64,000 nt of DNA, taken from positions 1,888,001-1,952,000 of the forward strand of contig CAWJGT010000009.1 in NCBI GenBank assembly GCA_963842525.1. Direction: 5' to 3'. Source of the stretch: an uncultured Holophagales bacterium. GTDB taxonomy: Bacteria; Acidobacteriota; Thermoanaerobaculia; Multivoradales; UBA5704. The notes below the pieces were generated by a model, which was not told the DNA's origin, made no database searches, and was given only the letters and a program-made list of their open reading frames with translations. Below are positions 1 to 64,000 of this stretch, piece by piece. Position 1 is the first letter of the stretch; the number at the start of each line of letters is the position of its first letter. The position numbers and the translations under genes were made by a program.

Positions 1-697
1 GCCGGGTCGTCCCAGGCGGCATCGAGACGGGCGATCTCCGCCTCCCGGCCGACGAAGTGCAGGCCGGGGATGGGCAGGCGGCCGAGGTCGAGAGAGGGGG
101 TGGTTTCTTCCCCTGGGACCGCGGGCGTCCCGCCCGCTCTCCACGAACTTGGGCCGGCGTTGAGCTGGCGGTAGCGCCTCGGTCGCTGGGAGTCTGAGCG
201 GGCGAGACGCCCGCGGTTCCAGGGTCCCCCGCCCTCCCGACTTCGAGCGCGTCCTGCTGCAACAGGTCCGCGATCTCTTCGGCAAGAGCGGAGAGGTCCT
301 CCTCGACCTCCGCCTTCCGGCTTTTCGAGAGAGGCCGGCCGTCGGTGGGTCGGCCTTGGATCTCTGCCAACCACGGGACCCGGCGCCACGGGCAGGGGCG
401 GACGATGAGCGGGATGATCCGCAGCCCATCCTTCGCGCGGCGCTGCAGGAGGCGAGGAACCTCCGTGCCGCGAATGAATTCCGAATTCAGGAAGTCGGCC
501 GAAATCAGCAGCACGGCGGCCTGGGCGTGCTCTATAGCCGTCTCGATCTCAGCGCGCCAGCCTTCGCCCGCGGCGATCCTCCGGTCGTCCCAGAGGTCGA
601 AGGCGCCCTCCCGCGCCAGGACGCGCAACTGGCTGACGACCTTGTCCTTCCAGGTCTCGTCGCGATGGCTGTAGCTGATGAAGACCTGGTCTCGCAT
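1..697 (-). CDS. TIR-domain protein followed by the start of a STAND/NB-ARC-type NTPase (partial, runs off the window; one frameshift)
   Basis: Manual translation from the ATG at 697 gives MRDQVFISYSHRDETWKDKVVSQLRVLAREGAFDLWDDRRIAAGEGWRAEIE...VLLISADFLNSEFIRGTEVPRLL (TIR). The FVGREAEIARLDAAWDDP motif at about 60-1 is in a different frame, implying an indel in the linker. Not in the supplied ORF track. Confidence 0.85.
   Translation of the reverse strand, partial: MRDQVFISYSHRDETWKDKVVSQLRVLAREGAFDLWDDRRIAAGEGWRAEIETAIEHAQAAVLLISADFLNSEFIRGTEVPRLLQRRAKDGLRIIPLIVRPCPWRRVPWLAEIQGRPTDGRPLSKSRKAEVEEDLSALAEEIADLLQQDALEVGRAGDPGTAGVSPAQTPSDRGATASSTPAQVRGERAGRPRSQGKKPPPLSTSAACPSPACTSSAGRRRSPVSMPPGTTR
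112..223. repeat. REP-like inverted repeat pair inside the TIR-STAND linker
   Basis: cctgggaccgcgggcgtcccgcccgctc (112-139) is the reverse complement of gagcgggcgagacgcccgcggttccagg (196-223) with 2 mismatches. Confidence 0.8.
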
Positions 698-754
698 GGG
701 GCTCTCGCTGGCTGAACAGGCAACTCCTTCATTATGCGCCAAACCGGGCGGCGG

Positions 755-1033
755 GTAGAGATGCCCCCGTCCGTGACCACGAAACGGCCGGGTGCAAACC
801 GTCGGGGCGTCTCACGGCCCCAGATTCCACCAACGCCGGCAGCACGCCGACGGCGATATGGTGCCTGCCAGGGGCGAATGGCTGGTAGGTGGCCGTCCCT
901 GCACACAGCGGCCCGGGGGATGGTTTGGTTGTTTCCTGCGCGAGAGCGAATCCGTTTTCGCCGGCGAGGCCTTGAGACGCCCCGACCAGGTGCACCCGGT
1001 AGATTTGTGGTTGCGGACTGGGGGCGTCTCTAC
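755..1033. repeat. GTAG-type REP pair (REPIN-like) related to the RAYT-flanking REPs
   Basis: gtagagatgcccc...ggggcgtctc (755-813) and an inverted copy gagacgcccc...ggggcgtctctac (974-1033); same arms as the gtagagacgcccc REPs at 32037 and 32856. Confidence 0.7.
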
Positions 1034-1320
1034 CGCAGCGTCACAATCCTTCGCCGCAGCGCGCGTGTCCATGCCGCAGAGGCAGGGTACTTGCCGCGCC
1101 GCACGCGACTTTGCCGCAACGTTCTCGTCTCTGCCGCAGAGCCAAGGTACTTTGCCCGCGTCGTACGTGTCTCTGCCGCAATGCACAGGTTGCCGCCGCA
1201 GCGTGCGTGGCTCTACCGCAGGGGAGTCTCCTCTGCCGCAATGTGCTCGTCTTCTACCGCAGAGGTCTGGTACCGTGCCGCGCAGTACACGTCCCTGCCG
1301 CAATGTAACCTGCCCCCGCA
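1031..1320. repeat. Phased array of a YRCCGCR motif every 20-21 bp with variable spacers
   Basis: Motif starts at 1031, 1052, 1072, 1092, 1112, 1132, 1153, 1174, 1194, 1214, 1234, 1255, 1276 and 1296. Confidence 0.85.
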
Positions 1321-1386
1321 GGGCGGGATAGGGGTGAGGTTCCTCGGCACCTTGTAGAATAGGCGGTGACTTTGGGAGGGATCGGG

Positions 1387-2679
1387 ATGCGAAAGAGGAT
1401 CTGGCTGCTGGGCGGGATGACACTGTTGGTGCTGGCAGGAGGCCCCGCGGTTGTCGCGGCACAGCCCTCCGCGGAGCTGATCGAGCGGGCGCGGCGGCTG
1501 CTGCGCGAGACGCCGCTCGTCGACGGGCACAACGACCTCCCGTGGGAGCTGCGCCAGCGGGTGCAGAACCACCTGGACAAGCTCGACCTGAACGCGGACA
1601 CCAGCCGGCTCGAGAGGCCGATGCACACCGATATCCCGCGCCTGCGCCAGGGCGGCGTGGGGGCGCAGTTCTGGTCGGTCTACATCCCCGCCGACGTGGC
1701 CGGGCCGGCGGCGATCCGCACGGTCCTCGAGCAGATCGACGTCGTCCACCGTCTGGCCGAGCGCTATCCGGACGCCTTCGAGATCGCTCTCACCGCCGAC
1801 GACGCCGTACGCATCCACAAGGCGGGCCGGATCGCCTCCCTGATCGGCATGGAAGGAGGGCACTCGATCGACAACTCGCTGGCCACCCTCCGCCAGCTCT
1901 ACGCGGCCGGCGCCCGCTACATGACGCTGACGCACTCCAAGAACAACGACTGGGCCGACTCCGGGACCGATGCACCCAAGCACGGCGGCCTGAGCCGCTT
2001 CGGCGAGGAGGTGGTGCGGGAGATGAACCGCCTCGGCATGCTGGTGGACCTCTCGCACGTCTCCCCCGAGACGATGAAGGACGCGATGGCGGTCTCCTCA
2101 GCACCGGCCATTTTTTCCCACTCTTCAGCGCGCGCCGTGGATGCCCATCCGCGCAATGTGCCCGACGACGTGCTGCGGATGCTCCCGCAGGAGGGTGGAG
2201 TGGTCATGGTGACCTTCGTGCCGTCGTTCGTCTCCGAGGAGGTCCGGGCCTGGAGCGCCGCGGACGACGCCGAGGAGGCACGGCTCAAGGCGCTCCATCC
2301 GGACGATCCGGACCGGGTCAAGAGCGGGCTCGAAACCTGGCGCCAGGCTCATCCAACACCGAGGGCGACGCTCGCGCAGGTGGCCGATCACATCGAGCAC
2401 GTGCGCAAGATCGCGGGCATCGACCACGTGGGCATCGGCTCGGACTTCGACGGCATCACCAGCGTGCCCGTGGGGCTTGAGGGGGTGGACGACTATCCCG
2501 TCCTGCTCGCCGAGCTGATGCGCCGCGGCTGGAGCGACGAAGAGATCGGCAAGCTCGCCGGGCAGAACCTGCTGCGCACCCTGCGCGAGACCGAACGGGT
2601 CGCGGCCCGGCTGCGCAAGGAGAGGGCTGCCTCGGATGCGCTGATCGAGGAGCTGGACCAAAAGGCGCCGCCGCCATAA
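1387..2679 (+). CDS. Membrane dipeptidase (peptidase M19), signal peptide
   Basis: DGHNDLP, GAQFWSVY, GMEGGH, YMTLTH, MLVDLSHVS, FSHSS and HVGIGSDFDG motifs. Confidence 0.95.
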   Translation: MRKRIWLLGGMTLLVLAGGPAVVAAQPSAELIERARRLLRETPLVDGHNDLPWELRQRVQNHLDKLDLNADTSRLERPMHTDIPRLRQGGVGAQFWSVYIPADVAGPAAIRTVLEQIDVVHRLAERYPDAFEIALTADDAVRIHKAGRIASLIGMEGGHSIDNSLATLRQLYAAGARYMTLTHSKNNDWADSGTDAPKHGGLSRFGEEVVREMNRLGMLVDLSHVSPETMKDAMAVSSAPAIFSHSSARAVDAHPRNVPDDVLRMLPQEGGVVMVTFVPSFVSEEVRAWSAADDAEEARLKALHPDDPDRVKSGLETWRQAHPTPRATLAQVADHIEHVRKIAGIDHVGIGSDFDGITSVPVGLEGVDDYPVLLAELMRRGWSDEEIGKLAGQNLLRTLRETERVAARLRKERAASDALIEELDQKAPPP

Positions 2680-2802
2680 ATCAATCCCCCTCTCCCGGTC
2701 GGGGTGAGGACGGCACGCCCTTTGCTTGAACGCCCACATTGAGCGCGGGGGTCGGGAGAGTGCATTCCGCGATCGCTCGGCCCCGCCGGAGGGATTCGAG
2801 CG

Positions 2803-5462
2803 ATGCGCACGCGTTGGATTTCCCGATCGATCTGCGCTGCCAGCCTGCTCTGTCTCCTCTCTCCCGGACACACCTTTGCCGATGCGGGAGGTATCCCGGC
2901 GGATCGCATCGCGGCCTGGACCGAGGAAGAGGTGGAGTTCCTTGCCACGGCCCGCGAACGCGAAAAGCTCCGCGAGCTGACGGGTGAGAGCGAGCGTGAG
3001 ATGTTCATGCAGGGCTTCTGGCAGGCCCGCGACCCCTATCCCCAGACCCCCCGCAACGAATTGCGCGAAGAGTGGGAGAGCCGGATGCAGACCATGCATC
3101 AACGGTGGGGGAGCCTGCAGGACGACCGTTCGCGGGTCTTCCTGCTGCAAGGCGAGCCCACGACGGCCTTTGCGGCGAGCTGCCCGGGCTCCGGGACCTT
3201 CGAGGTCTGGGTCTACGAGCCCCGGTTCCGGGCCAAGTACCGGACCGTGCTGATCTTCCAGGGGGATGGAGCGGGAGCTCCCGCCCGGCTGTGGCAGCCC
3301 GGGCCGGGTGCAATCGACCTCGCGGCGATCGCAGCCACCGCAGCCATCGCGACCGACGCGACCGATGCCTGCACCAACCGGGACAAGCTCGCCGAGGAGG
3401 CCAAGATGGGTCCGCTGGGCAGGGACGGAGCACTACAAAGCCACGATGGAGCGGGCCCTCGCCAAGCCGCGCCCCCGCGAATGGATCTCCTCCTTCCAGC
3501 CCATCACGGTGGACGCTCCGCAACAAGGAGCGACCTTGGACGCCGGACTGTACGTCGAGTTTGCCGGCCGGCTCCAGGACAAGGTGGTCGTGCGCGTGCT
3601 GCTGGCCGTAGCGCCGGAATCGCTGCCGCAGGGACAGACGGTGCCAGTCCGCAACGAGCACGAATTTCTCCTCGCGGGCCGGGTCCTCTCGAGCGCCGGA
3701 TCGCCTGAAAGCTTCCTCTACCGCTTCCGCGCCAAGCCGCGTGTGGCGACAGCGGGCCGGCAGGCGATCCCGTTGACGTTCGAGCGCTATCTCTCCCCGG
3801 GCCGCTATCAGTTGCGGGTGAAGCTGCAGCACCTGCCGACGAAGAGCTACTTCGTGAGAGAGCGGGAGATCGAGGTGCCGGAGGTCCAGGTGGCGAAGGC
3901 CCATCCTGTCAGCCCGCCGCCCGCGGCGCCCGCAGCGCCCGCAGCGCCCGTAGCGATCATCCCGCTCGCGACGTCCACCGTCGCTCCAGCGGCGCTCCAT
4001 GCCCAGACCGCCCCGGCCGCGTCGCCGGTGCCCGCCGTAGAGCCGCCCGAGCTTCTCCCGGCTCTATGCCGAGGCCGACTCCTCGCTCTCGGCGAGCCGT
4101 CCAGGCCTGCGGCTCCTGGTGCCGCCCGGCGCCCTGCTCACCGGCAATGTGCGCTTCGCGGCGCGGGTGGACTACGCTCCCGGCCTGGCACCGGAGCAGC
4201 AGATCCACAAGGTCGCCTTCTCCCTGGACGGCAAGCGGCTCCTCGTCCGCAACAACCCGCCCTACGAGATGGCGGTGGACCTCGGGCCGCTGCCGCGCCC
4301 GCAGCGGCTCCGGGTCGAGGGGCTGGGCGCCGGGGGTGAGGTGCTGGTCACCGACGAGGTCCCGATCAACACCGGCGCGCAGCAGTTCCGGGTCCGCCTG
4401 CTGGAGCCTCGCCAGGGAGTCGCCTACCGCGAAAGCCTGCGCGCCCGGGCCGCCGTCGAGGCGCCGGACGGCGCCAAGGTCGAGCGGCTGGAGCTCTATC
4501 TCGGCGAGGATCTGATCGCGACGCTCTACCAGCCGCCGTACGCGCTGCCGATCGCGCTGTCGCAAGCGGGCGAGGTGGGCTATGTGCGCGCCGTGGCCTA
4601 CCTGGCCGGCGGCGGGGCCGCCGAGGACATCGTGCTGCTCAACGTGCCCGACCCTCCGGACCAGATGGACGTCCACATGGTCGAGCTGTACACGACCATC
4701 GTCGACAAAACGGGGCGGCCGGTCACGGCCGGCTTCGGGCCGGACAAGCTCACGGTCCTCGAAGACGGGGTCCGGCAGTCGATCCGGCAGGTCGACCAGG
4801 TTGGGGACACGCCGGTCCGCCTGGTGACCCTGATCGACACCTCGGGCTCGATGCGCGGCCAGATGGACGCCACCCGGCAGGCGGCGCTCGGCTTCCTGCG
4901 CCGAACGCTGCGGCCGCGCGACCAGGCGGCGGTGATCACCTTCAACACCTCGCCCCAAGTGTCGGTCCCGCTGACCAACGACCTCGCGATGCTGGAGGAG
5001 GGGCTCACCGGCCTGCTCGCGGAGGAGGACACCTCGCTCTACGACAGCCTCGTCTACTCCCTCTACTACCTGACCGGAGCCCGGGGGCAGCGGGCGGTCC
5101 TGCTGCTTTCCGACGGCCTCGACCGTTCGAGCCGCTACACCTTCGAGCAGGCCGTGGAGTGTGCCCGGCGGGCAGGCATCACCGTCTACGCCGTCGGCCT
5201 GGGCCTGCCGGACGGCCCTGACGGTGAGCCGGCAAGGAAGCTGAAGCAGCTCACCGAGGTGACCGGAGGGCAGAGCTTCTTCGCCGCCAATACCGGGGAG
5301 CTCGACGGCATCTACGAGGCGATCGAGAAGGATCTGCGCTCCCAGTACCGGATCGCCTACCAGTCCACCAACACGGCGCCGAAGGGCCCCTTCCGCACCG
5401 TCCAGGTCAAAGTGGCCCAGAACGGCCTCGACGCGCGGACGATCAGCGGGTATTACCCGTAA
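2803..5462 (+). CDS. Secreted GWxTD-like domain / Ig-like / VWA domain protein (frameshifted; ORFs 2803, 3266 and 4119 stitched)
   Basis: Signal peptide; FWQARDPYPQTPRNE and DDRSRVFLLQGEP (GWxTD-domain-like); C-terminal VWA with MIDAS DTSGS, TSLYD, LLSDG and LRSQYRIAY. Confidence 0.8.
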
Positions 5463-5513
5463 GCCCTCTCCCCCTGACCCCCTCTCCCGCGGGTGCGGGA
5501 GAGGGGGAACGCT

Positions 5514-5921
5514 TCACGCCCCCACATGCACTAGCACATTGCGCTGGCTGCGGAAGCGGCGGTGCTCCCAGAGATAGATTCCCTGCCAGGTGCCGAGGCC
5601 GAGGCGGCTGTCGAGGACGGGAATCGAAAGCGAGCTGGCGGTGAGGGCTGCCTTGACGTGCGACGGCATGTCGTCCGGCCCTTCCGCCGTGTGGGTATAG
5701 AGCGGATCGTTCTCCGGCACCAGCCGGTTCAGCCACCGTTCGAGGTCGCGCCGCGCCGACGGATCGGCGTTCTCCTGGATCACCAGGCTGGCCGACGTGT
5801 GCTGGAGGAACACCGTGCAGAGCCCCTCCTGCACGCCGCTCTCGCGCACCACCTCCGCGATCTCGCGGGTGATCTCGTGCAGGCCCTGGCCGGCGATGGT
5901 CACGGAAAGCTTTTTCACCAT
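5514..5921 (-). CDS. yjbQ: YjbQ / UPF0047 secondary thiamine-phosphate synthase family
   Basis: HTSASLVIQENADP, EGPDDMPSHVK and LGTWQGIYLWEHR motifs. Confidence 0.95.
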   Translation of the reverse strand: MVKKLSVTIAGQGLHEITREIAEVVRESGVQEGLCTVFLQHTSASLVIQENADPSARRDLERWLNRLVPENDPLYTHTAEGPDDMPSHVKAALTASSLSIPVLDSRLGLGTWQGIYLWEHRRFRSQRNVLVHVGA

Positions 5922-5974
5922 GGGTGACTCCCAGAGGCCGTGACCTTAGGGGACTTCCGGGTTCGCGTCAATCC

Positions 5975-7405
5975 TCACCCTCCGCCCCCGCAGAACGTCG
6001 GCGGGTGGGGCTCCGAGGCGCGGCTGAGCTGGAAGCTGTAGTCGGCCGCGAACGTCGGATTGGGCCCGGACAGGCTGCTGCAGGCGATCGGCGCGCTCTG
6101 GTGGCAGTCCAGACACGAATGGGTCTGGACGTAGGTCTCGGCTGTCAGATTGGACAGCCCGGTCGTCGGCGCCGCGGCTCCCTGACTCAAAGGTGTAATG
6201 CCTCCCACCGGAAACCCTTCGCCGGATTGTGGCCACAGGGCGTTCACCAGCCGGTAGTTGAGGAAGACCGACTTCGGATTGGCCTTGCGGATGGCAGCGT
6301 GGACGCCGTCGTTGAGGGTTTTTACATAGCCCGGGATGGGCACCTCGCGGACCACCTGGATGGGGACATCGCGCTTGTCGCCCGGCTGGGGCTTGCGGTT
6401 CGGTTGGCACTGCGGGCTTCCCGCAGGCTCACAGCGTGGATTGTAAAAGTGATAGGGCGGGCTCAGATGGCTCGTCGCCACCTCGACACGGTCCGGCGCG
6501 TTCTTGATGTGCTCGAAGGTGGCCCAGGTCCAGTTGGGCATGGTCGACGTTTTGTGAATGATGTGCAGGCCCACGAGCCCCATCTTCGCAGGCCGGCAGC
6601 GCCCATTTGGCTCGACGAGCACCGCGTCCATCATCAGGAACTGGTCCCATTGCGAGCGGTCCACCTCCAGCCAGGCCGCTTTGATCTCGATGGCACCTGT
6701 CGGACCATAGCGCGTCGCGCTGGCAGGCAGGTCGATCCCCTGGCCGCCGGACTGGACGGCGGCGTACTGGTTGCGGGCGTCATAGAACTGGTTCTGCGGA
6801 TCGACGATGTAGTTGAAGAAGTCCTGGTTGAGCCGGACCTCGTAATAGACGTTTTTGCGGTTCTGCGCCGTCAGCCAGGCCGGGGGCCGGACGCCCGCCT
6901 CCTGGACCTCGTCCAGCACCTGCCGGCCGATCAGGTCCTCGGAGAACTTCGAGGTCATGGACAGCGTGTGATAGCCCACGCTTTTGGTGAGCACCAGCCC
7001 GTTGGTGGGGCAGCCGGCCGGCGCGTCCTGCGGATCACCCCAGGGCGTGGGGACCGCGCCGCCGGGAGGAAACACCTCCGAGGCCTCCTTGAAGGTCTCC
7101 CACACTACGGGATCGAAGCCGGTCGAACCGAAGGTACCCGGCCCGGCCGTCCGGTCCGGCTGGCCGGGGGCGCCGGCTTTCCAGTTGAGAGCGATGAACT
7201 CCTGCCAGGCGAAGCAGTTGACGTCCGGTTGCTCGGTCAGGGTCGCGTCGGCCGGCAGGTCGGGAGCGATCTTCGGAAAGGTGATGCAGGTGTTGGCGGA
7301 GGCGCCGCCGGGCGTGCCCGCGGGGGTGTTGGCAGAACCGGCGGACCGCAGCCCGAGAGCGGCGAAGGGGACGAGGGTCGCGAGGAGCAGCAGCTTTCTG
7401 ATCAT
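5975..7405 (-). CDS. Secreted hypothetical protein with a C-terminal c-type heme motif
   Basis: Signal peptide; FAWQEFIALNW, IEIKAAW, LVGLHIIHKT and WATFEH blocks; SCLDCH (CxxCH) near the C-terminus. Confidence 0.75.
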   Translation of the reverse strand: MIRKLLLLATLVPFAALGLRSAGSANTPAGTPGGASANTCITFPKIAPDLPADATLTEQPDVNCFAWQEFIALNWKAGAPGQPDRTAGPGTFGSTGFDPVVWETFKEASEVFPPGGAVPTPWGDPQDAPAGCPTNGLVLTKSVGYHTLSMTSKFSEDLIGRQVLDEVQEAGVRPPAWLTAQNRKNVYYEVRLNQDFFNYIVDPQNQFYDARNQYAAVQSGGQGIDLPASATRYGPTGAIEIKAAWLEVDRSQWDQFLMMDAVLVEPNGRCRPAKMGLVGLHIIHKTSTMPNWTWATFEHIKNAPDRVEVATSHLSPPYHFYNPRCEPAGSPQCQPNRKPQPGDKRDVPIQVVREVPIPGYVKTLNDGVHAAIRKANPKSVFLNYRLVNALWPQSGEGFPVGGITPLSQGAAAPTTGLSNLTAETYVQTHSCLDCHQSAPIACSSLSGPNPTFAADYSFQLSRASEPHPPTFCGGGG

Positions 7406-7422
7406 GTTTTCGTCTCCCAGGC

Positions 7423-9225
7423 TTACTCGATCACAGTGACGAAGGCGGGCGCCGCCGCGTTATAGGTCGTACCCAGCAGGAGGCTGCGCTGCCCCGTGGG
7501 CGCATCGGACGCGACTTCGAGGTCGAGGACGAAAATGTTGTACGTGCCGCCGTTGGTGTTGCCCGGCACGTGATAGCGCTCGTTCTCCAGGAACTGCCGC
7601 ACTTTGACCTGGATGCCGCCGCCGGGAAAGGTGATGGCCGTATCGGAGCTCGTCCCGGTGGTCACCAACGCCATGTTTTTCAGGCTCTGTCCCCGCTTGA
7701 TCACGGGCGCCGCCATGCTGCTGTCGCCGCTGATGTTTGCGGCCAGGTACGCCCGCATCACATCGAAGGCGATGAGCTGGGCTGGCGCCGGCCGGTTCGG
7801 GGCCGGGTCCTCGGCAGTGGGGCAGCCAAGCGGCGTCTGCGGCGACGGCACGTTGCACGGCGGGATGAGCGTGCCATAGAGCCCGACCTGGAACGTCTGG
7901 GCGATCTGCGAGCCCCATTGCAGCGGCCTGCCGTTGATCCGGATGCGGCTGAGGTCCAGGTCCTTGCGGCCGTCCGGCGCACGGAAGACCGCGTGCAGCC
8001 CCATGCCGGGTACGCCCCTCTCGAGGTGCCAGAACTGCTGTGCCGTGAGTCCCGCGCGGAGCCACTCGGCCGGCAGCTCGACGTTCTCGAAGTCGGGCTC
8101 CTGGATGTAGAGGCCCACCGGGTTGGCGATCGAGATCTGCATGTTGAGAGCGCCGACCGCCTCGTTGATCGTGTAGCCGATGTGGGGATCGCTGTGGCGG
8201 AACGACTGGCCGTAGGGAGTGCAGCAGATCACGTCCTGGGGATTCGCGTTCTCCGTGCGCTGGATCGTCGCCGCGGCCCCGAGTCCGATCTCCGCCGGCA
8301 GGCTGTTGGGCGGGCTGGTCAGATGGACCGCGCCGCCCGAGTCTGGCAGCAGCCGCGTCGAATTGTTCCATTTGTTGAGCGGGTTGTAAGCGATCTGGCC
8401 GATGGTCGGATCGTGGACCGGTTTGCCTGCGGTATCGAGGAGGTAGAGGTCCTCCATCGTCACCTTCGGGCTGACGAGCGTCTTGTATAGCTCCAGGACT
8501 TTTCCCGGGCTCACCGTCCAGAGCGCGAACCAGTATTCGGCGTTCTCGCAGGTGAACATCACGCGCACGATCTTGCCGCCCGCGTCCCGTTCGACCGCCC
8601 ATTCGCAGTACTCGTCCATCCAGCCCCGCGCGCCCGCCGGCCCATAGGGCATCGTGGGTTGCGGCGTCGAGCTGATGTAGGGGCAGACGTTCTGGGGGAT
8701 CGGCGGGAGAAAGGTTTTTGCGGCGTCGGGGATCGGCGACGGCAGCGTGCCCGGGTCGAAGACGAAGCCGTTGTCCGCGAACGCGAAGAGCTGGTCCTGT
8801 GTGAAGTAATACTGCGGCGGCCCGAGATAGGTGGTGATCCGGTTGGGAAAGGCGATCCACTCCACCAACCTGGTGATCGACTGCGGCGGAGGAGGGATGG
8901 GCGTCGTCAGCGGGTTGTAGTAATAGCTTCGTGGCGAGTCGAGGTTGGAGGTCCAGGGGTTGCCGGTGATGGCCTGCTCGGTCCACCCATTGACGTTCAG
9001 GTTCCAGCGCCAATGGAGCGCATCGCGCTGCGGGCCGGGAGGGAAGTCCTCCCAATTCGCCGGCGTGTTGAAGGCCGCGAGCGTCTTGCCCGGACACTTC
9101 GTGCCTTGTGAGGCCGCCTGGGCGGCGGCGAAGGCGATGCGCGGCAACGCCCCTCCTGCGCCGGCCGCCAGCGCCGCTCCGCCCGCCAGCCGTAGCAGGC
9201 TGCGGCGCGTCAAGTGATTCGACAT
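7423..9225 (-). CDS. Tat-exported hypothetical protein
   Basis: LTRRSLL twin-arginine signal; 600 aa ORF with GWMDEYCEW, FTCENAEYW and HSDPHIG blocks; ends 17 bp upstream of the heme-protein gene. Confidence 0.75.
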   Translation of the reverse strand: MSNHLTRRSLLRLAGGAALAAGAGGALPRIAFAAAQAASQGTKCPGKTLAAFNTPANWEDFPPGPQRDALHWRWNLNVNGWTEQAITGNPWTSNLDSPRSYYYNPLTTPIPPPPQSITRLVEWIAFPNRITTYLGPPQYYFTQDQLFAFADNGFVFDPGTLPSPIPDAAKTFLPPIPQNVCPYISSTPQPTMPYGPAGARGWMDEYCEWAVERDAGGKIVRVMFTCENAEYWFALWTVSPGKVLELYKTLVSPKVTMEDLYLLDTAGKPVHDPTIGQIAYNPLNKWNNSTRLLPDSGGAVHLTSPPNSLPAEIGLGAAATIQRTENANPQDVICCTPYGQSFRHSDPHIGYTINEAVGALNMQISIANPVGLYIQEPDFENVELPAEWLRAGLTAQQFWHLERGVPGMGLHAVFRAPDGRKDLDLSRIRINGRPLQWGSQIAQTFQVGLYGTLIPPCNVPSPQTPLGCPTAEDPAPNRPAPAQLIAFDVMRAYLAANISGDSSMAAPVIKRGQSLKNMALVTTGTSSDTAITFPGGGIQVKVRQFLENERYHVPGNTNGGTYNIFVLDLEVASDAPTGQRSLLLGTTYNAAAPAFVTVIE

Positions 9226-9527
9226 GACGAGGTCTCCTTTTCAGTCCCTCACAGTAGAGCCTGCCGACAGGGCATCTCCAAAGACCGTGCCCGCGCCGGC
9301 GAGCCGGGGAAGAATCGCTGAAAGCCTTGCGGTCTCAGAGTTTACGAGGAATCGAGCCGGGCCGAGGCTGGAGTGTCTGAGCCGTGTCATCCGTGTCCCG
9401 ACGTGTCGGTGTCATGTCGGGGCCGTCGTTGGGCAGGCCGCGGAGATGGGTCGGATGGTATCATCTGGATGTACGAGTTGCGCCGCAGCGCGTCCCTGTG
9501 ATCTGATTCGAGACCATCGGGGAGAGG

Positions 9528-10241
9528 ATGGCACGCATGACCGCATTTCCCCTCGAGCAACCGATCCACTATCCGGAATCCGACGGCCAGCCCATGGCGG
9601 AAAGCGACCTCCATCGCGACGAGATGGTGTATTTCATCGACGCGCTGAAGGACCATTTTGGCGACGATCCCCTCGTCTACATAGCCGGCAACCTGTTCCT
9701 CTACTACGAGAAGGGGAGGCCCAGGTCGGTGGTGGCTCCGGATGTCTTCGTCGTGCGAGGGGTCCCGAAAAGACAGCGCAGGGTCTACAAGCTATGGGAG
9801 GAGGGCGTGCCTCCGTGCCTGGTCGTGGAGGTGACCTCCGAAAGCACCCGCAACGAGGATCTCGGGACCAAGAGGGATCGCTATGAGCAGCTCGGGGTGG
9901 AGGAGTACTTCCTGTACGACCCCACGGCAGACTACCTCCCGACCCGGCTCGAAGGTCTGCGTCTCGTCAAAGGCCGGTACCGGGAGCTGCCCCACGAGCC
10001 GGACGGATCGCTCCTCAGCCGGACGACCGGCGTACGGCTCGTCCTCGAAGAGCCGCTCGTCCGGCTCGTGGACGCTGTGACTGGAAAACGCCTCCTCAGG
10101 TCCGAAGAGAAAAACGCCGCAATCCAGGCAGCAGAGGCCCGCGCCCGGTCTGCGGAAGCCCGCGCGGAGGAGGAGACGGCGGCCCGCCGCGTCCTGGAAC
10201 AGGAGCTAGAGCGCCTCCGGCGCCAGCTCCGCAGGGTGTAG
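9528..10241 (+). CDS. Uma2 family (DUF820) PD-(D/E)XK endonuclease-like protein
   Basis: YPESDGQPMAES, VAPDVFVV, VVEVTSEST and GVEEYFLYDP motifs; coiled-coil tail. Confidence 0.93.
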   Translation: MARMTAFPLEQPIHYPESDGQPMAESDLHRDEMVYFIDALKDHFGDDPLVYIAGNLFLYYEKGRPRSVVAPDVFVVRGVPKRQRRVYKLWEEGVPPCLVVEVTSESTRNEDLGTKRDRYEQLGVEEYFLYDPTADYLPTRLEGLRLVKGRYRELPHEPDGSLLSRTTGVRLVLEEPLVRLVDAVTGKRLLRSEEKNAAIQAAEARARSAEARAEEETAARRVLEQELERLRRQLRRV

Positions 10242-10255
10242 AAAGCGAAAACACC

Positions 10256-10780
10256 TCAGGTCTCCGAGCCGGGCTTCGGCTGCCGGATATAGAGGGATTC
10301 GTGGAAGGCTGTTCCCTTGCGGACCTGCCGGATCTTCCCGGCGAGGGAGAGCCGGCTGAGGTTCACGCCCACCGAGCGGACGTCCACCCGGCGCTTGAGC
10401 GCTTTGCCGAAGCGCCGTTCCACCTCGCGGGCGATGACGGTGCCCGTAAAGGCCTCTCCCGGCGGGCGTTCCTCCACCACCCGGGCGACAAGGCGGCTGA
10501 GCATCGGCCGACCCGGGCCGAAATCCTCCTCCTGCCGGACCGGCGCCGTCTCCGGCTTGCGGAGAGCGGGAACGCGTCCCACGACCTCGCCGGCCGCGTC
10601 GACGGCCCCCTTGAACGCCTCGTAACGCTCCAGGACATTGGCGAGCCCCTGTGCCGCAACGGCCCGTTGCTCGCGGTGGAAGGCCTCCCGCTCTGCATGG
10701 AGGGCTTCTTCCTTCCGATAGTGCTCGATCTGCGCCTCGAGCTCGGCGATCCACTCTGCGACTGACTGGCTGCGGCTCAT
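10256..10780 (-). CDS. Hypothetical protein: N-terminal coiled coil plus putative C-terminal winged-helix DNA-binding domain
   Basis: ATG at 10780 with a GGAGG RBS; helical N-terminal half; basic C-terminal half FTGTVIAREVERRF...VRSVGVNLSRLSLAGKIRQVRKG resembles a wHTH. Confidence 0.6.
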   Translation of the reverse strand: MSRSQSVAEWIAELEAQIEHYRKEEALHAEREAFHREQRAVAAQGLANVLERYEAFKGAVDAAGEVVGRVPALRKPETAPVRQEEDFGPGRPMLSRLVARVVEERPPGEAFTGTVIAREVERRFGKALKRRVDVRSVGVNLSRLSLAGKIRQVRKGTAFHESLYIRQPKPGSET

Positions 10781-10797
10781 ATCTCCTCCCTGAAAAT

Positions 10798-11428
10798 TGT
10801 CGTAACGTCGCCGTGCTCGCACCCCGGGGCAACCCACAGTGTCGCAGCGGGCAGAAACCACGTCGCCGCGAAGCTCACTCTGTCGCAGGAAACCCTACGC
10901 TGCGACAGTGTCCCTTTGGACGGAAAGCCGGCTTGCAGCCGTCCGCGAGCCGTGCTCCGACTCTGTCGCGCCGTCAGCCATTGAACACCCATATCGCGAG
11001 AAGGGTGCGACATTGCCCTGAAGCGACGCGACAATGCTACCATGCGGCCTGACAGAGTACCAAGACGGTGCAACAGAGGCTGCCCAGACGCGACAAGGCG
11101 AGGATGCTCTGCAGCATGTCTCAACAACTTGGTTGCATTGTTCGAGGACTCTGCGACGAAGCATCGAGGCGATGCGACAATGAGACTAGGCGCTGAAGCA
11201 GAAGCCAGAGCCCCCACGATAGAGAGTCGACACTCTGCGACAGCGCCCGCAATCTCCCGCCTTCGCGAAGAGACGTTGCGACGGCGCACGTTCGCTCTGT
11301 CGCAGAGGAAGGTGACGCTGCGACAGTGTATGCGTGCAATGCGACAGAGTGAGGTGACGCTGCAACAGTGCCCCTAGATCTGCAACGCGTCACCGAGGCG
11401 ACGCGACAAGAAGAGCAGCGCTGCGACA
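10798..11428. repeat. Phased array of TGCGACA / TGTCGCA every ~21 bp with variable spacers
   Basis: Motif or close variant at 10798, 10840, 10861, 10881, 10901, 10964, 11006, 11027, 11048, 11069, 11089, 11110, 11152, 11173, 11236, 11277, 11298, 11319, 11340, 11361, 11381, 11402 and 11422. Confidence 0.85.
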
Positions 11429-11508
11429 GGCGGGAGCGCCGGTGTACCGCCCGGGAGCGGCCGGCATCTCAAAGCAGCCTGTCTTCGTCACGGGGGCCGA
11501 GCATCGCC

Positions 11509-11637
11509 CCCTGGGAGCGCCGGCGTCTCGCCGGCCCACACTCCCCGCGGACCGCGGTGGCCGACCACCTCAATCCCACAGGCCGGGCCTTCGGTCCACT
11601 GTCTTGATGATGCCGGCGAGACGCCGGCGCTCCCAGG
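11509..11637. repeat. REP pair (CTGGGAGCGCCGGC family)
   Basis: ctgggagcgccggcgtctcgccggc ... gccggcgagacgccggcgctcccag; the family recurs at 28435, 40048, 51121 and 62577. Confidence 0.85.
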
Positions 11638-11875
11638 AGCGCAACTTCCGCGTCCGTTGCCGCGAATCGAGGCGGAGTGCCGCCTCGAGCCTGGGCACGT
11701 CGGGAGTGCATATCGCGACGTAGAACACACCGTAGATCCTCCGCCCAGATGCTCCCATCGCACAGAAAGAAATAGAGATAAACTCCCTCTTGTGTGAGGG
11801 CGTTCGGAACCTTATCTGATCGCCAGAGACGTCTAAGCGCGATCCGGGATGCCTTATCGTCCTTCGCAGGTCGCG

Positions 11876-11905
11876 TTGACTCCTGCCGGAGGGAAGGGGT
11901 ATGCT
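11876..11905 (+). promoter_or_regulatory. Candidate sigma70 promoter facing the cassette array (Pc-like)
   Basis: TTGACT - 18 bp - TATGCT, about 100 bp upstream of the attI-like site. Confidence 0.5.
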
Positions 11906-11972
11906 CTCTAAGTTGAGGAACAAGAACACGTTGCAGGCAACACGAGAGGAACGGTACTCCGTCTTATACGGT

Positions 11973-12015
11973 GCGTAGAAGCCCCTAGACAGGATCGCTG
12001 AGTAAGGCGTTGAAC
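11973..12015 (+). other. attI-like site, copy 1
   Basis: Ends in GTTGAAC (GTTRRRY core, 12009-12015) directly ahead of the attC array; identity with the copy at 17516 stops at the G of the core. Confidence 0.5.
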
Positions 12016-12141
12016 TAAACCGCTACGCGGCGGTGCCCTCCGAGCCGAATTTCGCTTTTTTTAGCCGATTTCTTCTCCAAGACGACAAACGTTTCTGATC
12101 GGTCTACCTTTCGGGCTGTACTTTCCCGAAAGGAGGACCCC

Positions 12142-12996
12142 ATGACAGAGATGCGTCGACGGATGGAAGAGGAGTTGAAGCTGCGGGGCTACAGCCCGCG
12201 CACACATGAGGCGTACATCCACTGGGTACGCCAGTTTGCCGCGCACTATCGTCGGCCGCCCGAGCAGATGGGAGCTGAAGAGGTTCGCGCCTACCTGGTC
12301 GATCTTCTCGAAAATCGTAAGCTGGCGCGGTCGTCGTTGGTTCAGGCCTTGTGCGCTTTGAAGTTTTTCTACAGCCAGGTGCTGCATCGGCCCTGCGAGG
12401 TGGAGAATCTACGCTTTCCCCGGCAAAAGAGGAAGTTGCCAACGGTTTTGAGCGAGCCGGAGGTGAGGCGGTTGTTGGAGGCGGCCGAGGACCTGCGGGA
12501 GCAGGCGATCCTGATGACGCTGTATTCGGCGGGCCTGCGCCTGGGCGAATTGCTGCACCTGCAGGTTAAAGACATCGACAGCACGAAGATGCAGATTCGA
12601 GTTCGTCAGGGCAAGGGTTCCAAGGATCGCAACGTCGTGCTGTCGCGGACTCTGCTGGAAGTACTGCGACGCTACTTCCTGCAGTACAGGCCCGAGGTTT
12701 GGCTGTTTTATGGCGAGACGCCGCAGCGGCCACTCAATGAACGGACTGTCCAGCGGATGGTGCGTCGGCTCAGTGAAAAAGCTGGCCTGCGCCAGGGAGT
12801 CAGCACCCACACGCTGAGGCATAGCTTCGCCACCCATCTTTTGGAGCGTGGCACGGAGGTACCGTATATCCAGGAGCTTCTCGGGCATCGCAGCGTGCGC
12901 ACCACGATGCTGTATACGCGGGTCAGTCCGCGAGCGCTGAGCAAGGTGATCAGTCCCTTGGACCGGCTGGACTGGAGACCTCGCGAGTTGACATAG
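12142..12996 (+). CDS. Tyrosine recombinase (N-terminal SAM-like domain), IS91-associated type; not a canonical IntI
   Basis: LRGYSPRT, YSAGLRLGE, GKGSKDR, HTLRHSFATHLLE and LLGH...TTMLY motifs; 284 aa, lacking the IntI-specific insertion. Confidence 0.92.
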   Translation: MTEMRRRMEEELKLRGYSPRTHEAYIHWVRQFAAHYRRPPEQMGAEEVRAYLVDLLENRKLARSSLVQALCALKFFYSQVLHRPCEVENLRFPRQKRKLPTVLSEPEVRRLLEAAEDLREQAILMTLYSAGLRLGELLHLQVKDIDSTKMQIRVRQGKGSKDRNVVLSRTLLEVLRRYFLQYRPEVWLFYGETPQRPLNERTVQRMVRRLSEKAGLRQGVSTHTLRHSFATHLLERGTEVPYIQELLGHRSVRTTMLYTRVSPRALSKVISPLDRLDWRPRELT

Positions 12997-13005
12997 GACG
13001 GTGCC

Positions 13006-14202
13006 GTGTCGGGCACCTCCCGCTTGGAGGTGGCCCACATCTTCCGTCTCTATGGTGAGGAGTATCGGCAAGGACACCGACTCTCCCGGCCGCAGTTGCG
13101 GGCCATGCGGGCCATCGAGATCTGCCGCACCGCCTCTCTGGGCGGGCATGTGGACGAGTGTGACCAGTGCGGTGTACGCACAATCAGCTACAACTCCTGT
13201 CGCAACCGACACTGCCCGAAATGCCAGGGCCTGGACAGGGATCTCTGGTTGGAGCAGCGCTGTGGCGAGTTGCTGCCGGTGCCGTACTTCCATGTCGTAT
13301 TCACAGTTCCAGAAGAGCTCAACCCCCTGGCGCTTGCCAACCCCAAGTGGTTTTACGACCTGCTCTTCGACTGTGCCGCCAAGGCGCTGCTGGAGATCGC
13401 TGCCGATGCCAAGCACCTCGGAGCGCGCATCGGGGTGCTGGCAGTGCTGCACACCTGGAGCCAGACGCTGCTGCTGCATCCGCATCTGCATTGCATCGTA
13501 CCGGGAGGAGGCCTGTCGCCGGACGGGCAGAGGTGGATCGCCAGCCGGCCCAACTACTTCCTGCCGGTCCAGGTGTTGTCGCGGCTGTTCCGCGGCAAGT
13601 TTCTGGCCCAGGTCAAGGCGGCCTGGAAGTCCGGCCAGTTGCGCCTACCAGAGACTCTGCGCGATCCGTTCACCTTCCAGAACCTGCTCGACCGGCTCTA
13701 CCGCAAGACCTGGGTGGTTTACAGCAAACCCCCCTTCGCAGGCCCGGAGCAGGTGCTGGCCTATCTGGCCCGCTACACTCACCGGGTGGCGATCTCCAAT
13801 CATCGCCTCCTCCGTCTGAAAGATGACCAAGTCACCTTCACCTACAAGGACTATACCCAGGGCGGCCGGGTGCGAGAAATGACGCTGCCGGTGGATGAGT
13901 TCATCCGCCGCTTCCTGCTGCACGTGCTTCCTGAGCGCTTCGTGCGCATCCGCTACTACGGCCTGTTGTCCAACCGCCAACGTGCGGGCAACCTGGCCCG
14001 GTGCCGCGAGTTGCTCGGTGCCCCTCCGTCGGAGCTGTCAGTTGCCGAGCCACCGGCCGGCGAGGGCTGGCAAGCCAGGCTGGTCCGGCTGACAGGCAAG
14101 GATCCGACCCTTTGTCCACAGTGCGGGCGGGGCCACCTGCGGCGGGTCGAGGAATTGCCTCCCGCTTGCTCGGCGGCCCGGCCTGGGAGGTCGCCGCCGT
14201 GA
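13006..14202 (+). CDS. IS91 family HUH (Y2) transposase with Zn-binding domain
   Basis: CRTASLGGH, YNSCRNRHCPKCQ, YFHVVFTVP, LHTW...HPHLH (HUH), YLARYTHR (Y2) and RIRYYGLL motifs. Confidence 0.95.
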   Translation: MSGTSRLEVAHIFRLYGEEYRQGHRLSRPQLRAMRAIEICRTASLGGHVDECDQCGVRTISYNSCRNRHCPKCQGLDRDLWLEQRCGELLPVPYFHVVFTVPEELNPLALANPKWFYDLLFDCAAKALLEIAADAKHLGARIGVLAVLHTWSQTLLLHPHLHCIVPGGGLSPDGQRWIASRPNYFLPVQVLSRLFRGKFLAQVKAAWKSGQLRLPETLRDPFTFQNLLDRLYRKTWVVYSKPPFAGPEQVLAYLARYTHRVAISNHRLLRLKDDQVTFTYKDYTQGGRVREMTLPVDEFIRRFLLHVLPERFVRIRYYGLLSNRQRAGNLARCRELLGAPPSELSVAEPPAGEGWQARLVRLTGKDPTLCPQCGRGHLRRVEELPPACSAARPGRSPP

Positions 14203-14465
14203 GACCTGCGCAGGTCCCTGTGGCGTTGCGACTCTCCCAGAGAGTATTGGAGGAGGTGTATCCTCCCGCGATTCTGCGGTACAATGGTGCAAACGAAATC
14301 GCTGTGGGAGGAGCCCTTGGCCGGCCACCAACTCCAGGACGAGGCATTCCGGTACCGCCAGCATCGCATCGCGGGGCTTTCCCGGAGGTGTGGGCGGTCG
14401 AGGCGCGGCTTTCGCCTGCGAATTGATTTGCCATAGCCCGGCAGGTCGGACTCCCCCGCGGTTTC

Positions 14466-14562
14466 GCTCAACCGGCGTCTATCCGCGGTCCTCCCCTGAG
14501 CAGGCGGTGGACTCCGGAGCTGTGTTGTGGGAGGACCCCGGATAGACGCTTACACGTTGGCC
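14466..14562 (+). other. attC-like site at the right end of the IS91-type element
   Basis: GCTCAAC ... gcgtctatccg-cggtcctccc / gggaggacc-ccggatagacgc ... GTTGGCC; long imperfect hairpin. Confidence 0.65.
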
Positions 14563-14623
14563 GGCACATGCGAGATCTTGGCTAAGCTGGTCACCTCCAC
14601 GAGAGGGCGCTGAGTACTAGGCC

Positions 14624-15223
14624 ATGGCTCAGTTAGCGTTTATAAGCCACAACAGCCGTGACACGGAAGTCGCCAGGGAGGTTGCTCTCTTCTTGACTAC
14701 CGAGGGCGTTAATGTGTGGTTCGACGAATGGAACATCGCTGCAGGAGACTCTATCGTTCGGGAGGTCAACTTCGCGCTGGAGCGCTGTACTCATTTCATC
14801 CTCATCTGGTCGACCAACGCCGCACGCTCACCCTGGGTCGGCCAAGAGGCCGAAGCTACAGTAAAGCGCGGCATAGAAGGCGGCGTACCTCGTATCATTC
14901 CGGTAGTACTTGATACGACTCCTTTGCCTCCTTTGGTTTCCGCTATCAGGTACATTCGCTTCGGGGGCGGAACAGAGCAGGACAGGCGAAACATAGTCAG
15001 GGCAGTAGTAGAGAGAGATCCTTCTTCAAACTACACACGCGCAGTCGTGAAGAAGTACAAGGAACTGGTCCGCGGCGTTGATGAGTCTGATCTGATTGCT
15101 TGCCCTGAGTGTGGAAGCCCCAGGGTAAAGATCCAGCAGATAGATGACTATGAGAGAGACCGGTCCGGTGCAGTTGCTACTTGTGAGGAGTGTGGTTGGG
15201 GTGACCTACTAGCGTATGGGTGA
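14624..15223 (+). CDS. TIR-domain protein with C-terminal zinc ribbon (gene cassette)
   Basis: AFISHNSRD, VWFDEWNIAAGDSI, SPWVGQE; CPEC...CEEC; lower GC than the backbone genes. Confidence 0.9.
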   Translation: MAQLAFISHNSRDTEVAREVALFLTTEGVNVWFDEWNIAAGDSIVREVNFALERCTHFILIWSTNAARSPWVGQEAEATVKRGIEGGVPRIIPVVLDTTPLPPLVSAIRYIRFGGGTEQDRRNIVRAVVERDPSSNYTRAVVKKYKELVRGVDESDLIACPECGSPRVKIQQIDDYERDRSGAVATCEECGWGDLLAYG

Positions 15224-15246
15224 CTTACAATGCGGGTGCGTTGACC

Positions 15247-15316
15247 GCCCAACCCCGGCCTCAACCGGACGGCACCGCTTCGCGGCGCCGCGCGGTTAGG
15301 CCCAAAGGCGTTGGCC
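15247..15316 (+). other. attC site
   Basis: GCCCAAC ... ggcctcaacc / ggttaggcc (with an extrahelical base) ... GTTGGCC; 70 bp. Confidence 0.85.
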
Positions 15317-15326
15317 GGACGAACGG

Positions 15327-16325
15327 ATGAGCCAATTGGAGAGCCAACTCCCATCGAGACGGCGGCAGCTAATGGCAGACGTTTTCTTATCATATTCGAG
15401 GCAAGACCTGCCTCTCGTACGGAAACTGGTGATGGCTCTAGAGACAAGGGGCCTAGCGGTCTGGTGGGATCTGTCGATCCCGGCAGGAGCAGTTTGGGCC
15501 AGTGTTATCGAAGATGCCCTGGAATCGTCTCGGGTCATCGTAGTCTTGTGGTCAAGCCATTCGGTCAAGTCAGAATGGGTCCGCGCGGAGGCCGCGCGTG
15601 CAGCCGATCTCGGCAAGTTGATACCGGCTGTCCTTGAGGATGTGCAACTCCCGCTCGGATTCTCGCAATACCAATATGTTGACCTATCGACGTGGGATGG
15701 TTCGTCCAACGCTCCTCCCTTTTTAGCACTCATCCGCGGAATAGCTTCCTTCACGGAAAGGGACCACGCAGAGCGACCGCCGCAACCTGACTCACCGGGT
15801 GATCGAGTTCTCGTGGATACGGCTCGTCCATACAAGGCTCTCCATCGGGCCTCACGCATTAAGCTTTTCATCGCGCATGCGAGTGCCGACAAGCCCAAGC
15901 TACGGCCGACGGTGAAAGTGCTAATCGACCAAGGCTTCCAGCTGTGGGTTGACAAACCTCAGGAGATCGGCTTAGGAAGAGCCTATGAGAATCGATTGTC
16001 GCGAGATCGGATTCAATATGGGCACGACTGGAGAGAGTCTATTCGCGTCGCTGTCAAACGGGCCAGCGTGGTCCTCGCATTCTGGTCTGAAGATGCGGTC
16101 CGGGGGAGACGTGAGCAGTTTCACTATGAGGTGTACATGGGCATGATGCAAAACAAACTCAACCAGTGCCGGATAGATAAAGTTCCGCTCGACGAGATCG
16201 GTATGCCCTATACTTTCGACCAGATCGCGGATTTGGCTGAAATAGAGGAGGGAAAGTACTATCCCGAACTTGATTATCTGATGCAGGACATCGTAGCCCG
16301 GCACCGTTCGTGGTGGTTTGTGTAA
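15327..16325 (+). CDS. Tandem TIR-TIR protein (gene cassette)
   Basis: DVFLSYSRQD...SEWVRAE, then a second unit LFIAHASADK...QLWVDK...FHYEV. Confidence 0.88.
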   Translation: MSQLESQLPSRRRQLMADVFLSYSRQDLPLVRKLVMALETRGLAVWWDLSIPAGAVWASVIEDALESSRVIVVLWSSHSVKSEWVRAEAARAADLGKLIPAVLEDVQLPLGFSQYQYVDLSTWDGSSNAPPFLALIRGIASFTERDHAERPPQPDSPGDRVLVDTARPYKALHRASRIKLFIAHASADKPKLRPTVKVLIDQGFQLWVDKPQEIGLGRAYENRLSRDRIQYGHDWRESIRVAVKRASVVLAFWSEDAVRGRREQFHYEVYMGMMQNKLNQCRIDKVPLDEIGMPYTFDQIADLAEIEEGKYYPELDYLMQDIVARHRSWWFV

Positions 16326-16376
16326 TGCAAAGGTCGCAAAACGAATGGGCATATCGAACAGTCGCGAAAGAGAAGC

Positions 16377-16457
16377 GGCCAACCAGAGCGGTCGAGCGGA
16401 CGGATACCGCGCAGAAAGCGCGCGCGGTCCCGCCGCTCACCGCCAGAGCCGTTCGGC
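16377..16457 (+). other. attC site
   Basis: GGCCAAC ... gcggtcgagcgg / ccgctcaccgc ... GTTCGGC; 81 bp. Confidence 0.85.
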
Positions 16458-16495
16458 GCTAGGTCAGCGCACGTTAGAGAGTGAGGTAAAATCGT

Positions 16496-16717
16496 ATGTC
16501 GGGAAGTCAAGAGGAAATGAGCCAGCCTCCTATACAAACTACAAAGATCTTCAGCTGCGGAGGCCCAGATCTGATTTTCAAGTTCGAAACTCATAGAGGC
16601 TTGATTGGAAGATATTCTCGACCTACCAAAGGGGCTGTCCGGTTAATGCTTCCCAGTGGGAGTGCAAAGCCGGCCCAGGTGCTCGGCGCTCTGCGTGAAG
16701 CCTGGAACAGGCAATAG
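16496..16717 (+). CDS. Small hypothetical ORF, possibly a cassette remnant
   Basis: 73 aa ORF with a GAGG RBS directly after an attC; no recognisable motif. Confidence 0.35.
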   Translation: MSGSQEEMSQPPIQTTKIFSCGGPDLIFKFETHRGLIGRYSRPTKGAVRLMLPSGSAKPAQVLGALREAWNRQ

Positions 16718-16887
16718 CAGGGGAGTCACCCAATGCCAGATTTCATCTACTGTGGAATAGACCCACCGGTCGGTGCTGATGGCACGCAAGAACTACTACT
16801 GAGTCACTATAAGGCGATTTGGTATCCACCGCCGATTTTGGAGCAAAGCCGCCGATCATCGGCATTTCGTCTTGGAGGCACGACCGA

Positions 16888-17355
16888 ATGGAGGCGAAGG
16901 ACATTGCGGCCGCAGTTATTGCAGGACTTAGTGTCTTGGTCGCCGCGTTCACGCTGGCGAAGGGGCTTATCGAGTATCGAAAGCAAGGTGTGACGAAGCG
17001 CGTAGAGTTGTTCCTTCAACTGCGCACTCGACTGAGGCATGACCCGGTGTTCGTAAAGATCTGTGATTTGCTGGAGGTAGATTCCAAAGAGCTGCAAGAC
17101 ATTCCACTCGTGGAGCGAGACAGGTTCATTGGCTTCTTTGAGGAGCTCGCCCTCATACGCAACTCCGGCCTCATTAACGATCAGGTGTCGCTTTACATGT
17201 TTGGCTACTTCGCCATTCGGTGTTATCAGAGCAGCAACTTCTGGCATGGCTTAAATCGCAACCAACCGTTTTGGTCGCTGTTTATGGATTTTGCCCAACA
17301 GATGGAATCTGCACAAAGGACATTCCAATATGACCGTCGCGACTTCTACCTATAG
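16888..17355 (+). CDS. Single-TM cassette protein (DUF4760-like)
   Basis: GGAGG RBS, N-terminal TM helix, FFEELALIRNSGLINDQV motif; followed by an attC. Confidence 0.7.
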   Translation: MEAKDIAAAVIAGLSVLVAAFTLAKGLIEYRKQGVTKRVELFLQLRTRLRHDPVFVKICDLLEVDSKELQDIPLVERDRFIGFFEELALIRNSGLINDQVSLYMFGYFAIRCYQSSNFWHGLNRNQPFWSLFMDFAQQMESAQRTFQYDRRDFYL

Positions 17356-17373
17356 AGCGGAATCTGACAGGAC

Positions 17374-17425
17374 GCCCAACCCGGCGCTGCAGGACGCGCC
17401 GCGCCCCTGAGCTTTGTCGTTGGCG
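17374..17425 (+). other. Short attC site
   Basis: GCCCAAC ccggc gctgcagg / cctgagc ... GTTGGCG; 52 bp. Confidence 0.7.
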
Positions 17426-17490
17426 ATTGACATGAAGCTGCTACAACAATCCCGATTGCTCTTTACGCTGGTGCTGTCTTTTGGTCTCGG

Positions 17491-17552
17491 GGAGCGCAAC
17501 TTCCGCGTTCTACGCGCGTAGAAAGCCCTAGACGGCATCGCTGAGTAAGGCG
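17491..17552 (+). repeat. Internally shortened direct repeat of the 11636-12009 leader (attI-like copy 2)
   Basis: ggagcgcaacttccgcgt is identical to 11636-11653; gcgtagaaagccctagacggcatcgctgagtaaggcg closely matches 11973-12009. Confidence 0.85.
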
Positions 17553-17591
17553 GTCCAGACGCAATCAAGTCACAGGACTGAGGAGAAGACA

Positions 17592-17933
17592 ATGTTTGCG
17601 TGGCTCATGGGTCTCAAGGCCATCTCCCCTGCCGGGCTGCATCAACTGATGCAGGACAAACCAGTAACGGCCGTGGATGTCAACTCTCACCAGAGCTGGG
17701 TACAGGCTCGCGTCTCCGGCGCGCTGAACCTTGATCCGGCCGGCTACGACGAAAACAGTCTTCCGGCGGACAAAGACTCGCTTCTGGTGTTCTATTGCTC
17801 CAACCCGCTGTGCAGAAAAGCGCCCAATGCAGCTCGTCGAGCCAAACAAATGGGCTACCGCAATGTTCATGTCATGTCAGCAGGCATCAGCGGCTGGCTC
17901 AATGCAAAGCTCCCAACGGAGTCTGGCGACTGA
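17592..17933 (+). CDS. Rhodanese-like domain protein
   Basis: AVDVN, VFYCSNPLC and GYRNVHVMSAGISGW motifs. Confidence 0.9.
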   Translation: MFAWLMGLKAISPAGLHQLMQDKPVTAVDVNSHQSWVQARVSGALNLDPAGYDENSLPADKDSLLVFYCSNPLCRKAPNAARRAKQMGYRNVHVMSAGISGWLNAKLPTESGD

Positions 17934-18046
17934 GCTTGCGCCGTCAAAAGACCAAGCATGATGCGGCTCCACGTCAGGGGAGCTGCGGGAGGACGGGTAG
18001 TAGTGCTAAACTAGAGGCGGAAGCGTCATCGAGAGGAGAGACCACG

Positions 18047-18575
18047 ATGATCCGTCCTTTGCTGCTTGCCCTTCTTTTCGCCACTGTCAATGAGCCAGGT
18101 GTGTCGCCGGACCGGCCTTCGCTGCCCGAGGATCCGTGCAGGCTGGCGAGGCGCATCGCCGAGGCGCCTCCGTGCCTTGAGCCGTCCGATTGCCAAGCGG
18201 TCGAGCTGTGGCGCCAGGCCTTCGGAGCTCCCCGAGGTCCTGCTGGTGCGGCCCGAGGTGCCCGGGACGCTCCCGCGTGCCCTGGAGTCCCGTCTGCCGG
18301 ACCGGCAGATTGCTCTCGGGGAGGGCAAGGAGCCCCTCGTTGCCGTCCTCCGCCGGCTGGCCGAGGCGTCCGGGCTCGATGTCCTCGTGGACCGGAGCGT
18401 CACCGGCGATTTCCGCGGGGAGTCCGGAACGGTCCCGCTCGACGAGGCCTGGCGCAGGGTCCTGACCTCCGGGCGGCTGTCCGTCGCTGTCGAAGGCAAG
18501 GTCGTGATGGTCGGGAGCTCGCGCGGCCTGCCTGGGCGTCCCAGAGGGAGCCTGTTCAACTGCCCCGCCCGCTGA
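18047..18575 (+). CDS. Secreted protein with STN/secretin-N0-like domain (frameshifted)
   Basis: Signal peptide MIRPLLLALL; second frame PLVAVLRRLAEASGLDVLVDRSVTG...VPLDEAWRRVL. Confidence 0.55.
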
Positions 18576-18622
18576 GTCCCGGAGGCGCGACGACTGCGGT
18601 CGTTGAGATCCGCGACGCGGCG

Positions 18623-19036
18623 ATGGGGGACGCGGAGCAGGTTGCTCAGCTCATCACCGAGCTGGGATACCCGACCACCTTTGAGGCCATGAGGGATCGG
18701 CTTTCGACGATCCTGGCCGATCCGAGCTATGCGACGTTCGTGGCGGACGCAGGCGGTGACGTTGTCGGCGTGGCTGGAGCTGCTTTTTCCTGGTACTATG
18801 AAAAAGATGGCATGTATTCCCGATTGCTCGTCCTTGCCGTGTCGTCAACAACACGAGGGTTGGGCATCGGCGGTGAGCTCGTTCAGGCCGTCGAACGTTG
18901 GGCCATTGCCAAGGGCGCGCGTGAAGTAGTTGTCAACAGCGGGCTGCACCGCAGCGATGCCCATCGCTTTTACGAACGATGCGGATATTCCCGCACCGGT
19001 TTCCGCTTTGTCAAACAGCTTGGAGCGCAGAGATGA
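18623..19036 (+). CDS. GNAT family N-acetyltransferase (start uncertain)
   Basis: LAVSSTTRGLGIGGELV and AHRFYERCGY motifs. Confidence 0.9.
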   Translation: MGDAEQVAQLITELGYPTTFEAMRDRLSTILADPSYATFVADAGGDVVGVAGAAFSWYYEKDGMYSRLLVLAVSSTTRGLGIGGELVQAVERWAIAKGAREVVVNSGLHRSDAHRFYERCGYSRTGFRFVKQLGAQR

Positions 19037-19383
19037 CCGAGAATAAAAAAACGGTGGAGCAGTACATGGATGGCTTCCGGCAAAGCGACCATGAGCTGAT
19101 CCTGTCCTGCCTGACGGATGACGTCGAATGGGAGATGCCCGGCGCGTTTCACCTGGTTGGCAAGGAAGCCTTCGACAAGGAAATCGAGAACGATGCGTTC
19201 GTCGGCCGCCCCATCATCACCATCACGCGAATGACGGAAGAAAACGATGTCGTCGTCGCGGAAGGCTCAGTGCGCGCAGAGAAGAAGGCCGGCGGCTTCC
19301 TCAGCGCGGTGTTCTGCGATGTATTCATGATGCAACGTGGCAAGATCAAGAAATTGATCACCTATCTCGTGGTGGTGGAGTGA
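19033..19383 (+). CDS. SnoaL/NTF2-like protein
   Basis: NKKTVEQYMDGF...LTDDVEW...VVVAEG...FCDVF; ATGA overlap with the GNAT gene. Confidence 0.88.
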   Translation: MTENKKTVEQYMDGFRQSDHELILSCLTDDVEWEMPGAFHLVGKEAFDKEIENDAFVGRPIITITRMTEENDVVVAEGSVRAEKKAGGFLSAVFCDVFMMQRGKIKKLITYLVVVE

Positions 19384-19386
19384 GGC

Positions 19387-19872
19387 ATGATGGACAATCT
19401 TCAGCTCAAGCACGTGCCGATGATGAAGACCGGAATGCTGATCCGCAAGCCGGTCGCCGATGTGTTCGAGGCCTTTGTCAACCCGGACATCACCACCAAA
19501 TTCTGGTTCACCAAAGGCAGCGGAAGGCTCGAGGCTGGCAAGCAGGTCCAATGGGAGTGGGAAATGTACGGCATCTCGATCCCGGTGACTGCGAAAGCCA
19601 ACGAGCTGAACAAGCGCCTTGTCATCGAGTGGCCGGGATACAGTGGTCCCATCACCGTGGAATGGACGTTCGCGCCGCAAGAGGATGGCACGACATTCGT
19701 CAGCATCACGGAGGAGGGCTTCATTGGCGACGGGGACGAGCTTGTGAAGCAGGTGACCGACTCGACGCAAGGGTTTTCTCTGGTGCTCGCGGGCGTCAAA
19801 GCGCTCCTCGAGCACAACGTCAGACTGAATCTGGTGGCGGATCGTTTTCCCAAGGGGATCGAGGAACACTAG
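19387..19872 (+). CDS. SRPBCC/AHSA1 family protein
   Basis: MLIRKPVADVFEAFVNPDITTKFWFT and LAGVKALLEH motifs. Confidence 0.9.
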   Translation: MMDNLQLKHVPMMKTGMLIRKPVADVFEAFVNPDITTKFWFTKGSGRLEAGKQVQWEWEMYGISIPVTAKANELNKRLVIEWPGYSGPITVEWTFAPQEDGTTFVSITEEGFIGDGDELVKQVTDSTQGFSLVLAGVKALLEHNVRLNLVADRFPKGIEEH

Positions 19873-19877
19873 CGGAA

Positions 19878-20294
19878 TCAGCCCAGGTCGCTCGCGTCCC
19901 CTTCCCCCAGCGCGATCTCGGCGTCGAGCTGGTGGCGCAGCTCCTGGGGTGAGATGACGGTGCCCTCGCCTTCGGGGGTAGGGAAGATGGCGACGGACAT
20001 GCGCTCCTCTTCGAGGAGGGGGAGGAGATCTTCGAGCAGCTCGCCGAGGGCGATCGCCTCCGGAGTTGCGCCCTCCCACTCCCCGTGCGCACAGGGCTCG
20101 GCGAACCTCGGGTGCGGCCAGAGGGGGAAGGAGTCGCCGCCGTCGGGCGTGCTCCCTACCACCCAGCCGGCCTCGCCGCGGAGCCCCCAGGCTTCTTCCC
20201 AATCCACGACGATCTGGAGGAAGAGGCTGTAGCGGTCCCGCGGCGGCAGGCCGAGGACCTGCCGCCGCTCGGTCTCGCTCAGGTCCCAGCTCAT
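19878..20294 (-). CDS. DUF2750 family protein
   Basis: RYSLFLQIVVDWEEAWGL, FPLWPHPRFA and ELLEDLLPLLEE pattern. Confidence 0.8.
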   Translation of the reverse strand: MSWDLSETERRQVLGLPPRDRYSLFLQIVVDWEEAWGLRGEAGWVVGSTPDGGDSFPLWPHPRFAEPCAHGEWEGATPEAIALGELLEDLLPLLEEERMSVAIFPTPEGEGTVISPQELRHQLDAEIALGEGDASDLG

Positions 20295-20357
20295 GAGCGC
20301 GCGGCCCCCCGCACGATCCAGGGCCGCTCGAAAAAGGTGGCGCCGCCTCGACGCCCT

Positions 20358-20467
20358 GCCCCGGGTTGACACCCGGGGCTACCCAGTTTCGCCCTCCGGG
20401 CTCTCGAATCAAGGGCTCTTTGAGCCCGGAGGGCGCTATTCGGTAGCCCAGGGTGTGAACCCTGGGC
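20358..20467. repeat. REP pair (GCCCAGGGTGTGAACCCTGGG family)
   Basis: Two small palindromes within a long inverted repeat; near-identical copy at 24688-24815. Confidence 0.85.
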
Positions 20468-20477
20468 GAGGGCTCGC

Positions 20478-22203
20478 TCAGGCATGTGCCTCCTCTTCGA
20501 CCTCCACCGCCTCGGCCTCGCCTGCTTCCTCCCCCTCTTCCAGGGAGGGGGGCGGTGTGGCCGGAGGTTGAGGTTCGGCGAGGGAGGCCGATGTTGCCTC
20601 GGTAGTCGCCTCGGTGGTGGCCTCGGTGGTTGGGGCCGGCTTCTCATCACCGCGCAGCTCCCCGAGGATCCACCCGGCAAGCATCTCCCTCTCCTGCTCG
20701 TCCAGCTCCAGGCCGGCGCTCTCGCAGAGGCCGAGGACGTTCCGGTAGAAGCACTTGCCGAGCGTCTCGGCGTCATCGCCGCCGTTCTGGCCGAAGCGGT
20801 GCCCGCCGAAGGTGATGCCCGCGCAGGATGAAGTTGACGCTGGCCCGGGCGATCGTGGCCCCCTCCTCGATACAGCGGTCGCGGACCGCCTTCGAGGTGC
20901 GGGTGAGGAAATACCCGTGGCCGCGGACCTCCTCGGCGATGTGGCGGAAGACCTGGGCGTACTCGACCGGGGTCAGGTACGGAGTGTCGGTGAGCTGGTG
21001 CACGCGGTAGGCGAGCGGGCCGAGCGCCGGGTCGAGCGCCGCCAGCTCGTCGGGGCGGCCGTCCGAGGGGACCTGGTGCTGCTCGGGGTCGTAGAGATAG
21101 CCGGGCTTGAGCGACGAGATCGCGAAGCTTGGGTTGGCCCGCCCGTCGAGCAGGTCGCGGAAGGTGCCGGCGCCGGCCCAGCGCGAGGAGAGCACCTCGT
21201 CGCCGAAGCGGCTGATCACCATCTGCGCGGCCCGCGCCATGGGCACCGCCGAATCGGCGCTCGCCACCACGGAGCGCACGTACTCCAGGATCTCCTCGGT
21301 GAGGCGGCTATGATCCACCGGGGCCGGGCGCACCAGGTACGAGGGCCGCTCGCGGCCGGTGGCCTCCTCGATCTCGGAGCGCTCCCCGATCCGCACCTTC
21401 CAGGGATCGCCGTCGACCATCAGGAGGTCCGGACGCGCCTGGGTGACCGCGGTGGCCATGTTGCGCAGGCTGTTGAAGCCGAGCCAGTTGGTGCTGGACG
21501 TGAACTCCGGGAACTCGCGGAAGATCCCGGGCAGGTCGGTCGCCACCAGCTCGCCGACGGCGCTCGCCTTTTCGTAGACCTTGTCGGAGATGCGCCGGAG
21601 GAGCTCCTGCATCGCCGTGGTGGCGGGCCCCTCGGTGCGGGTCGACTGGGTCGGGGTGACTCCGATCGCGTCTTCCAGGAACGTGTCCTGGTCGATCAGC
21701 AGGTCGCAGGCCGCCTTGTAGGCCACCGAGGCAGGACCGACGGCCAGGACGGCGCTGCGGCGGTCGTGCTTGGAGAGACGCAGGAGCACCGGCGTGAAGT
21801 CGGCGTCGCCGGAGAGGATGATGAACTCCTCGAAGCGTGTCGTGTGGTTCAGCGCATCGAGGATGTCCATGACCATCTGGATGTCGGCGCTGGTCTTGCC
21901 GCCGCTGGTCAGCGGCGGACAGTCCACCGCCTCGAAGGCGGAGCGGGTGAAGTAGGGCCGGAAACGGCCGAACTGGGAGGGGTTCAGGTAACAGCGCCGG
22001 AAGAGGATCTTCCTCTTCTGCCGCCCTTCCGTGTCTCCGGCGTCCGTGGGCAGGCGTTCCTGCAGCCACTGGAGCCAGAGAGAGGGATTCGTCGCGAACT
22101 GCTCCGCCGCGGTCGGGTCTTCCCGCTGTAGGCCCAGGTAGATGTTGTCGAAGTCGACGAACAGGGCCGTGCGGATGTGCGGCGGGTGATTGTTGTCTGC
22201 CAT
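20478..22203 (-). CDS. NYN (LabA/DUF88) domain protein with OST-HTH/LOTUS-like repeats (frameshift near 20820)
   Basis: ALFVDFDNI, GKTSADIQMVMDI and ILSGDADFTP motifs; repeated WLGFNSL / WAGAGTFRDLL units. Confidence 0.85.
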
Positions 22204-22313
22204 TGGGCCTCCAAGGGAAAAGAACAGGGGCGCCAGCCCATCGGACGAGGTGATTCTACGTGAACCGGGAGAGAAAGGCTGCGCAGGCGAAGCCGAAGCC
22301 GTCGTGGAGGCTC

Positions 22314-22531
22314 AGAGGGTGTTTTGGAAAACTCTGCTGGGGGCGTCGCCTTGGTCCCTCACCCCCGGCCCCTCTCCCATCCGCACTCCCTTCCCCCGGG
22401 AGAGGGGAGAAAAGCATGATCAGGAAGCTCCTGTGTGGGGGCTCCCCTCTCCCGGGCGGGTGTGAGTGCGGATGGGAGAGGGGTCGGGGGTGAGGGACCA
22501 GGGCTCGCGCAGGAATTTTCAGACACCCTCT
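22314..22531. mobile_element. ~218 bp MITE-like element with a palindromic CCCTCACCCCCGGCCCCTCTCCC core
   Basis: Terminal IRs agagggtgttttggaaa / tttcagacaccctct; copies at 39621 and 48161. Confidence 0.8.
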
Positions 22532-22566
22532 CTGCGCGCCACACGAGGACTCTCGGATGTAGTAGC

Positions 22567-24643
22567 TCAGAGTGCCAGCCCGGGGTCGCCTTCGAGGACG
22601 CGCTGCTCGAGGCGTGGCCGCTCGCCCGGGCGCCACATCGGCACGCGGTGGACGACGCGATAGCGCAGCGGCCCTCCGTCCGCGCCCGGGCTGCGTTCGA
22701 GGGGCCGCGGGATGCAGACGAACTCGCATTCGACGGCATCCGCCGTCAGTTGCAACGTGGCGTAGCCGTGGCCGCCCATGTCGAGGAAGGACAGGTGCGG
22801 CGCCAGGTCCGGGTTCGACGCGCGGCGCGCGCGCTCGGCATCCCCGCTGCGCTGGTACTCCAGGCAGGCCCGCACGCCATGGTGCATCAGCAGGTTCACC
22901 ATGGGCTGCATCTTGCCGCCGACCTCGGTCATGTAGAGGGCGCGTCAGCGGGTGGTCCTTGGGGAAGCGATGCTCATAGGCCTCCACGAGGCCGGGCGCG
23001 GAGATGGAGCCGGTGATGAATGCGGCGCCGACCGGCTCGAAGGCGGCGGGCGGCAACGCCTTGGCAGCCAAACCCGCCCAGAAGCTGTGCCGGTCGCCCG
23101 AGACGGTCACGAACCCGGTGATGCCCGCGTCGCGCACCGTCTCGTAGATCTGGCCGCGTTCGGTGTAGGCCGTGCTCCAGTCGCCCCCGCCGCCGAAGCA
23201 GGCGTAGCCGGCGCCCGGCCAGGGCTTGGCCAGACCAGGAGGCAGGTTCTGCGGATCCGCGCGCCAGTCCAGGGTGCCCAGCGAGTTGCCCCAGACCTTC
23301 CAGGTCGCCCGTGACGCGCGCAGCCGGTCGAGGAACCATGCCTTCTGCTCGGCACCAAGGATGGTTTGCGGCGCCTCGTCCTTGCGGAAGTTCGGCACCT
23401 GGACGTCGCCGTACCGGATCGTCTCCGGCGGCCGTCCGGCCGCATAGGTCCGCCCGGCGTCGAGGATCTCCATCATTTCCTGCGGGACGAGCCCGGGGAA
23501 GTCATTGCTCTGGAGAGGCTGTGCCTCGGGGCGGTTGTCCGGCACCTCGGAACGATAGGTGCGCTGATCGGTGATGAGGAGCTCCAGGTAGCGCCCCCAG
23601 CGCAGGGTCCGATAGGCCGTGAGGCTGCCGATCGCCGCGAGGTTGTTCGGTTCCTGGCCGAGGCCGTGCTCGTCGAGCTTCTCGATGGGCGCGTTCTGCA
23701 CCTGTGGTGGATCGAAGCGCTCGAGCGACGGCCCGCCCGCGTGGCGCACGCGCGCCGGCTGATACTCGAACCATGCCTGATTGGCCGCGACCTTGACCGT
23801 CTGGGCCGGGCGCGACTTGCCTTCGAAAAGCTGGAACGACTGCCAGCCCATCCACGAGAACTCGTGGTTGTCCCACATCGGAACGAAAGGAAACCGCGCC
23901 CGCGCATCCTGCAGGTCCGGGTCCTGGAGATAGGCGCGATAGAGCACGCGATAGTCGGCGAGAGTCGTCGGCACCCGGAACCCTGCGATCTGCTCGCCGT
24001 GAGGGTAGCGAACGACATCGCGCACCCGGCGATCGTAGCGGTGCCCGCCGGGGACATCCTCCGGGTAGTCCACGACCTCGTAGACGAAGTCGCCGAGGTG
24101 CAGCACGAACGCGAGCTGGTCGTCGGCCGCGGCGCGTTCGTCCTCGAAGATCATGCGCCGGTAGGCGTTCTGCGCTCCCTCGCAGACGTTCTGGCAACTG
24201 ACGAAGGCGAAGCGCACAGGCAGGCGATCGTCGTCGGCCGGCGCGGTCCGGGCGCGTCCGATCCGGCTGCCACGGCCGTTCTCGTCCGTGAATCGATACC
24301 AGTACGTGCGGGCCGGCCGCAGCCCGCCCACCAGAACGCGGCAGGTGTGGTCGGCGGCCAGGAGGGCGACCGTGGGCGCCGTGGCGACCACCTGCTCGAA
24401 GGCCGGGTCCTCGGCCACTTCCACGGTCAGCCGGACGGCCTCTTCGGAGCCGCCCGCGGAGGCGCGCGTCCAGAGCAGGACGCTGTCAGGACCGGGATCT
24501 CCCGAGGCGACGCCTTCGGCAAACAGGTCGCGGCGCTCGACCCAGCGTGAGCGCGAGCGCAGGGCCCGGGGCCCTGCACAAGCCCACGTTGCCCCCATCG
24601 CGGCTGCGGCGAGGATGAGCTCTCTGCGTGTCAGACGGGCCAT
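22567..24643 (-). CDS. phoD: Alkaline phosphatase D, Tat-exported (frameshift near 22945)
   Basis: LTRRELI Tat signal; GVASGDP, LHLGDFVYE, WDNHEF, TILGAEQKAW and SGDRH motifs. Confidence 0.93.
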
Positions 24644-24687
24644 GGTGCTGTTGAGTGTAGCGGGCTGGCACCGGTCTCGCCAGCCTC

Positions 24688-24815
24688 GCCCAGGGTTCAC
24701 ACCCTGGGCTACCCAGTTCCGCCCTCCGGGCTCGAATACCTGCGCTCGCTCCGATAAGGAGATCTTCGCGAGCCCGGAGGGCGCCATTCGGTAGCCCAGG
24801 GTGTGAACCCTGGGC
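24688..24815. repeat. REP pair (same family as 20358)
   Basis: gcccagggttcacaccctgggctac ... gtagcccagggtgtgaaccctgggc. Confidence 0.85.
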
Positions 24816-24845
24816 GAGGGCGCGAGGCCCATCAGCACGGCCAAC

Positions 24846-26071
<1,226 letters not shown>

Positions 26072-26075
<4 letters not shown>

Positions 26076-26876
26076 TGCAGCACCTCTTCCAGCTCTTCTG
26101 CCGTGGGCGAGGCGATGGTGAAGGGAAAGGCGATGGCCAGCTCGGCTTCCGTGGCGGTGCTGCCGGGATGGGCCCGCGTCTGGACGATCTTCTCGTCGCG
26201 CCAGATCAGGCCGTCGCGCACGTAGACCACGCGCTTGGCGTGCGCCGCGATGTCCGGCTCGTGGGTGATCAGGATGACGGTCTTGCCGGCTTCGTTGAGC
26301 TCCTGGAAGATGCCCATGATCTCCTCGGAGGTGCTCGTGTCGAGGTTGCCGGTCGGCTCGTCGGCGAGGAGGATCGCCGGATCGGTGACCAGGGCGCGGG
26401 CGATCGCCACCCGCTGCTGCTGGCCGCCGGAGAGCTGCGAGGGGTAGTGGTCCTCGCGGCCGGCGAGGCCGACCCGGGCAAGGGCCTGCCGGGCGCGGCG
26501 GGACGCGCTCTTCGGAGGAGATGCCCAGGTCGCTGTAGAGCAGCGGCAGCTCGACGTTCTCCGTGGCCCGCGTCCGCGCCAGCAGGTTGAAGCTCTGGAA
26601 GACGAAGCCGATCTTGGCGTTGCGGATCTCGGCCCGCTGGTCGCGGTCGAGGCGCGAGACGTCGATGCCGTCCAGCAGGTAGGTGCCCGAGGTCGGCCGG
26701 TCGAGGCAGCCCAGGATGTTCATCAGCGTCGACTTGCCGGAGCCCGACGGCCCCATGATCGCCACGAATTCGCCGGGCTCGACCGTCAGGTCGACCCCAT
26801 TCAGGGCCCGGACCTCCATCTCGCCCATGCGGTAGACCTTCACGAGGCCGCGGATCTCGATGACGGGATTGCCCAT
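26072..26876 (-). CDS. ABC transporter ATP-binding protein, MacB/LolD-like (frameshift near 26500)
   Basis: GPSGSGKST in the first frame; LSGGQQQR and [11 protein letters not shown] in the second; its stop overlaps the permease ATG. Confidence 0.92.
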
Positions 26877-26879
26877 GGC

Positions 26880-28150
26880 TCAGAACCTTCCGAATCCGCC
26901 CGGCCGTCCGCCACGCGCGGTGCCGCTGCTCTCGGGGGCCTTGAGGGTCGCCAGCCCGGTGACCACCGGGTCGCCGGGCTTCAGCTCGCCGGAGAGCACC
27001 GAGGTCACCTGGGTGTAGCGGCCGTCGGTGATGCCGGTGCGGATGCGGACCTCGCGCAGCTCATCGGTCTTTCCGTTCTCGCTCTTTTCGAGGACGTAGA
27101 CGGTCTGCCCGGCCTGCCGGCGTTGCCGCCCTCCGCCTTCACTGCCTCCCGCCCGGGACGCCCCGTCGCTGCCGTTCCGCCGTGCCTGGCCCTGCTCCTG
27201 CCCCTCCGCCGTCTCCGGCCGGAAGCGCAGGGCGGAGTTGGGCACGCGCAGCACGTTGTTGGCCGTGTCGACCTGGATGGTGACGTCGGCGGTCATGCTG
27301 GGGCGCAGCTTGAGGTCGGGGTTCGGCACCTCGACGATCACCGGGTAGGTGATGACGTTCTGGTTGACGGTGGCGTTCAGGCGCACCTGCGAGATCTGCC
27401 CGCGGAACTGCTGGTCCGGGTAGGCGTCGACCGTGAAGCGAGCGGGCTGGCCGGCCTGGATCCGCCCGATGTCGGACTGGTCGATGTCGGCCTTGACCTG
27501 CATCTTGGTCAGGTCCTGGGCGATGGTGAACAGGGTCGGCGCCTGAGAACGAGGCGGCGACCGTCTGGCCGATGTCGTACTGGCGGTCCACCACCTGGCC
27601 GTCGATCGGCGAAAAGATCTTGGTGAAGCCGAGATTGGTCTGCGCCTGCTTGAGCGAGGCTTGCGACTGCGCGAGCTGGGCGCGCGCAGAGTCGTAGCCC
27701 GCCTTGGCGGCGTCGACCTCGGACTGCGCGACCAGGCCGGCGTCGAAGAGCCGCTTCTGGCGGTTGTAGGTGAGCAGGGTGTTGGCCATGTCGATCTGCG
27801 ACTTGGTCACGTCCGCCTGGCGCTGCTCGACCGGTCTGGAGGAACGGCGTCGGATCGAGCTCGGCCAGGACCTGGCCCTTCTGGACCTGGCTGTTGAAGT
27901 CGGCATAGAGTTTGGAGATGATGCCGGAGACCTGGCTGCCGACCTGGACGGTGGTCACCGCCGACAGGGTCCCCGTGGCGCTCGCGGTCGCGGTGATGTT
28001 GCCGCGGCTCACCGCGTCCGTGCGGTACTGTTCGCCCTCGTCGTCCCTGCCGCGCCGCAGGAAGAACAGGCCGACCAGAACCACAGCGACCACAGCGATG
28101 GCGGTGAGGAGAAAGCGGCGTTGCTTGTGGTTGTTCTCGAGTGGTTCCAT
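26880..28150 (-). CDS. MacA-like periplasmic adaptor (membrane fusion protein; frameshifted)
   Basis: TVQVGSQVSG, SPIDGQV, GQTVAASF and FTVDAYP motifs across three frames. Confidence 0.9.
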
Positions 28151-28434
28151 ATCTGGTCCGAACGCTTGATCCCTGTTGAGGCTTCCCGGATCGCGTCCGA
28201 TCTCCTTGGTCTTTACATTTTCCGTACAAATCGCTCCCCGGAAGAGGGTTCTGCAGGACGGGTGCCAGGACCAGACGTGCAGGCGCACGACCTCTCGACG
28301 CAACCCACTCCCGAATGGCGTATGATCCGCACCTACCGGAGCCGGAGGCTGGACTCGGTCAAAGCCCCCCGCCGGCTATCGGGCCATCCCGTTCCAGTCC
28401 GGCAGATGGGTTGACGGAGCCGCTCGTGGATTTG

Positions 28435-28525
28435 CTGGGAGCGCCGGCATCCCTGCCGGCCGACAAACCAAAAGATGGAATAAGGATGGAATAAGAAGGC
28501 CGGCAAGGATGCCGGCGCTCCCAGC
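28435..28525. repeat. REP pair (CTGGGAGCGCCGGC family)
   Basis: ctgggagcgccggcatccctgccggc ... gccggcaaggatgccggcgctcccag. Confidence 0.85.
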
Positions 28526-28529
28526 GGTG

Positions 28530-28596
28530 TGTTCGCGAAGTCCAGGACCTCGACGTTGTCGAAGATGAGAATGCCGACGCTCCAGCGCTCTTGCAT
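28530..28596 (-). pseudogene. 5' remnant of a DJ-1/PfpI family gene
   Basis: GGGAGG RBS then MQERWSVGILIFDNVEVLDFA, which runs into a REP. Confidence 0.65.
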
Positions 28597-28669
28597 GCTC
28601 ACGTGCCTCCCGCCCGAGATGGCCTTGCCTCTTCTCGGCCAAAATTTGCCGGACTGCTTCGCAGTGCTC

Positions 28670-28862
28670 TCCAGAGGGGGGCAAGCCCCCCTCTGGACTC
28701 CCCCCGAAAAGAAGTCCAGAGTTTCAGAGACCAGAGAAATCAGAGGCCAGAGGAGAATGGGAGCACGACGACACGGAACCCAATGAAGTCGCCGCGGTTG
28801 ACCGGCTCGCCCCAGCGGCGGCACGCACAACGGGCGAGCCTGGAGTCGAAGAAGCAAGAGCC
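28670..28862 (-). repeat. Putative DGR variable repeat, IMH-like CTCTG(G/A) tract and hairpin, copy 1
   Basis: Near-identical to 32969-33160 except at NNC codons; hairpin tccagagggggg-caag-cccccctctgga at 28670-28697. Confidence 0.78.
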
Positions 28863-31502
28863 GCCGCGGACAACCCGGAGGGATTGCGAAGGTGCTTCGA
28901 GATCCTCACGGCCATCCGTGCTCACGTAGGGATACGCCTTATCGACGCTTCTCGTCCACTCCCAGACATTGCCGCTCATCTCTTCGCATCCGGAGGGGCT
29001 GGCTCCTCCAGGGAAACAACCGACGGCACTGACCTCTCCGACTCCGCTCTCACCAACGTTCGCCCGGTCCGCATCGAAGCCGTCACCCCAGGGGTACCTC
29101 CGCCCATCGGTCCCGCGGGCCGCCTTCTCCCACTCCGCTTCGGACGGCAGGGTGACCACCAGGCGTCCGCTCGCGAGACCTTCCCAGAGGCTCCCCGCGG
29201 CTCCGCTCGTTTTCCTCCTTGGGCCAGGCGCTCCGCCGCCTCGCCTTTCAGCTTCTCTCCCAACCAACGGCAGTAGGCCAGGGCCTCGAACCAGGTGACG
29301 AAGATCGCCGGATGGTTGGGGTGGCCTTCCAGAGCCCTGCGGTCCCCGAGCTTCCAGAGAGGTGTCCGCCACGAAGGTGGAGAGCTGCTGGACCGTCACC
29401 GGGTACCGCGCCATATAAAGGGCCGGCAGGACCACTTCATGCTGCGGTCGCTCGTCTCCATAGCTTTCAGGATCGTCCTTCGCGCTCCCCATCCGGAACG
29501 GCCCGGCGGGGACCGCGACGAAACCCAGGAGCGGATCGCACGGCAGGAACCAGCGGTCCGGGTCGAAACGCGGATCGCCCAGCTTCGCCAGGGTACGGCC
29601 GGCCAGGGCCCGCTCGGTGGCGGGAAACCGGCCGTCGCCGAGGAGGCGGACCAGCCAGCGTCGCAGCCGCTCCAGCTTGGGCCGGTTGGCAGGGCTGACC
29701 TGGGAAAGGTTCGCCGATTCGGCTACCGCCTGGCCGGCGAGCTGGGCTCCCCAGGCGTCGGCCAGGTCGTTCTCCGGCGCGTCCGGCTCCCGCCAGCAGA
29801 GGGCCTCGGCAAGCTGCCAGACGCTCGGCACCGCCCCCCGCGCCGCCTTGGCCCCGGCGAGCAGCACCACCTCCCGCCAGCGCGCCGGATCCTTGCGCGC
29901 GAGCTCCGCCACCCGGTCCGGCCACGTGCGCTCTCCAGTAAGATGGCAGGCCGCCAGGTACTCCTGGAACGTGCGGTGCGGGAACGTGTACACCCCCACC
30001 CCGCGAGGCTCCAGCAGGCCCGCCCGGTCCCGCAGGAATTCGACGAGGAGACCGGGCCTCGTGTCGGGATTCCGGCTCACCCGCAGCAGGCTTGCCACCA
30101 ATTCCTTCTCTTCAAGGTCGGCGGTGCCGGTGGTGTCGCCCTGGGCGCCGTGGCATTCGCAGGCCAGCTCTTCGAGCACGGCGCGGACCTTCTCCCGCCC
30201 CACGTTCAGGAACTCGCTCAGGCTCGGCTGCGGCAGCACCGGCTCGCCGCGGGCGTCGAACCGCACCCGCTGCTTCTCCCAGACGTCGAGCAGGAGGTCG
30301 ACGGCGTTCGCGTAAAGCTCCTCCCGCCGTTCCGGCAGGCTGCCCCCGCGCCACGCATGGAGGCTTGCCATCAGGGTCAACAGCAACGGCCGCCGGGCGA
30401 GGCCCAGCAGGCGGTCCCCGGTAAAGACCGCGCGTTCGAGCAGCACTGCGCGGCCCTGTGCATCTTCCTCCGGGAGCCGGCCGAGTGTGGCCATCTGGGC
30501 ATACCACCGCGAGATGAACCAATGGATCTGCCCGCGGCTGAACGGCGCCAGCTCTCCTTCCGCAAAGCCCGGCAGCTTCCACTCCTGGTTGCGGTAGGCG
30601 TAGGTGCGGCTGGTCAGCAGGACCCGGCACTTCCCCAGGCTCTGGCAGAAGCTCACCACCGCTTGGCGGATCTGCTGGCGGCGCGTCTCCGCCTCCGGTA
30701 CTTCGTCGAGCCCGTCGAACAGCACCAGGCCGCCCTGCGTGAGCAGCTCCTCCTTGAGGTGCGGCAGGTACTCGCCGAGCCCGCACGCCTGCAGGTCGCG
30801 TCCGAGGAAGGCCCAGAGGTGCTGCGCCGTGGCCTCCTTGCCACGCTCCGGCAGCCCTGAGGCCGCGAAATCCCGCAGCACGACCCGCACCGGCAGGAGC
30901 GCCTTATGCCGCCAGGGCTGGGGTTTCTTCTCCCCTTCTTCTTCCTCTCGCGGCAGAGGAGAGCGCAACACCTCCAGGTTCACATCCTTCCGGCCGAAGG
31001 CTTCCCCGGCCAGGCAGAGGGCGACGAAGCTCACGAAGGTGCTCTTGCCGCTTCCCGGGTCCCCTAACAGGACGAGGCGGGGATGCCGGTCGAGCAGCGC
31101 CAGGGCGGAGAGGGGGCGCGGCCGATCCTCAGGGATCCCGGCAGGCCGTCCCTTGGAAAGCTTCTCCTCCACGCTCGTGGTGAGCAAGGCGGTGTAGACG
31201 GCATCGAGCCGCAGCCGCGCCTCACGGTCGTTGGCCAGAGCCGGATCGACTCCCGAGAGGGCCAGGGCCTCGGTCTGGCAGACGAGACGATGCAAGTATG
31301 CCGAGCGGAGCGTGGCTGCGTCCGCCCCCGGACCGGGCCGGACATAGGTGGTGACAATGTCGCGCCCAGCCGCCTGCCCACCCGCCCCGGCTGCCACGCC
31401 GCCGGACTGGACGATGGCGCCCGAGCCCAGGAGCTTGGCCTCCAGGGCGGCCACCTGGGCACGAAGGCGTTCGAGCTCGCTCGCGGAGTCAGGAACGGTC
31501 AT
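28740..31502 (-). CDS. NACHT NTPase + C-terminal FGE-sulfatase (C-type lectin fold) NLR-like protein with N-terminal Gly-rich motif
   Basis: [29 protein letters not shown] and [12 protein letters not shown]; FGE motifs [34 protein letters not shown] and GFR. Two compensating indels at about 29350-29200. Confidence 0.93.
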
Positions 31503-31974
31503 CGCCCCGGGTCCCTCGCCCCGTCCGGCCTGCCGAAATGTCGCCTGTTACACTGCCGCCTACCGCGACGCCTCCTTCACCCACCGCCACCGCGCCAGGA
31601 CCCTGGGCAATGGCGCCCGAGCCGTGGAGAGTCGCCTGATAAGACGTGCCCCGGCCAGCGGAGTCGAGGAGCTTCGCCACCTCGGAAGCCAGATCGGGAT
31701 CGGCTTCGAGGATCTTCCCAAGCTGGCGGCGCAGCCCCGCACGAGCGTCGTCGTCGTCCGGGGCCTCGGCGACCTCCTCCGCCGCTCCGAGGGCGCGGGG
31801 GCTCTCTTCCACCGGCTTGCGAAGCTTCGTCCAAAGCTTGCGGCCGAGCTCGAACGCCTCCTCTCCCACCTTCTTCCCTGCCGCCTTGACGGCCTCCGTG
31901 CCGCCGGTGATCAAGTGAGGCAGAACCGGCGCGAGAGCGATTACCAAGGCATCCGCGAGCAGCTTCAGGTCCAT
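31489..31974 (-). CDS. Bell-like (bacterial HeLo-like) helical protein with C-terminal putative amyloid motif
   Basis: Hydrophobic N-terminal helix, LW.KL and [21 protein letters not shown] pattern; tail [29 protein letters not shown]; overlaps the NLR start by 14 bp. Confidence 0.75.
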
Positions 31975-32030
31975 GCGGGCCTCCTTTCGGGCTCGTGCGG
32001 CTCCAATCCTATCGCGCTGTAGGCGGCGCC

Positions 32031-32260
32031 CCCCACTGTAGAGACGCCCCGTGGGGCGTCTCCGGGGCGTAGAAGACGGTTCGATCTGAAATGTACAGAC
32101 CGGACGGCAAGGTGCCGATGGCCCAATCAGAAGACATCAGGCGTCGGCGGACGGTGACCGGCCCTGTCAGAAAAAACATCGACGTGCCGGCGCACGGCTG
32201 TTGCAACCGGGAGGGTGTCGCCGCTGCGGAGACGCCCCACGGGGCGTCTCTACAGTGGGG
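32031..32260. repeat. GTAG REP pair upstream of the RAYT
   Basis: cccactgtagagacgccccgtggggcgtctcc and inverted ggagacgccccacggggcgtctctacagtggg. Confidence 0.9.
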
Positions 32261-32310
32261 GTGATGGTCACGGTTGCCTTGGCGGTGAATATCAACGATA
32301 ATGCGCTGGA

Positions 32311-32841
32311 ATGAGCGACACCTTGTACCGAAACCGGTTCCGGATTCCGTCTACCCGGTTGCCCGGCTGGGACTACGGCCAGGGCGGTACCTATTGTGTG
32401 ACGATCTGCACCCGGGGCCGGGTCTGTTGGCTGGGCGAGATCGTAGAAGGCAAGATGGTTCCTTCAGATCTCGGGGATATCGTCGCCGAGGAATGGGTGG
32501 AGATGGCACGTCGCCGTCCCCACGTGGACCTCGACGCTTGGATCGTGATGCCCAATCATGTCCATGGGATCCTCTGTCTCCAGCCGCCACATCTCAATGG
32601 GCGTCCGACGCCTTTAGGAGAGGCCATCGGACATTTCAAGGGGGCCTGCACCCAACGGATCTGGGACAGTGGACGACGAGATTTCGCCTGGCAGACGAGA
32701 TTCTTTGACCAGATCATCCGAAGCGACGACACCCTTCTGCGATTCCGGCGGTACATCATGGAGAATCCGCTCCGCTGGGAGGAGGATCGGCATCATCCAA
32801 AGATCGCTCCAGAAGAGCATCGTTGCTCCGGCCAACGATAA
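32311..32841 (+). CDS. REP-associated tyrosine transposase (RAYT, Y1 HUH)
   Basis: STRLPGWDY, YCVTICT, VMPNHVHGI, WQTRFFDQIIR and YIMENP motifs; flanked by GTAG REPs. Confidence 0.92.
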   Translation: MSDTLYRNRFRIPSTRLPGWDYGQGGTYCVTICTRGRVCWLGEIVEGKMVPSDLGDIVAEEWVEMARRRPHVDLDAWIVMPNHVHGILCLQPPHLNGRPTPLGEAIGHFKGACTQRIWDSGRRDFAWQTRFFDQIIRSDDTLLRFRRYIMENPLRWEEDRHHPKIAPEEHRCSGQR

Positions 32842-32849
32842 GGTTTCCT

Positions 32850-43662: not shown

Positions 43663-45348
43663 ATGACCGGCTGGGCTCTCGATCTGGGGACGACGAACTC
43701 TGGAGTTGCGCGCTGGGACGAGGCTCTCGGCAAGCCCCGTCTTGTCGAGCTGCCCGAGATCTGCCGGAAGCTGGAGGCCACGGACCCGCTGGAGGCGCCG
43801 CGCCTGGTGCCTTCCGCCGTCCACTTCCTCGAGAGGCTCGGGATGGTCGACCGCCTGGGGAGCTGGCCGCCGCTGGCGCGGCGGTTCTTCATCGGCCGGC
43901 GGGCGCTGATCGGGCGGCAGGCGCTGGAGCGCAACGACGGTGTGGTGCATCCCTCGTTCGTGCCCACGTTCAAGCCCGGCTTGAGCACCGAGGCGCTGCG
44001 GCCGCTGGCGCGGGTGGGGCGGGAGAGCCTCACGGCCCGCGATGCCGCCCAGGCGTTCCTGCGCGAGCTGCTGCGCGAGATCAAGCGGACGACGGGGCAG
44101 CGGGTGCGCGACCTTGTCGTCACGTCGCCCGTGAGCGCGTTCGAGACCTATCGCGCGGAGGTGCAGCAGGCGTTGCGCCAACTGGGTGTGAGCCGGGTCC
44201 GCTTCGTCGACGAGCCGGTGGCGGCGGCGCTCGGCTACGGGATCAGCCTCAGCCACGAGCGGACGGTCCTGGTTGTGGACGTCGGGGGCGGCACGATGCA
44301 CGTGGTCCTCGTCCGCCTCTCGCCGCAGGGGGCGGTCAGCGGCCAGGCGACGGTGCTGGCCAAACGGGGACGCCCCGTGGGCGGCAACGCCGTCGACGGC
44401 TGGGTGCTGCAGGACCTCTGCCGCCAGATGGGCCATGACCTGACGGTCGAAGACGACGAGGTCACCCGCCTGTGGCGGCGGCTGATGCTTGCCGAGGCCT
44501 GCCGGGTGAAGGAAGCCGTGTTCTTCGAGGAAGAGGCGGCGTTCCTGATGAGCCCGGGAGAGACCTCCCGCGGGGCGCCGCGGCCGGGCAGCGGGGTCGT
44601 CATGCTCACCCGCGACCGCCTGCGGGAGGTCCTGGACGAGCACGGGTTCTATCGCAGCCTGAACGCCTCGGTGGAGGAGGTTCTGGAGCAGGCGCGCATG
44701 ACCGTGAACGACGTGGAGGACGTGCTGCTGGTGGGCGGCTCGACGCTCCTGCCCGGCTTCTTCTCATGGTTCGAGGAGCGCTTCGAGCGTCGCCGGGTGC
44801 GCGCGTGGCAGCCCTTCGAGGCGGTGGCCTACGGCGCCGCCTGTTTCGCCGGCGACCGGATGGATGCCCTGGACTTCATCGTGCATGACTACGCGTTCGT
44901 CACCCACGACCCGAAGACCGGCGAGGCCGAGCACACGGTCATCGTGCCGCGGGGGACGCGGTTCCCGACCCCTCCCGAGCTGTGGAAACGGCAGCTCGTC
45001 CCGACGTGTGCTCTCGGCGAGCCGGAAAGCCTGTTCAAGCTCCTCATCTGCGAGGTCTCGCGCGGTCATGCTGATGGGGATGGCGGCGAGCGGCGCTTCG
45101 TCTGGGACGCGGCCGGCGACGTGCACAAGGTGGGCGGCGCGGACGGCGATGCGCAGATCGTCGTACCTCTCAACGCGGCGAGCCCCACGCTCGGCTATCT
45201 CGATCCGCCGCACTCTCCGCGCGACCGTCGTCCCCGTCTCGAAATCGCGTTCAGCGTGAGCGCTGAGCGCTGGTTGACCGCCACCGTCCGGGACCTCCTC
45301 ACGCAGAAGGACCTGATGCTTGAGGAGCCCGTCGTCCGGCTGGTCTGA
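43663..45348 (+). CDS. Atypical Hsp70 family protein
   Basis: LDLGTTNS, VDEPVAAALGY, VDVGGGT, LLVGGSTLLP and EAVAYGA motifs; no DnaK lid or tail. Confidence 0.92.
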   Translation: MTGWALDLGTTNSGVARWDEALGKPRLVELPEICRKLEATDPLEAPRLVPSAVHFLERLGMVDRLGSWPPLARRFFIGRRALIGRQALERNDGVVHPSFVPTFKPGLSTEALRPLARVGRESLTARDAAQAFLRELLREIKRTTGQRVRDLVVTSPVSAFETYRAEVQQALRQLGVSRVRFVDEPVAAALGYGISLSHERTVLVVDVGGGTMHVVLVRLSPQGAVSGQATVLAKRGRPVGGNAVDGWVLQDLCRQMGHDLTVEDDEVTRLWRRLMLAEACRVKEAVFFEEEAAFLMSPGETSRGAPRPGSGVVMLTRDRLREVLDEHGFYRSLNASVEEVLEQARMTVNDVEDVLLVGGSTLLPGFFSWFEERFERRRVRAWQPFEAVAYGAACFAGDRMDALDFIVHDYAFVTHDPKTGEAEHTVIVPRGTRFPTPPELWKRQLVPTCALGEPESLFKLLICEVSRGHADGDGGERRFVWDAAGDVHKVGGADGDAQIVVPLNAASPTLGYLDPPHSPRDRRPRLEIAFSVSAERWLTATVRDLLTQKDLMLEEPVVRLV

Positions 45349-45360
45349 GGTAGGTGCGGC

Positions 45361-46758
45361 ATGTTGGAACAGATCCTGGTCTACGGGGGGTTGATGGCGG
45401 GCCTCGCGATCCTGGACCACCTCCGCCGCAACAACTGGAACCGCGTGAGGGGCTGGCGGAGAGCGGCTATGGCGTGCGACTTGCGGATCGAGGAGACCGC
45501 GAGCTCGTCGGTGTCGCGCAGGGGGCTCGTGACGCACTCGGGAGGGCTGACGGTGCGGTTCGAGGACGCCGAAGCCCGGGAAATCCTGACCCGGATCGCC
45601 ATCCCTTTTCTGGGACCGCCGGGGTTCGCCACCGTGGCGATCCGGCGCGAGCAGGAAAAGCCCCGAGAGAGCCGCGAGATCGAGTTGGGAGCCGAGCTGT
45701 TTGACCGCGCGTTCTATATCGTGGGACCGGCGCGGCTCGTCTTTGGGTTGCTCACTGCGAAGATGCGCCGTCTGCTGATCCGCATCAACAATGCCGCCAA
45801 GCGGATGGAGATCGCCGCCGGCGAGCTGCGCGTGTACGTGCCCGACAAGGAGATTGCAGTCGTCCTTCCCCTTGTGCTCGACGCCGGCCGGTTGTTCGCC
45901 CGGCCGATGGATGTCGTGCAACGTCTGGCCGAGAACGCCCGCGAGGACCCTGAGCCCAGGGTCCGGCTCCACAACCTGTATGTCCTGCTCCGTGAGTTTC
46001 CTGGGGATCCGCGGGCGGCTGAGGCTCTCCGCACCGCCTGCTCGGATGCCAGCCCGCTGGTCCGGCTGCGCGCGGCCCAGCAACTGGGCGCCGAGGGCCG
46101 CGGCATCGTCATCGAGGTTGCCGAGAGCACGGCGGACGATGCCGCGAGCGCGGAGGCCGTTTTGATCCTGAGCCGGGAGCTGCCGTTCGAGCACACGAAG
46201 ACTATCCTCTTCCAGTCGTTGCGCCGGCGCCTCCTCCTCACAGCCCGCGCCTGTCTGGAGATCCTCGGTACCGGCGGCGACGAGGCCGTCGAGGTGCTGG
46301 CCAAGGTGATGGAGCGCGAAAAGGGCGAGCTCGCCGCTGCCGTGGCCGTGGCCCTGGGAGCGACCGGAAGCGCTGCCGCCGAGCCGCCGTTGATCCTGGC
46401 TCTCCAGCGTGACCAGAGGGACGCTCAGGTGGCGGCCGCGAACGCCTTGGGCCGCATCGGCTCGGCGGCGGCCGTGCTGCCGCTCAAGGAAGCGGCCGAG
46501 CGCTCCCCGGGCGACCCGGAGGTCCTCCGCGCCACACGCCAGGCGATCGCCGAGGTCCAGTCGCGCCTTCCGGGCGCCTCGCCGGGCCAGCTCTCGTTGG
46601 CCGGGGCGGAGGCCGGTCGATTGTCGTTGGCGCAGGGCGAGGCGGGCCAACTGTCGCTGGCGACCGAAGCAGCCGGACAGCTCTCGCTCTCGTCGGCGGA
46701 GCCGGGCCAGCTTTCGGTCGTTGGCACCGAGAAACATGACCGCACTGGTCTGAGGTGA
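45361..46758 (+). CDS. N-terminal TM + HEAT/PBS-lyase repeat protein with GQLSL tail, paralog 1
   Basis: TM helix; VRLRAA..LG and AAANALGRIGSAAAVLPL repeats; five G(Q/R)LS(L/V) units at 10 aa spacing. Confidence 0.88.
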   Translation: MLEQILVYGGLMAGLAILDHLRRNNWNRVRGWRRAAMACDLRIEETASSSVSRRGLVTHSGGLTVRFEDAEAREILTRIAIPFLGPPGFATVAIRREQEKPRESREIELGAELFDRAFYIVGPARLVFGLLTAKMRRLLIRINNAAKRMEIAAGELRVYVPDKEIAVVLPLVLDAGRLFARPMDVVQRLAENAREDPEPRVRLHNLYVLLREFPGDPRAAEALRTACSDASPLVRLRAAQQLGAEGRGIVIEVAESTADDAASAEAVLILSRELPFEHTKTILFQSLRRRLLLTARACLEILGTGGDEAVEVLAKVMEREKGELAAAVAVALGATGSAAAEPPLILALQRDQRDAQVAAANALGRIGSAAAVLPLKEAAERSPGDPEVLRATRQAIAEVQSRLPGASPGQLSLAGAEAGRLSLAQGEAGQLSLATEAAGQLSLSSAEPGQLSVVGTEKHDRTGLR

Positions 46759-46764
46759 CCCGGC

Positions 46765-48265
46765 ATGTGGGAGTTGGCCTTGATCCCGGTTGTCGCAGGC
46801 GGAATCGGTTTTGTGACAGCTCTCCATCAGTGCCTCGGGCGCCTCCAGGTCTGGAAGGATGCCGCGTCGTCGTGCCGCTTGCAGGGGGTGGAGGTCTCCA
46901 GCCCCCTGGCCTGGCGGTTGAAGCTCCACGGACGAGCGGGGCCTTTGGAGGTGCAGATCGAGGAGTACGGACGCCACCGGTACACCCGGGTCTCCGTCAC
47001 GGTGCCGGGACCGCCGGGTTTCCCCGGCGTCAAGATCCGCCGCGAGGAGCACAAGCCGTTCGGGGCACGCGAGATCGAGGTCGGCGACGAGTCTTTCGAT
47101 CGCGCGTTCTACATCATGGGGCCGATGCGGCTCCTGCACGCGCTGCTCGATGCGGAGGCGCGCCGTCTGCTGCTCCAGGTGAACGACGGCGGCGATCTGG
47201 TGATCTCCGGCGGCAAGCTGCAGGCGGAGAAGCTGTACACGATGCAGGTCTCTGACTTCCTTCCCCTCCTCCTCGACGTCGGCCGGCGGTTTGCCCAGCC
47301 CATGGATGCCCTGCTGCGCCTGGCGGAGAACGCCCAGAGCGATCCCGAGGACGGGGTGCGGCTCCAGAACCTCCTTCTCCTGGTGCGTGAGCTTCCCGGA
47401 GATCCGGCGACGATCGAGGCCCTCCGCATCGCCTGCTCGGACGTGAGCCCCCGGGTCCGTCTGCGTGCAGCCAAGGAGCTGGGCGCCGAAGGCCGCAACG
47501 TCCTCGTGGACCTCGCGGAAAGCCTGGTGGACGACGCCTGTAGCGCGCAGGCGATTTCGATCCTGGGCGGGGATCTGCCGTTCGAGCGCATCGCAGGCCA
47601 TCCTCGTCCAGGCCTTGCGCCGGCGCCTCCTCCAGACGGCCCGCTCCTGCCTGGAGGCGCTCGGCCGCAGCGGTGCCACGGCCGTCGACACGCTGGCAAA
47701 GGTGCTGGCGCGTGAAAAGGGCGAGCTGGCCGTTGCCGCGGCCGCAGCTCTCGGAGCGACCGGAAGCCCGGCCGCCGAGCCGCCGCTGATCCTGGCCCTC
47801 CAGCGTGAGCAGAAGGACGTGCAGGTGGCCGCGGCGAACGCGCTGGCCCGCGTCGGCTCGGCGGCGGCCGTGCTGCCTCTCAAGGAAGCGGCCGAGCGCG
47901 CCTCGCGCGATCCGGAGGTCCTCCGGGCCACGCGCCAGGCGATCGCCGAGATCCAGTCGCGCGTCCAGGGCGCTTCGCCGGGCCAGCTCTCGCTGGCGGG
48001 AGTGGAGGTCGGCCAGTTGTCGCTGGCGCAAGCCGAGGCAGGGCAACTGTCGATCGCCACGGAAGCGGCTGGCCAGCTCTCGCTCCGACGGCGGAGCCGG
48101 GACAGCTTTCGCTCGGCGGTGACGGGGAAACCTGACCGCGCCGGTGGTGCGGCTGGTCTGAGAGGTTGTTTGGAAAACTCTGCTGGGGGCGTTGCCTTGG
48201 TCCCTCACCCCCGGCCCCTCTCCCATCCGCACTCCCTTCCCCCGGGAGAGGGGAGAAAAGCATGA
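46765..48265 (+). CDS. HEAT-repeat paralog 2 (frameshift near 47595; C-terminus runs into the MITE)
   Basis: ORFs 46765 and 47465 stitched; same architecture as paralog 1. Confidence 0.85.
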
Positions 48266-48377
48266 TCAGGAAGCTCCTGGGTGGGGGCTCCCCTCTCCCG
48301 GGCGGGTGTGAGTGCGGATGGGAGAGGGGCCGGGGGTGAGGGACCAGGGCTCGCGCAGGAATTTCCAGACACCCTCT
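48161..48377. mobile_element. MITE-like element copy
   Basis: Near-identical to 22314-22531. Confidence 0.82.
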
Positions 48378-48391
48378 GAGGGGGGAGCAGC

Positions 48392-49759
48392 ATGTGGGAA
48401 GCAGTCTTCATAGCCGTTGCAGCGGGCGTCGGGCTGTTGATCGACTTCCGGCGCCACCACTGGCGCCTGAAGGCCTGGCAGAATGCCTTCTCATCGTGCG
48501 GGTTGAAGGTGGTGGAGGCCTTCGGCGCGAGGGGGTGGTCCTTGAGGCTCCATGGACGAGCGGGACCTGTTGAGGTGTGGATCGAGGAGTCTGGAGCTGG
48601 AGCCCAGAGAGAGACCCGGATCGTGGTCACGGCTCCGGTACCGCCGGGTTTTGCCGATGTGAGGCTCCGCCGCGAGCAGCCCGAGCCCGCGGCGCGCGAG
48701 ATCGAGATCGGAGACGAAGCGTTCGACAGCACGTTTTCCCTCGAGGGGCCGGCGCGGCTCGTCTGCGCGCTGCTCGATGCGGAGACGCGCCGCCTGCTGG
48801 TCAGCGCGAGCTCCGGGAGCGAGGTGGACATCGCCAACGGCAGGATGCAGGCTTCACGGGTCTCGAATGTCTCCGTCTCCCTGCCCCTCCTCCTCGCCAT
48901 CGGCCGCCGGTTCACCAGGCTCATGGAGGCCCCGCGGCTCCTGGCCGACAACGTCCGGGAGGACCCTGAGCCCGGGGTACGGCTCCGCAACCTGCTCCTC
49001 CTGATCCGTGAGCTGCCCGGAGACCCGGTGACGCTGGAGGCGCTCCGCACCGCCTGCGCGGACCCAACCCCCCGGGTCCAATTGCGAGCGGCCCAGGAGC
49101 TGGGCAGTGAACGCATCAGCGTCCTCGCGGAGCTCGCCGAGAACACGGAGGACGACGCCACGAGCGCGCAGGCGATCTCGCTCCTGGGGCAGGAGCTGCC
49201 GGTCGAACGCGCGCGGGCAATCCTCATCCATGCCTTGCGGAGGCGCCGCCTGCGGACGGCCCGCGCCTGCCTGGAGTCCCTGGGCCGCAGCGGAGGCGCC
49301 ACGGCGATCGACACTCTGGCGAAGGTGACAGCGCGCGAAAAAGGCGAGCTCGCCGTGGCCGCGGCCCTGGCCCTGGGAGAGACCGCAAGCCCGGCCGCCG
49401 AGACGCCGCTGCTCGCGGCCCTCCAGCGTGACAAGGCCGACCTCCGGGTGGCCGCGGCCAACGCACTGGGCCGCGCCGGCACGGCTGCTGCCGTGCTGCC
49501 GCTCAAGGAAGCGGCCGAGCGCTTCTCGCGCGACCCGGACCTCCGCCGGGCCACACGTCAGGCGATCGCCGAGATCCAGTCGCGCGTCCAGGATGCCTCG
49601 CCGGGACAGCTCTCGCTGGCCGGAGTGGAGGTCGGCCAGTTGTCGTTGGCGCAAGCCGAAGCGGGCCAACTGTCGCTCGCCACGGGCGCGGCCGGACAGC
49701 TCTCGCTGCCGTCGGTGAAGCCGGGGCAGCTGTCGTTCAGCGACGGAGAGGAGGACTGA
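48392..49759 (+). CDS. HEAT-repeat paralog 3
   Basis: Same architecture; five GQLS(L/F) units. Confidence 0.88.
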   Translation: MWEAVFIAVAAGVGLLIDFRRHHWRLKAWQNAFSSCGLKVVEAFGARGWSLRLHGRAGPVEVWIEESGAGAQRETRIVVTAPVPPGFADVRLRREQPEPAAREIEIGDEAFDSTFSLEGPARLVCALLDAETRRLLVSASSGSEVDIANGRMQASRVSNVSVSLPLLLAIGRRFTRLMEAPRLLADNVREDPEPGVRLRNLLLLIRELPGDPVTLEALRTACADPTPRVQLRAAQELGSERISVLAELAENTEDDATSAQAISLLGQELPVERARAILIHALRRRRLRTARACLESLGRSGGATAIDTLAKVTAREKGELAVAAALALGETASPAAETPLLAALQRDKADLRVAAANALGRAGTAAAVLPLKEAAERFSRDPDLRRATRQAIAEIQSRVQDASPGQLSLAGVEVGQLSLAQAEAGQLSLATGAAGQLSLPSVKPGQLSFSDGEED

Positions 49760-49791
49760 AGCCGGCTCCCGGAGGAGCTGCTCAGCCCGAT

Positions 49792-51168
49792 ATGTGGGCA
49801 ATAGGCCTCTTGGTCGTCGTGGCAGGTGGCGTTGCGATTTTGGGCGCCCTCATGCAAGGCGTGCAAGGCCAGCGGCAGCTGCCGCAGCTGCCGGCCTGGC
49901 ATGATGCCGTGGTTTCGTGCGGCTTGCAGAACGTGAAGATCCTTGACGGAGAAGCGAGGCTCTCGGCACGAGCGGGACTGCTGGAGGTGCGGATCGAGGG
50001 CTCTAGAGAGAAACAACAAGGCATCCGGGTCGTTGTCAGGATTCCGGGGCCACCAGAGTTCCAAAATGTGAGGATCGTCCCCGAAGTACCGAAGCGGTTT
50101 CGGTCGTCGCGGGAGATCGAGATCGGACACGAGCTTTTCGACAACACTTTCTCCGTCGAGGGACCGGTGCAATTGGTTTGCGCGTTGCTCGATGCAGGGA
50201 CGCGCCAACAGTTGGTCCGCATGAACGCCGAGACCCGGCTGACGATCGTCCACGGTGCGCTCGAGGCGGAAATGTCCGAGGAGGCGATCCCTCACATTCT
50301 GCCTCGCCTTCTCGACATCGGTCAGCGGCTCGCCCAGCCCATGAACATTCCGCGACGCCTGGCCGAGAACGCCAACCGGGACCCTGAGGCCGGGGTGCGG
50401 CTGCGGAATCTGCTTCTCCTGATCCGTGAGCTCTCTAAAGATCCGGGGACCTCCGAGGCTCTCCGCAAGGCCTGCTCGGACCCGAGCCCCGAAATCCGGC
50501 TGCGGGCAGCCAAGGAGTTGGGTGCCGAAGGTCGCGACGTTCTCTTGGAGCTTGGGGAGAGCCCGGTGGACGACGCCTTGAGCGCCGAGGCCCTGTCGAT
50601 CCTGGATCGAGAGCTGCCGTTCGAGCGCACGAGAGCCATCCTCGACTATGCCTTGAAGAGGGGCCGTACCCGGACGGCCCGTGCCTGCCTGGAGGCGTTC
50701 GGCAGCAGCGGAGGTGCCGCGGCCGTCGAGACGCTGGAGAAGGTGATGGCGCGCGGGGGCGAGATGGCCACCGTCGCAGCCCGGTCTCTGGGAATGACCG
50801 GCAGCGCCTGCGCCGAGCCGTCGCTGATCCTGGCTCTTCAATGGGGGCAGGCGGATCTCCAGGTGGCCGCAGCGACCGCGCTGGGCCGCGTCGGCTCGGC
50901 AGCAGCCGTGCTGCCGCTGAAGGAAGCGGCCGAGCGCACCTGGCTCGATCGCGAGCTCCACCGAGCGGTGCGCCAGGCGATTGCCGAGATCCAATCCCGC
51001 CTCCAGGGCGCCTCGCCCGGCCAGCTCTCGCTTGCCGGGGCCGAAGCAGGCCAGTTGTCGTTGGCGCAAGCCGGGGCGGGCGAGCTTTCGCTCGCCCCCG
51101 ACCCGGCCGGGCAGCTCTCGCTGGGAGCGCCGGCATCCTTGCCGGCCGGCAAACCGAAGACGGAGTAA
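49792..51168 (+). CDS. HEAT-repeat paralog 4
   Basis: Same architecture; the last ~15 aa (LGAPASLPAGKPKTE) are encoded by a REP at 51121-51198. Confidence 0.88.
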   Translation: MWAIGLLVVVAGGVAILGALMQGVQGQRQLPQLPAWHDAVVSCGLQNVKILDGEARLSARAGLLEVRIEGSREKQQGIRVVVRIPGPPEFQNVRIVPEVPKRFRSSREIEIGHELFDNTFSVEGPVQLVCALLDAGTRQQLVRMNAETRLTIVHGALEAEMSEEAIPHILPRLLDIGQRLAQPMNIPRRLAENANRDPEAGVRLRNLLLLIRELSKDPGTSEALRKACSDPSPEIRLRAAKELGAEGRDVLLELGESPVDDALSAEALSILDRELPFERTRAILDYALKRGRTRTARACLEAFGSSGGAAAVETLEKVMARGGEMATVAARSLGMTGSACAEPSLILALQWGQADLQVAAATALGRVGSAAAVLPLKEAAERTWLDRELHRAVRQAIAEIQSRLQGASPGQLSLAGAEAGQLSLAQAGAGELSLAPDPAGQLSLGAPASLPAGKPKTE

Positions 51169-51343
51169 GAAGGCCGGCAAGGATGCCGGCGCTCCCAGCA
51201 AAGCTACGAGTCGTGCATCGCCAGCAGCACCGCTGGCGGCGCGCCTCTTGCAGGTTGCGGAAAGCTGAAATCATCGGTCTGGCTCTCGCGGTGGTGGCGC
51301 GGTGCTCGCCGGGAGAACCGGCCCAGGGAAGGGGGAGACGACG

Positions 51344-51871
51344 ATGCCGAAGATCACCGAGCTGTTGTTGGCTGAGCTGGAACGGGAAGCAGCGGGGACT
51401 CGCCGCGCGCTGGAGCGCGTCCCGGAAGGACGCAACGACTGGAAGCCGCACGAGAAGTCAATGGCTCTCGGGTACCTGGCCGGCCTGGTCGCCACGATGC
51501 TGTCCTGGGTTGAGGCCATCGTCACCCAGGACGAGCTCGACCTCGCTGCTCCGGGCGAGTACAAGACTGGAGCCTTCGATACGAACCGTGAGCTCCTGGA
51601 TGCGTTCGACCATGCCGTTGCGCAGGCGCGCAAGGCCCTCGTAACTGCGACCGACGAGCACCTCTTGACGACGAATTGGCGGCTGCTCGCCCAAGGCCGG
51701 CTGATGACGGAGCAGACGCGCTACGTCGCGATTCGCGACCTCACCTTGAACCATCTTGCGCATCACCGGGGCCAGCTCACCGTCTACCTGCGGCTCAACG
51801 ACGTTCCCGTCCCGTCGCTTTACGGACCGACGGCGGATGAGAATCCATATTCCGGAGCCCCACCCTCATAG
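51344..51871 (+). CDS. DinB family protein
   Basis: TRRALERVP, WKPHEKSM and NHLAHHRGQLTVYLRL..VPVPSLYGPTAD motifs. Confidence 0.92.
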   Translation: MPKITELLLAELEREAAGTRRALERVPEGRNDWKPHEKSMALGYLAGLVATMLSWVEAIVTQDELDLAAPGEYKTGAFDTNRELLDAFDHAVAQARKALVTATDEHLLTTNWRLLAQGRLMTEQTRYVAIRDLTLNHLAHHRGQLTVYLRLNDVPVPSLYGPTADENPYSGAPPS

Positions 51872-51919
51872 ACCTTGTTCGCGTTGTCCGGGCCCTGAGC
51901 GGGCGTCTCGAAACCCGAG

Positions 51920-52073
51920 CCCTCTCCCCCGACCCCTCTCCCGCGCGACCACCGCCCTTCCACCCCGAGCGGGAGAGGAGAGCCTCCACCCGGTTCCTCT
52001 GGTTTCCCCCCTCTCCCGTTCGGGGTGGAAGGGTGCGGGACGCACGGGAGAGGGGGGCCAGGGGGGTGAGGGC
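51920..52073. repeat. Divergent REP pair (CCCTCTCCC family)
   Basis: ccctctcccccgacccctctccc ... gggagaggggggccaggggggtgaggg. Confidence 0.75.
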
Positions 52074-52227
52074 TTCGCGCATGTTGTGCTGCAGACCTGT
52101 GCGTCGCCTTATTCTCCGGGAGGTCTAAATGAACCTCATCCTCTGACGAGCCCCGCCGGCGTCGGAGCCCAGGGTCTCGAGAAATGTTCGCCCGCCGGCC
52201 GTCACTTCCTGAGGAGAGGAGCTCTCC

Positions 52228-55200
52228 ATGAATCTGCGCGTCTTCATCTCTTCTCCTGGAGACGTCGGCGAGGAGCGACGGCTCACCGCCCGCGTCATCG
52301 AACGCCTGCAGTACGAGCTCGGACCCAGGGTCGACCTCGAGCCGATCTTCTGGGAGCACGAGCCGTTGCGCGCCACCGGCAGCTTCCAGGACGAAATCCC
52401 GCTTCCCTCCCAGGCCGACATCGTCGTCTCCATCCTCTGGTCGCGACTTGGAACGCGCCTGCCCGCGCACCTCACGCGTCCGGACGGCAGCCGCTACGCC
52501 TCCGGCACCGAGTTCGAGCTCGAGAACGCGATGCATTCCTTCCGGGAAAAGGGGACCCCCGACCTCCTCGTCTACCGCAAGACGACCCGGCCGCTCACCG
52601 AATTGGATTCGGAGGAGCGCGTGATGGAGCGGTTGGGGCAGAAGAGGGCCCTCGACGGCTTTCTCAAGACGTGGTTCCAGGACGCCGAGGGCTCGTTCAC
52701 AGCCGCGTTCCATGCCTTCGATACGTCCGCCCGGTTCGAGGAGCTGCTGGAGGAGCACCTCCGCCGTCTGATCGACGCCCGCCTGCGCCGGCAGCCGTCC
52801 GGCGAGCCGGCCCCCGTCCGGCCGCGGTGGCAGCGCGGCTCGCCGTTCCGCGGTCTGCAGAGCTTCGAGATGGAGCACGCTCCTGTCTTTTGCGGCCGCA
52901 CCTCCCAGGTCGGCGACGTGCTGAACGCCCTGCGCCGGCAAGCGGCGGTCGGCAAGCCGTTCCTCCTCGTCACGGGCATGAGCGGCTGCGGCAAATCGTC
53001 CCTCGTGCGCGCCGGTGTGCTGCCGGAGCTGACCTATCCCAACGTCATCGAGGGGATCGGCTTCTGGCGCTACGCGAGCTTCGTGCCGGGCAACAGCTCC
53101 AGTGACCTGTTCAACGGCCTCGCCCAGGCGCTGCTCGAAGACCATGCCCTCAAAGAGCTGCGCCAGAGCGGGACCGGCATCCACGAGCTGGCCATGCTGC
53201 TGCGGGAGCGTCCGGCCACGGCCGTGCCGCTCCTGCGTTCGGGCCTGTCCCAGGCAGCGCGCGAGGCCCAGCGTCTCGAGCGCCTCGAGCAGGAGCCCGC
53301 GGCCCGCCTGGCGCTGCTCGTGGACCAGATGGAGGAGATCTTCACCATCGAACGCTTCACCGCCGCGGAGCGGCAGAGGTTCGAACGCCGCCCTCGGCGC
53401 GCTGGTGCGGAGCGGAACGGTCTGGGTGCTCTGCACGCTGCGCAGCGACTTCTACCACCGCTGCGCCGAGCTTCCCGAGCTGATGTTTCTCAAGGAGGGC
53501 GCCGGCCAGTACGACCTCCGCTCGCCGGGCGCCGCCGAGATCGGGCAGATCATCCGCCAGCCGGCGCGGGTCGCAGGCCTCTGTTTCGAGGAGGACCCGC
53601 AGACCGGAGAGCGCCTGGACGACGTGCTGCGCGATGCCGCCGTCAAGGATCCCGCGGCGCTGCCGCTTCTCGAATTCACCCTCGACGAGCTGTACAAGCG
53701 GCGGACGGACGACGGGCTGTTGACCTTCGCGGCCTACCGCGAGCTCGAAGGGGTCGAGGGCGCTCTGGCCCACCGGGCCGAGGAGGTCTTCGCCGGCCTG
53801 CCGGCCCCCGCGCAGGCCGCGCTGCCTTCGGTCCTCTCCGCTCTAGTGACCCTGAGCACCGAGGAGGAGCGCGCCGTGGCTCGCCGGCGGGTGCCGCTCG
53901 CGGCCTTTGCGGTGTTTGCGGCATCGCGAGAGGCGAAGACCCTGGTCGACGCCTTCATCGAGCACCGGCTCCTGGTCACCGACCGGGCGCACGACGGGAC
54001 GCCGGTGGTGAGCGTCGCCCATGAGGCGTTGCTCCACCGCTGGCCGCGTGCCCGCAAGTGGCTCGCGGACAACGAGGAGCTGCTGCGCACCCGCGCCCGG
54101 ATCCAATCCGCGGCCGCCCTGTGGCGCCAGGAGGGGGAAGGGACCGGGTTCCTCATCCCCGAAGGCAAGCTGTTGCGCGCCGCCGAGACGCTCCTCGCGG
54201 ACTCCGGCGGCCATCTCGGGGAGGGCGAGGCGGAGCTGGTGCGCGCCTCGCTGGCGGCCGTGCAGACCGGGCGCCGCCGGCAGACGCTCTGGCGCGCCGC
54301 GGCCGTCGCGGCCGTCCTGCTCGTGGTCGTGGCGGCCTGGGCCGTCTGGTATCTCTACTTCCGCGACTACCTCACCTATTACAACAGCTTCACCAAGCGC
54401 TTCGGCAAGCCTGCCGGCGTCGGCGAGGTGGCAGGGAGAGACGTCCGCCACCGGCAGTGGGTCCTCCGCTTCACCCAGGAGGGGCGCCGCGGTCCGGTGA
54501 TGCGGGTCGAGGCGGTCAACGGCTCGGGATACCGGACGCCCCTCCACATGGTCAACCGGTACATCTCTGGCGTGGAGTCGGACATCCTCAATCTGGGTGA
54601 GCGGGAGTGCGCGTGGCTCTTCGACTACGACGCCCAGGGGGACCTCCTGCGGGAGCGAGGTGAGAGCTGCGCCGGCCGGAGGGTCTACGAGTTCCAGTAC
54701 AAGGGCGGGCCGACGAAGGACAACATCATCATTGCGGAGTTCACCAGGGACGGCATCGCCGCGCCCCAGGCGGAGTCGGGAGCCGCGCTGGTCCAGTTCG
54801 CGCGGGACAAGGAAGGGTTCGACAGGAAGGTCTGGTACCTGGACAGCGCCGGCCAGCGCAAGCCGGGGCGCGACAGGTCCTATGGCATGAGCTTCGAAGA
54901 GCTCGACGACACCGGCCTGCCACGGCGCATCGTCAATCTCGGACCTGACGGCTATGCGGCCCTCCATCAGGATGGCTGGGTCGAACAGACCGCGGACTAT
55001 GACGAAGCCGGCAGGATCGTCGAGGTGACCTATTCCAGCCGCCAGGGAACGCGGGTGCTGAACCGGGAGGGATTCGCGAGGGCAACCCTGAAATATGACC
55101 GGTCTGGAAACGTCGAAGAGATCCGCAGGTTCAACGAGCGCAACCTGCCGGTCCCCGGAACTGCGCTCCTGAGAAACACCTATGACGAGAAGGGGAACCT

Positions 55201-57232
55201 GCTCCGCGTCACTTACCTCGACGGCGAAGGACGGCACACCTACGATTCCAACGGCAGCTTCGGCATCTCGCTGGAGTATGACGGGCGCGGGCGTGTCAAG
55301 GCGGAGACGGCCCTCGACGAGCGCGGGCAGCCGATCCTCACCACCCTCGGGATCGCCCGGCTCGCGCTCGAATACGACGACCATGGCAACATCGCCCTGG
55401 CCTCGTTCTTCGACGAGAAGCAGCGGCCGACCCGCCGCGTCGGAGGGATCGCGCGCATGGCGTGGAAGTATGACGAAGAAGGCAATCGGATCGAGGAATC
55501 CTACCTGGACGCTGGCGGCCAGCCGTTGCGCGCCCAGAACGGATTCGCCAGGAAGCAGCTTAGGTACGACCCGCGCCGCGACGTGGTCGTCGAAGAAGCC
55601 TATTTCGACGAGAGAGGCCACCCCGCATACAACGACGAGGGGATCGCGAGGTGGCGGTCGGAGCACGACCCGGGGAAGCGGGTGGAGAAGCTGCTCTATC
55701 TCGACCAGGCAGGCGAGCCGATGTTGAGCCTGCGGGGAGCGGCCCAGAAGTGGGCCCGGTCCGACGAGCTCGGCAACGTCGTCGAAGAGTCCTATCACGG
55801 TTTCCAGGCCGAGCCTGTGGCCATCTCGGCGGGCTACGCGACACTCGCGACAACCTACAACGAGCGGGGGACTCCGACCCGCGTCTCCTACTTTGATCCC
55901 AATGGACAGCCGGCGTGGGTCCGGCACGACGAGAAGGATCAACGGGGGCAGACGATTCTGGAGATCTCGGGTTGCGCAGGCGTCGAGAAGACCTACGACA
56001 CCCGCGGGTACCTGTCCGAGCTGACGTGCCTGGATGATCAAGGGCGGCCGACGAGGTCCGCCGAGGGCCATACGACGGTGAAGCTCCATCACGACGAGCG
56101 TGGATATCGGATCGGTAAGAGCTTCCTCGATGCGGACCGGAATCCTTTTGCGGGACCCGACGGCATCGCCCGGATCCGCTGGCGTTGCGACCGGTTCGGC
56201 AACCCGATCGAGGAGACCTACTTCGATCCCTCCGGCCGGCCGACCCTGCACGCCGGTGGATACGCGAAGGTGGCCCGGAAGTACGATTCCTGGGGCTCTC
56301 CCGTGGAAGAGCGCCACCTTGATGGAGAAGGCCGGCTGGCCCACGGCTATGCACGGGCCGTGACGCGCTACGGCATCCGGGGAGAGCCCCTGGAGATCGC
56401 CTTCTTTGACGAGAAGGGCCTGCCCACCCGGGCCCAGGACGGCTCCGGAAAGATCACCTTCCGTTATGACGGCAAGGGCAGGATGGCGGAAGTCGCCTTC
56501 TTCGACGAGCACAAGGAACCTGTCGCTGCGGGCGTGGCGAGGAAGACTTTCGAGTACGACCTGAGCGGACGACAGGAGCAGGTCGTCTCCTACGATCGCT
56601 GGGGCAACATCCTTGGAAGGGAGACCAGCCAGCCGCTCCGCACCGCCTCCATGCCGCAACCAGCCGCGGCGCGGCCGTTGGAACCGCCGGCCCAGCCTCA
56701 GCCAGAGATCGCAAGGGCCCCATCCCGGCCGGCCGCCAAGGAGCCCGCGCCTGCTGCGAGACCGGACCGCGGCGTTCAGTTGGCCGCCGCCGATCCGGCC
56801 CCTGCCGTCGCGCCGGCTGCTGCCCCGGCCCCGCCAGCCGAACCGCCGGCTGGCGATCTGGAGGCCACCATCTCCGCTCTGGTCTCCGGGAGCGAGAGGA
56901 TCCTAGAGAGCTACGAGGAGTTCCTGGACCGTGAAGAACGCGATCCGGAGGGAGACGAGGCAACGCTCGCCGAGCGGCTGGAGGAGCTCGTCGAGGCGGC
57001 CGAGGAGCTGCAGAAGGCCTTCCGCCGGGCCACGGGCCAGGGGGGCGGGATCCGCAACAGGCTCGGTCTGAACCGGCCCGGCAGCTCGGAGGCAGCCGGC
57101 CTGCTCCAGCAACGGAAGTCGGAGCTGATCCGGCTCGGCTCGGTCATCGACGGCCTCGCCAGGACCTATCCCTTGGGGCCGCAAGCCGCCGCGCAGTGGC
57201 AAGAGATCCAGCGCCACCTCCGGCGACTCTAG
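52228..57232 (+). CDS. DUF4062/TIR-like + nSTAND1-type NTPase + TM + YD/RHS-like repeats (frameshift near 53385)
   Basis: VFISSPGDVGEER...ILWSRLGT...SGTEFE; SPFRGL..F, GMSGCGKSSL, LVDQMEEIFT, LPLLEFTL and AHEALL; TM helix; many YDxxG repeats; Pro/Ala linker and helical C-terminal domain. Confidence 0.88.
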
Positions 57233-57413
57233 GGGGGTGAATACGGAGCAAGCCAGCCCGAATGAACTGGCTGAGCCCATCAGGGGCGAGTTAAAGCCCG
57301 GCGATTCATCGCCGGGCTTTCTCGCCGGCTCACAGCAATGGGCTAGCCTCCAGAATTTGCTTGACGCCGGTTCCCTGGCCTTATAACCTGTACCCATCAC
57401 ACGAGGGAGGTCT

Positions 57414-58297
<884 letters not shown>

Positions 58298-58459
58298 CGA
58301 GCTTCCGCCGTCTCCGACCTCGACGTTGTCCTTGACCTCGGCACGCTTGCGCGTCGTGCCGAGGTAGTTGTCGTTCTCCTCTGTCACTCCTGCGATTCCT
58401 CGCGAGATCGTCCCACTACAGGACCAGGAGCTCGGCTCCGTTTCAACAAGGAGGAAGAC

Positions 58460-60451
58460 ATGAGAACAGCTCTGTGTATGGCCCTGTTCGTTCTGTTCCT
58501 TGCCGGACCGCTGACCGCAGCCGATGACCCGCTGGCGCAGGCGGCCAAACTGTCGAAGTCCGCCACCGAGGCGACGAAGGCGGCGAACGCCGCAGTCCTC
58601 AAAGAGCTGCCGTTCCAGAACCGCGAAGACTTCGCGGAGGCGCAGCGCGGGCTGATCGCCCCGCTTTCACCGACCGTCGTCAAAGGCTCCACCCCTGTAC
58701 CAGTCTGGAACCTGGATGCCTATACACGGTTCGTCAGCGTCGACACCCCCGCGCCCGACACCGTCAACCCCAGCCTCTGGCGGCAGCTCCAGTTGCTGAC
58801 CATCGCGGGCCTGTTTCAAGTCACCGACCGGGTGTACCAGGTCCGCGGCTATGACCTCTCCAATATCAGCATCATCGAAGGGGACACGGGCCTGATCATC
58901 ATCGATCCGCTGATCAGCGAAGAGACCGCGCGGGCGGCCCTCGACCTCTACTACAAGAACCGGCCGAGGAAGCCCGTCGTGGCGGTGATCTTCACCCACA
59001 GCCATGTCGATCACTACGCCGGCGTCATGGGGGTCGTCTCGGAAGAGGATCTCAAGGCCGGCAAGGTGAAGATCATCGCCCCTGAAGGCTTCCTGGACGA
59101 GGCGGTGAGCGAAAACGTGATGGCCGGCAATGCGATGGGCCGCCGCGCCACCTATATGTACGGGGCCTTCCTGCCCAAGGGGCCGAAGGGCCAGACGAGC
59201 GCCGGCCTCGGGCTCACCAACTCGCTCGGAACCCAATCGCTCCTCGATCCGACCGACACCATCACCGAGACGGGGCAGGAGATGGCGATCGACGGAGTGC
59301 GCATCGTCTTCCAGCTCACCCCGGGCACCGAGGCGCCCGCGGAGATGAACTTCCATTTCCCTCAATTCAAGGCCCTGTGCATGGCCGAGAACATGGCCGC
59401 CACCTTTCACAATGTTTTGACCCTGCGCGGCGCCAAGGTGCGCGATCCGCTGCGGTGGAGCAAGTACATCCAGGAGGCGATCGATCTTTTCGGAGATGAG
59501 GCGCAGGTGGTCTTCACCAGCCATCACTGGCCGAAGTGGGGCCGCGACCAGATCCTCAACTACATGTCGAAACAGCGTGACCTCTATAAATACATCAACG
59601 ACCAGGCGGTGCGGCTGTTCAACCAGGGCTACACCATCATCGAGCTGGCGGAGATGATCGAATTGCCCCCGAGCCTTGCGCAGGAGTGGTTCAACCGCGG
59701 CTACTACGGAACCGTCAACCACAATGCCAAGGCGGTCTACCAGCGCTTTATCGGCTGGTTCGACGGCAACCCGGCGCACCTCTACACCTACCCGCCGTCC
59801 GAGGGGGGGAGGCGTTACGTCGAATTTATGGGAGGTGCCGACGCGGTCCTCGCGAAAGCGGAGGAGTCGTTCGCCAAAGGAGACTACCGCTGGGTGGCCG
59901 AGGTGGTGAGCCACGTGGTCTTCTCCGACCCGGAGAACCGGCGGGCGCGGAACCTGGAAGCCGACGCCCTCGAGCAACTCGGCTATCAGGCCGAGAGCGG
60001 CCCCTGGCGCGACTTCTTCCTGATGGGGGCGCAGGAGCTCCGCGTCGGAGTCTTCAAGCCGGGCGGCACGAGCGGCGGCGTGAGCTCCGACATCATCCAG
60101 GCCATGGACGCCGACCTGCTGCTCGACTACGTCGCCATCCACCTGAACGGCCCCCGCGCGGCCGGCAAGACCGGCAGCTATGACTTCGTCTTCACCGACC
60201 TCGGCCAGACCTGGCGGGTGACCCTGCAGAACGCGGTGCTCCAATACGCACAGGTGCGCCCGGGCACGGCGGCGGACGCCACGCTCACGCTCACCCGTGT
60301 CACGCTGAACTCGGTCATCGGCGGCGAGACGACCTTCGATCAGGCGGTCCGCTCGGGCTCCATCCAGGTGAGCGGCAGCATCGCCAAGGCGACCGAGCTG
60401 TTCTCGCTGATGGACACCTTCGACTCCTGGTTCAATATCGTGACGCCGTGA
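58460..60451 (+). CDS. Alkyl/aryl sulfatase (SdsA1/BDS1 family: MBL fold + dimerisation + SCP2-like domains)
   Basis: VNPSLWRQ, YQVRGYDLSN, THSHVDH, TPGTEAPAEM, TLRGAKVRD, HHWP and GWFDGNPA motifs. Confidence 0.96.
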   Translation: MRTALCMALFVLFLAGPLTAADDPLAQAAKLSKSATEATKAANAAVLKELPFQNREDFAEAQRGLIAPLSPTVVKGSTPVPVWNLDAYTRFVSVDTPAPDTVNPSLWRQLQLLTIAGLFQVTDRVYQVRGYDLSNISIIEGDTGLIIIDPLISEETARAALDLYYKNRPRKPVVAVIFTHSHVDHYAGVMGVVSEEDLKAGKVKIIAPEGFLDEAVSENVMAGNAMGRRATYMYGAFLPKGPKGQTSAGLGLTNSLGTQSLLDPTDTITETGQEMAIDGVRIVFQLTPGTEAPAEMNFHFPQFKALCMAENMAATFHNVLTLRGAKVRDPLRWSKYIQEAIDLFGDEAQVVFTSHHWPKWGRDQILNYMSKQRDLYKYINDQAVRLFNQGYTIIELAEMIELPPSLAQEWFNRGYYGTVNHNAKAVYQRFIGWFDGNPAHLYTYPPSEGGRRYVEFMGGADAVLAKAEESFAKGDYRWVAEVVSHVVFSDPENRRARNLEADALEQLGYQAESGPWRDFFLMGAQELRVGVFKPGGTSGGVSSDIIQAMDADLLLDYVAIHLNGPRAAGKTGSYDFVFTDLGQTWRVTLQNAVLQYAQVRPGTAADATLTLTRVTLNSVIGGETTFDQAVRSGSIQVSGSIAKATELFSLMDTFDSWFNIVTP

Positions 60452-60495
60452 CATAGAATCCTCGGGAACGACCAAACCGACAGGGGATTCAGGGA

Positions 60496-60963
60496 ATGAG
60501 CAACCTCGATGGACTGGCAGCCTGCGCGGGGAGCTGGAGCGGCACGAACCGGCTCGAGGATCCGCACAACAACCTGGCTGAGGACTCGCCGGGGACCGCG
60601 ACCGTGACCCCCGTGCTGGGCGGCAGGTTCGTCCGGCTCGACTACACCTGGGCTACCAGGGCAAGCCGCAGGAGGGATCTATTCTGTTGGGCTGCGACCC
60701 GAAGGAAGGCACCGTCTCCGCGAATTGGGTCGATTCCTGGCACATGGGCAGGAAGATGATGACGTGCCAGGGTAAGGTGTCAGACGACGGCGCCCTCTCG
60801 GTGCGCGGTTCCTATGCCGCGCCTCCGGGTCCTGATTGGGGTTGGCGGATCGACGTCACCCCTGGTGGCTCTGAGGGCCGAGGCGCTCCGGATGGTGATG
60901 TATAACATCTGGCCGGAGGGGAAGGAAGAGCTCGCGGTCGACGCGTCGTACACCAGGGCTTGA
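60496..60963 (+). CDS. DUF1579-like protein (frameshifted)
   Basis: GSWSGTNRL, WVDSWHM and GSYAAPPGPDWGWRI across frames. Confidence 0.7.
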
Positions 60964-61022
60964 GGCGCTTCAGACATCGCCTGGGCACGATAGTTGGGCA
61001 AAGGAATTCAGGGCAGGCGTGT

Positions 61023-61048
61023 GTAGGGGCAACCCTTGTGGTTGCCCT
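61023..61048 (+). repeat. Single GTAG-type REP
   Basis: gtaggggcaacccttgtggttgccct. Confidence 0.7.
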
Positions 61049-61229
61049 CGGTCTCTCCGACCGTCCTCTTCGGAGTCGGCGACCGCGCGGAAGGTCGAGT
61101 CCTGGAAACGGGTGATATAGAGGTCGTCGGGCAGCCAGGCACGGACGCTCCGGCCGTCGCGGATCGCCCTGATGGGCCATTCGCGCGGCGGCGACGAGGT
61201 AGACTGAAAGCTAGCGAGGAGAAGCCGGA

Positions 61230-62571
61230 ATGTTGGAACCAGTCCTCGTCAGCGCGTTGCTCGGCGCTGGTATCTTGCTCGGCGTGGTCAGGACGCGCCA
61301 ACGCCTGCGGGCCTGGCAGAATGCTGTGGAATCGTGCGGCTTGCAGGATGTGGAGGTCTCTGGCTGGAAGCCGCGGCTCACGGCACAAGCGGGATCGATA
61401 AGGGTTCGCATTGAGGCTTGTCGAGGCAAAGGGCGATCCGCTCGAATTGTGGCCCTGGTTCCAGGCCCGCCGGGTTTCCACAACATAAGGATCCGCCCTG
61501 AGTTACCCTTGCGGTGGACGCCGGAGATCTAGATCGGAGCCCCGTTTTTCGACGACTCATTTTTCATTGAGGGACCGGCGAAGCTTGTATGTGCGCTGCT
61601 CGACGCAGAGACTCGCCGTCTGCTGACCAGCATCCATGCCGACAGCCGCTGGCTGGAGGTCGTCAATGGCGAGCCTCCGAGCAGAGAGGTTCCGCAACGG
61701 CATCTCGTCCGTCTTGCCACTCCTCCTCGACCTCGCCCGGAGGCTCGCTCAGCCTCTGGACATCCCGCAACGCCTGGCCGAGAACGCCCGCCGGGACCCC
61801 GAGGCCGGGGTACGGCTTCAGAACCTGTTCGTTCTGGTTCGTGAGCTCCCTGAGGATGATCCGGTGACCGCCGAGGCGCTTCGCACGGCCTGCTCGGACC
61901 CAAGCCCGGCGATCCGGCTGCGCGCGGCCAGAAAGCTGGGGGCCGAAGGCCGCAGCGTCCTCGTGGAGCTTGTGGAGAGCCTGGAGGATGACACCTCGAG
62001 CGCGCAGGCCATCTCGATCTTGGAGCGCGAGCTGCCGTCCGAGCGTACGATCGCCATCCTCGACCAGGCCTTGCAGAGGCGCCGCCTCCAGACGGCCCAC
62101 GCCTGCCTGGTGTTGCTCGGCCGCTATGAGTTCACCCCAGTGGACACGCTCGCGAACGTGATGGCGCGCGAAAGCGGTGAGTTGGCGGTGACCGCGGCAC
62201 TGGCCCTGGGAGAGACTGGAAACGCCGCGGCAGAGCAACCGCTGATCCTGGCCCTCCAGCGTGGGCAGGCAGATCTTCGGGTCGCCGCAGCCAACGCGCT
62301 GGCTCGCATCGGCTCGGTTGCAGCCGTGCTGCCGCTGAAAGAAGCGGCCGAACGCTTCCCGCGCAACTCCGCGCTCCTCTCGGCCACGCGGCAGGCGATT
62401 GCCGAGATCCAGTCCCGCATCCAGGGCGCCTCGCCCGGTCAGCTCTCGCTGGCTGCAACCGAAGCCGGCCAGTTGTCATTGGCAGAGGCCGAGGCAGGCC
62501 GGCTTTCGCTCGCCACGGACACGGGCGGGCGGCTTTCGTTTCAAGGCTCCGAAGAAGGGGTGACAGATTGA
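61230..62571 (+). pseudogene. HEAT-repeat paralog 5, broken
   Basis: In-frame TAG at 61530 where the paralogs have GAG (EIEIG), plus a frameshift in the 61640-61680 region; GQLSL tail retained. Confidence 0.8.
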
Positions 62572-62924
62572 CTCCGCTGGGAGCGCCGGCTCCCTTGCCG
62601 CCTTCGGCGGCTCGGACACCGTGATGTTTCTCGGCGGCTCGGAACTCCCAGGGTCGGCCAGAAGCCGCCGTCGCAAAGCCGAAACTGAGACACTTATTTC
62701 GTGACGAGCCCTAACCAAAGAAAGGCCGGCCCTTAGCCGGCCGGCAGGATGCCGGCAAGGCTTCACGCCGGGCTCTCCTCTGGGGTTGGGGCGGCCAGCC
62801 TATAACAGGCGCCGGGAGGGATGAAGAAGGGGGGGCGGCGTGTTAGTCTGGTTATGACGCAAGGCGGCCGGACCTTGGCTAGAATGAAGGCCTGCCGCTC
62901 TTCCGCGCGGCTAAGGGGAACACC

Positions 62925-63356
62925 GTGAGCTTGAGCACCGCCCATTACGCCCGCTGCATAGAGACCTTGGAGAGCTCCCTCTCTTATTTGCGGCAAGCGG
63001 AAGCCGAAAGCATCGACTACGAGATCTTCCGTAACGCCGTGATCAAAGGATTCGAGCTCACTCTAGAGACTGCGGGAAAGCTGCTGCGAAGAGCCCTCCA
63101 GGCTTTTGTTGGCAGCCCGCGTGCAGTTGCTGCGCTGAGCTACAAGGATGTTTTACGCCACGCTGCCAGTCATGGACTGATGAGCACCGAGACCGTAGCC
63201 AGGTGGTTCACTTATCGTGACAACCGGAACAATACAGCCCATGACTACGGAGTGGGTTTCGCCGAGGAGACTCTGAAGCTGTTGCCAGCCTTCATCGAGG
63301 ATGCACGCACGTTGGAAGCCACCTTGCGGGAGAAGTTGGGCGATGCCGAAACTTGA
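62925..63356 (+). CDS. HEPN (HI0074-type nucleotidyltransferase substrate-binding) protein, putative toxin
   Basis: RNAVIKGFELTLE; RNNTAHDY (Rx4H). Confidence 0.9.
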   Translation: MSLSTAHYARCIETLESSLSYLRQAEAESIDYEIFRNAVIKGFELTLETAGKLLRRALQAFVGSPRAVAALSYKDVLRHAASHGLMSTETVARWFTYRDNRNNTAHDYGVGFAEETLKLLPAFIEDARTLEATLREKLGDAET

Positions 63357-63663
63357 CCTTGGGCGGGAGAGTCTCGAGATGGTACGGCGTCTGCTCGCCT
63401 CCCATGTCCCCGCGACCGAAGTCTGGGCGTACGGAAGCCGCGTGACCGGCCAGGCGCACGACGGCAGCGACCTCGACCTCGTGGTCCGCGATCCGATTGA
63501 ACCGGCACATCCCCAGAAGGGATTGGCTGAGCTGCGAGAAGCCCTTTCGGAGAGCGATCTTCCGATTCTGGTCGACGTCTTCGACTGGGCGCGCCTCCCG
63601 GATCACTTTCGCCGGGAGATCGAGCGGGCGCATGTGGTGGTGTGGAGCGGGGCTCCTGCCTGA
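63343..63663 (+). CDS. Minimal nucleotidyltransferase (MNT), putative antitoxin
   Basis: VWAYGSRVTG...SDLDL and SDLPILVDVFD motifs; overlaps the HEPN gene. Confidence 0.9.
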   Translation: MPKLDLGRESLEMVRRLLASHVPATEVWAYGSRVTGQAHDGSDLDLVVRDPIEPAHPQKGLAELREALSESDLPILVDVFDWARLPDHFRREIERAHVVVWSGAPA

Positions 63664-63709
63664 CCCTCTGCGGGGCTCCGGATGCACCTATAGAGGAGAA
63701 AGGGGGAGT

Positions 63710-63970
63710 CATGACCCGAAACGCCTGGTTGTCTCTGATTGCCGCCGCTGTTCTCGGGGGCGTGCTTCGCCGGCGCCCTCTGTCATCCTGCTAACACCGG
63801 CCGAGAAAGCCCGTCGTAGCGGTGATCTTCACGCACAGCCACGTCGATCACTACGGCGGTGCGGCTGTTCAACGCAGACGCAGCGGGATGCGTCCGCGGA
63901 TGCCACGCTCACGCTCACACATCGTGACGCCGTGACATAGGATCCCTGGGGACGACCGAGCTGACAGGGA
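63710..63970 (+). pseudogene. Multiply deleted remnant of an alkyl sulfatase paralog
   Basis: Consecutive blocks match 58961-59020, 59605-59623, 60272-60294 and 60437-60486 of the intact gene and its 3' flank. Confidence 0.85.
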
Positions 63971-64000
63971 GGGTTGCGATAGCATCCTGCCGACGGGAGG

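Follow-up and report, generated by a model that had tools for sequence, protein, structure and literature searches.

The window, a 64,000-nucleotide stretch of contig CAWJGT010000009.1 from an uncultured Holophagales bacterium, was found to contain a recently active insertion sequence (IS) of the IS91 family, belonging to a two-gene subgroup in which a tyrosine recombinase accompanies the transposase. The element is site-specific, and all of its copies in the genome were found at the terminal GTT of a diverged leader that carries a promoter. We consider it about 50% probable that the element passes through a circle whose folded junction is inserted by its own recombinase at the xTT of the leader. 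The leader and the element contained the following features.

11850-12008, + strand: leader of about 160 nt, promoter-bearing, ending at the GTT core and lying outside the IS (15-member family)
11876-11905, + strand: predicted sigma-70-like promoter, TTGACT, 18-nt spacer, TATGCT, directed towards the element
12009-12011, + strand: left GTT, found at either end of the element and single in the empty site
12012-14558, + strand: IS core, GAAC...CACGTT (identity to the C25 copy 100%, to the C3 copy 99.92%)
12012-12030, + strand: left terIS-like end, the tetranucleotide GAAC followed by a small CCGC-TAC-GCGG hairpin
12142-12996, + strand: tyrosine recombinase of 284 aa, IntI/Xer-like and lacking the insert specific to IntI (Phage_integrase and SAM_4 domains)
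13006-14202, + strand: IS91-family Y2 HUH transposase of 398 aa (Y2_Tnp and Zn_Tnp_IS91 domains)
14431-14436, + strand: CCATAG, conserved subterminal right-end motif, in relatives found 5' of the R''-like box
14466-14472, + strand: R''-like box GCTCAAC, which fits RYYYAAC (complementarity to xTT plus GAAC)
14475-14549, + strand: long imperfect hairpin with 21-nt arms and one C-C mismatch, its stems covarying between lineages
14550-14558, + strand: linker TTACAC and terminal GTT (comparison of copies and relatives)

Comparison of the copies placed the IS core, 2,547 bp long, between a GTT at either side; the left boundary reads GGCG-GTT-GAAC (12009-12015) and the right boundary CAC-GTT-G (14556-14559). 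A preliminary description of this DNA had proposed a recombinase plus IS91-type element at 12009-14562, and the copy comparison agrees with these limits within 3 nt. The left junction that it had placed after GCCGAAT was not recovered; the motif was found at 12044-12050, which is 33 nt into the element and at no junction. The genome contained three full copies (99.92-100% identical) and a fourth cut short after 348 bp. An extra insertion was found in a contig of run X1, inside a leader of the C1_1230 type that has no insertion in the assembly. The unoccupied site reads GGCG-GTT-ATGCC and the occupied site GGCG-GTT-[GAAC...CAC-GTT]-ATGCC; the GTT is present once in the former and at each end of the insert in the latter, which fits either a GTT carried by the IS or a 3-bp repeat. 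No joint between 14558 and 12012 was found in the contigs of four runs, although contigs cannot show absence.

The identification of the transposase rests on its Y2_Tnp and Zn_Tnp_IS91 domains (E-values of 4e-67 and 1e-32, respectively) and on 463.7 bits against NF033538, the model of the IS91 family transposase, with a cut-off of 125; both agree with the element type first proposed. The two genes are on the same strand with a gap of 9 nt, and in 79 of the 80 related loci the recombinase gene directly precedes the transposase gene. The left end, xTT-GAAC-N-AAACCGC..GCGGTRG, is common to relatives across phyla. A strand check with IS91 and IS1294-like copies showed that the top-strand GAAC is 5'-GTTC on the opposite strand, and PMC13181058 gives 5'-GTTC as the tetranucleotide at which terIS is cleaved in IS801 and IS1294.

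The leader family has 15 members in the genome, which are 72-91% identical to the leader of the window; the IS copies are 99.9-100% identical. In a genome of 9.9 Mb the 15 leaders amount to about 2.4 kb, and the four copies of the assembly together with the X1 insertion (5/5) were found at a leader GTT. All seven full unoccupied leaders ended in GTT, and two of them fitted GTTRRRY exactly. Unoccupied leaders were followed by one gene and then by an attC, which scored 42.3 bits at locus L104 and 24.6 bits at L106 and was weak at L110 and L005. The placement after an attI-like core, noted previously, was borne out, since every copy in the genome is at a leader GTT before attC-bounded cassettes.

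The leader promoter was the sole promoter-like site found in 11600-14700, and the alignment of the leaders is invariant or almost so at the columns of its two hexamers. Neither a hairpin nor a conserved fold was found in the leader. Its assignment to attC or to a structured RNA was rejected (z of about -1, consensus fold of -5.3 kcal/mol, one compensatory pair), and a search with Rfam over 9000-23000 gave nothing but Acido-Lenti-1 and microRNA-model noise. A derivation of the leader from the IS 3' end was rejected as well, the local alignments being at shuffle level with one marginal exception. The leader HMM had zero matches in 81 IS 3' regions and likewise none next to 30 true intI genes or 80 related IS loci, and the leader was found at the DNA level in 0 of 40 genomes of the relatives. 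As regards the position of an attI beside its own intI, the leader lies beside none, and no IntI above the cut-off was found in this genome.

The right-end hairpin is the element's own part. Its arms lie at 14475-14495 and 14529-14549, with GTTGGCC at 14556-14562, and its fold was better than 200 of 200 shuffles on both strands (z of -2.9 and -4.2). The hairpin was identical, up to the GTT, in all three full copies in spite of their different flanks; the same stem sequence was found in an element with a transposase of 62% identity, and hairpins with covarying stems were found in relatives from many phyla. Absence of the hairpin from other copies had been named beforehand as the outcome that would make it the resident attC of an interrupted cassette, outside the IS. 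At locus L005 a hairpin 93% identical over 89 nt does lie directly after a leader, without an IS, as that explanation would have it. The presence of the hairpin in copies and relatives refutes it, however, and leaves it almost no probability; the hairpin at L005 is most readily taken for what is left of an IS.

The motif CCATAG served as the anchor for parsing the right ends of related loci. In 41 of the 42 parsed loci, which span 10 sequence classes, the 7-nt box 5' of the hairpin was the reverse complement of xTT plus GAAC with at most one mismatch; the complementarity of the box and the left 7-mer was exact in 31 loci. GTTCAAC was found in 0 of 21 loci of the ATT class, and GTTCAAT in 0 of 13 loci of the GTT class. 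Because the box is complementary to the terminal trinucleotide plus GAAC, the joined ends form a RYYYAAC-hairpin-GTTRRRY site; the core at the foot of the element reads GTTGGCC in place and GTTGAAC once the ends are joined. In the natural tandem junction of locus L022 the helix between box and left end closes the hairpin, with fold z of -7.8 and -8.3.

The cassettes downstream of the element were examined with a covariance model (R1) built here from 23 attCs adjoining true intI genes, a narrow model with an effective number of sequences of 5.6. A strict regular-expression scan of the genome for attC gave 56 matches and zero clusters and missed the window's own sites; it was uninformative, and R1 was used instead. 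The region contained the following features.

14624-15223, + strand: TIR-domain gene, a cassette that the IS has separated from the leader (domain search)
15247-15316, + strand: attC, R1 24.9 bits, E 3e-5; fold z -4.2
15327-16325, + strand: second TIR-domain cassette gene (domain search)
16378-16457, + strand: attC, R1 16.3 bits, E 0.0047; fold z -3.5
17374-17425, + strand: weak attC, R1 15.1 bits, E 0.0096; fold no better than shuffles
17425-17552, + strand: second leader, partial and unoccupied, ending in GGT and not GTT (leader alignment)

Three R1 matches on one strand within 2.2 kb, in a genome with no intI, classify this array as a CALIN, and the element has the orientation of these cassettes, as had been stated. 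The attC covariance model that the preliminary description had called for at 14466-14562 gave only noise when run as R1 (3.4 bits, E of 8.3), against 15-25 bits for the three neighbouring attCs; the natural joined junction gave 6.8 bits. The outer boxes of an attC, RYYYAAC and GTTRRRY, are present at the feet of the imperfect hairpin, and its L boxes, spacing and bulges, as captured by R1, are not. By sequence, the end hairpin appears to resemble a cassette recombination site in outline only. The earlier claim of a format shared with the neighbouring attCs holds for the outer boxes and the hairpin and fails on the R1 score; the suggestion that the end mimics attC gains from the joined ends, which have the attC format with strong covariation, and loses by the covariance model. 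Overall, the element, its genes, the hairpin and the orientation stood, and the left-junction motif and the full attC format did not.

The position after a GTT core, the cassette orientation and the RYYYAAC...GTTRRRY outer boxes would also suit an ordinary integron cassette, with the hairpin as a true attC and with a host IntI, since lost, that moved the element into attI-like sites. Integron integrases are common in the phylum; IntI above the cut-off was found in 93 of the 301 genomes sampled, a count that takes in the unpublished genomes G189, G088 and G063 and becomes 90 of 298 without these three. Such a cassette is nevertheless very improbable, given the R1 scores of the hairpin and the joined junction, a genome that lacks IntI and yet has copies 99.9-100% identical and one polymorphic site, and relatives whose pads and replicons showed no link to integrons.

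These relatives differ in their target sites. In the Latescibacterota genome G334, six of six copies were found where another conserved pad closes in GTT, and one empty example of this pad was found. The left flank common to the copies of alphaproteobacterial relatives was only about 6 nt. A Sinorhizobium plasmid in RefSeq contained the recombinase and transposase pair in the same order. No integron link was found for the pads and replicons of G334, the alphaproteobacterial relatives or the Sinorhizobium plasmid. The expectation that junctions fall in att cores was thus upheld by the copies of this genome and not by the G334 pad or the alphaproteobacterial flank.

The recombinase gene is inside the mobile element and co-oriented with the cassettes, and is not divergent beside an attI. 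Its top NCBIfam match was the integron integrase, with 238.9 bits, which is below the TIGR02249 cut-off of 265, and its top solved structure, by sequence, was VchIntIA (2a3v, E of 4e-51). Positions 178-235 of the integron-integrase model were unmatched, and residues 178-195 of the recombinase align opposite residues 180-239 of VchIntIA; about 42 aa of IntI are missing, the I2 helix region included. The recombinases adjoining the related IS copies L041, L053 and L091 were likewise rejected as IntI. In the tree, the IS recombinases and IntI were found on one side of a branch (SH-aLRT of 99) against XerC, XerD and nine other tyrosine recombinases, within a sampling that leaves out archaeal XerA and many other recombinase families. 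This tree replaced an earlier one of IS recombinases, IntI, XerC and XerD only, which was uninformative on sisterhood because XerC and XerD form one side regardless. The recombinase is thus, as judged from these comparisons, the nearest sampled relative of IntI, and its description as IntI-related agrees with both the NCBIfam match and the tree. The literature links the I2 region to single-strand recombination and names the Xer proteins as the nearest relatives of IntI (PMC7790495).

In the reading that we put at about even odds, the HUH transposase would release a circle of one strand, as has been reported for IS91. The terminal xTT, joined to the left-end GAAC, would pair with the box 5' of the hairpin in a 7-bp helix, and by this helix the junction would fold into a RYYYAAC-hairpin-GTTRRRY site. 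The IntI-related recombinase would then exchange one strand between the xTT of the junction and the xTT of the double-stranded leader, in a manner comparable to attC x attI insertion or to Xer-mediated CTXphi hairpin integration. Replication would finish the insertion, and transcription from the leader promoter could then enter the genes of the recombinase and the transposase. CTXphi and other Xer-integrated folded-strand elements may be taken as analogues, since they too combine a rolling-circle HUH replicon with a hairpin that imitates a recombinase site; here, in contrast, the element encodes its own recombinase, the target differs from dif and the hairpin is only a candidate substrate. For CTXphi-type elements, a Xer-type enzyme without I2 is reported to suffice for folded single-strand integration (PMC7790495).

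Several observations run against insertion driven by the recombinase. IS91 and IS1294-like elements transpose without one, the I2 region is absent, the attC-model score is at noise level, and the alphaproteobacterial copies share only their short flank. The layout is also that of IS200/IS605 elements, which rely on HUH enzymes only. In IS200/IS605, a short guide 5' of the foot of a subterminal hairpin pairs with the cleavage site, the right end has the order guide, hairpin, linker and cleavage site, the target is identical to one cleavage site and the HUH enzyme alone does the work. The element here differs from these Y1 HUH systems by its Y2 enzyme, a pairing of 7 nt instead of 4 nt and the presence of the recombinase.

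A guide-sequence mechanism of the transposase alone explains the same anatomy. The Y2 HUH enzyme would excise and insert the element site-specifically, the 7-nt box being a guide that pairs with the cleavage site xTT/GAAC and the target xTT as in IS200/IS605, and the recombinase would be an accessory that, for example, resolves tandems or multimers or regulates termination like Orf121 of IS91. We hold this to be a serious possibility, somewhat short of even odds. The order of box, hairpin, linker and cleavage site was found throughout the element family, the left-end GAAC is the terIS tetranucleotide of the IS91 family, tandem copies were found in L022, on the Sinorhizobium plasmid and in IS91 itself, and the classical members of the family need no recombinase. 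An accessory ORF with a regulatory role upstream of tnpA is described for IS91 in PMC13181058. According to the same source, however, the many target sites of classical IS91 have only a tetranucleotide in common, whereas the copies here were found in long conserved pads (5/5 and 6/6). The linkage of the recombinase in 79 of 80 loci across phyla suggests a core role, and the right ends of the IS91 and IS1294-like elements examined here stop directly in CCTATCGAT or CCTATACGT, without the extension of box, hairpin and xTT.

Integron integrases are unusual among tyrosine recombinases in that their substrates are folded single strands. Recombinases of a large group that spans phyla were found here to side with IntI against XerC and XerD; the members of this group are encoded inside elements expected to make single-stranded circles, and the joined ends of such elements give a covarying core/inverse-core hairpin, which bears on the origin of folded-strand recombination. 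In a more speculative and rather unlikely extension, the two-gene subgroup would be a self-contained, one-cassette "proto-integron", with a single-stranded DNA circle supplied by the HUH transposase, an attC-format fold and an I2-less recombinase that inserts this fold at the GTT of a double-stranded, promoter-bearing, attI-like pad; IntI and attC would have descended from such elements or would share an ancestor with them, and the recombinase might also act on leader-plus-cassette units where IntI is absent, as in this genome. The results also account for IS91-like elements that seem to form cassettes in integron arrays and point to a class of promoter-bearing landing pads before defence-type cassettes (TIR, AbiJ).

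The two-gene architecture is already known. Elements annotated with a "tyrosine-type recombinase/integrase" and an "IS91 family transposase" have the same gene pair in the same order, and ISShvi3 and ISWz1 (ISfinder names) are presumably such two-gene elements of the IS91 family. ISShvi3 was reported inside an integron, adjoining an attC (PMC9229058). In the literature searched we did not find a role for the recombinase, the covarying junction helix, the pad specificity or the kinship with IntI.

The element shares with IS91, IS801 and IS1294 the Y2 HUH transposase with a zinc-binding N-terminus, the lack of terminal inverted repeats, oriented insertion, the occurrence of tandem copies and, as described in PMC13181058, a subterminal palindrome beside GAAC (bottom-strand 5'-GTTC) at the gene-upstream end. 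It differs from them in the added tyrosine recombinase, in a right end extended by the 7-nt box, the long hairpin and a trinucleotide that repeats the target, and in its insertion in long conserved pads and not at any GAAC or CAAG. With integron cassettes it shares insertion at the GTT after a promoter-bearing site, ahead of cassettes and in like orientation, as well as the RYYYAAC-hairpin-GTTRRRY form of its joined ends and a recombinase that is probably the nearest sampled relative of IntI. Unlike them, it carries the recombinase inside the mobile unit and without the I2-bearing insert, its site lacks L boxes and attC spacing and fails the attC model, and it also carries an HUH transposase. 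The IS1111-attC group and the group IIC-attC introns are likewise mobile elements specialised on integron recombination sites (PMC9229058); these insert inside attC, whereas the element of the window was found at the leader GTT with a hairpin of its own.

The element at 12012-14558 on the plus strand was found to be an active two-gene element of the IS91 family. It contained two co-oriented ORFs, separated by a gap of 9 nt:

12142-12996, recombinase ORF, with Phage_integrase (E 1e-41) and a SAM_4 N-terminal domain
13006-14202, transposase ORF, with Y2_Tnp (E 4e-67) and Zn_Tnp_IS91

The transposase matched the NCBI IS91-family transposase model with 463.7 bits (cut-off 125). Two further full copies and one truncated copy were found when the genome assembly that contains the window (G000, 9.9 Mb) was searched at DNA level. 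The copy on contig C25 had no differences from the window copy over 12012-14558 (2,547 bp), and that on contig C3 differed at 2 positions over the same interval. The ends were fixed by alignment of the copies together with their flanks; identity began at GTTGAAC (12009) and stopped at ...GATAGACGCTTACACGTTG (14559), beyond which the flanks read GCCGGCAC, TGCGACAG, and GGCGGAGC. Since this alignment fixes the ends at 12009 and 14559, the limits of the preliminary description (12009-14562) were correct to within 3 nt; the GCCGAAT motif that it had taken as the left junction was found at 12044-12050, inside the element. The fourth copy (L004, G000:C3:132456-132805), present at a leader sequence, broke off after 348 bp and was 98.6% identical. 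Head-to-tail tandems were found in an Acidobacteriota genome (L022, 2506-7529), in a Sinorhizobium plasmid (two-gene type; L100, NZ_CP023065.1) and, for IS91 itself, in an E. coli plasmid (L113, NZ_AP027416.1).

The right end of the element contained a box followed by a long hairpin:

14466-14472, 7-nt box GCTCAAC, kept in 3 of 3 full copies
14475-14495 and 14529-14549, hairpin arms of 21 nt each with one C-C mismatch, kept in 3 of 3 full copies

The linker TTACAC and the terminal GTT were kept in the same three copies, and the hairpin fold was better than all 200 shuffles on both strands. A transposase scan of public genomes gave 508 confirmed relatives, and the 80 loci kept from these span Acidobacteriota, Latescibacterota, delta- and alphaproteobacteria, Bacillota, Ignavibacteriales, and others. 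A recombinase homologue was present immediately upstream of the transposase in 79 of the 80 loci, and the RefSeq record of a Sinorhizobium plasmid annotates the same two genes together, so that this architecture is widespread and had been catalogued before. ISShvi3 and ISWz1 are presumably the ISfinder names of two-gene members. The right ends of the relatives contained a CCATAG motif followed by 15-45 nt, the 7-nt box (mostly GTTCAAC), 2-6 nt, the long hairpin, 5-10 nt, and the terminal trinucleotide. The stem sequences varied among lineages with complementarity retained, and the left end read xTT/GAAC-N-AAACCGC-loop-GCGGTRG (here and below, a slash marks the junction). The preliminary description had allowed that the hairpin might be absent from other copies, in which case it would be the resident attC. 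Its presence in all full copies and the same right-end plan in the relatives refuted this candidate, an attC belonging to the cassette that the element interrupts, and the hairpin is therefore the element's own.

A covarying helix spans the joined ends of the element. The 7-nt box was the reverse complement of a 7-mer made up of the left-end GAAC and the trinucleotide before it. Among 80 items (the window and 79 loci), both the CCATAG anchor and the motif of the left end could be parsed in 42, and in 41 of these the expected 7-mer was present within 75 nt past the anchor and had no more than one mismatch (31 exact, 10 with one mismatch; the remaining one had three). Ten box/left-7-mer classes were found, including GTTCAAC/GTTGAAC, GTTCAAT/ATTGAAC, GTTCAAG/CTTGAAC, GTTCTTC/GAAGAAC, GTTCAGC/GCTGAAC, and GTCCAAG/CTTGGAC. 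GTTCAAC was found in none of the 21 ATT-class loci and GTTCAAT in none of the 13 GTT-class loci. The last trinucleotide of the element was the same as that preceding its left end. Pairing of the box requires joined right and left ends, as in a circle or tandem; otherwise the box would have to read the cleavage sites in trans. The joined form was present naturally in the L022 tandem (period 2,508 bp), where on both strands of the junction the box helix closed the long hairpin, with the small left-end hairpin alongside (z -7.8 and -8.3). In outline, the joined site is RYYYAAC-hairpin-GTTRRRY.

In PMC13181058, terIS lies upstream of tnpA and carries a palindrome together with the tetranucleotide at which cleavage occurs (5'-CTCG in IS91, 5'-GTTC in IS801 and IS1294). 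The opposite end, oriIS, is followed by the target tetranucleotide, and a section title names a functional circular intermediate from the IS91 bottom single strand. On plasmids of E. coli, IS91 and a copy of the IS1294-like type read ...CCTATCGAT/GAAC and ...CCTATACGT/GAAC, and the IS91 tandem joint read ...CGAT/CGAG. The published tetranucleotides are therefore written on the bottom strand; the left-end GAAC of the element is 5'-GTTC, and its left end is regular for the family. Unlike the element, the IS91 and IS1294-like copies contained no recombinase and were devoid of the box-hairpin-xTT right-end extension.

All 4 assembly copies were present directly after a conserved leader of ~160 nt. 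Two members of the leader family were found in the window:

11850-12008, plus strand, leader of the window copy
17425-17552, partial leader

The leader contained a promoter-like site (TTGACT, an 18-nt spacer, and TATGCT), the only such site within 11600-14700, together with additional invariant blocks, and ended in GC(G)GTT. The leaders at the copies were 72-91% identical to that of the window whereas the IS copies were 99.9-100% identical; the leaders were therefore targets existing before the arrival of the IS. The family had 15 members in G000: 4 IS-occupied, 7 full and empty, 1 partial, 1 with a solo hairpin (L005), and 2 degenerate. The full empty leaders ended in GTTAGCT, GTTAGGC, GTTATGC, GTTATTC, GTTATAC, GTTCGGC, and GTTGGGC. 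Contigs of sequencing run X1 showed an extra insertion, in which a C1-type leader (3' part) precedes the element and ATGCCGCAAGCACATCTCTAGT, the sequence after GTT at the empty C1_1230 leader, follows it; the empty site of this type read GGCG-GTT-ATGCC and the occupied site GGCG-GTT-[GAAC...CAC-GTT]-ATGCC, a pattern compatible with strand exchange at any position within the GTT. The preliminary description had proposed comparing the junctions of other copies with attC/attI cores, and all 4 assembly copies and the X1 insertion were at the leader GTT, a strict use of GTT at pads heading attC cassettes. Neither a hairpin nor a conserved fold was detected in the leader, and searches for it in the genomes of 40 relatives and next to 30 true intI genes gave no match. 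This G000-specific family provides many attI-like platforms heading single attC-ended cassettes in a genome without integrase. At L005 (G000:C3:183075-183306, minus strand) the leader was followed, after ...TCGCTCCTCGTG, by a solo IS hairpin (93% identical, 89 nt), with TTATTATGCGGCGTGAAC and a gene for a TIR-domain protein beyond it; this hairpin is probably the remnant of an IS copy, with two deletions or a mini-element as candidate origins. A 178-nt stretch upstream of the window's leader (11673-11850) was common to three loci (also L002 and L006) with 76-88% identity and overlapped a minus-strand ORF (11570-11929, 119 aa) without Pfam/NCBIfam match.

All 6 copies in G334, a complete chromosome of the Latescibacterota, followed a different conserved pad, in which a small covarying hairpin precedes GAATGCAG(A/T)AGTT/; the single empty pad read ...GAATGCAGAAGTT/AACAGAAAGC. 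The common left flank of alphaproteobacterial copies was limited to about (A/G)GGATT/.

No integron integrase was matched at cut-off in G000, the top matches being three IS recombinases; in the phylum sample, an over-cut-off match was present in 93 of 301 genomes (90 of 298 without three unpublished genomes). Two short fragments matching the integron-integrase model, at G000:C9:1070920-1071162 (model positions 94-174, 106 bits) and 1073750-1073893 (positions 168-215, overlapping part of the IntI-specific region), lie ~830 kb from the window and may be what is left of a true intI. For attC sites, the training set came from the array side of 20 phylum intI genes, in stretches of 12 kb each, with arrays found by a core/inverse-core/hairpin scan. 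The resulting covariance model (R1) was built from 23 aligned sites and includes the stem pairs as well as those of R and L; its effective number of sequences is 5.6, which makes it narrow. It matched the window at three sites:

15247-15316, plus strand, attC, 24.9 bits
16378-16457, plus strand, attC, 16.3 bits
17374-17425, plus strand, attC, 15.1 bits

R1 matches were also present just past the first gene after empty leaders at L104 (42.3 bits) and L106 (24.6 bits), with weak matches past the first gene at L110 and L005; the first genes behind these empty leaders were TIR, AHSA1, AbiJ_NTD4, DinB-like, or unknown. The leaders therefore occupy the position of an attI with promoter before attC-bounded cassettes, with no intI present. 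Against this narrow model the scores stayed at noise level for the IS hairpin, with 3.4 bits (E 8.3), as well as for the L022 joined junction, with 6.8 bits (E 1.1). The end that had been called attC-like shares the outer boxes and hairpin with attC but is devoid of the inner boxes and attC spacing. A plain integron cassette, mobilised by an IntI of the host, is an unlikely reading of the element. In the element's closest relative (L020, another Acidobacteriota genome, transposase 82% identical), an attC-model match (6130-6190, 19.5 bits, E 0.018) was found ~1.1 kb downstream of the IS right end.

The recombinase was found to group with IntI, though without the IntI insert. Its top NCBIfam match was the integron-integrase model (238.9 bits, cut-off 265), in two stretches with model positions 178-235 skipped, and it passed the XerA/integron-integrase model (232.7 vs 220 bits). 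The closest solved structure by sequence was VchIntIA (E 4e-51), also in two stretches, with a common C-terminal SPL..RL tail; 18 recombinase residues were opposite ~60 IntI residues, so that the IntI-specific insert is missing. In a 67-row tree, with archaeal XerA and many other recombinase families outside it, a branch (SH-aLRT 99, length 0.66) separated 27 IS recombinases and 15 IntIs from 8 XerC, 8 XerD, and 9 other tyrosine recombinases; the branching order within the first group was not resolved. This tree bears out the IntI-related recombinase of the preliminary description, a grouping that the earlier four-group trees alone cannot show. According to PMC7790495, single-strand recombination is attributed to the I2 region, the closest relatives of IntI are considered to be Xer proteins, and the single-strand hairpin of CTXphi is integrated by Xer enzymes without I2.

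We favour a mechanism in which the transposase would make a single-stranded circle and the recombinase would integrate that circle. Three points speak for it: specificity at the level of whole pads, the linkage of recombinase and transposase genes in nearly all loci, and CTXphi as a precedent. Nearly as good is the explanation that the HUH transposase carries out all steps, with the box as a guide and the recombinase as an accessory; IS200/IS605 elements provide the analogy for a box acting as guide. In the literature searched, no paper was found on the role of the recombinase, the junction helix, or the pads; the nearest publication to the element was PMC9229058, in which ISShvi3 is reported within an integron, beside an attC.

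Other repeats were also present in the window. A paired REP-like inverted repeat (CTGGGAGCGCCGGCGTCTCGCCGGC..., families D17 and D19) was found at 11502-11636 and 40038-40214, 28.5 kb apart, with 93-96% identity. GCGACA was dense in 11000-11420: the plus strand of the 64-kb window contained it 17 times, and 8 of these were within the 421 nt. The Acido-Lenti-1 RNA motif (RF01687) formed an inverted pair at 20359-20466 and 24684-24824, with the minus-strand match at 39.8 bits (gathering score 37) and the plus-strand match at 32.9 bits, and a similar pair was found 4.3 kb off. Three copies of a ~160-nt palindromic element (22343-22504, 39648-39804, and 48194-48350) contained 53-nt arms, 87-92% complementary, and attracted spurious microRNA-model matches. 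Four tandem copies of a gene-sized unit (~1.4-1.6 kb, 63-86% identical) were found at 45660-51130, followed by a fifth at 61710-62480, 11 kb from the tandem; the units contained internal 30-nt repeats (families D1-D8).
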